Source of the DNA: Planctomycetota bacterium
GTDB lineage: Bacteria > Planctomycetota > J058
Assembly (NCBI GenBank): GCA_019636275.1
Contig: JAHBXY010000034.1
Coordinates: forward strand, 4,002 to 68,001
Length of the DNA stretch: 64,000 nt
Reading direction: 5' to 3'
Part shown: in pieces, positions 1 to 64,000 of the stretch
How the letters are laid out: every line of letters begins with the position of its first letter
Position numbering within the stretch: position 1 is the first letter of the stretch
Made by a program: the position numbers and the translations under genes
Notes under the pieces: model-generated
The model's input: the letters and a program-made list of their open reading frames with translations, nothing else
What the model was told of the DNA's origin: nothing
Database searches by the model: none

Positions 1-53
1 GCAGGCCGTGGTAAACCAGGCGCCGCCGGCGCCCGCCGGCGGAGAGCGCGCCC

Positions 54-335
54 ATGATCGGCCCCCCCATGATCGGCCCAGATGACCGCCACCCCCCGTC
101 GATCTCCGGGCGCGTGCGCGGCCTCCTCGCCGACGTGGCCGGCGTCGATGCCGATGGGGTCGTGCCCGAGGCGCGGTTCGACGACCTGGGCGTCGACTCG
201 GTCACCGCGGCGGCGCTCCTGGGCCGCCTCGAGGAGGCCTTCGACGTGACCATCACGCCCGAGGACGCCCTGCACCTGACGACGGTCGGGGCGGTCGTGC
301 GCTACGTGTCGCGCCACGCCCGGTGCGACCGGTGA
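54..335 (+). CDS. acyl carrier protein-like (phosphopantetheine attachment site DLGVDS)
   Basis: 93-aa ORF. It has the DLGVDSV motif typical of the ACP serine attachment site and lies immediately upstream of an AMP-ligase. A 13-nt duplication (ccatgatcggccc x2) at the 5' end makes the start uncertain. Confidence 0.55.
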   Translation: MIGPPMIGPDDRHPPSISGRVRGLLADVAGVDADGVVPEARFDDLGVDSVTAAALLGRLEEAFDVTITPEDALHLTTVGAVVRYVSRHARCDR

Positions 336-345
336 GCGGCGGCGC

Positions 346-2028
346 GTGCCCACGTCGATGACCCTGGACGTCGCGTCGGAGGTCGAGGCGCTCTACTTCG
401 GGGCGGCCGCCGCGCGCGGCCCGCGCGCGCTGACGCTCCTGGCCTCGCGCCCGGGCGGCCCCGCCGTCCGCGTGCCACACGACGACCTCCTGGCCCGCGC
501 CCGCGGCGCCGCCGCCGGCCTCGCCGCCTCGGGCCGCATCCGCGCGGGCGAGCCGTTCCTGCTCGTCGCGTCGACCGGCATCGAGGAGGTGACGACCTTC
601 CTCGGCGGCCTGCTCCTGGGCGCGCTGCCGGCGCCGTTCGCCCCGCCGGCGGGCCTCGTCGGCCTCGACGGCTGGGTGCGCCGCGTCGAGCGCACGGCCG
701 CCGCCCTGGGCGCCACGGCCGTCGTCGGGCGGGCGGGCACGCTCGAGTTCCTGGCCACGCACGGCGTCGACCTGCCGACGGTCGACCTCGGCGCCCTGCC
801 GGCCGACGGCCCGCCGCGACCGGACGTGACCGCCGGCCCGGCCTACGTCCAGCTCACCTCGGGCAGCACCGCCGACCCGCGCGGCGTGCTCGTCGGCCAC
901 GCGCACGTGGCCGCCAACGTGCACATGATCGGCTGGGGCTCGGACGTGCGCGCCGACGACCGCGTGGCCTCGTGGCTGCCGCTCTACCACGACATGGGCC
1001 TCGTCGGCACGGTGCTCTTCTCGCTCTACTGGGGCCTCGACCTGGCGCTCCTGCCCCCGCAGGCCTTCCTGGCCCGGCCGGCGAGCTGGCTCGAGGCGAT
1101 CTCGCGCCACCGCTGCACCCTCTCGCCCGCGCCGGCCTTCGCCTTCCCCTACGCCGCGCACCGCGTGAAGGACGAGGAGGTCCAGGGCCTCGACCTCTCC
1201 TCGTGGCGGATCGCCTACTGCGGCGCCGAGCCGATCCACCCGCGCGGGGTCGAGCGCTTCACGCGCCGCTTCGCCCCGCAGGGCCTCTCGCCCGGCGTCG
1301 TGTTCCCCTGCTACGGGCTGGCCGAGGCCACGCTCGCCGTGACGTTCGCCCCGCCCGGGCGCGGCGTGGTCGAGGTGGCCGTCTCGCGGCGCCGCCTGGC
1401 CGCGGGCGAGGTGGCCCCGCCCGAGGACGAGGTCGACCGCCTGGACCTGGTGAAGAACGGCCGGCCGCTGCCGGAGCTCGAGGTCGAGGTGCGCGACGAC
1501 GACGGCCGCCCGGCCCCGCCCGGCCGCACGGGCGCCGTGTTCGTGCGCGGCGCCAGCGTGACCACGGGCTACCTGCGCGACGAGGCGGCGACCCGCGCCG
1601 CGTTCGGGGCCGACGGCTGGCTCGACACGGGCGACCTGGGCGCCTTCGTCGACGGCGAGCTCGTCGTCGTCGGCCGGCGCAAGGACCTCATCATCGTCCG
1701 CGGGCGCAACCACGCCGCGATCGACCTGGAGTGGGCCGCCCTGACGGTCGAGGGCGTGCGCCCCGGCGCCGCCGCGGCCTTCGCCGTCCCCGACGCCGAG
1801 GAGGGGACCGAGGCGGCCGTCGTGGCCCTCGAGGTCGCCGCCGACGAGAGCGACTGGTCGCGCGGGGCGATCGCCGCGCAGGTGCAGGACGTGGTCCTGG
1901 CGCGCACGGGCCTGCGCCTGCGCGAGGTGCTCCTCCTGCCGCCGGGGACGCTCCCCAAGACGACCAGCGGGAAGGTGCAGCGCGCGCGGGCGCGGGCGCT
2001 TCACCTCGAGGGAGCCCTGCACCCATGA
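346..2028 (+). CDS. fatty-acyl-AMP ligase / AMP-dependent synthetase-ligase
   Basis: 560 aa. AMP-binding motifs are present: [20 protein letters not shown]...[14 protein letters not shown], and a C-terminal [11 protein letters not shown]. Its stop overlaps the dut start (ATGA). Confidence 0.8.
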
Positions 2029-2480
2029 CCGAGCTCGAGGTCGAGCGCCTCCCCCACGCGGCCGACCTGCCCCTGCCGCGCTACATGTCGGCGCGCGCCG
2101 CCGGCCTCGACCTGCACGCGGCCGTGGCCGCCCCGCTCGTCCTGGCGCCGGGCGCGCGCGCGCTCGTGCCCACGGGCTTGAGGCTCGGGCTCCCGCCCGG
2201 CCACGAGGGCCAGGTGCGCCCGCGCAGCGGGCTGGCCCTGCGCGAGGGCGTCACCGTCCTCAACGCGCCGGGGACGATCGACGAAGACTTCTCCGGGGAA
2301 GTGCAGGTGCTCCTCGTGAACCTGGGGCAGGCGCCGTTCACGGTCGAGCGCGGGCTGCGCGTAGCGCAGCTCGTCGTCGCGCCCGTGACGCACGTGGTCG
2401 TGCGCGAGGTCGCGGCCGTCCGCGCGTCGTCGGCCCACGGCGGCCGCGGCGCGGGCGGCTTCGGCAGCACGGGGACGTGA
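2025..2480 (+). CDS. dut: dUTP diphosphatase
   Basis: 151 aa. It has all the dUTPase motifs: [23 protein letters not shown] and the C-terminal [10 protein letters not shown]. The ATG overlaps the upstream stop. Confidence 0.9.
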
Positions 2481-3394
2481 CGCCGGGCGCGGGGCGCTGG
2501 CTGCTCCGCGTCGACTGGAGCGACGAGACGCGGGACCTCGCGTGGGCCGAGGCGCTGGCCCTCGGCGCGCGCCCGGGCCCGGCCCCCGGCCTCGTGTGGG
2601 CCGACGCCGGCGCGCCCGACGGCGCCGCGTTCCTCCTCGGCGCGGGCGAGGTCGTCGCCGCGGGCCCGCCCGGCGGGCCGGTCGCGCCCATGGTCGAGGA
2701 GGCCCGCGTGGTGCAGGTCCCGCGCGGCCCCTGGAAGGCGCGCGGCAGCCCGCTCGACCTCCTGGCGACGCTGGGCTGGCGGACGCGCTACGAGCCCTCG
2801 AGCCGCGCCCCGCGCCCCGACCGGCCGGCGTTCGTCCTCTACCCGACGGCCGCCGGCTGGTGGCTCGTGCGCGCCACCGGCGCGCCGCGCTGGGTCGAGC
2901 CGGCGCTCGTCCACCGCACGAGCACGAGCCTGCCCTCGCGGCTGGCGCGCGCCGTGGTGAACCTGGTCGCCCGCCCGGGCGACCGCGTCCTCGACCCCGT
3001 GTGCGGCACGGGCGTGCTCCTCGTCGAGGCCGCCCGCCGGGGCTGCCGGGCCACCGGCGGCGACACGAGCCCCAAGGCCGCCTGGCGGGCGCGCGCCAAC
3101 CTGCGCGCGCTCGGGCTCGAGGCCACGGCCGAGGTGCGCGACGCCCTCACCCGCGACGACGGGCCCTACGACGCCGTCGTGGGCGACCTGCCCTACGGGC
3201 TCCGGCTCGCGCACCACGACCTGGCGCCCTTCGCCCGCGCCCTCCCGCGGCTCGGCCGACGCTGGGCGCTCGTGGCCCACCTCGACCTCTCCGCCGACCT
3301 CTCCCGTCACGGGCGCGCCCCGCGCCTGGTCGTGCGGGTGCCCAAGTCGACGTTCTGCAGGTACGTTCACGTCGGTGAAGAGCCGACCGCGTAG
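2477..3394 (+). CDS. SAM-dependent RNA/DNA methyltransferase (N6-adenine/guanine-N2 methylase family, THUMP-like N-terminus)
   Basis: 305 aa. It has the SAM motif I ([15 protein letters not shown]) and a DLPYG motif (the D/N-PP-Y/F equivalent). GTG start in a GTGA overlap with dut. Confidence 0.6.
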
Positions 3395-5006
3395 CCCCGC
3401 CCTGCTCGTCCTCCTGGCCCTCGTCGCCGTGACGGGCTGCCGGACGCCGGGCGAGTTCGACCTGACCGACCGCACGCGCCCCACGCCCGCGCCGGTGGCC
3501 CTCCGCGCCGGCACCGGCGAGGTCGTGTTCACGCCGCCGCTGGGCTACCCGCTGGGCGGCTTCGGCGGCGGCGCGCGCCGCGCCGAGTGGCCGCTTTACT
3601 TCGGCATGGGCTGGCCCGGGCGCGCCTCGCTCTGGTGGCGCCAGCGCCGAAACGAGGAGGGCCCCGACCGCGCCAGCATGCTCGTCCCGGCCCGCGGCGT
3701 CCACGACGAGCTCACGGCGCGCGCGCTCGTGCTCCGGCCCGCGCACGGCCCGCCCGTGGCGCTCGTGCGCATCGACGCGATCGCCACCACGCGCGAGCTG
3801 CACGACCTCGTCGTCGAGGGCCTCGCCGGCCTCGGCTACCAGCAGAGCACGGTCCTGCTCGCGGCGACGCACACCCACTCGGGCGTCGGCGCCTTCCACC
3901 GCGCGCCGCTGGCGCGCGCGATCGGCATGGACAACTTCCGCCCGGAGGTCGAGGCGCTGATCGCGTCGGCCTGCGTGCGCGCCGTGCGCGAGGCTCACGC
4001 CGCCGCGCGCCCGGCGGCGCTGGGCGTCGGCCGCGCCCGCGACGAGGGGCCCGACGGCCCGCAGGTGGCGCGCAACCGCGCCGGCCTGCCCGAGGACGCG
4101 ATCGACCCCGAGGTGCTGCTCCTGCGCGTCGACGACCTCGAGGCCGGGGCGCCCATGGCGGTCGTCCTCAACTACGCCGTGCACGGGACCGTGCTCGGGC
4201 AGAAGAACCTGCACTTCAGCGGCGACGTCGCCGACGGGATCGAGGACGCGCTGGGCGCGCGGCTCGGCGGCGTGCCGGTGCTGTTCCTCAACGGGGCCGA
4301 GGGCGACATCGCCCCGGCGCGCCCCGACGGGTCGGGCGGCCTGGAGCGCATCCGCGCCCTCGGCGAGCGCATGGCCGACCTCGTGGCGCCGGCGGTGGCG
4401 GCGATCGAGACCAGCCCGGCGGCGCGCCTGGTCACGGCCACGGCCGACCTCGAGATGGGCGACGCCCACATCGTCTTCTCGCCCGCGCGCACCCGGTTCC
4501 TCGACGCCTACCGGCATCCCGCGTCGTACCTGCTCGAGCCGCTGACGCTGCCGGTCAACGCCGTCCTGTGGGTGGCCGGGCTGACGAACGTGCGCACGCG
4601 GCTCACCTACGGCCTGGCGCCCGGCATGGTCGTCGACCTCGACGGGCTGGTCGGCCGGACGCGCACGCGCGTCGGCGGGCTGCGCGTGATGACCGCCCGC
4701 GACGACGTCGCCTTCCTCTGCGTGCCCGGCGAGGCCACCCACGACGTGGGCCTCTCGCTCAAGGCCGCCGCCGCCGCGCGCGGGGCCACGGCGACCTTCG
4801 TCGTCGGCCTGGCCCTCGACCACATCGGCTACGTCGCCAGCGAGGCGCAGTACGTCGCCGGGCGCTACGAGGCGCGCCTGACCCTCTTCGGCCCCGAGAC
4901 GTCGCGGCGCGTCGAGCGGGCGCTGGGGCGGATCCTGACCGCGCTGGGCTACCCGTCGCACGTCGGCCAGGCCGACGCGGCGGCGGCCCCGGCCGGCGGG
5001 TCGTGA
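3375..5006 (+). CDS. neutral/alkaline ceramidase-family lipoprotein
   Basis: Signal peptide plus lipobox (LALVAVTGC). Blocks resemble bacterial neutral ceramidase: GTGEVVFTPP, GVHDELTARALVL and LLAATHTHSG (the His-rich active-site block). GTG start overlaps the upstream gene by 20 nt. Confidence 0.55.
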   Translation: MKSRPRSPALLVLLALVAVTGCRTPGEFDLTDRTRPTPAPVALRAGTGEVVFTPPLGYPLGGFGGGARRAEWPLYFGMGWPGRASLWWRQRRNEEGPDRASMLVPARGVHDELTARALVLRPAHGPPVALVRIDAIATTRELHDLVVEGLAGLGYQQSTVLLAATHTHSGVGAFHRAPLARAIGMDNFRPEVEALIASACVRAVREAHAAARPAALGVGRARDEGPDGPQVARNRAGLPEDAIDPEVLLLRVDDLEAGAPMAVVLNYAVHGTVLGQKNLHFSGDVADGIEDALGARLGGVPVLFLNGAEGDIAPARPDGSGGLERIRALGERMADLVAPAVAAIETSPAARLVTATADLEMGDAHIVFSPARTRFLDAYRHPASYLLEPLTLPVNAVLWVAGLTNVRTRLTYGLAPGMVVDLDGLVGRTRTRVGGLRVMTARDDVAFLCVPGEATHDVGLSLKAAAAARGATATFVVGLALDHIGYVASEAQYVAGRYEARLTLFGPETSRRVERALGRILTALGYPSHVGQADAAAAPAGGS

Positions 5007-5037
5007 GCCCGTCGGCCCCGCCTGGTATGACGGGCGG

Positions 5038-6046
5038 CCGCGAGGGGGCCGTCGTGATCGTCGCGGGCTTGGACGAGGCGGGCTACGGGCCGAAGCTGGG
5101 CCCGCTGACGGTGGGCTGGACGGCGTTCCAGCTCGCGCCCGCCCGCGGGCGCGCGCCGGCGACGCCGCCCTGCCTGTGGGAGAAGCTCGGCGCGGCCGTG
5201 CGCGGCCAGGGCGACGGCGACCCGGCCAAGCTGTGGGTGGCCGACAGCAAGGCGATCAAGCCGCGCAAGGACGGGCTCAAGCAGCTCGAGCTGGCGCTCC
5301 TGGCCTTCGTCGGCAGCCGCGCCGGCGCGGCGCGCGGGGGGGCGCCCGCGCCGGCCACGCTGGCGGCGCTGCTCGAGGCGCTCGGCCAGCCGGCGGCGCG
5401 CTACGCGGAGATCCCCTGGTACGGCGACCTCGGCGGCGTGCGCGTCCCCGCCTGGTCGTGGTCGGGCGAGGTGGCCGCGCGCGCCCTGCGCCTGGTCGAG
5501 TGCGGCGCGCGCGCCGGCGTGACCTTCGCCGGGGCGGGCGTGCGCGTGCTCGACGAGCACGTCTACAACCGGCAGGTCGCGGCCACGCAGAACAAGGCGG
5601 CCGTGCTCGGCGACACGTTCGTCGACCTCGCCCGGCAGCTCCGCGCCGCGTTCGAGGGCCCGATCGACCTCGCCTGCGACAAGCAGGGCGGCCGCGCCGC
5701 CTACACCGACCTGCTCGCGCGCGCCTTCCCCGGCTGCCCGCTCGTGGTCGACCACGAGGAGCCGGAGCTCTCGCGCTACCGCGTCGAGACGCCGCGCGGC
5801 CCGCTCCGGGTGACCTTCCGCCCCGAGGCCGAGCGGACGAGCCTGCCCGTGGCGCTGGCGTCGATGATGTGCAAGTACCTGCGCGAGATGTTCATGCTGC
5901 GCCTCAACGAGTGGTTCGGCGCGCGGGTCCCCGGGATCGAGCCCACGGCCGGCTACGGCAGCGACGCCACGCGCTGGCTCGTCGACGTCCAGCCGGCGCT
6001 GCCGCGGCTGGGGGTCCCCCTCGATGCGCTCGTCCGCAGCAGGTGA
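5038..6046 (+). CDS. hypothetical protein with RNase HII-like motifs (GLDEAGYGP ... DSKAIKPR)
   Basis: 336 aa. GLDEAGYGPKLGPL resembles the type-2 RNase H motif I, and a DSK motif follows. It is longer than canonical RnhB, so the assignment is tentative. Confidence 0.35.
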
Positions 6047-6062
6047 GGGTAGGATTCCGGCC

Positions 6063-6638
6063 ATGCGCCGCGCGCTCGTCGTCCTGGCCCTCCTCGCCGG
6101 CTGCGCCGCCGACCCGGCCCCGCGCCGGCCGCTCGAGCCCACGCCGATCCCCGACCCGCCCGCCCCGGCGCCGACGCCGGTCGTCTCGCCCGACGAGGTC
6201 GTGGGCCAGCCCACGACGGTCGATTTGACGACGCCCGACGTCGCCGGGTGGGAGGACGCGACCGAGGGCGAGGCCGCCACGCTGGTCTACGTGACCGAGC
6301 AGGGGCGCCGCGACCGGGCGCAGGCGGCGGCGATCGTCTTCTCGAGCGACCCGAAGCACCCGCACTTCCAGCGGCGCAGCACCAGCCGCGTCACCGTGCA
6401 GCGGGTCACGCGCGCCGACATGACCGCGCTCCTGCGCGACCTCGCCGCGCTGGGCCTCGAGCGCCTGCCCTGGGCGGCGCAGGCGTTCGATGAGGAGATC
6501 GGCCCCGAGCGCGCGCTCTACCTCTACCGCGGCGGCCGGCGCACGCACGTCGAGAAGGACACGCTCCCCGACCCGGCGCGCCAGACGTTCACCGCGCTCG
6601 AGCGGCGCCTCGTGCAAGCGACGCTCGCGACTCGGTAG
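6063..6638 (+). CDS. lipoprotein, unknown function
   Basis: Has a signal peptide with lipobox LLAGC. The N-terminus is Pro-rich. Confidence 0.5.
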   Translation: MRRALVVLALLAGCAADPAPRRPLEPTPIPDPPAPAPTPVVSPDEVVGQPTTVDLTTPDVAGWEDATEGEAATLVYVTEQGRRDRAQAAAIVFSSDPKHPHFQRRSTSRVTVQRVTRADMTALLRDLAALGLERLPWAAQAFDEEIGPERALYLYRGGRRTHVEKDTLPDPARQTFTALERRLVQATLATR

Positions 6639-6745
6639 CCTGGATCATGCATGAGCCATGCAACCGCCAAGAACGGCCGACAACAGGCAGGATCGTGAAC
6701 AGGCCTTCGTTCTCACGAGTGTTCGCGCCGCGACACGCCCAAGGC

Positions 6746-6954
6746 GAAGAATTGAACCGCCAAGACGCCACTCGGTCGCTGACCCGGGACCCGCTTCGCG
6801 GGTCCCGGGTCAGCGACCGAGCGCCAAGGGTGTGAGAGATGCTCCGCCACAAGCTCTTCGTTCTTACCTACTTTCCTCCCTTGGCGCGCGCGCACGCGGG
6901 GACCCGCGAAGCGGGTCCCCGCGTGCGCGCGTGGCGTCTTGGCGGTTCAATTCT
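6746..6954. repeat. nested palindromic element: 24-bp perfect outer inverted repeats enclosing two long perfect hairpins (24-bp and 21-bp stems) and a 9-bp inner inverted repeat
   Basis: The outer repeat gaagaattgaaccgccaagacgcc (6746-6769) is the reverse complement of 6931-6954. Hairpin 1 is ctcggtcgctgacccgggacccgc-ttc-gcgggtcccgggtcagcgaccgag (6771-6821). Hairpin 2 is cgcgcgcacgcggggacccgc-gaa-gcgggtccccgcgtgcgcgcg (6886-6930). Both hairpins share the core GGGACCCGC/GCGGGTCCC. An inner inverted repeat cgccaaggg/cccttggcg is also present. The element lies in a local low-GC intergenic region. Confidence 0.85.
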
Positions 6955-7110
6955 TCTTCTTCTGCCAGAGCTTTGCGGTGCTCGTGAGTAATCCCGGCTA
7001 GACGGCTGCGGTCGCGGATGCCGGTCAGGCTGCGGGGTCTGCGCGGTCGGCCCTGGCCAGGGGCCGCGCCGGAGCGGGTCCGCGGCGGTGTGCTAGAGTC
7101 GGCCGCCCAC

Positions 7111-7845
7111 ATGACCAGCCCCACGCCCACCCGCGCCGACTTCGCCCGCCTGCCCGAGGCCGTGGCGATCATCATGGACGGCAACGGGCGCTGGGCGCAG
7201 GAGCGCGGGCTGCCGCGCTTCAAGGGGCACGAGGTCGGCGCCGAGAGCGTGCGCGCCGTCACGCGCGAGTGCGCGCGGCTGGGGATCGGCGAGCTGACGC
7301 TCTACGCCTTCTCGACCGAGAACTGGCGCCGCTCCGAGCAGGAGGTGGCGCTCCTCATGGCGCTCCTCGAGCGCTACCTGGTCGAGGAGCGGCGCGAGAT
7401 CATGGACAACGGGATCGTCTTCCGCGCCGTCGGCGAGCTCGAGCGGCTCCCGGCGGCGGTGCAGCGGGAGTACGAGACCACCCGCGCCATGAGCGAGGGC
7501 AACGACGGGATGGTCCTGCGCCTGGCGCTCTCCTACGGCGGCCGCCGCGAGCTCCTGCACGCGGCGCAGAAGGTCGCCCGCCTGGCCGTCGCCGAGGGCC
7601 TCGAGGCGGTCGAGCGCCTGGGCGAGGACGACCTGCGCCAGTTCCTCTACGACCCGTCCATGCGCGACCCCGACCTCATGATCCGCACGGCGGGCGAGCT
7701 GCGCGTGTCGAACTTCCTCCTCTGGCAGGCCAGCTACGCCGAGCTCTACGTGGCCGACGTGGCCTGGCCCGACTTCCGCGAGGCCGCCCTGCACCAGGCG
7801 CTGCGCGCCTACGGCGCGCGCGAGCGGCGCTTCGGCGGCGTGTAG
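7111..7845 (+). CDS. uppS: di-trans,poly-cis-undecaprenyl-diphosphate synthase
   Basis: Motifs IIMDGNGRWA, LTLYAFSTENWRR and RTAGELRVSNFLLWQ are the canonical UPP synthase blocks. Confidence 0.9.
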   Translation: MTSPTPTRADFARLPEAVAIIMDGNGRWAQERGLPRFKGHEVGAESVRAVTRECARLGIGELTLYAFSTENWRRSEQEVALLMALLERYLVEERREIMDNGIVFRAVGELERLPAAVQREYETTRAMSEGNDGMVLRLALSYGGRRELLHAAQKVARLAVAEGLEAVERLGEDDLRQFLYDPSMRDPDLMIRTAGELRVSNFLLWQASYAELYVADVAWPDFREAALHQALRAYGARERRFGGV

Positions 7846-7851
7846 CCGGTC

Positions 7852-7912
7852 ACCGGTCACCGCCCACCGGTCACCGGTCACCGTGCGCGCCACCGCCCGC
7901 GCCGGGGTGTCC
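7852..7912. repeat. dispersed ~55-bp GC-rich repeat (ccggtcaccggtcaccgccc...caccgtgcgcgccaccgcccgcgccggg), copy 1
   Basis: Near-identical sequence recurs at 45172-45232. Copy 1 carries an extra 'accggtcaccggtc' insert. It sits immediately after the uppS stop. Confidence 0.6.
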
Positions 7913-8268
7913 GGCGCGCCGCTGCCAGGGCCGCCCGCGGCGTGGGCTCCGGTCGGGGCACCCCCGGTCCGCGGCCAGGACGGCCAGGAAGAGGGCCGTG
8001 AGCGGCCCTCGTCGTGGCCGTCGGCCGCCGCGGCCCCGACGAGCGGCGCGCGGGTGCCATCTCCCCGGCCGTCAGCGGTGCCGCGCGGCGAGCGTTGGCG
8101 CGACCCAGGCGTCCTGGTCACGCGGCAGCTCGCCGGCCAAGAGAGCCGCGGTTGCCCGGCGAGGCTTCGCCGAAGCCGCCGCGCCCGCGCGACTTGAGAA
8201 GTTGTGAGCTTCCGCTTGCAAGATCGGCGCGGCGGAGCCACAACCCATCGCGGCGCGGGGGGAACACC

Positions 8269-9255
8269 ATGAGCACGCTTCGCAGGCTCGTCCTGCTCGT
8301 CATGGGCGCAGGGCTCGTGACGATCGGGCCGTACATTGCCTCGACCCGGGCGGCTCCCGGGCGGGAGTCGATCCAGTATCAGGGCCGTCTGGTGGACGCC
8401 AACGGCGTTCCGCTGGAAGGCACGATCTCCCGTCTGAGCTTCAGGCTGTACTCCACAGCCGCCCCGTCCTCGGCTTCCTTCGTCTGGGGCGAGGTCCACG
8501 AGGACGTCCCGGTGAGCCGGGGGGTCTTCACGGTGTTGCTCGGCGCTGGCAGCAAGAGGCTCGACGCCGCCGGCGTCGAAACGCCGGGCAGGAACGCATT
8601 CAGCACCGAGTTCGACGGCGGCGCGCCACGCTTCGTCCAGGTCCAGGTCGACGGGGACGCGCCGCTCTCGCCGCTCTCCCCGCTGGCGAGCGTCCCCTAC
8701 GCCATGAGCGCGGGTGGGTCGGTGCCCGTCGGGACCGTGCTCCCTTGGTGGCCACCAGCGCCCGGCGCCGCCGTCCCCGACGGGTTCGAGCTCTGCGACG
8801 GGACGCCCGTGGTGACGCCGGGCCCGCTGCACGGGTTCGCCAAGCCCGACCTGATGGGATCGCCACGGTTCATTCGCGGTCTGCCCCTCGCAGCGCTGCC
8901 GGGGTTCGGCGGCGGTAGCTCGTTCGTCACCGGCGGTGTCGACGCCACGCCGGCGCACTCGCACGACGTCGCGCCCCACAGCCATTCGATCCCGTTCCAG
9001 GGCGACCACTCACACCTCGTGCAGGGAAACACGAACTCGCCGTCACAGCAGATCGTGTTCGTCGGGACGAACAACCTGCAACCCTTCTGGATCGCCCACG
9101 ACCACACGCACCCCATCAACGTGCAGTCGCAGCCAGGTGGCGGCCACAATCACGGCGGCCAGACAGGCAACGCGAGCGCTTCGACCAGCGCAGCCGGAGC
9201 CCACGACAACCGTCCTGCGTTCGTCGAGCTCGCGTTCATCGTCCGCGTTCGCTGA
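8269..9255 (+). CDS. secreted phage tail-collar (MdpB-like) domain protein with His-rich C-terminus
   Basis: N-terminal signal peptide. The block VPVGTVLPWWPPAPGAAVPDGFELCDGTPV matches the tail-collar domain signature. The C-terminus is rich in HxH/HDH motifs and ends with PAFVELAFIVRVR. Confidence 0.65.
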   Translation: MSTLRRLVLLVMGAGLVTIGPYIASTRAAPGRESIQYQGRLVDANGVPLEGTISRLSFRLYSTAAPSSASFVWGEVHEDVPVSRGVFTVLLGAGSKRLDAAGVETPGRNAFSTEFDGGAPRFVQVQVDGDAPLSPLSPLASVPYAMSAGGSVPVGTVLPWWPPAPGAAVPDGFELCDGTPVVTPGPLHGFAKPDLMGSPRFIRGLPLAALPGFGGGSSFVTGGVDATPAHSHDVAPHSHSIPFQGDHSHLVQGNTNSPSQQIVFVGTNNLQPFWIAHDHTHPINVQSQPGGGHNHGGQTGNASASTSAAGAHDNRPAFVELAFIVRVR

Positions 9256-9281
9256 CCCCTGATCCACCACGGGAGCCTCCC

Positions 9282-9668
9282 ATGACTCGCTTCGCGACGA
9301 GCGTCGCCGGTGTCTGTCTGTGTCTGTGCATCCTGCTCGCACAGCCGAGGACCGCGTCCGGCGGCGATCCGCAGGTGCGCGAGGCCGTCGAGGCATACGC
9401 GGCCGCGCTGACGGCGTGCGACAGGCCTGCCCTGGCAGTCTGCACGGCCCCTCCGCTGCTCGGCCGGCTCGACCCTCGCCTCTCCTCGTGCACCGGACCA
9501 GGCCAACTCGGCAGCTTCCGACGAGCGCAGCACGAGACCGCCCTCGAGCCGAACCTCGTGCTCGCCACGCTGGTGTGGACGCGGCCAGACGGGGTCGAGA
9601 CGGGCATGTTCGTCACGGTCAAGCACGACGGAGCGCGCTGGCTCGTCACCGGCTGCGACGTGCCGTAG
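9282..9668 (+). CDS. small secreted Cys-containing protein, unknown function
   Basis: 128 aa with a signal peptide (VAGVCLCLCILLAQP). Lies between the tail-collar gene and the RHS operon. Confidence 0.45.
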   Translation: MTRFATSVAGVCLCLCILLAQPRTASGGDPQVREAVEAYAAALTACDRPALAVCTAPPLLGRLDPRLSSCTGPGQLGSFRRAQHETALEPNLVLATLVWTRPDGVETGMFVTVKHDGARWLVTGCDVP

Positions 9669-9673
9669 CCGCG

Positions 9674-10399
9674 ATGAGCTCCACGCGCCGCACGAACCGA
9701 AGGGGGGTCAAGCTCGCGGCGATCGCCGCGGCCGGAGGCGCCGCGCTCGCCCTCTCCGTGGCGGTCCTCCTCCCCTCGCACGACGACGAGCGCCGCGACC
9801 CGACCCGCCGAGGCCCTGCCCGCCACCTGCGCCTCACGGACGCGCGCGTGATCGAGTCACCGAGCGGGGCGCGCCTGCGGGTCCGGGCGGAGACGAACCT
9901 CGTGCCGGGGGCCGTTGTCGCCGTCCTGGTGCTGGCCGGGGCCGAGGAGGTCGTCCGGCTCGAGGGCGTCTCCGACGGCGCGCAGGTCGCGGTCGACGCG
10001 CAGGCGTCGGGCGCCGTCGTCGCAGGGGCGTACCAGGTGCTGGCGCGCTTTCGCCTCGAAGAGCAGCCGGCGGCGGTGCGCGAGGCCCTGAGCTACCAGC
10101 CCGCGCATCTGAGCGACCGCTCGGCGCTCGAGCTCCCGCTGCGCCTCAGCCAGGGGCGCGAGGCCCAGGAGGAGTTGCGGGCGCTGGTCGACGCGCTCAA
10201 CCGTCGCCCGGGAGACGCGGCCGTCCTCGACGAGGTCGATCGGCGCGCGGAGGCGCTCCTGGCGGGCCAGTGGATCTCGGGGCAGCGGCCGGCCCTGCAG
10301 CGTCTCCGCCTCGCGGTCGAAGTGGCGCGGCGGCCCGACTTCCGCCGCGACGACTTCGACCGGTTGCTGCTCGAAGCGCACGTCCTGGGGGGATCATGA
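9674..10399 (+). CDS. membrane-anchored hypothetical protein
   Basis: 241 aa with an N-terminal transmembrane segment (LAAIAAAGGAALALSVAVLL). Its stop overlaps the RHS start (ATGA). Confidence 0.45.
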   Translation: MSSTRRTNRRGVKLAAIAAAGGAALALSVAVLLPSHDDERRDPTRRGPARHLRLTDARVIESPSGARLRVRAETNLVPGAVVAVLVLAGAEEVVRLEGVSDGAQVAVDAQASGAVVAGAYQVLARFRLEEQPAAVREALSYQPAHLSDRSALELPLRLSQGREAQEELRALVDALNRRPGDAAVLDEVDRRAEALLAGQWISGQRPALQRLRLAVEVARRPDFRRDDFDRLLLEAHVLGGS

Positions 10400-13300
10400 C
10401 CAGCCGCGAGAAGCGGGCCCGTCGCGCCACGCTCCTGACGCTCGCCGCCGCGGCGGGCGCCGCGGGGTTGGTCGTCACGAGCCGGGCGCAGGAGCCGCCG
10501 CCGTCCGAGGCGGTCGTCACCCTGGCGTTCGACGCGGTCGCCGACACCTACGTGGCGAAGGACGCGCAGAACCGACCCCATGGCTCGGAGGCCGCCCTTG
10601 CCGTCGAGCAGGCGCCACGGCGCCGGGCGCTCGTCCGCTTCGACCTCGCGGCGGTGGGCGCCTGGCTGGCGCCGGACCGCCTCGAGTCCGCCGAGCTCGA
10701 GCTGACGATCGCGGGCGAGGTGAGCCTCCCACCTGCCGGGAAGCAGGCGACGCTCCCGATCGGCGCGCACCGCCTCACCGCGGCGTGGAGCGAGGCCGCA
10801 GCCACCTGGACCCGGCCGGCGGCGGGCCAGAGCTGGAGCATGGACAAGGCCCCGCTCCCCTTCGCGGATGCGCCGACGACCACGCTGTCGCTGGCCCGCG
10901 GCCAGCGCGGCGTCGTCAGGCTCGACGTGACGCGCGACGTCGCCGCCTTCCTCGCCGGCGAGACGCCCGGCGAAGCGCGAGACCACGGGTGGGTCCTCAG
11001 GTGCCTCGACGAGTCCGGTCCTGGCGCCGTCCGCTTCACGTCGCGTGAGGCGGGGGCCGGGCCACGCCTCGTCGTGCGCCTCCGTGACGTGACGCCCCCG
11101 TCGCTCGTGATCGACACCCCCGTCGAGGACGCCTGGACCGGCCCGGCGGACCAGGTGCGCGTGACGTTCACCGACCCTCGGACCGGGATCGCGGCAGGGT
11201 CGTTCGCCGCGCGCGTCGGCGGGGTCGACGTGACGGGCCACTTCGAGGTCGGGCCGGGCGGCGCGACCGCGCCGCTCGCCGCGCTCGCCGCCGCCCTGGC
11301 CCAGGGACCGAACCAGCTCGCCTGCGAGGTCCGCGACGTCGCCGGCAACTTGGCCTCGGCGGAGGTCGGCTACAGGTTCGACTCGGTCGGGCCCGCCGCG
11401 GCCCTGACGCCGCCGCCCGGCGCGGTGGTGACCACGGACACGATCTCGGTTCGTGTGACGTACGAGGACCTGGGCGCCGGCGTCGACCTGGCGACCGTCG
11501 CCGCGAGCCTCGACGGCGAGCCGCTCGCGCTCGAGGTGGGCGCGGCCGAGGCGACCGCGGTGGTGACGCTCGGTCATGGCGAGCACACGCTCACCGCCGA
11601 GGTCCGGGACCTGGTCGGCAACCCGACCGTCGCGAGCTCGACCTTCCGCGTGGTCCTCTTCGGCGCGCTCGAGGGCGTCGTCGGTGGCGCACGCGCCGAG
11701 GACGCGCGCATGATCACGCCCCTGCCGGGCGTCCGCGTGCGCGCGTTGACGCCCGAGGCGCCGGAGGTCGTCACCGACCACCAGGGCAACTTCACCTTGC
11801 CAGGCGTCCGGGCCGGGCAGCCGGTGGTGCTCGTCGCCGACGGCGCGACGCAGGGCTTCGGCCGCGCTTACATGACCGTCGAGGCCGTCGCCGACCGCAG
11901 CGTTCCGGTCGATCGCTCGGTGATCCTGCACGAGCTGCCCGCGGAGCAGACCCCGCTCGCCCTCGACGCGGACGGCCGCACGACGCAACAGCTCGTCCTC
12001 ACGAACCCGGACGTCCCGGGCCTGAGCCTGACCATCGACGCCGGCTCGCGGGTCGTCCTCCCCGACGACCTCACGCCCGGGGTGACGCCGGCCTTGTCGA
12101 TCACGCGCCTGGCCTGGGCCGCGACCCCGAACCCGCTGGCGAGCGACCTCTACGCCTCGTGGTGGGTCATGGCTCACCCGGTCGGGGCGCAGGTCGTCGA
12201 GGGCTTCGGCCTGACGCTGCCCAACGACCTCGGCCTCCCGCCGGGCACCGAGGTCACCTTCCAGCAGTTCGATCACCGCACGGGGGCGCTCTTCCCCAAG
12301 ACGACGCTGCGAGTCTCGGCGGACGGCAGCCGCCTCGAGGGGCGCTTCAACTCGGACCTCCTGAACGGCGCGGCGGCCGTCGCCGGCGGTCCGCCCATGA
12401 CGGTCTCCTTCAACGTCGACCTGACCGCGAGCGGCTCGGTCTCCACGTTGTTCGCCCAGCTCAACGGTGCCAGCGCAGGCCTGTACCCGACCGCGACTCC
12501 TGGCGTCTACGTGTTCACGGGGACGCAGCCGACGAACCCGACGGGGGGGACCCCTTCCACCCCGATCATCACGCTCACGCGCACTCCGACCTTCCCGACG
12601 ACGATCCAGCCCGTCCCCACGACGCCTCCGCCCGGCACGACGACGAACACCATCGGGTCGGTCCCGCTGATCTGCGAGGTCTGGCCGCAAGCCATCGGCC
12701 CCGGGCAGACGCTGCACGTCCGCGTCGCCGGCGCGCCGCACTTCCATGCGCTGGTCGCCCACGTCGGGAACCAGAGCGCCCCCCTGAGTCACCTCGCGAC
12801 CCAGGGGGACGTCTACCTCTTCCGCTCGCCCGCGGACGCGCCGCTCCCCGAGGGCTCGTACGTCCTCGAGTGGCAACAGGGCAGCCCCTTCCGCGACGAC
12901 AAGCTCTGGTTCTCGGGGGCCCCGCCCGCGAATCGGCTGGCGCTCGACCGCACCGCGCCCGCGATCTCGACCCTCTCCTTCCCGGAGGGGGTCACCACCC
13001 AACCCCAGGCCACCCTGCAGCTCGTGACGGGTGACGCGGTCGCCGGCATCAGGAGCGTCGAGCTCCAGGCATTCTCAGGCTCCACCTTCGAGACCGTAGC
13101 TGGCCCGTTCCTCTTCGGCGAAGCGGGCTCCTTCGGCCCGACGAGCGTGAACCTGAGCCAGTCCCTCCCGCTCACGACCGGCACGAACCGCGTCCGCGCC
13201 GTCGTGGTGGATACCGCCGGGATCTCGCAGGTCAGGGAGACGACGGTCGTCCTCGACACCGTCCCCCCCGTGTTCCTGGCGACGAGCTTCCCGCCGACCG

Positions 13301-16300
13301 TGACCCGGCACGCCCAGCTCCTCTTCTCCACGCAGGTGACCGACGAGCACTCGCTGGTGGAGCAGGTGAGCCTCCTCCGGGACGGCATGGTCGCGCAGAC
13401 GTCGACCAGCCCGGGGAAGACGGTCACGCGCCAGTTCACGGAGATCGTCCCGGACGGGCGCTACACCTACTCGTTCCGCGCCGTCGACTCGGCGGGCAAC
13501 GTTGCGCACTCGGCGTCGCAGGAGGTCGTCGTGGACCGCGCGGCGCCCATGATCACCGACGTGAGCGCCGTGAAGTCGGCTGACGACGCGTTCACGATCA
13601 CCTTCACGGTCACCGAGGTCGGGCCCGCGGGCCTCGCCGGGTACGAGATCGAGCGGTTCCGGTTCGGGGTCCCCGCGGGGACGGTCGCGGCCGACGCTCT
13701 CTCGGGGTTCGGTCCAGTGACGATCACGCTGACCGACGCCGACCGTCCCGACGGCGATTACAGCTACCGGATCAGGGCCATCGACCAGGCCCAGAACGAG
13801 CAGGTGGTCACGGTCGAGGCCGGGAAGGTCGACCAGAGCCCCCCGGCGATCCATGTCGGCGACCTGAGCGGCGGCGTGTTCGGGCCCGGAGTGCGCACGG
13901 GGACGTGCGTCGTCGAGGACAACTTCGATCCGGAGCACCTCTCCGTCTTCCTCGACGGGGCCGCGCCGACGCTCACGATCACGCGTGAGCAGGTCGCCGT
14001 CGACCTGGTGCGCACGACGATCTCGTTCTCGATCCTGAAGCTCGTCGAGGGCCAGCACGACCTTCAGGTCTCGGCCACCGATCCGGGCGGCAACACCACG
14101 ACGGTGAACGGCACGTTCACGGTCGACCTGACCGCCCCTGAGGTGACCCAGGTCGAGCCCGCCAGCGGACTCTCGTCCACGCCGACGATCGAGTTCTCCG
14201 CCGACCACGAGGACATCCTCAGCGAGATCGTCCCCGACTCGACCACGCTGGTCCTGGCCTCGGACCCGATCGACCTCACCGCGATCGCCCTCCGCACGCC
14301 GACGCGGACCTCGGCGACCGTCACCGGCGTCCCGGACGGACAGCACACGTTCATCCTGCGCCTCACTGACCGCGCGGGCAACGTGACCGAGCACCGCCAC
14401 CCCGTGCTCGTCGACACGCGGGCGCCGCAGGTCACGGTCACCCAGGCCCCCGCCCCTGCGCCGGCCTGGACGCGAGACCCGCGGGCGCCCCTGCGGGCGA
14501 CGTTCCACGACGACGGCGGCAGCGGTGTGGCCGAGGTCCGCCTGCTCCTCGACGGCGTCGACGTGACCGACGAGGCCAGCGTCAGCGCCACGAGCCTGAC
14601 CTTCGCGCCCGACACGCTGACGAACGCGGCCCACGAGTACCGCCTCGAGGTCCGCGACCGCGCGGGCCACGTCACGACCGTGAGCCTGCCGTTCCAGGTC
14701 GACGCCGCGCCGCCGTCGGCCCCCGGCCGGCCGCTCGCCGGGGCGCGGCCGCTCGCCGCGACGACCATCGTGCGCTGGCTCCCGAGCGTCGACGCGGGGC
14801 CCTCGGGGGTCGCGCTCTACCGCCTCTTCCGGTCGGAGGACGGCGGGGAGACCTTCCAGCTCGCGGCGACCACCGCCGCCACCGAGGCCACGGTCGCCTT
14901 CCCCACGGGCGAGAAGACCGTGTTCCGGCTCGTGGCCGTCGACGCCGCGGGCAACGTGAGCGCGGCCGTCGACGCGAAGGGGTGCGAGGTCGTCGCCCTC
15001 CACGAGCTGACGACCGCCGTCAGCACCGTCCTCCAGGTGCGAGTGCAGCGGTCCGACGGCTCGCCGATCGCCGACGCGCTCGTGACCGAGACGGGTGGCA
15101 CGGGCGTCGTCCTCGCTCATCTCGGGGACGGCCTCTACCGGTCGGGCGCCTTGACCGTGCCCTCGGGTCAGCCGCTCTACCTCCAGATCAGCGCCGACGG
15201 CACGGCCTTCGTCTCGGGGCCCCTCCTGCCGCTCCTCCCCGAGACGACGGAGACCGATTTCGGCCTCGTGGTGCTCGCTCGCCATCGCCTGGCCCAGCAC
15301 GTCTTCGCCGCGGGCGGCCAGTCGGGCGGCCAGGTCGGGTTCACCCTGGGCGAGGCCGGCGCCTTCGGACCACCGCCTGCGACGTCGGGCGGCTTCGAGC
15401 TCGCCGGCGGCTTCTGGCACGGCGTCGACGTCGAGGGCGAGGTGGTCGTCCACGTCCTCCAGACGCCGCCCGTGCTCTGCGCGCCCTACCTGCCGCTGAC
15501 CTTCGAGGTCGTGGCCGACGGCGGGGCGTTCGACGTGACGGTCGAGTACTCCACCGACGCGGGCGCGACCTTCGCCCCGGCCACGATCGTCGCCGGCGCC
15601 ACCCAGGCGCTGGCGGGCACGCCCGTCGGCCGCCGTTACATGGCGATCTGGCACGCCGACGCGGACCTGGGCGACCTGTCGCTGGCGGACGTCGTCGTGC
15701 GCGTGTCGCCGGTCGGCCGCCCCGAGCGCGGCGGCCGGATCGGCACGACCCTCATCCGCTCGTTCAAGGTCCTGGCCGTGGAGCCGCGGGCGGGCACCCG
15801 CGACCTCGACCCGCAGGGCGAGCTCGCGCTGACCTTCTCGCGGCCGGTCACGAACGACCCCGCGAACCTCGCGGCCTCGATCGTCCTCGAGGACGCCGTC
15901 GCGGGGACGAGCGAGCCGGTCGACCTGTTCGCTTCGGGGACCCCGCTCGGGGTGGCGGTCCGCGTCGTGCCCCGGAGCGCCCTGGCGCCGGATCGGGAGT
16001 ACCGCCTGCGCGTGCTCCCGGGCCTCCGGCCCGCCACCGGGCAGTTCGTGTTCGACCAGCACGAGCTCGTCCTCGGCCTGTCGGCCTTCGAGGCGGCCTA
16101 CCGCACGGGCGGCCTGGACGCGCGCGCGCCGCGCCTCCTCTCGTCGGTGCCCGCCCACGGGGCCGGCGGCGTGCCCACCGGGCAGACGGTGTTCCTGTTC
16201 TTCGACGAAGAGCTGGATCCGGCCAGCGTCACGGACCAGTCGGTCGTCGTCACGACCGCCATGGGCGTCGTGCCGGCGCCCGTGAGCCTCCTGGCGGACG

Positions 16301-19300
16301 GCCGGACGGTGGCGGTCAGTCCGTCCCTCCAGCCCGGCCGCTGCTACACCGTCTCGGTCGGGCGAGGGGTGCGCGACCTGGCAGGCAACGCCCTGGCCGA
16401 CTTCGGCCACGTGACGTTCTCGACCCTCACGAGCCAGCTCACGCCGCCCGCGCCCACGATCACGTCTCCCGCGAATGGCGCGACCCTGAGCGACCCGCGG
16501 CCGCTGATCACCGGGCACGCCGCTCCGCGCTACGAGGTGCACCTGTTCGTCAACGGCTTCCCCACCGGCCTCCGCACCGTGGCCCGCGACGACGGCACCT
16601 TCGAGATCGCGCCCTTCGCCCTGCCGGACGGCGATCTGACGCTCTTCGCCGTCACGGCCTGGCCGGGGGGCAGCCCGGCGTCGGTGCCAGGCGCGCCCGT
16701 GTCGTTCCGGATCGAGACCGAGCGCCTCCCGGCCTCGTCGCCGCCCGCGCCGGGCGCCACCGACGTGCACGAGGTCCTCGCGGGCGCGCTCGAGGAGCCG
16801 GCGCACCGCTACGAGCTCCGCTTCTCGGGCGACCCCGGGGCGCCGTTCGTGCTCGACGTGGAGACGCTCCGGCGCTCGCAGGGCCTCTTCGCGCCGATCG
16901 AGCTGCGCGTCGCGCCCGAGAACGGCGGCGGCACCTTCAGCGTGGCCGCCGGCCGCCAGACCCTCGGCGCGGGCAGCAACACGTTCGACGCCTCTGGCCA
17001 GGCGCGGGTGACCTACCGCGCCAACGACGTCGTCAAGGACGGCGCGCGGCTGCGCCTGGTCAACCCGCTCGACCAGACGGCGACCGAGCCACAGGAGGTC
17101 GTGCAGCGCTCACCGATCGCCTTCGTCGGCGTAGGGGCTTCTCCCCCCTTCGCGGGGCCGATCCGGGCCAGCGTGGCGCTGCGCGCCCGGCTCCTGAGGT
17201 CGCCCGAGACGGCCATCCTGGCAGGATCCGGGTACCCCGTGCGCGTGCGCGCGGTGGACGAGAACGGCGAGCCGACCGACGCCGTGGCGATCGACGGGCA
17301 GCCGGGCTCGACGGGGGCGACGGCCGTCACGGACGAGAACGGAAACGTGATCGTCACGTTCGTGCACCAGGACGGCGAGGCGCCGTTCGCCCTGGTCGTC
17401 GAGTCGGGCGCCAGCTTCGACTGCCCGCCGTTCGACAGACTTCAGCCCACGCGACTGGGCGAGTCGGGGATCTTCGTCCCGACGGGCGGGGAGTCGGGCC
17501 CCGGCGGCGTGTTCCTTGCCACCCGCAACGACCCGGTCAACAACCTGAGCGACGGACAGTGCGACGCGCTCGCCATGAGCAGGCCCTGTCCTCCTGAGCC
17601 ACCCGCCGGCGCGACGGCGCCGAAGAAGAGGACCCAACCGATCAACGTCGACCACGGAGGCAAGCTCCAGACCCGCGTCGACCTCGTCCTGCCCGGGCGG
17701 GGCGTCCACTTCGCGTGGACCCGGTCCTACAAGGGCTACGGCCTCTATGCGGGCCCGCTCGGTCACCGCTGGACGCACGGCTTCGACCAGCGCCTCCTCC
17801 GCCAGCCCTCGGGCGACGTGCTGTGGGTCACGGGCACCGCCCGCACCGAGACCTTCCGCAGCGTGGGCGGAGGGCGGTTCGCGACGCCGCGCGGCTTCGA
17901 CGTCGTCCTCTCGGTGGACGCCCAGGGCGTGGGTACGCTCCGCGACCCTTCGGGCGGGAAGGCGGTCTTCCGCGCCTTCGGTGCAGTGAACGCGCCGGGC
18001 GCCCTGGCCGAGGTCCGCGACGCGCACGGCAACCGCCTCGCGCTCGAGTACGGTGTCACGGGCGCCGTCGCCGGCCGACTGATCGCCGTCGTCGACCCGC
18101 TGGGCCGGCGGGTCGACCTGGGCTACGACCTGCTCGGTCGGATCGTGACGGTCACCGACCACCTCGGCCGCCAGGTGCGCTACCGCTACAGCAGACTCGG
18201 CGACCTGATCGCCGCGACGTCGCCCGAGGTGCTCGCCACGACCGAGGGCGAGCTCCTCCCGGCCGCCGATCAGTTCCCGGAGGGCCGGACCGAGGTCTAC
18301 GCCTACACGAGCGGCTTCGCCGACGAGCGGCTGAACCATCAGATGCTCCTCCGCGTCGCCCCCGTCGAGGCGGCGAAGCTCCCGCCCGGGCGGCTCGAGG
18401 ACCTGAGCCTGCTGCGTCCGCTGGCGTGCGTCGAGAACACCTACGACCTCGACCCGGACTCGCCCTCGTACGGGAGCGTGATCAAGCAGCGCTGGGGCGG
18501 CGAGAGCGTGCTGCCCGCCTGGACGGGCGAGACGGCGCCGCTCGCCGCGGGCGGCACCTCGACCTTCCGCTACGAGGACCTGCCGCTGCCGCCCAACGCA
18601 TCGCTGAACCACCCGGCCCGCAAGACGACGATCGTCGACCGGGCGGGGAACCTGGTGGAGCTGTTCCACAACCGCGCCGGGCAGTGCGTGCGGGTGCGCC
18701 AGTACACGAACCGCAACGTCCGCCCGGGCGAGCCCGAGTTCTACGAGGCCACGAAGGTCTACAACCACGCCGGGCTCCTGATCGCCCACACCCTGCCGAC
18801 CGGGAGCACCACGCGCTGGATCCACGCCGACGAGGACCTGAACGGGGACGGCGCGCTCACGCCCGGCGAGGACCGAAACGGCGACGGCGACTTCGACGAC
18901 CCCGAGGACGTGCAGCCCGAGGACGACCCGCGCTACGCCTACCGGCCGGGCAACGGCGTCCTCGACCGGCGCGCGCCCTGGCAGCGGCTGCAGCTCCTCA
19001 GGGTCGTGCAGGAGCCCGACGCCCGCGGCGACACGCGCGGTGGCGTGCGGCCGCGGATCCGGACCTTCGAGTACGACCCGGTGTTCGGGCGGCTGATCCG
19101 CCACACCGACCCGCGCGGCCACGACTCCGACTACACGCCCCAGAACGGCGGGCCGTGGTCGCCCGAGCGCTACACGAGCCACGTGCGCCTCGACTACCAG
19201 CAAGGCGAGCCGACCGCCACGCGCGCGGCGCTGGCCGCCGAGCTGGGCACGAGTGAGGCCGACCTCCAGGCGCTCCTGGACGAGGCCGGCGTCGTGCTGG

Positions 19301-22300
19301 GGCTCGGGGACCTCAATGCCTCGCCGGCCGACGACGGCCACCGCTTCGGCGACCCCGTGCGCGCCGAGGCGCCCTCGGTGCGCGTCGCGACCGGGCAGAC
19401 GCTCATGCAGGCGGTCTACGGCCCCGCGCAGGCGGTCGTGACGCTGCTCGAGACGAGCCCCCTGGGCCAGCCCCTGCGCGCGGTCGACCCCGAGGGGAAC
19501 GTCACGCTGTTCCACTACCACCCCGAGGCCGATCCCGACGGCGACGGCGTTCCGGAGCCGGGGGTCACGTCGACGGTGACGACCGGCGGCTGGCTGGCCG
19601 AGGTGATCGTCGACGCCGTCTCGGCCCCGGGCCGCAACGCCGGCACGAACCCGCCGCCCGTGGCCGCGCGCACGCGCCTCTTCTACGACCGCGCGGGCAA
19701 CCCGACGCGGGTGATCGACCCGCGCGGGGTCGAGCACCGCACGACCTACAACGTGCTCAACGAGCCGGTCTCCTCGCGGGTGGCCACCGCGATCGTCGGC
19801 TCGTCCGGGGGCCCGGTCACCGAGCCGGGCCTGGCGCCGCTGGGCTACGAGGCGCGGGTCACCTACGACGCCAACGGCCGCCCGGTCGAGGTGCGCGTGA
19901 GCAACGCCGGTGAGCGCGACGGCTCGGTGACGCAGGTGGCGACGAACCCCTGGTGGACGCGCAAGGTCGCCTACGACCTCCTCGACGGCGCCGTCCTCAC
20001 GCTGGCCGAGGTCGAGCCGATCGCCGACGACGCGTCGATCACGGTGAGCTCGCCGGGGGTCGTCGTGAGCCGGGTCGTCTACGAGCCCAACCGCGACGTG
20101 CGCCTGGTGGTCAAGCCGGAGGGGAACGTCGTCCACTACGTCCACGACGAGCGGAGCCGGCTGGCCTACGTCACCGACGGCCTGGGGACGCCCGAGCAGG
20201 CGACGACGACGCTGCTCGTCGACGTGAACGGCAACCTCGAGCGGATCGTGAGCCCGGTCAAGCGGAACCCGACCAAGGCGCCCGGCTACGCGGGCGACGT
20301 CACCCTGCTCCGCTACAACGGCTTCGACGAGCAGATCTGCACGCACGACCCGGAGGGGAACTGCGGCGACGCGGTCATGGATCCGCTGGGCCAGAAGGTG
20401 CGCTTCGTGCGGCACGGACCGAACGAGGAGAACCTGCCGCGCCTGCTCGAGGTGGAGTACCACTACGACGAGCTAGGCCGGCTCTTCCGGACGGACGCGC
20501 GGGTGTTCGAGGACCTGACGCAGCGCTTCGAGAAGCACGGCGCGGCCTTCCGCACGATCCCCACGATCGACCACGCGCCGCCGGCCGGGGAGGAGGAGGC
20601 GGTCACGCTCGTCGAGCTCGACGCGCTCGGGCGGGCCCTGCGCGGGGTCGACCCGAAGGGCGACGAGAGCCTGGCGGTGTGGGACGGCGCCGGCCGGCTC
20701 CTGCGGGCGCTGGGGCCCATGTTCAGCTCGGTCGCGGGCGCGGGCGCCGTGCGTAACGAGGTGCGCTTCGCCTACAACCAGGCGGGCCAGCCGGTCTCGG
20801 TCACGACGTTCGACCGCTCGCCGCTCGGGCTCGAGCAGACCTTCACGTCGACGGCGGCCTACGACGCCGTGGGCCGGCTGTTCCAGGCCACCGACCCGGC
20901 GGGGCACACCGGCCGGCTGGTGTACGACTCGCGCGGCAACGTGATCGGGGCCTCGGACGCCAACTCCCTGGCCACGGTGCCCAACCTGCCAGGCCTCTGG
21001 CCGCCGACGGTGAACGGCCACGGCAACGTCGCCCGGACCTTCTACGACGGCCTCTCGCGCCCGGTGGCCAGCGAGGTCTTGCTGAAGAAGGGCGGCGTGG
21101 GCGACGGCAGCCTCGACGACACGAACCTCGACACGGGCAACGCGAGCAACCCCGACGGCAAGATCACGATCACCCAGCGCTGGGATCGCAACTCGCGTCT
21201 CGTCTCGCGCAGCGACGACAACGGTAGCACCACCGGCTGGGCCCACGACGCCCGCGACCGCGTCGTCTACACCCTCGGCGCCGACCTGAGCGTCCAGCGC
21301 ACGCTCTACGACCCCGACTCGCTCGTGCGGCAGACGATCGACCGCAACGGGACGGTGATCGACAGGTCGTACGACGCGGCCGGGCGGTTGTTGAAGGTCG
21401 AGGCCACGCGGCGGGCCACGAACCTCGAGGGCACCGGTCAGGCGGTCGAGGGGACGGCCGTGCAGGCGTTCGAGTACGACGGCCTGCACCGCGTGCGCCT
21501 GGCGGTCGACCAGAACGACCCGCTCGACCCGACGGACGACGTGGCGACGTCGTTCACGTACGACTCGCTGGGGCGGCAGCTCACGGAGCGGCACCGCTTC
21601 CGGGCGCAGACGAGCCTCGTGAGCACGTTCGCCACGCAGGGCCGGATCACCGTCGGCGCGGCGGGGATCGACCGGACGATCACGCGGACGTTCGACCTCG
21701 ACTCGAACCGCACGTCGACCACCTACTCGAGCGGCCGGACGCTCACCTACCAACTGGACGGCCTTGACCGCCTCCAGGCGATCCGCGACTCCGTCGGCAC
21801 GATCACGGCCATGGAGTTCGTGGGCGGGCGGCCGCTGGCGAGCACCACGGGCCGCGGGACGGTGAGCACGTCCTACTCGTACGACGCGAAGCGGCGGCTG
21901 ACGGGCCTGGACCACGTCGGGAGCGCAGGGAGGATGGCCGGCTTCGGCTACGCGTGGGACCGCGCCGACCGCCGCGCGAGCGAGACGCACCTGCCGGCGG
22001 TGGGCGTGGCGGCGCGGACGGAGACCTACACGTACGACTCGGCGTCCAGGATCACGCGCGTGGCCTTCGGCGACGCGCGGCCGGACACGTCGTGGGTGAT
22101 CGACGGCGTGGGCAACTGGGTCAGCCGCACCGAGGGCGGCCAGACGCAGACCACGAACCAGCGCCAGAACGGGAGGTACGCCCCGGACCTCATGAACGAG
22201 GTCCAGCGCCTGGCGACGTTCAACGCGCTGGGCTCGCTCGTGAAGGACGAGCAGCACACCCAGGACCCGAACGGAAACCGGATCAAGAGCGGCGAGTGGC

Positions 22301-23769
22301 GGCTGTCGTTCGACGTGTTCGACCGGCTCGTGCGCGTGGAGCGGACGAGCGACGGGCAGACGGTCGGCAGGTACCGGTACGACGCGCTTGGCCGGCGCGT
22401 CGACCGGTGGTTCGTGGCTCGCGGGGAAGCGGTCGGGCAGCAGGCGTTCCACGTCAACGACGGCGCGCAGGAGGTCGAGGAGGTCGACGGGGCGGGCAAC
22501 GTCGTCGCCGACTACGTGTGGGGCGGGCTCTACCTGGACCAGGTCGTCCAGATGCGGCGGGGGGGGCAGGAGTACCACCTGCACGCCAACTCGATCTGGT
22601 CGGTGGTCGCGGCGACCGACGCGAGCGGGGCGGTGGTGGAGCGGTACTCGTACGCGTCGATCTACGGCGTGTGCGAGGTGCGCGACGCCGCGGGTGCGCC
22701 GCGGGCGAGGAGCGAGGAGATCGGGAACCCGTGGAGGTTCCAGGGGAGGAGGTTCGACCCGGAGACGGGCTTCTACTACTTCAGGCTGAGGTACCTGGAC
22801 CCGGAGGGAGGGAGGTTCGTCAGCAGGGATCCGCTGGGGATCTGGGGAGACGCGGGGCAGTTCGGGAATGCCTACTCGTTCTGCGGGAACGATCCGGTCA
22901 ATCGGGTGGATCCGTGGGGGTTGGAGGGGGAGGACCGTGGGCCGGATCGGCCATGGTGGGTCTACATTCCAATAATTGGTCCATGGTGGGAGTTCCAGGA
23001 AACAAGGAGGGCTGCTCAGGAGTCGGAGGCTCGCCAGGACGAATGCGATCGGGAGTATCTGACTACGGCGCAGCAGGTAAGGCTCGGAGCACGTCGGGTC
23101 ACTCTCTACACGGCCACCGCTGGGTCCGCGATTGTGGCCGGAGAGGCGGGGGCGGTCGTTGCCTACTTTTCGGCACCAATCATCAGCCAATTCGCCACTC
23201 GGCTACTGAGCAGCCTTGGGCTACGCGGGGCGTTCAGTCTTGCGCAGAATCTCGCGTACCGCGCGTACGTTTGGGCTGCAACGCGCCTAATGGGGATTCA
23301 GTTGCGCTTCCTCGGCATCGGCGCAGCCGGAGCCGGAGGCGCCGCGCAGAGAATGGGAACCAGCGTAGTTCAGACGGGCGAGCGAAGCGTCCGACTGGAG
23401 ATCGAAGGACAGGTCGTTGGCACCATGAGGGTCGTTGCGGACAGGGTTACAGGCGCAATGAACACCATGAAGGGAGGACTTGACATTCGTGGTGTGGCGC
23501 CTCAAGGGCAAGGCTACGGGAAGGAACTCCTCATCAAGTCGTTCGACGCCCTCCGCGCACTCGGCTATCGGGTGACCAGATTCAGGACGGATTGGACACC
23601 AGGGCTGGACACGAATCTCAAGGCATTCCAAAGGGCCATTGCGAGTGGGATGTCTCCCCAGCGAGCCGCGTTCGAGACGCCCACCGGCAAAGCGATGCTT
23701 GACCTGGGATTCACAAACGTCGAGATCATCAAGAACACCGCAGGGCAGGTCATCCTGGAGTTCTTCTAA
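10396..23769 (+). CDS. giant secreted RHS/YD-repeat polymorphic toxin (Ig-like stalk, RHS shell, variable C-terminal toxin tip with GNAT-like fold)
   Basis: About 4458 aa with a signal peptide. Roughly 2400 aa of repeated Ig-like or carboxypeptidase-regulatory-like modules come first. The RHS shell starts near 17640 (WTRSYKGYGLYAGPLGHRWTHGFDQRLL) and contains many YD repeats (YDSRGNV, YDAAGRL, YRYDALGRRVDR). The RHS core ends at PWRFQGRRFDPETGFYYFRLRYLDPEGGRFVSRDPLGIWGD...DPVNRVDPWGL (22909-22923). A 282-aa low-GC tip follows, with hydrophobic segments and then VRLEIEGQVVG...LDIRGVAPQGQGYGKELL (GNAT motif A-like). Confidence 0.9.
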   Translation: MTSREKRARRATLLTLAAAAGAAGLVVTSRAQEPPPSEAVVTLAFDAVADTYVAKDAQNRPHGSEAALAVEQAPRRRALVRFDLAAVGAWLAPDRLESAELELTIAGEVSLPPAGKQATLPIGAHRLTAAWSEAAATWTRPAAGQSWSMDKAPLPFADAPTTTLSLARGQRGVVRLDVTRDVAAFLAGETPGEARDHGWVLRCLDESGPGAVRFTSREAGAGPRLVVRLRDVTPPSLVIDTPVEDAWTGPADQVRVTFTDPRTGIAAGSFAARVGGVDVTGHFEVGPGGATAPLAALAAALAQGPNQLACEVRDVAGNLASAEVGYRFDSVGPAAALTPPPGAVVTTDTISVRVTYEDLGAGVDLATVAASLDGEPLALEVGAAEATAVVTLGHGEHTLTAEVRDLVGNPTVASSTFRVVLFGALEGVVGGARAEDARMITPLPGVRVRALTPEAPEVVTDHQGNFTLPGVRAGQPVVLVADGATQGFGRAYMTVEAVADRSVPVDRSVILHELPAEQTPLALDADGRTTQQLVLTNPDVPGLSLTIDAGSRVVLPDDLTPGVTPALSITRLAWAATPNPLASDLYASWWVMAHPVGAQVVEGFGLTLPNDLGLPPGTEVTFQQFDHRTGALFPKTTLRVSADGSRLEGRFNSDLLNGAAAVAGGPPMTVSFNVDLTASGSVSTLFAQLNGASAGLYPTATPGVYVFTGTQPTNPTGGTPSTPIITLTRTPTFPTTIQPVPTTPPPGTTTNTIGSVPLICEVWPQAIGPGQTLHVRVAGAPHFHALVAHVGNQSAPLSHLATQGDVYLFRSPADAPLPEGSYVLEWQQGSPFRDDKLWFSGAPPANRLALDRTAPAISTLSFPEGVTTQPQATLQLVTGDAVAGIRSVELQAFSGSTFETVAGPFLFGEAGSFGPTSVNLSQSLPLTTGTNRVRAVVVDTAGISQVRETTVVLDTVPPVFLATSFPPTVTRHAQLLFSTQVTDEHSLVEQVSLLRDGMVAQTSTSPGKTVTRQFTEIVPDGRYTYSFRAVDSAGNVAHSASQEVVVDRAAPMITDVSAVKSADDAFTITFTVTEVGPAGLAGYEIERFRFGVPAGTVAADALSGFGPVTITLTDADRPDGDYSYRIRAIDQAQNEQVVTVEAGKVDQSPPAIHVGDLSGGVFGPGVRTGTCVVEDNFDPEHLSVFLDGAAPTLTITREQVAVDLVRTTISFSILKLVEGQHDLQVSATDPGGNTTTVNGTFTVDLTAPEVTQVEPASGLSSTPTIEFSADHEDILSEIVPDSTTLVLASDPIDLTAIALRTPTRTSATVTGVPDGQHTFILRLTDRAGNVTEHRHPVLVDTRAPQVTVTQAPAPAPAWTRDPRAPLRATFHDDGGSGVAEVRLLLDGVDVTDEASVSATSLTFAPDTLTNAAHEYRLEVRDRAGHVTTVSLPFQVDAAPPSAPGRPLAGARPLAATTIVRWLPSVDAGPSGVALYRLFRSEDGGETFQLAATTAATEATVAFPTGEKTVFRLVAVDAAGNVSAAVDAKGCEVVALHELTTAVSTVLQVRVQRSDGSPIADALVTETGGTGVVLAHLGDGLYRSGALTVPSGQPLYLQISADGTAFVSGPLLPLLPETTETDFGLVVLARHRLAQHVFAAGGQSGGQVGFTLGEAGAFGPPPATSGGFELAGGFWHGVDVEGEVVVHVLQTPPVLCAPYLPLTFEVVADGGAFDVTVEYSTDAGATFAPATIVAGATQALAGTPVGRRYMAIWHADADLGDLSLADVVVRVSPVGRPERGGRIGTTLIRSFKVLAVEPRAGTRDLDPQGELALTFSRPVTNDPANLAASIVLEDAVAGTSEPVDLFASGTPLGVAVRVVPRSALAPDREYRLRVLPGLRPATGQFVFDQHELVLGLSAFEAAYRTGGLDARAPRLLSSVPAHGAGGVPTGQTVFLFFDEELDPASVTDQSVVVTTAMGVVPAPVSLLADGRTVAVSPSLQPGRCYTVSVGRGVRDLAGNALADFGHVTFSTLTSQLTPPAPTITSPANGATLSDPRPLITGHAAPRYEVHLFVNGFPTGLRTVARDDGTFEIAPFALPDGDLTLFAVTAWPGGSPASVPGAPVSFRIETERLPASSPPAPGATDVHEVLAGALEEPAHRYELRFSGDPGAPFVLDVETLRRSQGLFAPIELRVAPENGGGTFSVAAGRQTLGAGSNTFDASGQARVTYRANDVVKDGARLRLVNPLDQTATEPQEVVQRSPIAFVGVGASPPFAGPIRASVALRARLLRSPETAILAGSGYPVRVRAVDENGEPTDAVAIDGQPGSTGATAVTDENGNVIVTFVHQDGEAPFALVVESGASFDCPPFDRLQPTRLGESGIFVPTGGESGPGGVFLATRNDPVNNLSDGQCDALAMSRPCPPEPPAGATAPKKRTQPINVDHGGKLQTRVDLVLPGRGVHFAWTRSYKGYGLYAGPLGHRWTHGFDQRLLRQPSGDVLWVTGTARTETFRSVGGGRFATPRGFDVVLSVDAQGVGTLRDPSGGKAVFRAFGAVNAPGALAEVRDAHGNRLALEYGVTGAVAGRLIAVVDPLGRRVDLGYDLLGRIVTVTDHLGRQVRYRYSRLGDLIAATSPEVLATTEGELLPAADQFPEGRTEVYAYTSGFADERLNHQMLLRVAPVEAAKLPPGRLEDLSLLRPLACVENTYDLDPDSPSYGSVIKQRWGGESVLPAWTGETAPLAAGGTSTFRYEDLPLPPNASLNHPARKTTIVDRAGNLVELFHNRAGQCVRVRQYTNRNVRPGEPEFYEATKVYNHAGLLIAHTLPTGSTTRWIHADEDLNGDGALTPGEDRNGDGDFDDPEDVQPEDDPRYAYRPGNGVLDRRAPWQRLQLLRVVQEPDARGDTRGGVRPRIRTFEYDPVFGRLIRHTDPRGHDSDYTPQNGGPWSPERYTSHVRLDYQQGEPTATRAALAAELGTSEADLQALLDEAGVVLGLGDLNASPADDGHRFGDPVRAEAPSVRVATGQTLMQAVYGPAQAVVTLLETSPLGQPLRAVDPEGNVTLFHYHPEADPDGDGVPEPGVTSTVTTGGWLAEVIVDAVSAPGRNAGTNPPPVAARTRLFYDRAGNPTRVIDPRGVEHRTTYNVLNEPVSSRVATAIVGSSGGPVTEPGLAPLGYEARVTYDANGRPVEVRVSNAGERDGSVTQVATNPWWTRKVAYDLLDGAVLTLAEVEPIADDASITVSSPGVVVSRVVYEPNRDVRLVVKPEGNVVHYVHDERSRLAYVTDGLGTPEQATTTLLVDVNGNLERIVSPVKRNPTKAPGYAGDVTLLRYNGFDEQICTHDPEGNCGDAVMDPLGQKVRFVRHGPNEENLPRLLEVEYHYDELGRLFRTDARVFEDLTQRFEKHGAAFRTIPTIDHAPPAGEEEAVTLVELDALGRALRGVDPKGDESLAVWDGAGRLLRALGPMFSSVAGAGAVRNEVRFAYNQAGQPVSVTTFDRSPLGLEQTFTSTAAYDAVGRLFQATDPAGHTGRLVYDSRGNVIGASDANSLATVPNLPGLWPPTVNGHGNVARTFYDGLSRPVASEVLLKKGGVGDGSLDDTNLDTGNASNPDGKITITQRWDRNSRLVSRSDDNGSTTGWAHDARDRVVYTLGADLSVQRTLYDPDSLVRQTIDRNGTVIDRSYDAAGRLLKVEATRRATNLEGTGQAVEGTAVQAFEYDGLHRVRLAVDQNDPLDPTDDVATSFTYDSLGRQLTERHRFRAQTSLVSTFATQGRITVGAAGIDRTITRTFDLDSNRTSTTYSSGRTLTYQLDGLDRLQAIRDSVGTITAMEFVGGRPLASTTGRGTVSTSYSYDAKRRLTGLDHVGSAGRMAGFGYAWDRADRRASETHLPAVGVAARTETYTYDSASRITRVAFGDARPDTSWVIDGVGNWVSRTEGGQTQTTNQRQNGRYAPDLMNEVQRLATFNALGSLVKDEQHTQDPNGNRIKSGEWRLSFDVFDRLVRVERTSDGQTVGRYRYDALGRRVDRWFVARGEAVGQQAFHVNDGAQEVEEVDGAGNVVADYVWGGLYLDQVVQMRRGGQEYHLHANSIWSVVAATDASGAVVERYSYASIYGVCEVRDAAGAPRARSEEIGNPWRFQGRRFDPETGFYYFRLRYLDPEGGRFVSRDPLGIWGDAGQFGNAYSFCGNDPVNRVDPWGLEGEDRGPDRPWWVYIPIIGPWWEFQETRRAAQESEARQDECDREYLTTAQQVRLGARRVTLYTATAGSAIVAGEAGAVVAYFSAPIISQFATRLLSSLGLRGAFSLAQNLAYRAYVWAATRLMGIQLRFLGIGAAGAGGAAQRMGTSVVQTGERSVRLEIEGQVVGTMRVVADRVTGAMNTMKGGLDIRGVAPQGQGYGKELLIKSFDALRALGYRVTRFRTDWTPGLDTNLKAFQRAIASGMSPQRAAFETPTGKAMLDLGFTNVEIIKNTAGQVILEFF
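20758..22923 (+). repeat. 2.17-kb direct repeat (RHS core), copy 1; partner at 38602-40767
   Basis: Near-identical DNA and protein between the main RHS and the orphan cassette, running from EVRF(A/T)YNQAGQPV to DPWGL. Confidence 0.9.
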
Positions 23770-24397
23770 TGCCCTCGAGAGCCCAGTGACCAACCGTATG
23801 GCGCAGCATGGCCAGGGAGCGCTCTCCAAGGACGCGTCCGCCGTATGTAATCGCCCACAAGAGATCATCTCCTTGGTCGTCCATGTCTCGGTTGACCGAC
23901 GCGCGAGCGAACGCTCGAACTGCAAGTGCGCAGAAACACAACCGCTGGGCACCCGCCTGGTCCGCAATCTGACTAAGCGAACTGAGGTCGTCGTCCTGAC
24001 TAACTACACGCTGCCGGTGGTCATCGCATTGACATGCTTGCCAGCGACGAACTGACTCAACGAACGGTGAGAGAGTGCGCCCACCCGCGAACGAGTGGTC
24101 AGCGACGAGCCACTCTCTCGCGACAGCCACGGCGACCGCTTCTGACGCGCGAATCGCTCCGTCACGCCACCGCGAGATCAAGGCAGAAGCCCACGCTCCC
24201 AAGGTTTCTGCCTCCCCGGGTTGAACATCACCGACAGCCCTCCTCGCCCCCTCATGCCCGCAGTACGCCGCCAACTCCAGCCGCTCCCGCGTGAGGTCCC
24301 CCACGCGCACGCGCTCCAGCAGGTAGGCGGCCTCGTCCTCGACGGCGCCCGTCTCCCGCCAGCGGCGTTCGAGTTCGCGTAGCTTGGCGTCGCTCAT
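23750..24397 (-). CDS. candidate cognate immunity protein (convergent to toxin tip); conserved N-terminus, variable C-terminus
   Basis: 215 aa. The ATG has the RBS GGGGAGAG. It overlaps the toxin stop by 20 nt. The first ~55 aa (MSDAKLRELERRWRETG...AAYCGHEGARR) are shared with the paralogue at 41716-42312, and the sequences then diverge. Local GC drops to about 56-60%. Confidence 0.5.
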   Translation of the reverse strand: MSDAKLRELERRWRETGAVEDEAAYLLERVRVGDLTRERLELAAYCGHEGARRAVGDVQPGEAETLGAWASALISRWRDGAIRASEAVAVAVAREWLVADHSFAGGRTLSPFVESVRRWQACQCDDHRQRVVSQDDDLSSLSQIADQAGAQRLCFCALAVRAFARASVNRDMDDQGDDLLWAITYGGRVLGERSLAMLRHTVGHWALEGIRRTPG

Positions 24398-24676
24398 GAC
24401 GGCTGACTCTCCCCCGGAACCCCGAGCATGACCGTCCCCGCCGACATGCGCCGCGTCCTCCGCGCCCTCGCCGGCAAGCCCTGCTGGCACGTCTCGGCCG
24501 GCCCCGGAGTCGGCTCGACGTTCCAACTCGCCCTGGGTGCCAAGGTGCCACGGGCGAGGCCGCTCGCCAACCCTGCGCAGCCGCCGGCCTACCGGAAGTT
24601 CGAGGGCGAGTGCGCGCTCATGGTCTGGTGCGCCTGGCGACTCGACGGACCGCAGGGACCGGTGGTCAGCAGCGAC
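24232..24676. repeat. 445-bp direct repeat, copy 1 (divergent promoter block plus the 5' ends of two genes); partner 42147-42591
   Basis: Near-identical sequence at both sites. It encodes the N-termini of the minus-strand immunity-like genes and of the plus-strand MTVPADMRRVLRALAGK... genes. Confidence 0.85.
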
Positions 24677-24928
24677 TCCGAGGACGAGGTTGTGGACCGC
24701 CTGCTCACGCGCGCCCTGCGCGGCCGGACGGTCGAGCGGGCGCGGATCACGGTGCCGCTGGCGTGGGACCTGGAGGTCGCGTTCGACCGCGCGCTCGTCT
24801 TGCGCGTGCTCTGCGACCACCTGCCCGGCGACCCGTCGTTCGACGGCAACTACGAGGTCGTGCTGCCGGACCGGGAACTGGCCGTCGGGCCGGGGCGCAA
24901 GTGGGAGGTGGTGCCGAGGCGCCGGTGA
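24428..24928 (+). CDS. hypothetical protein (divergent partner of immunity-like gene)
   Basis: 166 aa. A truncated paralogue is at 42343-42591. The RBS is weak. Confidence 0.4.
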   Translation: MTVPADMRRVLRALAGKPCWHVSAGPGVGSTFQLALGAKVPRARPLANPAQPPAYRKFEGECALMVWCAWRLDGPQGPVVSSDSEDEVVDRLLTRALRGRTVERARITVPLAWDLEVAFDRALVLRVLCDHLPGDPSFDGNYEVVLPDRELAVGPGRKWEVVPRRR

Positions 24929-25313
24929 GCGGTGGCCCGCTGGCCCGGGGTCGGGTGCGAGGCGGCCGGCGGCGCCGACGCGGTGGCCGCGCTCGTCGAG
25001 GACAGGCCGGCGCTCAGGGCGGCCCTGGAGCGGGGGCGGGCGGCGGTGGCGGCCATGGCGCCGGTCGAGCAGGAGTCGGTGGTGGAGTTGGCCAGGGCGC
25101 TGCTCGGGTAGTGCATGGGGCGAAAGCCCCTGCGGCGGGCGGCACGGGCCGGCGACCTGGTGGGCTGACGTCCGGGCCGGCCGGTGACCTCCGAGGGCCG
25201 TACAGGGCGCGAGGCGCGCCGCACCGGGCGACGCGCCCCTCTCGACCGACATGGTGTTCTCGGAGAGCCCGGCGTCCCCGGCCACCGTGGTCGGGGCCGC
25301 CGAGCCGAGCGGG

Positions 25314-25697
25314 TTACTCCTCTTCCTCGTCGTCGTCGTCGTCCTCGCACTCGTCGCAGCCCTCGCAGTCCTCGTCGTCGCACTCGGGCTCCTCGAGGTC
25401 GTCATCCGACTCGTCGTCGTCTTCTTCGTCGGCCTCGTCCTCATCCGACTCGTCGGCATCCTCGTCGAGGTCGTCGTCCGACTCCTCCTGGTCTTCCTCC
25501 TCGTCTTCGCACTCGCGCTCACACTCCAGGACCTGCTGGTGGACCCACTCCCGCAGCTCGTCGATGTCCCACCGCCTGTGGCCGCCGATCGTCTGCTCGC
25601 ACGGGGCCCCAAGGGCCGCCCACCTGCACACGGTCGAGGCCGAGACGCCAAGGGCCTGGGCGGCCTGGCTTGTCGTCAGTAGCACGTTGTCTGGCAT
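25314..25697 (-). CDS. MerR/excisionase-family HTH protein with extreme poly-acidic, Cys-containing C-terminal tail
   Basis: 127 aa. The N-terminus LLTTSQAAQALGVSASTVCRWAALG...GGHRRWDIDELREWV is a helix-turn-helix. About 70 aa of D/E-rich tail follow (…CDDEDCEGCDECEDDDDDEEEE). Confidence 0.7.
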   Translation of the reverse strand: MPDNVLLTTSQAAQALGVSASTVCRWAALGAPCEQTIGGHRRWDIDELREWVHQQVLECERECEDEEEDQEESDDDLDEDADESDEDEADEEDDDESDDDLEEPECDDEDCEGCDECEDDDDDEEEE

Positions 25698-25782
25698 GTT
25701 TCGAACTCCGTCACCCGCTCAGACTCGACAGATAATCCGCGCAAGACGCGCATGCAAGGCTCGATGTGGGCTGTCGAGGCCT

Positions 25783-25840
25783 GACACGCCACAAGTCATC
25801 TGCGGCAGATGATTTGTCAAATCTGCGGCGCCCGAAGATT
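25783..25840. promoter_or_regulatory. palindromic operator-like site in divergent promoter region (tcatctgcggcagatga; second half-site atctgcggcg)
   Basis: A 17-bp near-perfect palindrome lies between the divergent HTH gene (25697, minus) and the 25874 plus gene. Confidence 0.4.
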
Positions 25841-25873
25841 CCTCGCGACTACGATCAGTCGGGAGGACTCGCC

Positions 25874-26416
25874 ATGGCGAACAGGACCCTCGTCGACGCT
25901 GTCGTCCAGCTCGGTCAGGTCGTCGAGGACCTGTCGGCCAGGGTCGCCGCGCTCGAGGCGGCTCGCGCCGACCTCGAACGGAAGACGGAGGTCGTCCAGG
26001 CCGCGCAGCGATCCTGGCGTCCGCTCATGCGGGTTCAGGGCGACCTGATGATCGCCAGCGAGGCCGGCGACACGGCCCGCGTGCCGCTGTCGGTGTGCCG
26101 TGCGTTGGCCGCCGGCAGGGCGCTCGACCTGGATGTCGCGCATGAGGGTGAGCTCGTTCGACTCGTCGATCATGGCGGACGCGCCGTCGCCACCTTGCCC
26201 AGGGCCGCCCTGCTGGCGCTGCCGCGGGTGCTGGGGTCGCCGGAGGCGACGAAGCTCTTGGGTGCGACGACGACTACAGGAGTTGGGTGTCGTAGTCGGA
26301 GTCGGACGACAGGAATGACAAGTATCGGATCGCCCGAGAACCGCGCGACAGGCCCGGTTCCGAGGCACAACAGCTCAGCGACAACAGGACCGGACTTCCG
26401 GGAACAGGAGGCCTGA
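25874..26416 (+). CDS. hypothetical protein (coiled-coil N-terminus)
   Basis: 180 aa. RBS GGGAGG is 7 nt upstream. It is the first gene of a 4-gene plus-strand block. Confidence 0.5.
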   Translation: MANRTLVDAVVQLGQVVEDLSARVAALEAARADLERKTEVVQAAQRSWRPLMRVQGDLMIASEAGDTARVPLSVCRALAAGRALDLDVAHEGELVRLVDHGGRAVATLPRAALLALPRVLGSPEATKLLGATTTTGVGCRSRSRTTGMTSIGSPENRATGPVPRHNSSATTGPDFREQEA

Positions 26417-26417
26417 C

Positions 26418-28226
26418 ATGGCTAAACGCGACGACATCCGGGTGCGACTGCTCGAACTCCTCGCAACAGGGCCTGCGAGCCTGCGACCGCTCTTCGCCGA
26501 GTTCCCGCGCTGGGAGGTCTATGCCGCGCTCAAGGAGCTCAGGGAGGAGATGCTGGTCATGCCGGGGCCGACGAAGGGCACCTGGCAGCTCACGCAGGCC
26601 GGGGTTCAGGCCGCCGAGGGCGCGCCGGTGCCGCCGGCGAGGTCCCCGATGAACTGGCCCACGCTGCCGGGCGTGCCGCACCTGGACGTGCTGCCCTCGC
26701 GCGAGCATCAGGCGCTCGGGCGACTGGTCCTGCTGGCCGCCACAGCCCGCCGGCACTACGAGCACCACCACGCGAGCTTCGTCTTGTTCAGCAGGTCGGG
26801 TCTGCGGGGCAAGACCTGGCTTGGGCGCTGGGCGTCGCTGGTCCTCGGTGGCGGCGACGTGGTGCACGCCGTCGCCGAGGGCGGGCGGTCGCTGGCCGCG
26901 CGGCGCCGAGGTGACGGCCAGGTCGCGGCGGTGCGGGCGGCGCTGGGCAGGCCGATGCTGATGATCGACGAGTGGCGGCGTGGGTCGACTGAGGTGCGGC
27001 GGTTGACGACCGTGCTCATCCACGGCGACAGGTTCGTCCCGTTCGAGGACGCGCAGATCCAGGTCGCCGCGGTCATCCTGCTCGCGATGAACTCCCCCGC
27101 CGGCGCCGAGAGCGTCGAGGAGGCGACCGGCCTCGACGCCCCGATGATCCGCAGGTGCTTGGTCACCTTCCTGGAGCGTGTGGTCCTGGATGCGGCGTTC
27201 GCCCGCGATGGCGAGGAGCGCCTGGATCGTGTCCGCGAACTCGGGCCTGTCGCGCTGCCTGACGTCAGGCCCGGCGCTGTGGACGAGCGCAGCCTCCGCG
27301 ACCGGATCGCCGACGCGCTGGAGGTCGTCTTGGACAGCCGCGAGCGCATGGGGTCGCTCGACCTGGTGCTGCTCGGTCAGCTCGCGGTGGCGGCCTGCGC
27401 GTGGGGCCTGTCGGTCGAGGAGGCGGTCGCCATGGTCGTGCACTCGTGCTGCGTGCTGTGGGCGACCACGGGGTGGACGGCGGCGGCCTGGGAGGAGCGG
27501 CTCGCCGAGGTGGTCGGACGAGACGAGGATGCTCACGAGGTCGAGGAGGCCGATGTCGTCATGGAGGATGACATCAAGTGCGACCACGCCTGGGAGGACC
27601 GGGTCGCCGAGCTCGACCGGGTCGCCCGGGCGCATGGCGCTGGCGACCCGACGGTGCTCGATTATCTGCTCCGGCTGGCGGCGGCAGTGCGCGGCGTGGG
27701 CCTGGGCGCCAAGGACCTCGCGGGAATCAGGGAGATGCTCACGATCGTGCGCGGGCGCGACGTCGACGCCGAGGGACGGCTGCGGGTCCTGGCCGCCATG
27801 GACGAGTGTGAGATCTCGCCCGAGGAGGCGAGGCGCGTGCTCGAGGTCGTGGCCGCCGGGAGGGAGGCGTTCGGCCTGGGCGCCGAGGACGTGATGCAGA
27901 TGCTGCGCGGTATCGGAGAGGCGGGACTGGACCCGGGCGAGGTCGGCGCCTGGGCGGCGTGGTCGATGGCGGAGCTCGGCAGGCTGGATGGCGAGGTCGA
28001 GCTGGCGCGTTCGGAGCTGCGGCGCTGGCGGCGTGATGTGGGGGAGGCGGCGGACCATCTCGCAACCCTCAACGCGAGGATCACCAAGCTCGCCGAGCTC
28101 ATCGGACGCGCGAGGAGCGAGCCGGGGCTGGCACGGCTGGTCGTCATGGCGGACTCGGAGCGAGGGCGCCAAGTCATTGCGCAGGTCATGCGGGCAGCGG
28201 AGGAGATTAGCGCGGCGACATCGTGA
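26418..28226 (+). CDS. hypothetical 602-aa protein with N-terminal winged-helix-like region
   Basis: RBS CAGGAGG. The N-terminus IRVRLLELLATGPASL...EVYAALKELREEMLV is wHTH-like. Confidence 0.5.
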   Translation: MAKRDDIRVRLLELLATGPASLRPLFAEFPRWEVYAALKELREEMLVMPGPTKGTWQLTQAGVQAAEGAPVPPARSPMNWPTLPGVPHLDVLPSREHQALGRLVLLAATARRHYEHHHASFVLFSRSGLRGKTWLGRWASLVLGGGDVVHAVAEGGRSLAARRRGDGQVAAVRAALGRPMLMIDEWRRGSTEVRRLTTVLIHGDRFVPFEDAQIQVAAVILLAMNSPAGAESVEEATGLDAPMIRRCLVTFLERVVLDAAFARDGEERLDRVRELGPVALPDVRPGAVDERSLRDRIADALEVVLDSRERMGSLDLVLLGQLAVAACAWGLSVEEAVAMVVHSCCVLWATTGWTAAAWEERLAEVVGRDEDAHEVEEADVVMEDDIKCDHAWEDRVAELDRVARAHGAGDPTVLDYLLRLAAAVRGVGLGAKDLAGIREMLTIVRGRDVDAEGRLRVLAAMDECEISPEEARRVLEVVAAGREAFGLGAEDVMQMLRGIGEAGLDPGEVGAWAAWSMAELGRLDGEVELARSELRRWRRDVGEAADHLATLNARITKLAELIGRARSEPGLARLVVMADSERGRQVIAQVMRAAEEISAATS

Positions 28227-28262
28227 TCAGCCGCCGCCCGGGGTGCCACGCCGCCGCTCCGC

Positions 28263-31200
28263 ATGTCAGTGAGCCGGAGTAGCGTCCGCCGCATGACCAT
28301 CTTCGACCTGTGGAACTGCAAGATCTACGAGGCCGTCGAGTCCATGCTCGACGAGGACGAGGACCTGCACGACGCCGTCGTCGACCCCGTCCTCGACCTC
28401 GCCCGCGCGATCGACGACGCCCTCTACGAGTGGCGTGTCACGCGGGCCGAGGGCCGTCACGCCGACGAGGTGCGCGCGGCCGCCCTGGCCGTCAGCGAGG
28501 CGGTGCTCGCGCTCGACCGCGGGCTGCCGACCTCGGTGTCGATCGGCGACGACGACGACGACGACGCCTACACGGACCTGGACCTGAGCGACATCTCGCG
28601 CGAGGTCGCCAGGCTGGTGATCGACGAGGGCGTCCCCGTGCTCTGCGTCGTCCGCGAGATCCACGACGGGCCGCGGCTCGTGCTGTCGCTCGCTGAGCAC
28701 GAGGCGCTGGACGCCCTGGCGACGGAGTATCGCGAGTACATGAGCGCGCTCCAGCGCGCGCGCGAGCAGTTCGCGCGCGCGCGCGTGCCGGAGAAGCTCA
28801 TGTCCGCCGACGAGGCTCGTGTCCGGATCGCGATCGCGCTGGCCGCGCCCGACCGCACGATCGCGCCCGGCGAGGTCCTCGCCATCGCGGTCACGCCAGG
28901 CGCCGGCAAGTCGTCCGGCGCGCAGGCCGCGGCCCGTACGCAGCCGGCTCTGCCCCTGGCCTATGTCGCACGCGACCATCGCCTGACGCGGCAGGTCTGC
29001 GCCGACCTGCTGGCGCCCTCCGCGCTGCCCGCACGCCGCACCACCAGGCGCATGGGGATCCTCTCGCCGCGCGGCGATCAGGACGACACGCCCCTCTGCC
29101 TGCGGCCAGAGGAGGCGAAGGCGATCCTCGAGGCGGGCGGCTCGCCCGCTCGGCTCCTGTGCGCGACCTGTCGACACGCGCCGCCGCACGGCGGCGCGTG
29201 CAAGGCGTACGGCGGCAGCGAGGGCAGCGCGCCGGACGCCCTCGTGACCGTGCCGCACCTGTCGCCGGTCGTCGACGCCTGGTGCGTCGACCAGGACCTG
29301 CCCCCCATGGTGATCATCGACGAGCCGCCGCCGGTCACCGACACCGTCGTCGTCTCGTCGCAGCAGGTGGAGCGGGCGATCGTCGTCCTGCGCGCTGCGC
29401 GCGCGGGCCTGACGGCCCCGCGCGCGCTGCCCAAGCGTCGGCACGATCGCCGTGGGCCGCGCAAGCTCGCGGACGGCAGGTACCGCCTCGGCGGGCCCGC
29501 CGTGGAGCCAGCGGTGGCGATCGCCGTCCTGCCGGCGCTCGAGCTCGTGCGGCGCCTGCTCGCGAGCGGGCGCGCGACCGAGGTCCCCTACGGCGTCGAC
29601 CCCGCGACCATCGTGCTCGACCCCGCTCCGCCGCCGATCCCGCACACCGCCACCGCGGTCGCAGACGCCGCGCGCGACCTCCTGCGCGCGAGCGTCGACC
29701 ACGCGTGGGGGCAGCGCCGGGGCGTGGTGACGACCTGGGTCGACGACCTGCGCGACCTCGGGCTGCCGGTCGGCGCGCCGCCCGCCACGGCCGACTGGGA
29801 GAGGCTGGACCCCACGCCCTGGATCGACGCGGCCAGCGGCGGCCTGTCGGTGCTCGCGCCCGTGACCTCGCTGGGCGACGACCGCGCCACGGTCGGCGTC
29901 GAGGAGGCCCTCTCGGAGCCCGCGCGGAGCACGCTCGCTGCGGCCGCGGAGGACGCGCCCCGCGCGCTCGACGCCCTGCGCGCGCTCTCGACCGGCCGCA
30001 CCCTCGCGCGCTGGCTCGCGCCCCAGCGCGAGCGCGGGCTGCCGCAGGGAGTCGCGCGCGTCGTCGATCGCACGATCGTGGTCACCGCGCCGAGCGTGCG
30101 CGCCGCCGAGCTGCTCGGCGCGCGAGGCCACCTCGCCGTGCTCGACGCGACCCCCGACCGCGCTGGTCTCGCGGCCGCCGCGCGCTGGGTGGGGCGGCAG
30201 CCGGTCTGGCTCGACCTCGACGTCGACGACGGCGCGGACGTGCGCCGGGAGATGATCTACGCCTCGGCTTCGGCGAAGCGCATCCTGCTCGCGGGGGGCG
30301 AGGTCCAGTGGGACGCCCTCGGCAGCCTGCTGGTCCATGCGCTCGAGCGAATCGGAGGTGACGCCGTCAGGACGGTCCTCGTCGTCACCCACAAGGCCGT
30401 CGCGGACGCCCTGCGGCCGATCCTGCACCTCGAGCGCCCTCACCTCCGCAAGGTCGGGCACGAGGGCGCTGCCGACGCGCTCCGCGGATGGTACGAGGGG
30501 CTGCCGGGTCGCCAGATCATCCTCGCCCACTACCACGCGATCCGAGGGCAAAACGCCTTTAGGTGGCGCAAGGACGAGATCCCATGGATCGCTCTCGACG
30601 CGTGCGTCACGATTGGGGACCCGTACCCGACGCTCGACCATGCGCGTGACGCAGGCATCCTGCTCGGCCTCGACGCCCCCATGGATCGCGTGCGCCAGCT
30701 CGCCGCCGACGAGCTCGCGCAGGCGCACGGTCGCCTGCGCGCGCCCGTGCGACCACGGCCAGGGCTGTCCGTACATCTCGGCCAGGTCGTACCGACCGGC
30801 TGGCATCCCGGCAACGCGGCGCTCATCGAGCTCGAGCGCGGGCGACCGCCGGATCCGGCGGACATGTCCCGCGAGGAGCTGCTCGCGCTCATCGCCGCCC
30901 ACGGGTCGGCAGGTGCGCTCGCGCGCGCCGCGATGGTGGCGCCATCGACGATCAGTCGGTACCTGTCTGGCAAGCGGATCCTGACGGCCTCGACGGCAGA
31001 GCGCCTGCGGGCTGCGCCGCTGCCGCCAGGAGTGACGCCGCCGGTCGTTGCCGCCGACGTCGTCGCCGCAGGCGCGCCGTCGGAGATCGATGCGCCGGCG
31101 ACCGACGCTGACGAGCCGCCGCCGCCCGCGCCGACTGCGCCGCCACCGATCATCCTGCCGCAGGTCGTCCGACTCGCGCCGCCCAGACCCCTGCCGGTGG

Positions 31201-31466
31201 ACGACGACGAGGCGCGGGCCCTGCTCTGCGCGCGCGTCGAGGAGGTCGAGGGCGTCCTCGCCGCGCGCCTCGCCGCCCTCGAGGTGGCGCTGGCCGACGT
31301 CACTGACGAGCGCCAGCGCGTCGCGGCCACCCGCCGCTGGCTCGAGGCCACGCCCGTGACGCCGGCCTGGCCGGCGTCGGACGCCGAGCGCGCCGCCCGG
31401 CTCCTGGGCGGCGTGCCGGCCGCCATAACCCGCCTCGCGGCGGAGCAGTGGTGGGTCGGACGCTAA
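28263..31466 (+). CDS. large P-loop NTPase (Walker A AVTPGAGKSS, Walker B VIIDEPP) with acidic N-terminal region and C-terminal XRE-like HTH
   Basis: 1067 aa. An alternative start is at 28293 (MTIFDLW). The C-terminus STISRYLSGKRILTASTAERL is HTH-like. Confidence 0.55.
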   Translation: MSVSRSSVRRMTIFDLWNCKIYEAVESMLDEDEDLHDAVVDPVLDLARAIDDALYEWRVTRAEGRHADEVRAAALAVSEAVLALDRGLPTSVSIGDDDDDDAYTDLDLSDISREVARLVIDEGVPVLCVVREIHDGPRLVLSLAEHEALDALATEYREYMSALQRAREQFARARVPEKLMSADEARVRIAIALAAPDRTIAPGEVLAIAVTPGAGKSSGAQAAARTQPALPLAYVARDHRLTRQVCADLLAPSALPARRTTRRMGILSPRGDQDDTPLCLRPEEAKAILEAGGSPARLLCATCRHAPPHGGACKAYGGSEGSAPDALVTVPHLSPVVDAWCVDQDLPPMVIIDEPPPVTDTVVVSSQQVERAIVVLRAARAGLTAPRALPKRRHDRRGPRKLADGRYRLGGPAVEPAVAIAVLPALELVRRLLASGRATEVPYGVDPATIVLDPAPPPIPHTATAVADAARDLLRASVDHAWGQRRGVVTTWVDDLRDLGLPVGAPPATADWERLDPTPWIDAASGGLSVLAPVTSLGDDRATVGVEEALSEPARSTLAAAAEDAPRALDALRALSTGRTLARWLAPQRERGLPQGVARVVDRTIVVTAPSVRAAELLGARGHLAVLDATPDRAGLAAAARWVGRQPVWLDLDVDDGADVRREMIYASASAKRILLAGGEVQWDALGSLLVHALERIGGDAVRTVLVVTHKAVADALRPILHLERPHLRKVGHEGAADALRGWYEGLPGRQIILAHYHAIRGQNAFRWRKDEIPWIALDACVTIGDPYPTLDHARDAGILLGLDAPMDRVRQLAADELAQAHGRLRAPVRPRPGLSVHLGQVVPTGWHPGNAALIELERGRPPDPADMSREELLALIAAHGSAGALARAAMVAPSTISRYLSGKRILTASTAERLRAAPLPPGVTPPVVAADVVAAGAPSEIDAPATDADEPPPPAPTAPPPIILPQVVRLAPPRPLPVDDDEARALLCARVEEVEGVLAARLAALEVALADVTDERQRVAATRRWLEATPVTPAWPASDAERAARLLGGVPAAITRLAAEQWWVGR

Positions 31467-31563
31467 GTCCATATTTCGCTACGACTTGCCCGTTGCCAGA
31501 ACCCCACTATCTGTACTGTACTGGAATTCTGGCAACACGTAACAATGAGGAGGAACTGAGGTT

Positions 31564-32304
31564 ATGCAGAGAGTCCAGATCAGAGCCAGCCGAGCCGAGC
31601 TCCCCGCCCTCGCGGCGGCGGCCACCTACGGTCTGCCGGCGGGCGCCCGAGGCCGGTGGCTGTCGGCGATCGTCGTCGCGGCGGATTACTCGATGCGCGC
31701 GGACCTCGGCCGGACGATCCGGGTCCGGCTCGCCATCCGGACCGACGACCCGGCGCACCGTCGTGGCGTCATCGAGGACGCCCTGAAAATCGCTCACTCG
31801 CGCCACGTCGCGCGGCTTCGTCGCGCGCTCGACCTGGACGAGGGCGAGCCGGTGACTCCCGAGGCGGTCCTCGGCGCGCACGTCCTCGTGCTGATCGGCC
31901 TCGATGCTGAGGGCGGATGGCGCGTGCGTGGCTACCGCCACCTGTTCGCGGAGCGCATGCGCCCCGCGCACGAGGCGCTCGGGCTGCGCCCGAGCGAGAG
32001 GAAGCGCTACTACGGCGTGATCGACGACGTCGAGGTCGCGGGCGGGGGCGCGAACCGCCTCGAACTCCGCCTGGCGATCGACGTGGGCGACGACCCCGCT
32101 GCCGACGCCGTCCACCTGGCGGCCAGCCTGCTGTGCACGACGCAGACCGTCGTCGCTGGCGTCCGCATGCTAGGCGACGACGGCGCCTGGGCACTCGACC
32201 CGCGCGAGCTGACGGGCATGCCGGTGCGCATCACCTGCTGGGCGGAGAGCTACGGCGCGCGCTACCCCGTCCACGTCGTCGTGGGGTCGATCGAGGCGGC
32301 ATAG
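31564..32304 (+). CDS. hypothetical protein
   Basis: 246 aa. It has a strong RBS (AGGAGGAAC) and is preceded by an AT-rich promoter-like region with the inverted repeat ttgccagaa/ttctggcaa. Confidence 0.5.
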   Translation: MQRVQIRASRAELPALAAAATYGLPAGARGRWLSAIVVAADYSMRADLGRTIRVRLAIRTDDPAHRRGVIEDALKIAHSRHVARLRRALDLDEGEPVTPEAVLGAHVLVLIGLDAEGGWRVRGYRHLFAERMRPAHEALGLRPSERKRYYGVIDDVEVAGGGANRLELRLAIDVGDDPAADAVHLAASLLCTTQTVVAGVRMLGDDGAWALDPRELTGMPVRITCWAESYGARYPVHVVVGSIEAA

Positions 32305-32470
32305 GTCACCTCCGCTCGCGTCGGTCGCCCTGCGCGCGCGCGCGTCGTCGGGCCCGCGCGCGCGTTGTTCGGACCGCGCGCGCGGTCCTGCGCGCCCGCG
32401 CGCGCGTGTTGTTCGGGCCGCGCGCGCGTCGGTCGGACCGCGCGCGGGTCCTGCGCGCCCGCACGCGGCG
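32300..32470. repeat. GC-rich imperfect tandem repeat array (~20-22-bp units, core G(G/A)(C/G)CCGCGCGCGCG; includes perfect palindrome ggaccgcgcgcgcggtcc)
   Basis: About 7 units lie immediately upstream of the serine recombinase gene. Confidence 0.6.
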
Positions 32471-32525
32471 GCCAAGTTGCCCGCCCTGACGAATCACCCG
32501 CTACGGTCACGTCAGGAGGTCAGCC

Positions 32526-33143
32526 ATGACCACACGAGTCGCCCTCTACGCGCGCGTCTCTACGCCCGATCAGAACCCCGCCATGCAGGTCGAGGCCATG
32601 CAGGCCGAGGCCGCGCGTCGCGGCTGGATCGTCCACGACACCTACATCGACCACGGCGTCAGCGGCGCCAAGGACCGACGCCCGGCGCTGGACCGCCTGA
32701 TGGCGGCCATGCGGTCAGGCGAGGTGCAGGCCGTGATGGTGTGGAAGTTCGACAGGATGGCGCGATCGGTGCGCCACCTCCTTGCCGTCGTGGACGAATT
32801 CCGCGCTAACGACGTGCTCTTCATCTCCCTCACGGAAAACATCGACACGTCCTCCGCCATTGGCGCCGCCATGCTCATCATCCTGGCCGCGATCGCCCAA
32901 CTCGAGCGCGACATCATCCGCGAGCGCGTCCTCGCAGGCGTGGCCCGCGCCCGTCGCCGCCGCTCGACCTGGGGCCGAGCCCAGCGGTGGACCGAGGAGG
33001 ACGCGCGCAGGGCGATCGAGCTCCGCTCCCAAGGCCGATCCTGGCGCGAGGTCGCCATGGCGACGCACCTACCCGTCAGGACGATCCGTCGGGCCGTGGC
33101 CGCCGTGGCACATACCTCCCCCTCGCAGACGCCCTCCGCGTAG
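32526..33143 (+). CDS. serine recombinase (resolvase/invertase family)
   Basis: Has the catalytic-Ser motif ALYARVSTPDQ near the N-terminus and a C-terminal HTH. Confidence 0.9.
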   Translation: MTTRVALYARVSTPDQNPAMQVEAMQAEAARRGWIVHDTYIDHGVSGAKDRRPALDRLMAAMRSGEVQAVMVWKFDRMARSVRHLLAVVDEFRANDVLFISLTENIDTSSAIGAAMLIILAAIAQLERDIIRERVLAGVARARRRRSTWGRAQRWTEEDARRAIELRSQGRSWREVAMATHLPVRTIRRAVAAVAHTSPSQTPSA

Positions 33144-33179
33144 AGGGAGAGGGTGGGGTCGCGATGACCCCTGCCGACC

Positions 33180-33620
33180 TCACCTGCTTGTGCCACGGCG
33201 GGCGGACCGGCCTGACGCCCTTCGCTTCGGCCCGAGGCGCCGATCCTCGCCCTCCCGCTCCGGCTCCAGGAACAGCCTGACGAGCCGCTCGATCTTCGAC
33301 ATCTGGGAGACGCTCGCGCCCCTGGCCAGCGCAGCGACCCTGCGCCCGAGGGCGTCTGCCGGCGTCGCGGCAGCCTCCTTCGCACCGAAGCGGAACAGCT
33401 CGTGCGGCGCGACGTCGAGGCCCCTGGCGATCTTCTCCAGGCTCTCGACCGTCGCGGCCTTCTCGCCGCGCTCGACGGTCCCGAGGAACACCTTGCTGAT
33501 GCCGCTCGCGATCGCGAGTTGGCCCTGCGTCAGGCCCCGCCGTTCGCGCAGCTCCCGGATGCGGTCGCCCAGAGGCGCCTTGATGTCCTTCGCACGAGGC
33601 TTGATGCGTGGCCGGCCCAC
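33180..33620 (-). CDS. XRE-family HTH transcriptional regulator
   Basis: LGDRIRELRERRGLTQGQLAIASGISKVFLGTVERGEKAATVESLEKIARGLDV is a Cro/C1-type HTH. GTG start with RBS AAGGAG. Confidence 0.7.
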   Translation of the reverse strand: MGRPRIKPRAKDIKAPLGDRIRELRERRGLTQGQLAIASGISKVFLGTVERGEKAATVESLEKIARGLDVAPHELFRFGAKEAAATPADALGRRVAALARGASVSQMSKIERLVRLFLEPEREGEDRRLGPKRRASGRSARRGTSR

Positions 33621-33913
33621 GAGGACTCCTTTGGGTGTCCAGGCTACAGCCACCCCGAAGGCCCGCAACGGCCCGTAGTTGCTGGCCTGTCGCGAGAGGC
33701 GCCGCCTAGCGGCAACATCCCACTGGATGTATGCGCAAGAACATCGTAGGGATGTTATTGCGACAGCATCCGGGCCCCGCCAGCCACGGCCACGCGCGCA
33801 CCTGCCCGCGCTCGAGGTCGCCACGTCCATGGCCGGCGTGGGCTCCGGACGTCGCCTCCGCCGCACCCCTGGGCCGGGCGCGTCGGGCGACCCAGGCCCC
33901 TCAGGAGTCCACG

Positions 33914-34303
33914 ATGATCACTCGCGTCCTGACGGCGCTGACCTGCGCCGTCGCCCTATCCGTCACCGGATGCGCCGCGACGAACGCGCCCGCGTCCGGC
34001 CTGCTGTTCACCAGCGTGAGCGGTCCGCTCAACGCGACCGACTTCGGCGCTCCGCATGCGCCTGCGCAGCCGACGAGCTCCTACGGCTCGACCGCCGCTC
34101 CCGCGACGCCAGCGCCTGCCGCCACGAAGACCGGCACGAGCGAGACGACCGGCTTCCTCTGGCTGGTCAGCATCGGCGACGCCTCGATCGACACGGCCAA
34201 GAAGAACGGCGCGATCACGCGCGTCGCCTCGACGGACTACCAGCACGTCATCGTGCTCGGGGGTCTGTTTTCCAAGTTCACGACGATCGTGAAGGGCGAG
34301 TAG
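33914..34303 (+). CDS. TRL-like family lipoprotein
   Basis: 129 aa. Has a lipobox (LSVTGC), an AGGAG RBS and the C-terminal block TDYQHVIVLGGLFSKFTTIVKGE. Confidence 0.5.
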   Translation: MITRVLTALTCAVALSVTGCAATNAPASGLLFTSVSGPLNATDFGAPHAPAQPTSSYGSTAAPATPAPAATKTGTSETTGFLWLVSIGDASIDTAKKNGAITRVASTDYQHVIVLGGLFSKFTTIVKGE

Positions 34304-34535
34304 CCGAACGACGAAGCGGCCTCCGAGCCGCATCCACACCACCACGCGGCCCCCGATCCGAACCCGCCAGTTCCGCGCAGCGCCGCCGCAACCATGACCG
34401 ACACCCGCGAGGGCGTCGGCCACGGACCGCTCGCGCTGCGGCCTCTGGCGGGGCCCGGGTCGGGGGCGGCACCGGGCCGGCGCCCTCGCCCTGTACGGCG
34501 AGGGCGTGGGCTCGGGCACGCACAGGAGCCCCGCC

Positions 34536-35999
34536 ATGTCGAAGAAGAACCAGACGCCCGACGTCGAAGGCGACAGGCCCGACCCGCTCACGGTCGTTGT
34601 GGACGGCCTGCGCTACACGCTCGACGCTGCGCCTCGCAGGAGCGGCAAGAAGAACATCGTCACCGTCGCGCTCGACGGCTCGACCGAGACGACGCCACCG
34701 CTCGTCGATCGCTGCGACCTGTTCGCGTTCAGGAGCCGCCGAGCGCTCGCGCAGCTCGTGGCCGACCTGTTCGGGCGCGAGCAGGGCGCGGTCCTCGGCG
34801 CCTTGGCCCTGCTGCTCGATCAGGCCGAGCGCACGGCCCAGCTCGATCGGCCTACGCCTGAACGTCTGTCCGACGAGCGTCGCAAGGCCGCCGAGCAGCT
34901 CCTCGCCAGCAAGGACCTGCTCGACCGCGCCGCCGCCGCCATGGAGGCGCTCGGCCACGTCGGCGAGGAGCACGTCAAGCGGATCGCCTACCTCGTCGCC
35001 ACGAGCCGGCTCATGGCGTCGCCGCTGTCGCTGCTCCTGCTGGCGCCCTCGGGCACCGGCAAGAGCGCCGTGCTGGATGCCGTGTCGGCGCTCATGCCGT
35101 CGGAGTCCGTCGTCACGCTGGCGCGCCTGACGCCGCAGGCGCTGTTCTACAGCGGCAGCGACGCGCTCCGGCATCGCCTCGTGATCGTCGACGAATACGA
35201 AGGCCAAGCCGACGCCGACCACGCCGTGCGCGTCCTCCAGAGCAGGGGCGAGCTCCGCCAGTCGGTCACCATCCGGGGCAAGGCCGAAGAGCTCGTCGCC
35301 AAGGGCCCCGTCGCCGTCATGAGCGGGACGACGCTCTCGAACATCGACCCGCAGAACACGAGCAGGTGCATCGAGCTCGCCCTCGACGACAGCCTCGAGC
35401 AGACCCGCCGCGTGCAGGCCGCGCAGGCCGCCGCCTGGTCCGGCGCGCGGAAGGCGACGCTGAACATCCAGGTGTGGCACGACGCCCAGCGCCTGCTCGG
35501 CGAGGAGCCGCCGGTCCACGTCGTCATCCCGTTCGCCGCGAAGCTCACGTTCCCCGCGAGGACCACCGCCGATCGCCGCGCGTCGGCCAAGCTCCTCGGC
35601 CTCGTTGCGGCTCACGCCCTGCTCCACAGTCGGCAGCGCGAGCGCGACCGCGAGGGCCACGTCGTGGCCACGGTCGCCGACTACGCCGTCGTGCATGCTC
35701 TCGTGCAGCCCGCGCTCGACGCGGCCGCGCTGGACCTCTCGCCTCGGGCGGCTCGCGTCCTGCGCTGGATGACGGAGCACGAAGGCGAGGCTACCGACCG
35801 CCGCGAGGTCGCCAGCGCGATGGGCTGGAGCTACAACACCGCGAAGAAGGCGCTCGCCGAGCTGGCCGCGCAGGAGCTGGTGCGCGTCGTCGAGCCCGGG
35901 CCGCCCGCCCGCTACCGCCTGCTCGGGCCGCGGGGCGCCCTGGGCGGGACGTCCGAGCTGATCGCGCCTGCCGCCCTCGCCGCGCGTCGCACACGCTGA
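34536..35999 (+). CDS. P-loop NTPase (putative primase/helicase-associated or mobilisation ATPase)
   Basis: Walker A LAPSGTGKSAV and Walker B LVIVDEYEG. RBS CAGGAG. Confidence 0.55.
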   Translation: MSKKNQTPDVEGDRPDPLTVVVDGLRYTLDAAPRRSGKKNIVTVALDGSTETTPPLVDRCDLFAFRSRRALAQLVADLFGREQGAVLGALALLLDQAERTAQLDRPTPERLSDERRKAAEQLLASKDLLDRAAAAMEALGHVGEEHVKRIAYLVATSRLMASPLSLLLLAPSGTGKSAVLDAVSALMPSESVVTLARLTPQALFYSGSDALRHRLVIVDEYEGQADADHAVRVLQSRGELRQSVTIRGKAEELVAKGPVAVMSGTTLSNIDPQNTSRCIELALDDSLEQTRRVQAAQAAAWSGARKATLNIQVWHDAQRLLGEEPPVHVVIPFAAKLTFPARTTADRRASAKLLGLVAAHALLHSRQRERDREGHVVATVADYAVVHALVQPALDAAALDLSPRAARVLRWMTEHEGEATDRREVASAMGWSYNTAKKALAELAAQELVRVVEPGPPARYRLLGPRGALGGTSELIAPAALAARRTR

Positions 36000-36219
36000 C
36001 CGGGCCCTTGCACGCGTAGGCCCTTGCACAGCAAGGCCGTTGCACAGCGTTGCACGGCGCGTTGCACGGGCTAAGTGGCGCGCCCGTAGGCCCTTGAGCC
36101 CTCGGCCGGGTCTCCGGCACCGCCTCCACACCATCCATCCGGCCTGCGCCCCCCGTCGCAGGCCTAACCCACCACACCACCTCACCGAACCGCCGGCCCC
36201 GCCGGCAAGGAGTGCCTCG

Positions 36220-36486
36220 ATGTCCGCCTACCGTCTCTCCTGGCCCAAGGCGATCCGCCGCTACGCCCGGCGCCTCGGCGCCAAGGACGCCCACCGGGTC
36301 GCCGAGCGCGTCCTGATCCTCTCCCTGCTGGCCGCCCACGCCGGCACGCCGACGCCGGCCAAGACCGGGATCACCGCGATCGACAGGTACGTCCGCTCGC
36401 TGCCGAGGCACATGCGGCGGCGCGCCCAGCGGATCGTCGTCGACTTCATCAACGACTTGTCGAAGATCAACCGGAGCGCGAAGTGA
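36220..36486 (+). CDS. small protein upstream of tyrosine recombinases (possible directionality or accessory factor)
   Basis: 88 aa. RBS AAGGAG. Its stop overlaps the recombinase GTG start. Confidence 0.4.
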   Translation: MSAYRLSWPKAIRRYARRLGAKDAHRVAERVLILSLLAAHAGTPTPAKTGITAIDRYVRSLPRHMRRRAQRIVVDFINDLSKINRSAK

Positions 36487-37433
36487 GCCGCCGCCGCACG
36501 CCGGCCCTGACCTGGGAGGCGGCGCTCGACGCCTACGAGACGCACCTCCGCGCCCGCCGCGCGTCGCCCCGCACGATCAGCCGCTACCTGGCCGACCTGC
36601 GCCACCTCGCCGCGTCGCTGCCCGACCGCACCCCGGGCGAGGTCACCACCGAGGACCTGCGCACGCTCCAGGTCCGCCTGCTCACCGGCGAGGCGTCCGT
36701 CAGCCGGAGGCCGCTCTCCGCCGCCTCGGCGTCGCGGATCGGCTCGGCCTGGCGCGGGTTCTTCGGCTTCCTCGCGGCCGAGGGGCGCGTCGCGCTCGAC
36801 CCGACCGTGCGCCTCGAGCAGCCCCGCGCCCCGCGCCGAGCGCCGGGCGACGCGCTGACCGTCAAGGAGGTCGAGCGGCTCCTCGGCGCCTTCGCCGCGA
36901 CCACGCCCGCGTCGCTGCGCGACCGCGCGATCCTGGAGGTCCTGTACGCCACCGGCCTGCGCAACGCCGAGCTGTGCGCCCTGGACCTGGCCGACGTGGA
37001 CCACGCCGAGCGCGAGGTCACGGTCCGCGCGGGCAAGGGCGAGAAGGGCCGGATCGTGCCGATCACGCGCTCGGCCCACGCGCGCCTGCGCGACTACCTC
37101 GACGACGCGCGCGCCGCGCTCGCCTCCTCGCACCCCGACTCCGGCGGGGCGCTGTTCCTCACCGCGCGCGGCCGGCGCGTCCACGGCGTCCACCTGCTGC
37201 GGCTGCTGCGCGAGGCCGCGCGCCGCGCGGGCATGAAGAAGAACGTCACGCCCCACACGCTCAGGCGGACCTTCGCCACGGCGCTGCTCAGGAACGGCGT
37301 GAACGTGCGCGTGATCCAGGTCCTGCTCGGCCACGAGTCGCTCACGACCACGGCCGCCTACCTGAAGCTCGACCGCTCGGATCTCCGGCGGGAGCTGCTC
37401 CTGCGCCACCCGCGCGAGCGGCTGGAGGCCTAG
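36483..37433 (+). CDS. tyrosine recombinase (XerC/XerD / phage integrase family)
   Basis: The C-terminus HTLRRTFATALLRNGVNVRVIQVLLGHESLTTTAAYLKL carries the R-H-R-Y catalytic signature. Confidence 0.9.
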   Translation: MSRRRTPALTWEAALDAYETHLRARRASPRTISRYLADLRHLAASLPDRTPGEVTTEDLRTLQVRLLTGEASVSRRPLSAASASRIGSAWRGFFGFLAAEGRVALDPTVRLEQPRAPRRAPGDALTVKEVERLLGAFAATTPASLRDRAILEVLYATGLRNAELCALDLADVDHAEREVTVRAGKGEKGRIVPITRSAHARLRDYLDDARAALASSHPDSGGALFLTARGRRVHGVHLLRLLREAARRAGMKKNVTPHTLRRTFATALLRNGVNVRVIQVLLGHESLTTTAAYLKLDRSDLRRELLLRHPRERLEA

Positions 37434-37436
37434 GCC

Positions 37437-38381
37437 ATGGCCCGCGACTCGAGGGGGCTCGCCCGTGCGCTGACCGCCGCCGACCGCGAGCTCCAGCGCC
37501 TCGGCCGCGCCCCGCGCACGCGCGAGGACGTCCTCGCGGAGACCCGGCGGTTCCTCGCCGCGACCGGCCGCGCGGCCCGCGCCGTCCGGCGCGAGGACGT
37601 CGTCCGCTACCTGGCCGCCGCGCAGCGGCGCGGCGTCACCGGGCGCACGCAGCAGAACGCGCTCACGCTCCTGCGAATGTTCTTCCGCGCCCTCGTGACG
37701 GCCGGCGCCGTGCGCGCGGACCCCACGGCCGACGTGCCCTTCCCGCAGGCCGGCGAGCCCGCGCGCCTGGCCGTCTCCGAGCAGGGCGCGCGGGCGCTGC
37801 TCGTGTCGTCCTCGACGCCGGCCGAGCGCAGGCACGGCCAGGCCACGGTCGACGCGCGCACGGCGCTGGCGCGCGCCCGCCGCGACCGGGCCGCGCTCGA
37901 GGTCCTGTTCGGCCTCGGCGTGCGCTCCTCCGAGGCCCGGACCGCCCGCGTCGCCGACCTGGACCTCGCGAACGGCACGCTGCTCGTCCGCCGCGCCAAG
38001 CGTGGAGAGGTCGAGCGCCTGCCGCTGCCGCCGGCCGCGCTGCCGCACGTCGCGAGCTACGCCCTCGACGCGCGGCGGCTCCTGCTCGGCCAGGCGCCGG
38101 ACCACGGCCTGCTCCTCGTGCGTGACGACGGGCGGCCGTTCACGTACGGCAGCGCCCTCAACGTGCTCGTGTCGCGCGTGGCCCGGCGCGCGGGCGTGCG
38201 GGCGCACCCGCACGCGCTCAGGCGCGGCCTGGCCACGGCGCTGGTGCGGCGCGGCGCGTCGCTGCCGGTCGTGCAGGCGCTCCTCGGGCACAAGGACCTG
38301 GCCGTCGTCGCCGCGTACGTGCTCGTCGACAAGGACGACCTGCGCCGCGCGGTGGAGGCGCTGGAGCTGGAGCGGCGGTAG
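37437..38381 (+). CDS. tyrosine recombinase, second of tandem pair
   Basis: HALRRGLATALVRRGASLPVVQALLGHKDLAVVAAY is the integrase catalytic box. Confidence 0.9.
   Translation: MARDSRGLARALTAADRELQRLGRAPRTREDVLAETRRFLAATGRAARAVRREDVVRYLAAAQRRGVTGRTQQNALTLLRMFFRALVTAGAVRADPTADVPFPQAGEPARLAVSEQGARALLVSSSTPAERRHGQATVDARTALARARRDRAALEVLFGLGVRSSEARTARVADLDLANGTLLVRRAKRGEVERLPLPPAALPHVASYALDARRLLLGQAPDHGLLLVRDDGRPFTYGSALNVLVSRVARRAGVRAHPHALRRGLATALVRRGASLPVVQALLGHKDLAVVAAYVLVDKDDLRRAVEALELERR

Positions 38382-64000: not shown

Follow-up and report, generated by a model that had tools for sequence, protein, structure and literature searches.

A nested palindrome upstream of uppS in a planctomycete genome: probable core of a non-coding insertion and elaborated member of a dispersed family of heptamer-array hairpins

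Introduction

The REP, REPIN and BIME sequences of proteobacteria are intergenic palindromes that lack target-site duplications and can act in RNA stability or termination. REPs are lineage-specific and go together with a RAYT (TnpA_REP) gene, which has REPs in its own flanks. Bacterial MITEs, among them Correia/NEMIS, ERIC and the cyanobacterial Nezha, measure about 100–400 bp, and the folded RNA of Correia elements is cut by RNase III. A further group, the STRR sequences of cyanobacteria, reportedly described by Mazel et al. in 1990, consists of intergenic heptamer repeats.

Intergenic repeats built from heptamers have been known for decades, as STRR sequences, as TAACTGA arrays, as intervening sequences (IVSs) of rRNA and as the flanks of four-helix-bundle genes, and the mechanism by which they originate and spread is still unaccounted for. 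TAACTGA arrays occur in Beggiatoaceae, Cyanobacteria and Bacteroidetes (MacGregor 2015, PMC4679880). Almost all of them are direct repeats lying just upstream of start codons, a single one of 170 sets being inverted, and their patchy distribution across unrelated phyla has led to the suggestion of horizontal spread with "no mechanism evident" (PMC4679880). The IVS of Coxiella contains AGAAGA followed by (GACAGAT)3 heptamers whose copy number varies among strains, and its terminal stem of 28 bp is cut by RNase III (PMC4990558).

Here we analyze a window of 64,000 nucleotides from a Planctomycetota bacterium (contig JAHBXY010000034.1, assembly GCA_019636275.1), in which a large nested palindrome lies between a lipoprotein gene and uppS. 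The locus ties this striking single element to a family of repeats whose 30-nt arm spans more than 118 species, among the matches listed, and phages as well.

Results

The palindrome core occupies 211 bp, 6746–6956, between the lipoprotein ORF and uppS (Table 1). A preliminary description had given it 209 bp and an end at 6954; the right outer arm runs to 6956, and the element therefore measures 211 bp. Most of the geometry in that description held. The outer inverted repeats are perfect over 24 bp (6746–6769 and 6933–6956, 100%), and they lengthen to 25 bp through A6770/T6932 and to 34 nt at 91% identity over 6741–6774 and 6928–6961. The two perfect hairpins, the 9-bp inner stem and the shared core are all present and free of mismatches, and the local GC trough is real (0.645–0.66, against about 0.75–0.80 in the flanks); the spacer between the inner arms, given earlier as 39 nt, is 47 nt. 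Hairpins A (arms 6771–6794 and 6798–6821) and B (arms 6887–6907 and 6911–6931) sit at exactly mirrored positions in the outer arms, and the common core GGGACCCGC-N3-GCGGGTCCC stands in A as the reverse complement of its sequence in B. Four perfect stems meet gap-free, with no unpaired base at the junction, and thus form a perfect four-way junction. With hairpins A and B taken out, what is left is a perfect 34-bp stem (GAAGAATTGAACCGCCAAGACGCCA joined to CGCCAAGGG) closed by the 47-nt loop, which is the canonical hairpin of the family described below.

A chance origin of this structure is excluded. Allowing up to 3 mismatches, the outer 24-mer has only its 2 matches in 64 kb, where 0 are expected, and the hairpin core likewise has only its 2 matches in the window. 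Folding yields −187 kcal/mol on either strand, as compared with −94 ± 5 for shuffled sequences (z = −19.3 and −18.5). No match to the hairpin core was found in viral contigs or in the other DNA compared here.

Table 1. Features of the lipoprotein–uppS intergenic region (window coordinates)
Feature	Position	Strand	Remark
Whole inserted non-coding block, ~362 bp	6639..7000		ends ± about 10 nt
Left terminal inverted repeat of block, TAGCCTGGATCATGCATGAGC	6636..6658	+	starts with the lipoprotein stop TAG
Solitary degenerate family arm (AACCGCCAAGAACGG at 6662–6676) and spacer	6659..6745	+	makes the left arm tandem
Outer stem, left arm: GAAGAA + TTGAACCGCCAAGACGCC + A	6746..6770	+	family-defining arm
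Hairpin A	6771..6821		perfect 24-bp stem, loop TTC, core GGGACCCGC-TTC-GCGGGTCCC
Inner stem, left arm CGCCAAGGG	6822..6830	+	third heptamer unit of the family arm
47-nt loop, lower GC	6831..6877		lineage-specific
Inner stem, right arm CCCTTGGCG	6878..6886	-
Hairpin B	6887..6931		perfect 21-bp stem, loop GAA; position mirrors that of A
Outer stem, right arm: T + GGCGTCTTGGCGGTTCAA + TTCTTC	6932..6956	-
Right terminal inverted repeat of block (reverse complement TAGCCGGGATTACTCACGAGC)	6980..7001	-	pairs with the left one
Homology to relatives' post-stop sequence resumes	7001..7030	+
Conserved uppS leader (GCGGCGGTGTGCTAGAGTCGGCCGCCCA)	7083..7110	+	common to L001 and L121; outside the element

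The flanking genes are those named earlier, a lipoprotein ORF at 6024–6638, whose N-terminus carries a lipobox-like LLAGC, and uppS at 7111–7845, which matches TIGR00055 at 1.6e-74. The leader of uppS holds a TGn-TAGAGT box resembling an extended −10 element, from which we infer that it may be the gene's own promoter. The same leader precedes uppS in two other loci (L001 and L121), where the upstream genes are different. Directly 3′ of the uppS stop codon, the window also contains the array (CCGGTCA)5.

At the lipoprotein site, the palindrome is part of a larger block that is present in the window and missing from relatives. The 209-bp unit of the preliminary description is accordingly too small, and the inserted unit is a stretch of ~362 bp with a weaker terminal inverted repeat of its own; the left copy of this repeat agrees at 18 of 26 positions with the right end in the window and at 21 of 26 with the kinase-side end of a second copy of the block (L003, see below). 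In L122–L125, whose lipoprotein is 97% identical, and in L126 (80%), the sequence at the stop codon reads TAG TGTGATCG(A) CGGCTGCGGC.GCGG, and 7–9 nt (TGTGATCG[A]) stand where the window has the block. The junction between empty and filled alleles was read by eye and then checked by pattern search, in which GACGGCTGCGGTCGCGG at 7001–7017 was the sole match in the window (1 mismatch). The Logan contigs end 22–24 nt past the stop codon and so give a short view of the empty allele, of which L126 shows more. The empty site differs from a clean single-copy form of the filled one in that 7–9 nt are replaced, and with no target-site duplication the term "insertion" therefore rests on comparison with only two relatives. 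Within the block, the solitary arm at 6662–6676 is the third copy of AACCGCCAAGA in the window, and the region 6659–6745 that contains it is 75% identical to L003.

A related MAG carries a homologous block, 86.8% identical, at another locus (L003). The flanks are 44–50% identical, the neighbor there being a Ser/Thr kinase gene as opposed to lipoprotein and uppS genes in the window, and the right-type end of the block abuts the TAG stop codon of the kinase gene. This second copy has decayed: hairpin A has lost its center and left only the footprint CTCGG/GCGAG at that position, hairpin B carries a single indel and a single mismatch, and the inner stem no longer pairs perfectly. The 47-nt loop is kept, and it has no counterpart elsewhere among the loci compared. 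A filled and an empty allele, together with a decaying second copy, make it possible to read directly where the element ends and how it has evolved. The 64-kb window holds a single copy, and among the matches listed, the related MAG has one exact arm copy. A metagenome scan with an interior 19-mer yielded no further copies, only a chance match in an AT-rich contig, and the block had no BLAST match in plasmid or phage collections.

The outer arms, by their sequence, place the window element in a dispersed family, defined operationally here as TTGAAC-(CGCCAAG)n heptamer-array hairpins. The arm consensus is TTGAAC + (CGCCAAG + 1–2 nt)n, and interiors are unrelated between members. Among the matches listed, the 18-mer arm TTGAACCGCCAAGACGCC occurs at more than 118 loci in species-level genomes from about a dozen phyla; carriers include Planctomycetota, Verrucomicrobiota, Lentisphaerota, Chloroflexota, Cyanobacteria, Armatimonadota, Acidobacteriota, Myxococcota (three complete Sorangium genomes), Methylomirabilota, and alpha-, beta- and gamma-proteobacteria, and the 18-mer is found in 10 IMG/VR contigs as well. 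Of 145 instances, about 90% continue past the 18 nt searched with AAG, and 63–82% have a third CGCCAAG unit. An inverted partner arm accompanies 86 of 135 matches (74 of these at most 300 nt apart), and the remaining 49 are single arms, often a short way upstream of a gene, as in cyanobacteria and the phage contig L136. Exact arm copies number 1–7 per genome among the matches listed, with 3–7 in several genomes. Arm units are spaced 8 to 9 nt apart, their number varies and is often unequal between the left and right arm of the same element, tandem arms on the left side are common (e.g. L006, L011, L056 and L079), and nested arrays of sister types occur in L084, L118 and L017. Members are intergenic, and 24 of 56 neighboring gene 3′ ends fall within −3 to +14 nt of the element. 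Literature searches for literal repeat strings gave no paper naming a CGCCAAG unit.

In the window, exact family matches lie at 6752–6769 and 6933–6950, with the third unit CGCCAAGGG following hairpin A; the arms are 163 nt apart in an intergenic region, inside the 60–300 nt seen in the family. The element departs from a simple hairpin and is therefore an elaborated variant. Only 3 of 67 members have an internal perfect hairpin with a stem of at least 8 bp, and of these 67 the L003 homologue alone shares the mirrored 21–24-bp hairpins of the window element.

Discussion

We propose that the 211-bp palindrome forms the core of a non-coding insertion of ~362 bp and is a lineage-specific, elaborated member of the dispersed hairpin-repeat family, that is, a non-autonomous intergenic palindromic repeat of REP/IVS-like character that generates no target-site duplications and often starts near a stop codon. 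Its architecture, with terminal inverted repeats made of short tandem heptamers and often placed beside an AG-rich run, is shared with 23S-rRNA IVSs and with the TIGR02436 gene cassettes examined here. We put the probability of this reading at roughly 60%. Since its arms belong to a family dispersed across phyla and phages, the element is most likely a selfish repeat and not a dedicated regulator of uppS. A DNA-level event acting in trans would have brought in the block. Hairpins A and B could reflect two orientation-specific insertions into the same arm sequence, GACGCCA^CGCCAAG, or alternatively template-switch palindromization around the self-complementary 21-nt core, and the perfection of the four stems may be owed to youth, to hairpin-templated correction, or to both. 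Transcription from the lipoprotein gene would produce perfect 21–25-bp duplexes that might act as an RNase III substrate or a transcription barrier, probably as a side effect, and uppS would then be left to its own promoter.

A more ambitious version, doubtful in our view, is that TTGAAC-(CGCCAAG)n arms and their sister types (CGCAGAG, CACGAAG, CACAAAG, AGCTAAC and others) are recognition sites of an undescribed mobilization or RNA-processing system. Such a system would be common to many phyla and to phages and would leave no target-site duplication. Four-helix-bundle (TIGR02436/Avd-like) proteins might take part, as their genes carry similar flanks: the TIGR02436 genes in all three loci examined (L001, L137 and L138) are flanked by inverted heptamer arrays. 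Hairpins without an ORF would then be non-autonomous partners, or "intergenic IVSs", which would insert beside stop codons and into the arms or loops of one another and so build up nested palindromes. If this were true, the locus would be a rare case with defined ends, with filled and empty alleles at 97% identity of the neighboring gene and with an older, decaying copy at another locus.

It is also conceivable, although unlikely, that the CGCCAAG heptamers form a functional array, as DNA or RNA, which is bound by a conserved protein such as a putative four-helix-bundle/Avd-like pentamer or a Csp/S1-type OB-fold protein, with the hairpin serving as a regulatory or defense-related platform, akin to the protein-binding platform named in the preliminary description. 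Conservation of the arms across phyla would then reflect selection for binding and not mobility. Arms that are conserved while interiors are free point in this direction, as do the 49 single arms, often just upstream of genes, and the arrays around the examined TIGR02436 genes; binding by S1, Csp or CsrA has been proposed for TAACTGA heptamer arrays (PMC4679880). However, no binder could be linked genomically through the family neighbors searched, among the matches listed. No four-helix-bundle gene (S23p/TIGR02436/PF05635) was found inside or beside CGCCAAG-type pairs, and tblastn with the L001 protein gave no match in the window and one weak match (E = 0.022, L025) in the other loci. The window copy is dispensable in close relatives, the unit spacing of 8 to 9 nt is variable, and the data fit recognition by a mobilization enzyme equally well.

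A classical MITE, in the sense of a deletion derivative of a DDE-transposase IS that is mobilized in trans through its terminal inverted repeats and makes target-site duplications, is improbable. Of the options in the preliminary description, a MITE or REP-like mobile element comes nearest to the data as far as multi-copy arms, absence of the block in relatives at this site and its presence elsewhere are concerned; further copies do exist, of the outer arms in many genomes and of the block itself at the second locus L003. The family arms and the outer ends of the block have terminal inverted repeats, the element is non-coding, and the arm start TGAACCGCC...GGCGGTTCA recalls the TG...CA ends of IS3-family inverted repeats. 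What fails is the classical part. Flanking duplications, to which the preliminary description had pointed as a possible sign of mobility, are lacking: among 25 complete family hairpins, direct repeats of 3 or 4 bp at any boundary offset occur in 0–2, about the frequency expected by chance. TAG flanks the window block at both ends, which could be counted as a duplication, but the empty site reads TAG-TGTGATCG-ACGG and not TAG-ACGG. Among the matches listed, there is no transposase between arm pairs 0.6–1.7 kb apart, and neither a transposase, Y1-like or other, nor a family-specific gene recurs beside some 128 family loci, where the recurrent neighbors are abundant families only (histidine kinases, ABC ATPases, TPR and SDR proteins). 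The variable and often unequal numbers of arm units are likewise unlike transposase-defined inverted repeats.

A dedicated cis-regulatory RNA or sRNA for uppS or the lipoprotein gene, whether a riboswitch-like leader, an attenuator or a processed sRNA, is quite improbable. The structured regulatory RNA once suggested for the element would suit the high predicted stability of the fold, its place between two genes of the same strand, 155 nt ahead of the first codon of uppS, and the loop kept in L003. Against this, Rfam (E ≤ 10) returned only miRNA-hairpin noise for the element, the best score being 42.5 bits against a gathering score of 80, and no match on 16 family loci. Stability is equal on both strands, all stems are Watson-Crick perfect on either one, and mismatches in the family, a small sample, comprise 46 G·U and 38 A·C with no G·U strand asymmetry seen. 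A search for intrinsic terminators found 0 sites, TTCTTCTTCTGCC after the outer stem being no T-run, and no sigma-70-like promoter was found. Relatives keep the uppS leader and lack the element (L001 and L121), the lipoprotein gene does without it in L122–L126, and the L003 copy follows an unrelated kinase gene. For annotation, the palindrome should not be called a uppS riboswitch or leader.

We consider it very improbable that the palindromes are a local accident, having formed locally through inverted duplication or a template switch as immobile structures unrelated to other loci. Template switching is well established as a mutational process that corrects quasi-palindromes, the mirrored hairpins A and B could be derived by two events from one arm insert of the form X-core-Y, and few family members (3 of 67) contain long GC-rich internal hairpins, so that local processes can explain A and B; they do not explain the whole element, whose arms match a 30-nt cross-phylum consensus. 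An accidental, unique palindrome, the null case of the preliminary description, is contradicted by this arm consensus, by the same block at another locus in a related genome and by the empty lipoprotein sites of close relatives. A MAG assembly artefact, such as a chimeric join or a spurious fold-back, is scarcely credible even though the source is a MAG, the adjacency of lipoprotein gene and uppS is found on the source contig only and four Logan contigs break near the insertion point, because a homologous block with hairpin B and outer arms exists in an independent MAG, both sides of the block belong to the lipoprotein locus and the element is internal to the 64-kb window.

Several other resemblances were considered and set aside. 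For IS3-like TG...CA ends, mimicry of 5S-rRNA helix I, of CsrA sites or of a Shine-Dalgarno sequence, and a retron msd, support was wanting. An integron attC site was rejected by inspection: the ends read TTGAACC...GGTTCAA, and GTTCAA has C where R is required.

How, then, does the element compare with described systems? With MITEs it shares its size, terminal inverted repeats, lack of coding capacity, presence or absence among strains and a foldable RNA. It differs in lacking a target-site duplication and in having a variable number of arm units, and no parent IS with matching inverted repeats was found among the matches listed. Interiors in this family are unrelated, whereas a MITE family has one interior common to its copies. 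Like REPs and REPINs, members are non-coding, multi-copy intergenic palindromes that often lie downstream of genes and form hairpins from inverted pairs. In contrast to them, the 30-nt arm spans about a dozen phyla and phages, no RAYT/Y1-transposase recurs beside family loci among the matches listed, and the arms are heptamer arrays instead of a single 20–40-nt REP. Elements of this kind are likely to be break points of short-read assemblies and sites of synteny change.

The closest parallels are found in the heptamer repeats. As with STRR and TAACTGA sequences, the arms are short tandem heptamers in intergenic regions, near gene ends and patchy across phyla, and as with TAACTGA arrays, several heptamer types can be mixed in one intergenic region (here in L136, L017 and L008). 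Unlike TAACTGA arrays, the CGCCAAG type occurs mostly as inverted pairs that form a hairpin of 60–300 nt, with a fixed TTGAAC prefix. The IVSs of 23S rRNA differ in location, since the window element lies between protein-coding genes and outside helix 25, 45 or 9 of 23S, and a 16S/23S signature is absent from all family loci; moreover, the 47-nt loop of the element lacks an ORF, whereas IVSs can carry a four-helix-bundle (S23p/TIGR02436) gene, its heptamer unit is another one, and two extra perfect hairpins and a four-way junction are not known as features of IVSs. In other respects the likeness is considerable. In both, terminal inverted repeats pair into a long, nearly perfect stem that encloses a variable interior, distribution is sporadic and origin unexplained, and the stem is made of tandem heptamers beside an AG-rich run, which in the window takes the form GAAGAAGAAGAA + TTGAAC(CGCCAAG..). 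With 21–25 perfect base pairs, the stems of the window element are predicted to reach the length of an RNase III substrate, as the terminal stem of an IVS does.

Results

The outer arms of the palindrome enclose a perfect hairpin (A), an inner stem and a second perfect hairpin (B). A preliminary description had claimed perfect 24-nt outer repeats, both hairpins with their stem lengths and loops, and a core common to the two, and all of these are present; its start at 6746 stands but its end moves from 6954 to 6956, where the inverted arm stops, and the 9-bp inner repeat that it described has a spacer of 47 rather than 39 nt. The 21-nt core, GGGACCCGC-N3-GCGGGTCCC, occurs in hairpin A as the reverse complement of its copy in hairpin B. 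A four-way junction without an unpaired junction base is predicted for both strands, and the folding energy of -187 kcal/mol, versus -94 +/- 5 in shuffles (z about -19), confirms that the perfection noticed earlier is real and far above chance. The local GC trough is equally real (0.65, versus ~0.75-0.80 in the flanks). Further copies of the outer arms or the hairpin core were found nowhere else in the 64-kb window.

Features of the palindrome and the adjoining genes (window positions)
Feature	Positions	Remarks
Upstream ORF	6024-6638	lipoprotein-like N-terminus
Outer arms GAAGAATTGAACCGCCAAGACGCC	6746-6769 and, inverted, 6933-6956
Hairpin A	6771-6821	perfect 24-bp stem, loop TTC
Inner stem CGCCAAGGG / CCCTTGGCG	6822-6830 / 6878-6886	47 nt enclosed
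Hairpin B	6887-6931	perfect 21-bp stem, loop GAA
uppS	7111-7845	stop codon TAG 7843-7845

Judged by its arms, the element is a member of a dispersed family of hairpin repeats. The arm 18-mer TTGAACCGCCAAGACGCC turned up at no fewer than 118 loci when a single genome was scanned for each species, those listed belonging to Planctomycetota, Verrucomicrobiota, Lentisphaerota/Kiritimatiellia, Chloroflexota, Cyanobacteria, Armatimonadota, Acidobacteriota, Myxococcota (three complete Sorangium genomes), Methylomirabilota and alpha-, beta- and gamma-proteobacteria, and the arm motif lies between phage genes in 10 IMG/VR viral contigs. Because AAG (~90%) and an extra CGCCAAG unit (63-82%) continue past the searched 18 nt in the 145 instances among the matches listed, the matches are not due to chance. 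The arm consensus is TTGAACCGCCAAGACGCCAAGrmCGCCAAGr, with a purine-rich run in front. Among the matches listed, 86 of 135 have an inverted partner (within 300 nt in 74 of the 135), the paired arms forming hairpins of 60-310 nt with mutually unrelated interiors, and several genomes hold 3-7 exact arm copies. Sister types with other heptamers (e.g. ACCGCAGAGGACGCAGAG, CACGAAGG, GGACACAAAGG) occur in CGCCAAG-type loci, at times nested within the hairpin (L084, L118, L017). Members are intergenic, 24 of 56 adjoining gene 3′ ends at -3 to +14 nt from the element. No recurrent gene was found beside the listed matches and no transposase or four-helix-bundle gene between distant arm pairs, and the target-site duplications proposed earlier as a check are missing from family members at any boundary offset. 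Conservation of the arms across phyla is surprising.

Partnerless, same-orientation arms occur in viral contig L136 (at 1039, 3074 and 5973), upstream of genes and interspersed with other heptamer types, and in Dehalococcoidia contig L010 (at 1527, 1642 and 1869), alternating with parS-like sequences (TTTCACGTGAAAC). In a Phycisphaerales MAG (L039), a 6S RNA gene (6906-7091; Rfam RF00013 at gathering score) precedes a CGCCAAG-type hairpin by 72 nt. The window contains a second inverted-repeat-bounded element at 58825-59052, its arms (CACAACAGAGGAGCAGAGGGAGCAGAG, 27 nt at 96%, 174 nt apart) made of GCAGAG-type units (a type that is sister to the CGCCAAG family), and its predicted fold (z = -6.6) branching inside a long outer stem; a GC-rich tandem repeat just after a stop codon at 32313-32467 (period ~20-21 nt, ~6.9 copies), with GCGCGCGCG and GTCGTCGGGCCC-like units that are overlapping palindromes; and a segmental duplication in two parts, 20758-22920 versus 38602-40764 (2,167 nt at 92.7%) and 24238-24676 versus 42153-42591 (439 nt at 93.9%), with copies ~17.9 kb apart.

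When hairpins A and B are left out, GAAGAATTGAACCGCCAAGACGCCA joined to CGCCAAGGG, a 47-nt loop and the exact complement form a perfect 34-bp family stem. The two hairpins interrupt the arms at exactly mirrored positions, and both face the same way with respect to the arm sequence; such additions are unusual, an internal perfect hairpin of at least 8 bp being present in only 3 of 67 complete members. Read in this way, the element is a canonical family member plus two additions. Two members from Stellaceae MAGs (L108 1275-1465, L052 2712-2853) carry GC-rich mini-hairpins in arms or loop, such as GCGGC-GAA-GCCGC and CCGGC-GGAA-GCCGG. The loops of these mini-hairpins are GAA-type or its complement (GAA/TTC in L108; GGAA and TTTC in L052), and the mini-hairpins recall the A/B cores (GCGAAGC motif).

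No family assignment was found for the upstream ORF, which has homologues in four Logan contigs (L122-L125, 97% identity) and in the related MAG GCA_023954375.1 (L126, 80%). After the stop codon these read TAG TGTGATCG(A) CGGCTGCGGC.GCGG, and the window reads TAG CCTGGATCATGCATGAGCCA...(block)...AATCCCGGCTAGA CGGCTGCGGTCGCGG, with GACGGCTGCGGTCGCGG at 7001-7017 as the sole match in the window (one mismatch). Since the relatives' sequence resumes at 7001, ~362 bp (6639-7000) replace 7-9 nt, and on this comparison a larger insertion (~362 bp) has the element at its core. The block ends form a weaker inverted repeat (TAGCCTGGATCATGCATGAGC versus the reverse complement TAGCCGGGATTACTCACGAGC) and pair in the predicted fold of 6630-7010. 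TAG stands at both block ends, and we claim no target-site duplication for the block because the empty site departs from a clean single-copy state. The four independent Logan contigs end 22-24 nt past the stop codon, within 2 nt of one another, which suggests that the graph branches, through strain variation or a repeat, exactly at the window insertion site. Downstream of the related MAG's lipoprotein gene, a ~130-nt inverted repeat, R/R′ (L126 6700-6830 / 7690-7830), stands on both sides of a gene of unknown function (228 aa); R also opens contig 29 (L003 1-130) and R′ closes contig 24, so that this assembly breaks at the R repeat. Window positions 7024-7070 may be a remnant of R.

The same MAG has a second block (L003) that matches window 6659-7004 at 86.8% identity and immediately follows the stop codon (TAG) of a Ser/Thr-kinase/FHA gene, the flanks of the two blocks matching at a background level of 44-50%; the block is absent from that MAG's uppS (L001) and lipoprotein loci. 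At the position of hairpin A only CTCGG/GCGAG, its outermost bases, is left, hairpin B has one indel and one mismatch, the inner stem is mismatched and one arm has an extra unit. By sequence, the L003 copy is decayed and the window copy intact. Remains of both hairpins in L003 indicate that A and B are older than the divergence of the two copies, and the intact window copy is compatible with a recent arrival, hairpin-templated correction or both.

A 'Planctomycetes bacterium' MAG encodes a protein identical to UppS (100%), and the closest other genome, GCA_023954375.1, has one at 92% identity. In L001 and L121 uppS lacks the block and has different upstream genes, sharing with the window only a ~30-nt leader, GCGGTGTGCTAGAGTCGGCC; a leader kept in such settings indicates that uppS is very probably transcribed from a promoter of its own, 3′ of the element. 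Immediately 3′ of the uppS TAG, the window has a (CCGGTCA) x5.4 array (7846-7883), for which no inverted partner was found; the array recurs in short form at 45170-45186. In L001 the stop codon of uppS is directly followed by a cassette (10733-11240) in which (TAGCTTT/TAGCTGT)n and (AGCTAAC) x12 stand on either side of a four-helix-bundle gene of family TIGR02436 (minus strand, 10764-11123). These two cases suggest that heptamer elements land repeatedly at the 3′ end of uppS.

Discussion

We favor, at a probability of roughly 0.6 for the explanation as a whole, the view that the element is a selfish-type REP/IVS-like repeat, a family member within an inserted block; family membership and insertion status are better supported than mechanism. 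The element would be a non-autonomous palindromic repeat, and a DNA-level event would have placed the block at its site. The preliminary 'MITE or REP-like' reading was thus partly right, in that the arms are dispersed and the block is absent in relatives, but neither a target-site duplication nor a linked transposase accompanies it. Read-through from the lipoprotein gene would yield three perfect duplexes of 21-25 bp, plausible as putative RNase III substrates or as a read-through barrier. The A/B pair could reflect two orientation-specific insertions into identical arm sequence, or two template switches palindromising the flanks of the self-complementary 21-nt core, by which an insert X-core-Y would become X-core-X′ in one arm and its complement Y′-core′-X′ would become Y′-core′-Y in the other.

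A structured regulatory RNA, also proposed earlier, is not supported: neither the element nor the family loci examined match Rfam, family stem mismatches (46 G·U versus 38 A·C, oriented by the upstream gene) do not point to selection on a single RNA strand, and uppS keeps its leader where the block is missing. Neither a sigma-70-like promoter nor a U-tract terminator was found at the element.

Several known systems bear comparison with the REP/IVS-like repeat that we favor. Inverted arrays of tandem 7-8-mers flank all three TIGR02436 genes examined (L001 and viral contigs L137 and L138), with a different unit each time. The Coxiella 23S IVS, of unexplained origin, is described as a hairpin whose terminal stem of 28 bp is cleaved by RNase III, and its 5′ side has AGAAGA followed by tandem GACAGAT heptamers in strain-variable number (PMC4990558); in contrast, no family locus contains rRNA. 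Placement right after a gene 3′ end recurs in the window block, the L003 block, the L001 cassette and the window (CCGGTCA)5 array. TAACTGA heptamer arrays are scattered patchily across phyla 'with no mechanism evident' (PMC4679880), and the CGCCAAG family is similarly patchy in its spread. Intergenic palindromic or heptamer repeats are, as a general kind, already known; the elaborated form of the window element is new.

Follow-up and report, generated by a model that had tools for sequence, protein, structure and literature searches.

The window, which is the whole 64,000-nucleotide stretch of Planctomycetota DNA analysed here, encodes on the forward strand a giant secreted Rhs protein with an Ig-like stalk (10396..23769) that exactly matches MBX3467745.1 from a Planctomycetota metagenome-assembled genome (MAG). 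The open reading frame extends from 10270 to 23769 (forward strand) and comprises 4,499 residues from the first GTG or 4,457 residues from the ATG at 10396, the start annotated at NCBI for MBX3467745.1, in agreement with the ~4,450-residue Ig-stalked RHS protein outlined in the preliminary description. Pfam identifies the Ig-like domains Big_13, Big_5 and Big_3 together with DUF6531 and RHS repeats. The Rhs-associated core is recognised by TIGR03696 with 72.2 bits against a cut-off of 32.5 (query 20800-22923), and the match stops at residue 708 of the translated query, exactly at the sequence ...DPVNRVDPWGL that ends at position 22923. This core end (22780..22923, forward strand) displays DPxGL motifs (...RDPLGIWGD...DPVNRVDPWGL), and autoproteolysis releasing the downstream tip is presumed to occur here by analogy with Rhs/TcC proteins. 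A scan of neighbouring genes revealed no T6SS, PAAR or VgrG components.

The toxin tip (22924..23766, forward strand) lies directly 3′ of the Rhs core and comprises 281 codons, followed by a stop codon ending at 23769. Its composition is foreign, with a GC content of 0.63/0.60 compared with 0.71–0.76 upstream and a third-codon-position GC of 0.66–0.72 (about 0.68) compared with 0.94–0.99 (about 0.96) in the core. This break is real and strong, and it bears out the earlier view of the lower-GC continuation past ...DPVNRVDPWGL as an RHS toxin tip. Tip residues ~60–143 (23101..23352, forward strand) form a pre-toxin region in which a Gly/Ala-rich hydrophobic stretch is followed by an amphipathic one. 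The first stretch (residues ~60–96) reaches a Kyte-Doolittle peak of 1.67 over 19 residues around residue 78 and is a borderline membrane span, while the second (residues ~103–143) peaks at 1.0 around residue 125 and is amphipathic, not membrane-like; of the two hydrophobic segments described previously, the first is thus retained as borderline and the second is not. Similar hydrophobic linkers precede the C-terminal domain in the relatives P0007, P0009, P0012, L002, L003, L004 and L008, and the region has a putative role in membrane insertion or translocation.

The C-terminal toxin domain occupies tip residues 147–281 (23362..23766, forward strand), and the portion common to the whole domain family corresponds to ~23470-23766. 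An exhaustive phmmer search (E ≤ 1e-3) yielded 40 representative clusters, all aligned to tip residues ~183–281, indicating that the last ~100–130 residues of the tip constitute a real domain family. Many proteins with no other relationship to one another, including several Rhs proteins, have this domain at their extreme C-terminus. A single copy ending at most 27 residues from the C-terminus is present in 36 of the 40 clusters, and 5 of the 40 cluster representatives match the Rhs core end of the window. Additional members are located C-terminal to Rhs-type cores in L002, L003, L004 and L008, while Hint-type ends among the carriers were recognised by motif only. One member originates from a Rickettsiales MAG, and four members (P0001–P0003 and P0013) contain 2–6 internal copies of the domain, an odd arrangement for a toxin. 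The family is uncatalogued in Pfam and NCBIfam, no model of Pfam-A 2025 or NCBIfam 20.0 covering it.

The loop Q-G-Q-G-Y-G (23503..23520, forward strand) is positioned at the junction between a strand and helix α3, which in the AlphaFold model begins at residue 53 of the 135-residue domain, right after the loop. It fits motif A of the GNATs, the loop that binds pyrophosphate (Q/R-x-x-G-x-G/A); the Pfam and PDB alignments agree with this assignment, and the original reading of QGQGYG as motif A is upheld. In the subgroup alignment A2, G51 is invariant and G53 is at least 90% conserved, and many members display a textbook motif A, such as LQGQGIGSEIF and YQGQGIGTEMF. The Q/R of motif A varies across the family, as seen in the whole-family alignment A1 and in the closest relative, L008, where LDKGYG replaces Q/RxxGxG. 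The most conserved columns of A1 sit in a family-specific insert, not in motif A. The family's most conserved core is formed by W (23593-23595), N (23614-23616) and T-P-T-G-K (23677..23691, forward strand; T-x-T-G-[KR] family-wide), the last-named motif lying where the final helix begins, and the invariant or near-invariant columns of A1 are W78, N85, A102, A103, T106, T108, G109 and G116. Gly/Thr-rich loops at helix starts typically bind phosphate, and a putative phosphate-binding role is assigned to T-x-T-G-[KR]. The invariant residues of A1 include no typical GNAT general base or acid: the canonical catalytic Glu or Tyr is not conserved, and no acidic or Tyr residue is invariant.

From sequence profiles and structural models we infer, with good support, that the C-terminal domain most likely adopts a minimal version of the GNAT-superfamily fold. 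In the AlphaFold models strands β2–β7 and helix α3 are kept, helices α1–α2 are missing, and two extra helices between β5 and the last helix carry the W, the N and T-x-T-G-K. The predicted order (strand-strand-strand, helix α3, strand, helices, strand-strand) and the Q-x-x-G-x-G loop before α3 resemble those of the small arm-less GNATs (Acetyltransf_CG/YjdJ-like). Searched alone against Pfam, the tip gives a best GNAT match of 13 bits (threshold 20.7; E about 0.1), and no curated GNAT model reaches threshold. The AlphaFold model of the tip, whose N-terminal 50 residues are poorly modelled, retrieves with Foldseek 21 top matches that are all GNATs but weak (E ≥ 0.04, TM 0.35–0.41). When 31 members were compared with Pfam, the five commonest families all belonged to the GNAT clan (best E 3.7e-4), and GNAT families, matched through motif A and always weakly, are the only ones that recur in the Pfam scans of relatives. 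The A2 profile produces 23 matches to solved structures, mostly acetyltransferases, including 5kf1 (E = 0.0017) and RimI 5isv (E = 0.0044), the alignments to 5kf1 covering motif A from strand β4 to helix α3; these matches are tilted toward GNATs because the subgroup was picked for motif-A-like sequences. The A1 profile matched no GNAT among the solved structures, and hhalign gave it a probability of 6.5% against a small 5-sequence RimI alignment. A confident AlphaFold model was obtained for the member P0041 (pLDDT 90.8). Its two best Foldseek matches are antizyme chains (4zgy_B, E = 2.5e-4; 5bwa_B, 9.3e-4), followed by dozens of GNATs with probabilities of 0.92–1.0, and the 50 matches listed are all GNAT-type domains except three antizyme chains. 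The TM-scores of the tip and P0041 models against GNATs are 0.35–0.45. Thus, the GNAT fold proposed earlier from the tip finds support at the family level, through Pfam, A2 and the P0041 model, and in a minimal form without the α1–α2 arm, whereas the tip alone stays below every threshold and the best match of P0041 is a non-enzymatic protein.

In antizyme, the GNAT-type fold lacks its N-terminal helices. The C-terminal domain of ornithine decarboxylase antizyme, with a TM-score of 0.54 on target length, is similar in size to the domain described here but belongs to a eukaryotic non-enzymatic regulator, is ~9–10% identical and has neither G-x-G nor T-x-T-G-K; the match is a structural resemblance and not family membership. 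This leading match of the P0041 model, together with the missing α1–α2, the varying Q/R of motif A and the lack of an invariant acidic or Tyr residue, would suit a GNAT-derived but non-catalytic domain that binds and sequesters a target protein one-to-one, or routes it to degradation, without acyl transfer. Such a function is unlikely, as the family conserves two Gly/Thr-rich helix-start loops (G-x-G before α3 and T-x-T-G-K) and many of its members keep the textbook motif A. CoA can still be bound by small GNATs that have no N-terminal arm, and the polymorphic toxin tips known so far are overwhelmingly enzymes. The peak of conservation in the insert instead of motif A leads to another possibility, an enzyme of different chemistry on a GNAT-like or similar α/β scaffold, in which W...N...AA..T-x-T-G-K would form an active site for a nucleotide or other phosphorylated substrate and the likeness to motif A would be incidental. 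The failure of A1 to reach GNATs, the weak hhalign result and the low TM-scores are compatible with this proposal, but it appears improbable against the exclusive recurrence of GNATs in the sequence searches and the GNAT-type character of the structural matches of P0041, none of those listed being a kinase, nucleotidyltransferase or ADP-ribosyltransferase.

The present domain would share with TacT, AtaT, ItaT and KacT a toxin role on a GNAT fold. These four toxins are full-length GNATs of ~160–175 residues, have RHH/DUF1778 antitoxin partners and act inside the producer. In contrast, the present domain spans ~115–130 residues, leaves the cell as part of an Rhs protein and lies beside another type of gene. 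Neither the sequence nor the structure match lists contain any of the four, no link to the TacT, AtaT and ItaT toxins cited earlier emerged, and the tip is not a toxin of the TacT/AtaT type. The literature searched names GNAT toxins from toxin-antitoxin systems only and not among polymorphic toxins, in line with the remark that a GNAT as cargo of a secreted RHS protein is unusual. Similarly, the terms "GNAT" and "acetyltransferase" are absent from the portion of the polymorphic-toxin catalogue text covered here (Zhang et al. 2012, PMC3482391).

The Rhs stop is overlapped by 20 nt, tail-to-tail, by the gene of MBX3467746.1 (23750..24397, reverse strand), which is supported by its open reading frame, frame-specific GC and NCBI annotation and encodes a protein of 215 residues. 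Comparison with the ortholog in L004, the corresponding locus of a sister MAG, divides it into a conserved N-terminal module (24240-24397, reverse strand) and a variable C-terminal domain (23753-24239, reverse strand). In the DNA alignment of the two loci a single stretch differs between near-identical flanks. This variable cassette (22936..24239; breakpoints 22935/22936 and 24239/24240) takes in the Rhs tip and the C-terminal two-thirds of the convergent gene. The orthologous Rhs protein of L004 has a tip of the same family that is 32% identical, and the two convergent proteins are 49% identical across residues 1–129, with near-identity in the first ~55. These comparisons mark the last 281 residues of the Rhs protein as an exchangeable toxin cassette. 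No similarity was detectable between the C-terminal domain of the 215-residue protein and its counterpart beside the closest toxin relative, a comparison that gives no sign of co-variation. The convergent-gene family contains at least 324 proteins and is defined by an N-terminal module of ~55 residues (MSDxKLRELERRW...AAYCGHEGA), described by no curated model, joined to very different C-terminal domains. Members lie tail-to-tail with Rhs-type genes bearing four kinds of tip; a DUF3990 tip elsewhere in the window shows this layout, as do further tips in L006 and L007. One member matches Imm5_like (E = 6.9e-9) and others match Imm5 (E = 0.003) or DUF6931, the Imm5_like and Imm5 matches falling in the C-terminal domain; like Imm5 proteins, those with an Imm5_like or Imm5 domain are mostly helical, of ~200 residues and located beside toxin genes, while the protein of the window differs in having no Pfam, NCBIfam or PADLOC match of its own. 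The convergent gene is probably the immunity gene, and the candidate previously placed downstream is convergent and overlapping, not co-directional. Small co-directional open reading frames overlap the toxin gene downstream in L001 and L002, and no obvious immunity gene was found downstream in L003. A eukaryote-directed effector or non-toxic terminal module, with a convergent gene unrelated to immunity, would agree with the multi-copy proteins, the Rickettsiales member, the L003 locus and the unmatched protein of the window, but is very unlikely in view of the cassette covering both tip and convergent C-terminal domain, the recurrence of the convergent family at Rhs 3′ ends with differing tips, its Imm5-type members, the overlapping frames in L001 and L002 and the position of the domain after Rhs cores (and Hint-type ends, by motif only).

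The locus resembles the Rhs/YD-repeat polymorphic toxins (WapA, T6SS Rhs effectors and TcC-type proteins) in its RHS repeats and TIGR03696 core ending in DPxGL, in a variable tip of foreign composition that is replaced between orthologs while the neighbouring gene varies alongside, and in the reuse of the C-terminal domain on other scaffolds. It differs in its toxin domain, found in no curated family, and in the orientation of the candidate immunity gene. We favour, with a probability of roughly 60%, the reading of 22924-23766 as the exchangeable tip, with a minimal GNAT fold, of an Rhs polymorphic toxin that is exported through Sec and paired with a convergent immunity gene. By analogy with known systems, the tip would be freed at DPWGL and delivered to an adjacent cell, the hydrophobic helices of the pre-toxin region may aid membrane crossing or entry, and the domain would transfer an acyl group from acyl-CoA to an essential amine of the cell, a chemistry borrowed from TacT, AtaT, ItaT and KacT for which aminoacyl-tRNA is one candidate target. 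The convergent 215-residue protein would protect the producer, and the conserved 5′ part of its gene, together with the Rhs core, could act as homology arms for cassette exchange.

The large Rhs protein is encoded by an open reading frame at 10270..23769 on the + strand and, from the ATG at 10396, is identical to MBX3467745.1 (4,457 aa), annotated as 'Ig-like domain-containing protein' in a Planctomycetota MAG. Its N-terminus is signal-peptide-like, and Pfam identifies bacterial Ig-like domains (Big_13, Big_3 and Big_5), DUF6531 and many RHS repeats (PF05593, E = 1.4e-28 and 2.9e-36). The Rhs-associated core of NCBIfam (TIGR03696) scores 72.2 bits against a cut-off of 32.5 and ends exactly at ...DPVNRVDPWGL, at position 22923. 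Downstream of this point the frame continues for 281 codons and a stop, while GC falls from 0.71–0.76 in the core to 0.63 and then 0.60 in the tip, and third-codon-position GC from 0.94–0.99 to 0.66–0.72. Thus, the preliminary description was correct in placing a tip of lower GC after the core. Of the two hydrophobic segments that it proposed in the tip, one Gly/Ala-rich stretch is borderline membrane-like (Kyte-Doolittle 1.67), whereas the other is amphipathic (about 1.0). With its repeats, core, variable tip and tip replacement, the protein is a bona fide Rhs polymorphic toxin, and it looks Sec-exported; release of the tip by autoproteolysis, delivery and toxicity are putative, by analogy with other Rhs proteins. 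The upstream neighbours encode an AMP-binding enzyme, a ceramidase-like protein and an undecaprenyl diphosphate synthase, and on the downstream side stand a conserved 166-aa gene whose composition is native, an HTH_17 gene, two large ORFs without a family match and a resolvase gene; no T6SS, PAAR or VgrG genes were found among the neighbouring genes scanned.

The domain at the end of the tip (its last 135 residues) belongs to a family that is best defined by its relatives. phmmer, run exhaustively over 1.84 billion representatives (E ≤ 1e-3), recovered 40 relatives (best E = 2e-15), each aligning to tip residues ~183–281. Of the 40, 36 have a single copy, whose end lies no more than 27 residues from the C-terminus and in most cases no more than 5, and the single-copy carriers range from 56 to 755 aa. 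Five carriers match the Rhs core end of the window protein; others, by eye, display Rhs-type or Hint-type ends, and one an HExxH motif. The domain also follows Rhs-type cores in a Rickettsiales MAG (L002), a Geminicoccaceae MAG (L003) and the sister Planctomycetota MAG (L004). The closest relative of the tip, at 41.7% identity over 156 aa, lies on a metagenome contig (L008, 1429-2949, - strand) after the Rhs-type core end ...NPVNRVDPLGL; the protein searches missed it, probably because its core is cut by the contig end. In L008 and the related L009 the shared stretch takes in part of the Gly/Ala-rich pre-toxin region. In L001 and L002 a small co-directional ORF overlaps and follows the toxin. 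The word-indexed search with the whole-family alignment returned 4 proteins only, and a genome scan with the subgroup closer to the tip two loci only. The family is without a Pfam-A or NCBIfam model, and NCBIfam searched over 37 members gave scattered chance matches only; the warhead is new as a family. The spread over diverse carriers is the signature of a polymorphic-toxin C-terminal domain. Four proteins (P0001, P0002, P0003 and P0013) contain two to six internal copies, which is unusual for a toxin warhead: P0001 has 5,274 aa, in P0002 a ~230-aa repeat occurs three times, with ...FDRPDWG...YANxWxSSMAHAGR after every copy, and P0013 combines a signal peptide with two domain copies. In the numbering of the 135-aa domain, the whole-family alignment is invariant at W78, A103 and G109 and near-invariant at N85, G96, A102, T106, T108 and G116, with the consensus ...G-x-G-x-x-M-F...V-x-x-I-x-G-x-W...N-x-x-x-F...S-P-E-x-A-A-F-x-T-x-T-G-K-x-A-x-x-x-G-F.

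The proposal that the tip has a GNAT-acetyltransferase-like fold did not hold for the sequence of the tip alone, which yields sub-threshold Pfam matches only, but found backing in the profiles and models of the family. With the tip, PF00583 scored 13–13.7 bits against a gathering cut-off of 20.7 (E = 0.08–0.13) and PF13508 scored 13 bits against 27 (E = 0.12), and no curated GNAT profile of Pfam was reached at its gathering threshold. NCBIfam and PADLOC had no match on the tip or the neighbouring genes, the word-indexed protein search with the tip had none, and phmmer against the sequences of solved structures returned a coat protein only, at E = 1.1. When 31 members were scanned with Pfam at E ≤ 1, the five commonest families were all of the GNAT clan (Acetyltransf_7, _1, _16, _CG and _3; best E = 3.7e-4, still weak), and no non-GNAT family recurred. 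A profile of 13 members, chosen for a motif-A-like loop and therefore biased toward GNATs, matched 23 solved structures, mostly acetyltransferases, among them the tandem GNAT 5kf1 (E = 0.0017) and RimI 5isv (E = 0.0044). Variants of 5kf1 align to this profile on motif A, from strand β4 to helix α3, and RimI matches the same span. The whole-family profile found no GNAT among solved structures, with RRM domains at E ~0.3, and when the same alignment was compared by hhalign with a small RimI alignment, whose shallow depth makes the result less than decisive, the probability was 6.5%, across 36 columns at motif A.

The Q-G-Q-G-Y-G at 23503-23520 (+) follows the motif A pattern Q/R-x-x-G-x-G/A of the loop between strand β4 and helix α3, as the preliminary description had noted: the helix begins at its last Gly, and both the Pfam and the PDB alignments register there. 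A chance match to motif A in 135 aa is not rare (a rough estimate is ~0.1), and the Q/R varies among family members, the position reading LDKGYG in L008. For the tip domain, AlphaFold gives a mean pLDDT of 75.6, with the last 85 residues confident and the first 50 poor, and the order strand, strand, a weak strand, helix 53–66, strand 74–78, three helices, strand, strand. Its top 21 Foldseek matches are all GNATs, at E ≥ 0.04 and TM 0.35–0.41. The model of P0041, a member with a cleaner N-terminal half, reaches pLDDT 90.8 and pTM 0.80 and is ordered as four strands, helix, strand, three helices and two strands. Its best Foldseek matches are to ornithine decarboxylase antizyme (E = 2.5e-4 and 9.3e-4), followed by dozens of GNAT chains at E = 2e-3 to 1e-2 and probability 0.92–1.0, including Rv0998 PAT, SpeG, MccE and the GNAT domain of ICL2; the TM-scores of the structural matches are modest. 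In SCOP, the antizyme is a non-enzymatic member of the acyl-CoA N-acyltransferase fold. We consider that the domain adopts a minimal GNAT-superfamily fold, without α1–α2 of the full order β1-α1-α2-β2-β3-β4-α3-β5-α4-β6-β7, with a probability of about 0.75, in which a family-specific two-helix insert would carry the W, the N and the T-x-T-G-K. The G-x-G before α3 and the T-x-T-G-K before the last helix would be placed as expected for holding CoA phosphates. None of the invariant family residues is the usual GNAT acid or base, and an assignment as a putative acyl-CoA-dependent transferase is tentative.

The preliminary description had also named the toxin-antitoxin toxins TacT, AtaT and ItaT as the best-known GNAT toxins; a kinship with them finds no support: no chain of these proteins or of KacT appears in the sequence or structure match lists, neither among the PDB sequence matches nor among the top 50 Foldseek matches. 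Thus, the tip is not a toxin-antitoxin GNAT toxin. Neither neighbour (23753-24397, - strand; 24428-24925, + strand) has a Pfam or NCBIfam match, to an RHH/DUF1778-type antitoxin or to any other family. TacT, AtaT and ItaT are encoded with their antitoxin in a two-gene operon; in contrast, the tip domain terminates a secreted protein of 4,457 aa. In the searchable text of the catalogue of Zhang et al. 2012 (PMC3482391) the terms 'GNAT', 'acetyltransferase' and 'antizyme' are absent, and in a 2026 Rhs paper the GNAT toxins cited all come from toxin-antitoxin systems. The searchable literature, whose coverage is incomplete so that an earlier description may exist, yielded neither a GNAT nor an acetyltransferase toxin of the polymorphic, Rhs or CDI kind; within it, a GNAT-type fold has not previously been listed among polymorphic-toxin domains.

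The tip lies in one variable block with part of the gene that faces it. In the orthologous locus L004 (MAG GCA_026184275.1; Rhs protein P0046) the DNA is near-identical to the window up to 22935 (...PWGLEG-E/D-D), then unalignable, and near-identical again from 24240. The L004 tip is of the same domain family at 30–32% identity to the window tip. The right-hand breakpoint falls inside the convergent gene (23750..24397, - strand; 215 aa, MBX3467746.1), which overlaps the Rhs stop by 20 nt; its L004 counterpart (195 aa) is near-identical over the first ~55 residues and divergent beyond. The variable block, 22936..24239, therefore comprises the tip and, from the convergent gene, its ~160 C-terminal codons; the conserved flanks are the Rhs core and the 5' part of that gene. 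The frame-specific GC of the convergent gene fits a coding region, with a foreign composition towards the 3' end.

The convergent gene is probably the immunity gene of the tip. Its family numbers at least 324 proteins about 200 aa long, and every named one comes from a Planctomycetota MAG. The members share an N-terminal module of ~55 aa (MSDxKLRELERRWxETGSxxDEAAYLxERVRVGDLTxERLELAAYCGHEGA; 24240-24397, - strand, in the window) without a Pfam or NCBIfam model and have very different C-terminal domains. In 6 of the 9 loci sampled, a family member and an Rhs-type gene stand tail-to-tail, and the tips are of four kinds: the window tip with related tips in L004 and L008/L009, DUF3990, and two unrelated tips in L006 and L007. 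Among 69 members, two match Imm5_like (PF21805; best E = 6.9e-9) and one Imm5 (PF14423; 0.0029), and DUF6931 occurs in others. Zhang et al. 2012 (PMC3482391) count Imm5 among the immunity families of polymorphic toxins. The 215-aa window protein itself has no Pfam match at E ≤ 1, to an immunity family or otherwise, and the Imm5_like label was rejected for it, as only the N-terminal module aligns and nothing beyond residue ~70. Usual polymorphic toxins have a co-directional immunity gene, whereas here the gene is convergent, overlapping and endowed with a near-invariant N-terminal module.

Other candidates for the immunity gene fared less well. The 166-aa gene (24428-24928, + strand), which is divergent from the convergent gene and has no family match, is of native composition and is unchanged beside the different tips of the two loci, and the + strand ORFs in 23770-24400, the place for a co-directional gene, look like antisense noise. 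An argument from toxin–immunity co-variation was dropped because the C-terminal domains of the 215-aa window protein and of the neighbour of the L008 tip, expected to be the most alike, have no BLAST similarity. The start of the convergent gene is separated from the 166-aa gene by 30 nt (24398-24427), compared with ~250 nt in L004 (9317-9571), where a 62-aa ORF is called. Locus L005 holds two genes with the N-terminal module, on one island alongside Imm1, Fic, PLD-like and GIY-YIG genes. In L011 (1208-1642, - strand) and L012, a 145-aa gene convergent to a gene with the N-terminal module (P0059) adjoins an rve integrase gene, and may be an orphan toxin module.

A similar arrangement recurs within the window. 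A second, shorter Rhs gene (38002..41709, + strand), 90% identical to the first at its core end, carries a DUF3990 tip (40768-41706, + strand; E = 6.6e-10) and faces the convergent gene P0095 (KF878_12830; 41719..42312, - strand), which has the same N-terminal module. The two convergent paralogs of the window are 82% identical over 60 residues, with nothing detectable after. Between the two Rhs genes, the stretch 25314-33143 looks like part of a mobile element, with an excisionase-like HTH_17 gene on the - strand, two large ORFs without a family match (26418..28226 and 28227..31466, the second with a weak HTH_3) and a serine resolvase (32490..33143).

The toxin–immunity cassette is solid and fairly unusual, and the biochemical activity is hypothetical. 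Taken jointly, the data could describe a new warhead class of minimal GNAT-fold acyltransferases, with the W/N/T-x-T-G-K insert completing the active site and a target other than aminoacyl-tRNA, together with a Planctomycetota lineage-specific immunity system whose ~55-aa N-terminal module, on the opposite strand, and the Rhs core would serve as homology arms for cassette swapping; that all of these parts hold at once is rather unlikely. Rhs and related polymorphic toxins have supplied many new enzymatic activities, and the GNAT-fold toxins of the searchable literature are only intracellular toxin-antitoxin toxins. Should the family have acyltransferase activity, cells could kill one another by acylation, with a GNAT scaffold that is very small (~115 aa) and whose conserved insert is unusual. 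The convergent family offers a testable model of cassette exchange: its N-terminal module is near-invariant, its C-terminal domains are hypervariable, and the breakpoints fall at the limits of conservation. The MSDxKLRELERRW... module provides a practical handle for Rhs toxin tips in Planctomycetota metagenomes.

Follow-up and report, generated by a model that had tools for sequence, protein, structure and literature searches.

Convergent genes beside RHS toxin tips in a Planctomycetota bacterium are probable Imm5_like-type immunity genes with a constant N-terminal module

In the canonical rhs/rhsI systems of Salmonella (PMC3967940) and Serratia (PMC4524185), a main RHS gene has a core that ends in DPxGL and is followed by a variable tip, and an orphan module consisting of a 5'-truncated core, a tip, and an immunity gene lies downstream, with core homology that permits recombination. 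The immunity gene in these systems is codirectional with the toxin, lies directly downstream of it, and has no constant part. Opposite-strand immunity genes are known from the ionophoric colicins, where the gene lies downstream of the toxin under its own promoter (PMC9517006; PMC5358913), and likewise from some pyocins. In the rAID-1 clusters of Bacteroidales, a XerD-like tyrosine recombinase lies directly upstream of orphan immunity material (bioRxiv 10.1101/471110). Finally, Imm5, described as "mostly alpha" by Zhang et al. 2012 (PMC3482391), and the related Imm5_like family (PF14423 and PF21805) occur beside the C-terminal domains of polymorphic toxins, in same-orientation tandem arrays, and in fused multidomain proteins; polyimmunity loci and fusion proteins were described in the same paper.

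We compared these systems with a 64,000-nt stretch of a Planctomycetota bacterium (GCA_019636275.1 JAHBXY010000034.1:4002-68001; the window), which carries two RHS modules (locus 1 and locus 2) with the following features. L049 is one of the related loci surveyed below.

10270..23769, + strand: RHS1, full-length RHS polymorphic toxin gene, ~4499 aa, exact start uncertain (ORF, GC3 0.92)
20758..22923, + strand: left homology arm, formed by the 3' portion of the RHS core, with ...NDPVNRVDPWGL at its end; 93% identical to L049; the core-end motif is the end of homology
22924..23769, + strand: toxin tip 1, 281 aa; toxin domain of ~140 aa with a QGQGYG motif resembling GNAT, preceded by a hydrophobic/Gly-rich stretch
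23750-24397, - strand: ORF A (putative immunity gene A), 215 aa; ATG at 24397, stop TGA (+ strand TCA) at 23750-23752
23750..24238, - strand: variable Imm5-like C-terminal domain of gene A, residues 54-215, containing CQCDDH
24239..24397, - strand: constant N-module of gene A, residues 1-53, four short helices; 89.9% DNA identity to 42154-42312
24398..24676, no strand: rest of the right homology arm, made up of a 30-bp divergent intergenic region and codons 1-83 of the 166-aa gene
24428-24928, + strand: 166-aa gene (GC3 0.94), divergent from gene A; constant flank
25314..38381, no strand: mobile-element gene block separating the two RHS modules, with HTH_17 excisionase-like, 602-aa, and 1067-aa genes, resolvase, HTH_3, AAA/MarR, and two tandem tyrosine integrases (Pfam)
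38602..41709, + strand: RHS2, orphan 5'-truncated RHS fragment, a 722-aa core plus tip 2
40768-41709, + strand: tip 2, 313 aa, with a DUF3990/ART-clan domain (DUF3990 match, E 7e-10)
41716-42312, - strand: ORF B (putative immunity gene B), 198 aa; stop at 41716-41718
41716..42153, - strand: variable C-terminal domain of gene B, residues 54-198
42154..42312, - strand: constant N-module of gene B, in the repeat shared with gene A
42313..42591, no strand: right-arm copy of locus 2, the intergenic region and the 166-aa gene up to its 83rd codon, with a break at 42592/42593
42772..43863, - strand: IS transposase (rve_3, Pfam) that truncates the 166-aa gene's second copy; 98% identical at the aa level to the transposase of L049

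With an RHS/YD shell, a DPxGL core end, and a variable C-terminal tip, RHS1 and RHS2 are RHS polymorphic toxin genes. Both match the Rhs core domain TIGR03696 (E 5e-20 and 5e-19), and their core-end motif, ...SRDPLGIWGD...NRVDPWGL, lies at the homology boundary and fits DPxGL-(x)n-DPxGL followed by a variable tip. RHS1 begins with CBM96 and Big_13 domains (Pfam). In RHS2, homology to RHS1 begins at ORF aa 296, and the ORF upstream of ~38585 is Arg/Pro-rich junk. The GNAT match of tip 1 is weak (E 0.13); its protein sequence is 42% identical to the RHS tip of L051 and 32% identical to that of L049, and its DNA matches nothing in locus 2 or L049. Tip 2 shares DUF3990 with the Rhs5-CT domain of Serratia (PMC4524185). 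The main gene, core end, variable tip, and downstream orphan module with recombination-permitting core homology are common to this locus and the canonical systems, but the putative immunity gene is inverted here, which gives a second conserved arm beyond the cassette.

The sequence-only reading had placed a minus-strand gene at the 3' end of each toxin, and coordinates and sequence agree: ORF A overlaps the end of RHS1 (stop at 23769) by 20 nt, and the stop of ORF B lies 6 nt beyond the end of RHS2 (41709). Their translations start MSDAKLRELERRWRETG (ORF A) and MSDTKLRDLERRWRETG (ORF B), and BLASTP found 49/60 identities at the N terminus with nothing significant beyond. Self-BLASTN returned two repeats only between the loci. 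One is the 3' part of the RHS core (20758-22923 = 38602-40767; 2166 bp, 92.5% identical), and the other, 24238-24676 = 42153-42591 (93.9% identical), contains the first 53 codons of both ORFs. The proposal of a shared N terminus of about 55 aa within a repeat thus held, although the repeat is 439 bp long rather than 445. Beyond the N-module, 24398..24676 and 42313-42591 are 100% identical in the intergenic region and 95.6% in the coding part, and uninterrupted identity extends over as much as 91 nt. The C-domain of gene A has no DNA homology in locus 2.

ORF A and ORF B are real genes. The 324 homologues of ORF A at E<=1e-3, nearly all from Planctomycetota, put it far beyond chance, and the family profile matches 5187 cluster representatives; the C-domain of ORF B had no other homologue among 5.8 billion proteins. 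The family combines a near-invariant 53-aa N-terminal helical module with a hypervariable all-alpha domain. Residues of the N-module, which no Pfam or NCBIfam model matches, are near-invariant over 115 homologues, and comparison of the two window copies gives pN 0.063 and pS 0.23, a substitution pattern that indicates purifying selection at the protein level. AlphaFold models are all-alpha for ORF A (pLDDT 91.8, 12 helices) and for ORF B (pLDDT 80.7, 10 helices, the first six as in ORF A), consistent with the mostly alpha-helical fold of Imm5; among solved structures, none resembled the structure model.

The relationship to Imm5_like emerged at the level of profiles. ORF A, ORF B, and their C termini had no Pfam match even at E<=10 and reached no NCBIfam threshold. 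However, 6 of 115 family members matched Pfam Imm5_like (PF21805) at E<=0.01, and one member scanned singly (P0089) exceeded its gathering cut-off (36 bits versus 25, residues 76-163). P0121, which scored best against the family profile, is poly-Imm5_like, with 11 stretches and 263 bits to PF21805. A C-domain HMM built from family members, with ORF A and ORF B left out, matched every Imm5_like repeat of P0121 and P0145 (24 repeats, E 2e-6 to 5e-17), as well as the C termini of ORF A (51 bits, E 1e-17) and ORF B (21 bits, E 1e-8). These matches support the assignment of the C-domain to Imm5_like at the profile level, the link being transitive via the family profile. The two C termini, which had been read as diverging completely, do so in pairwise comparison, but recognition by one family profile marks them as divergent homologues, not unrelated sequences. 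In fold, profile homology, position beside toxin C-terminal domains, tandem arrays, and fused proteins, the family resembles Imm5/Imm5_like (PMC3482391); it differs in its extra 53-aa N-module, in its convergent rather than codirectional orientation, in coming nearly all from Planctomycetota MAGs (few contigs are labelled otherwise), and in that ORF A and ORF B individually fall below Pfam thresholds. Imm5_like is a known family of predicted immunity proteins; the convergent orientation is unusual, and the constant N-module is undescribed.

We looked for the conserved N terminus beside RHS genes elsewhere, as had been suggested for this locus. The survey covered 99 loci and the window, which together have 141 family genes (~123 evaluable; MAGs and metagenome contigs throughout). 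Of the evaluable genes, 12 abut a recognizable RHS tip, all of them convergently; a codirectional RHS gene was found in no surveyed locus. In these 12 loci, the gene is immediately adjacent to the toxin C-terminal domain in convergent, not canonical codirectional, orientation. The toxin and immunity stops are -31 to +20 nt apart, so the overlap itself, which bears on the antisense interference with the toxin 3' end raised in the sequence-only reading, is not conserved. The other family genes form polyimmunity-like tandem arrays or stand alone, many beside housekeeping genes. Thirty-one genes form tandem arrays in which stop and start codons overlap (e.g., L071, with six copies in tandem, L077, L069, and L079), and 10 family proteins are fused two-unit proteins. 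These arrays and fusions match the polyimmunity behavior typical of immunity genes.

The variable half of the gene also appears to follow the toxin. Among three alleles (window loci 1 and 2 and L049), the arms are 89 to 96% identical, whereas tip and immunity C-domain are unrelated or very divergent; the breakpoints of the three cassettes fall within ~12 nt of each other, and the variable unit of toxin tip plus immunity C-domain measures 1.3 to 1.4 kb. This comparison supports the view that the variable half changes together with the tip in the three alleles. Furthermore, the tips of window locus 1, L051, and L049 share one toxin domain, and all three partners belong to the C.C..H subtype, compared with 1/9 of the others (hypergeometric p = 4/220 = 0.018, from 12 pairs and one motif, with few pairs having related tips).

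It had also been claimed that no credible plus-strand ORF follows either toxin. A real gene of 166 aa does follow tip 1, in the constant repeat and not in the variable part. This gene, which had no Pfam or NCBIfam match, shares 93% aa identity with a 168-aa gene in L049, is missing from the remaining loci, and has a truncated second copy in locus 2, where the window from 42593 on matches the L049 IS region at 97.8%. Lying within the constant arm, this gene, which has no rival among the other neighbors, cannot supply specificity.

We consider it probable that RHS tips 1 and 2 have their cognate immunity genes in ORF A and ORF B, respectively. Of the two branches offered by the sequence-only reading, convergent transcription of immunity genes is favored by the Imm5_like profile, the convergence of all 12 RHS-adjacent genes, the apparent covariation of tip and C-domain, and the association of toxin with subtype. 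A new class of protein with the true immunity factor elsewhere is disfavored, since the proteins belong to a superfamily of known predicted immunity proteins and the N-module alone is undescribed. The product would be a cytoplasmic all-alpha immunity protein, encoded by a gene transcribed toward the toxin 3' end, whose variable Imm5_like-type domain may bind and neutralize the adjacent toxin domain. Inversion of the gene puts its constant 5' part distal to the toxin, so that the variable unit lies between two homology arms, one formed by the end of the RHS core and the other by the N-module together with upstream DNA. Recombination between the arms could then swap toxin and immunity specificity as one cassette, and we infer that tip and immunity C-domain are exchanged jointly in this way.

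The convergent immunity gene probably carries its own promoter. A sigma-70 consensus scan, outside which planctomycetal promoters fall, found no promoter, and no terminator signal was seen. The promoter presumably lies in the conserved upstream arm (24398..24676), a position that would make immunity expression independent of the RHS promoter, which would matter for the promoterless orphan fragment RHS2. The same reasoning holds for the ionophoric colicins, which, like some pyocins, have an opposite-strand layout. Colicin and pyocin immunity proteins differ in being membrane proteins that counter pore-forming toxins and in being plasmid-borne or linked to S-type pyocins; they lack constant and variable modules and have no homology to the present family.

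The genes could instead encode a locus-associated accessory protein, such as a tip chaperone, adaptor, or regulator, with true immunity elsewhere or not needed. We regard this as unlikely, though it would account for the ~90% of family genes found away from RHS tips and for a conserved N-module, which suggests a constant partner and is unusual for immunity proteins; the sub-threshold Pfam scores of ORF A and ORF B alone and the lack of a solved structure like the model also speak for it. Yet the C-domain is homologous to Imm5_like repeats, the variable half appears to covary with the tip within the cassette, no other cassette gene is able to supply specificity, and tandem arrays and fused units fit polyimmunity. 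Moreover, the Rhs chaperones that are known (Eag/DUF1795) have their genes upstream and act by binding to N-terminal regions.

Two further explanations have less in their favor. The shared N terminus might be a mere by-product of a recent segmental duplication, which arose when a 14-kb element with an integrase entered the RHS locus by recombination, with no designed arrangement of constant and variable parts. The two copies do flank the mobile-element block as direct repeats of 92 to 94% identity, and L049, without the element, has a single module. Duplication explains the two window copies; it does not explain the family-wide architecture, in which >100 genes, drawn from many unrelated MAGs and metagenomes, have a near-invariant N-module and each a C terminus of its own, or the protein-level constraint seen in pN/pS, and we find it improbable. 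Least credible of all, at a very small probability, is that true immunity resides in small plus-strand ORFs that lie antisense within the minus-strand genes. The candidates are:

23786-24055, + strand: antisense ORF of 89 aa after tip 1
24034-24294, + strand: antisense ORF of 86 aa after tip 1
41747-42010, + strand: antisense ORF of 87 aa after tip 2

ORFs of similar size begin 30 to 40 nt past each toxin stop, and base composition by codon position is ambiguous in this low-GC cassette. Across the 12 RHS-adjacent loci, however, RHS-strand ORFs are inconsistent in size and position (12 to 214 aa among those listed; the longest per locus, 58 to 214 aa), as chance predicts in 64% GC DNA; the minus frame is backed along its whole length by a profile from independent homologues and by confident structure models.

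The block between the modules invites a more tentative proposal. Either AAA/MarR with integrase(s) or HTH_17 with the 602-aa gene is found again beside a family gene and an RHS fragment in L004, L007, L011, and L055. As in the rAID-1 clusters, integrases precede orphan immunity material: two in tandem (the second 35% identical to the first) are followed by the RHS2 fragment and gene B, an adjacency that recurs in L004 and L007. The rAID-1 clusters are long codirectional immunity arrays with integron-like repeats, whereas the arrangement here is one tip-immunity cassette whose immunity gene is convergent. It is conceivable, if doubtful, that the integrase-bearing element (25314-38381, with relatives in those four loci) carries a spare core-tip-immunity cassette and that homologous (Campbell-type) recombination between the arms delivers this cassette to chromosomal RHS loci. 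The inverted gene with its constant N-module would then be an adaptation creating a two-armed cassette, and the N-module would have a conserved protein-level function, e.g., as a Cys/His metal site or in binding a constant part of RHS. If the proposal is true, the mobile element would re-arm RHS toxin and immunity in one step.

The source contig belongs to a Planctomycetes MAG, and the window, with a GC content of ~75%, contains two RHS toxin genes (RHS1 and RHS2) that are each faced by a minus-strand ORF. We refer to these candidate immunity genes as ORF A and ORF B (NCBI tags KF878_12750 and KF878_12830) and to the variable C-terminal ends of the two toxins as tip 1 and tip 2.

Features of the two RHS loci
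10270-23769, plus strand: RHS1 (TIGR03696 Rhs core domain, E 5e-20)
End at 41709, plus strand: RHS2 ORF (TIGR03696, E 5e-19)
ATG at 24397, stop at 23750-23752, minus strand: ORF A (215 aa), 20-nt overlap with the RHS1 stop
42312 to 41716, minus strand: ORF B (198 aa), ending 6 nt past the RHS2 stop
20758-22923 = 38602-40767: left repeat (2166 bp, 92.5%; self-BLASTN)
24238-24676 = 42153-42591: right repeat (439 bp, 93.9%; self-BLASTN)
24428-24928, plus strand: 166-aa gene (GC3 0.94, orthologue in locus L049 of another MAG)

The sequence-only reading had described minus-strand genes convergent to both toxin 3' ends, one with a 20-nt overlap and one with a 6-nt gap. The coordinates match, and the observation is confirmed. 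By BLASTP, ORF A and ORF B aligned at the N-terminus only (49/60 identities), with no match beyond it. Self-BLASTN of the window recovered exactly two inter-locus repeats. The constant N-terminus had been placed in a 445-bp repeat, which is present, but its length was overstated by a few bases. The further claim that no credible plus-strand ORF lies downstream of the toxins did not hold, as the 166-aa gene is real.

Long antisense ORFs are common in DNA of 75% GC, and the codon-position GC profile was ambiguous within the low-GC cassette. For these reasons, we judged the reality of the two genes by homology. ORF A had 324 homologs at E<=1e-3, most of them 190-260 aa long and nearly all from Planctomycetota MAGs or metagenomes. 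A family profile built from 115 ORF A homologs recovered 5187 cluster representatives among 1.84 billion proteins and covered residues 1-214 of ORF A and residues 1-193 of ORF B. A further copy (P0117) was found in the same MAG as the window. AlphaFold models made with the family alignment were all-alpha for both ORF A (pLDDT 91.8, pTM 0.86) and ORF B (pLDDT 80.7, pTM 0.74), and the first six helices occupied the same positions in the two models. We conclude that ORF A and ORF B are genes.

Members of the family combine a constant module of 53 residues (the N-module) with a hypervariable remainder (the C-domain). In the family alignment, the N-module is near-invariant (consensus MSDxKLRELERRWKETGSVEDEAAYLLERVRVGDLTxERLELAAYCGHEGA) and is followed by a short linker, a weakly conserved W..GL..WG helix, and then the hypervariable part. 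On its own, the N-module had no Pfam or NCBIfam match (E<=10). Between the two window copies, pN was 0.063 and pS was 0.23, while the family mean of pN/pS was ~0.48 with pS near saturation. Judged by these substitution patterns, the module is constrained at the protein level. We rejected a role as an N-terminal targeting signal because the N-module is repeated internally in fused two-unit proteins. Within the module, Cys46 and His48 (YCGH; window ~24254-24262, minus strand) are near-invariant, and a C-x-C-x2-H motif around residue 120 occurs in 41/115 members, including ORF A (residues 122-127; window ~24017-24034, minus strand). These residues could form a putative metal site. At one locus (L078, 349-933), the N-module is split or duplicated by a ~30-aa insertion (MSDEKLRELERRFRETGSADDELAWLRECARSG...RWRVKTGDLSQERLEVAAWCGH).

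The variable part of each locus lies between two conserved DNA arms, one formed by the RHS core end (left) and the other by the N-module with its upstream DNA (right). DNA homology stops exactly at the RHS core end (...SRDPLGIWGD...NRVDPWGL) at 22923 and 40767, and it restarts at 24238 and 42153, where the C-domain of the minus-strand gene meets its N-module. The intervening block, which spans 1314 bp at locus 1 and 1385 bp at locus 2, consists of the toxin tip and the immunity C-domain. Locus L049 (GCA_026184275.1) carries a third allele. Its RHS core (93% DNA and 96.5% protein identity), N-module (89-92%), 168-aa neighbor gene (~93-94%), and IS (98%) are shared with the window; the L049 tip and C-domain have diverged strongly, and the breakpoints fall within ~12 nt of those in the window. 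The right arms of the window copies contain stretches of perfect identity reaching 91 nt, long enough for homologous recombination.

As a plus-strand gene downstream of the toxin, the 166-aa gene was an alternative candidate for cognate immunity, which we rejected. It sits in the constant arm, an IS interrupts its locus 2 copy after 83 codons, and it is absent from all loci other than the window and L049, so it cannot serve three different tips. The remaining plus-strand ORFs lie antisense within the family genes (two downstream of tip 1, of 89 and 86 aa, and one of 87 aa downstream of tip 2), and across the 12 RHS-adjacent loci such ORFs were inconsistent in size and position. By these comparisons, the C-domain of the convergent gene appears to be the one coding sequence to vary along with the tip.

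To place the family in context, we collected 92 family-bearing loci from scans of genome and metagenome contigs and 7 more from exact-protein look-ups. Copies from the genome scan came almost entirely from Planctomycetota MAGs, often with ~8-12 per MAG. Hidden Markov models (HMMs) of the N-module and of the RHS core end, run over all six-frame ORFs of the loci, yielded 141 family ORFs and 14 ORFs with an RHS core end.

Arrangement of family ORFs
12: abutting an RHS tip (window x2, L001, L004, L007, L044, L049, L051, L053, L055, L060, L078)
31: in a same-orientation tandem array with overlapping stop/start codons (six copies in L071)
10: in a convergent family-family pair
70: solitary
18: not evaluable

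The sequence-only reading had pointed to a search for the conserved N-terminus next to RHS or other polymorphic toxin genes in related genomes. Copies next to RHS genes exist, and all 12 RHS-adjacent genes, including the two in the window, are convergent to the toxin, with stops -31 to +20 nt apart. Because it varies over this range, the 3' overlap is not a conserved feature. No RHS core end was found on the strand of the family gene in any of the 99 loci or in the window. Solitary copies adjoined housekeeping genes where checked, and a gene weakly matching Imm1 was located two genes from one orphan copy (L048). The tandem arrays and fused units resemble polyimmunity loci, for which tandem immunity arrays and fusions have been described (Zhang et al., PMC3482391). 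At five loci (L014, L021, L029, L033, and L066), pairs of family genes run toward each other; their stops are separated by 22-1000 nt, and no recognizable toxin lies in between. Deletion of a former toxin gene is a possible origin of these pairs. Six family genes (L035 and L037), with N-modules of 50-62% identity, are on a low-GC contig labeled Candidatus Woesearchaeota archaeon (DPANN; JAGVZE010000016.1), for which mis-binning, horizontal transfer, and a broader range of the family are all possible causes. Locus L046 is labeled uncultured Mycobacterium.

Matches at E<=0.01 linked six members to PF21805 (Imm5_like) and five to DUF6931. Specifically, protein P0089 matched PF21805 over residues 76-163 with 36 bits against a cut-off of 25. 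The strongest family-profile match (P0121; 2410 aa, 11-12 Imm5_like repeats, 263 bits) also matched Imm5 and Imm6. Giant poly-Imm5_like proteins of this kind have no N-module; a second one, P0145 (3069 aa), has ~12 tandem Imm5_like domains along with a NUDIX domain. A C-domain HMM built with ORF A and ORF B left out matched each of the Imm5_like repeats of the giant proteins (E 2e-6 to 5e-17), as well as the C-termini of ORF A (51 bits, E 1e-17) and ORF B (21 bits, E 1e-8). Because one HMM matches both, the two C-termini represent a single, highly diverged domain and are not unrelated. Thus, the earlier claim that they diverge completely stands for BLASTP but not at the profile level, where the family C-domain is related to Imm5_like.

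The Imm5_like link of ORF A and ORF B holds through the family profile only. Neither the two proteins nor their C-termini matched Pfam or NCBIfam at threshold (for the C-termini, none at E<=10), and an HMM of the P0121/P0145 repeats was not significant against the C-termini (~0-1 bit). Profiles of the family, tip 1, and tip 2 recovered only designed helical proteins, or nothing, from PDB sequences, and no similar solved structure was found for the ORF A model. Compared pairwise with the other members listed, the ORF A C-terminus had a best match of 28% identity, and the sole match of the ORF B C-terminus in 5.8 billion proteins was ORF B itself. The variable half of the family is extremely diverse.

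Tip 2 matched DUF3990 (E 7e-10), which belongs to the Pfam ADP-ribosyltransferase clan (PMC7955679) and is also carried by Serratia Rhs5-CT (PMC4524185). Tip 1 showed only a weak resemblance to GNAT (E 0.13), along with a QGQGYG motif. A homolog search with the tip 1 toxin domain had no matches, and a metagenome scan for tip 1 relatives found none; its relatives in L051 and L049 were met only by chance, as neighbors of family members. If the tips act on intracellular targets, which their families suggest, a cytoplasmic immunity protein lacking a signal peptide would fit. Both tips (22924-23350 and 40768-41330) begin with a hydrophobic, Gly/Ala-rich stretch before the toxin domain, which might be a membrane-entry or pre-toxin segment.

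Among the 12 toxin-immunity pairs, the tip facing ORF A and those of L051 and L049 share one toxin domain (42% and 32% identity). The C-x-C-x2-H motif is present in all three partners of this domain (CQCDDH, CPCATH, and CPCSSH) and in 1/9 partners of unrelated tips. The association, with a hypergeometric probability of 4/220 = 0.018 from few pairs, is suggestive of co-variation between toxin tip and immunity subtype.

We rejected RHS2 as a complete gene. Upstream of ~38585, its ORF is Arg/Pro-rich, out-of-frame junk, and homology to RHS1 (94.6% aa) begins at ORF residue 296; RHS2 is a fragment. The stretch that separates the RHS modules carries genes for an HTH_17 excisionase-like protein, a resolvase, HTH_3, and AAA/MarR, plus a tandem pair of tyrosine integrases, and an rve transposase follows locus 2. 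Elsewhere, AAA/MarR and integrase genes adjoin an RHS fragment and a family gene (L004 and L007) or a family gene (L011), HTH_17 and 602-aa genes adjoin a family gene and RHS tip (L055), and L049 is a single module with no mobile element. A circular element carrying core fragment, tip, immunity gene, and arm may have recombined with the chromosomal RHS locus, which would produce the direct repeats.

Several other features of the region were observed. The tandem integrases (36483-38381, plus strand) are 35% identical and directly upstream of the 5'-truncated RHS2; AAA/MarR with one or two integrases next to RHS fragments and/or family genes recurs in other MAGs (L004, L005, L007, and L011). The HTH_17 protein (25314-25697, minus strand), excisionase/MerR-like, has an extremely acidic Asp/Glu/Cys-rich tail as its C-terminal half, and its N-terminus is 98% identical in metagenome locus L091. 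The rve_3 IS that truncates the second 166-aa gene copy (window 42592-44063; L049 2921-4398) is 97.8% identical in two MAGs, with a 112-150-bp RHS core scrap just beyond it (L049 2854-2992). A patatin-like phospholipase gene precedes a gene for a 1318-aa protein resembling Major Vault Protein (MVP), with shoulder and vault repeat domains (52452-56408, plus strand; MVP_shoulder E 2e-19, Vault_3, Vault_4). Finally, an intergenic, imperfect palindrome of ~210 bp (6746-6956; 75.7% match to its own reverse complement) lies upstream of an undecaprenyl-diphosphate synthase gene.

The sequence-only reading had proposed either that immunity genes here are transcribed convergently or that these are new locus-associated proteins with true immunity encoded elsewhere. 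Its interpretation is partly supported: the evidence best fits ORF A and ORF B as predicted cognate immunity proteins. Neutralization of the adjacent tip would fall to the hypervariable Imm5-like domain, and the gene would be transcribed convergently, with a presumed promoter of its own within the conserved upstream arm. In scans for promoters and terminators, no signal exceeded the shuffled expectation, and the consensus scan is uninformative for Planctomycetota. The inverted orientation would supply a second homology arm beyond the cassette. Antisense effects on the toxin 3' end are possible, as a speculation.

ORF A and ORF B would act in the manner of RhsI or Imm5 immunity proteins, with which they share a superfamily at the profile level; they carry in addition an N-module without Pfam or NCBIfam match. 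Ionophoric colicins and some pyocins offer a parallel in their opposite-strand immunity genes, without homology. The RHS2 module is similar to orphan rhs-CT/rhsI pairs (PMC3967940), and its integrase association is loosely similar to rAID-1.

In the literature searched, we came across no account of RHS immunity genes in convergent orientation, nor of the N-module. Surveys of polymorphic toxins seek immunity genes directly downstream and on the same strand, so toxin-facing RHS immunity genes of this clade would be missed or scored as absent. For example, Zhang et al. counted unidirectional operons only (PMC3482391). With the convergent layout, expression of the immunity gene can be independent of that of the toxin, which would be useful for orphan modules and for defense against neighbors. 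Furthermore, placing toxin and immunity specificity between two conserved arms would be a simple route to their exchange as a unit. Owing to its size, its conserved 53-residue module, and a variable half that tolerates almost any sequence, the family could serve as a natural binder scaffold and offers a tractable system in which to study toxin/immunity co-diversification.
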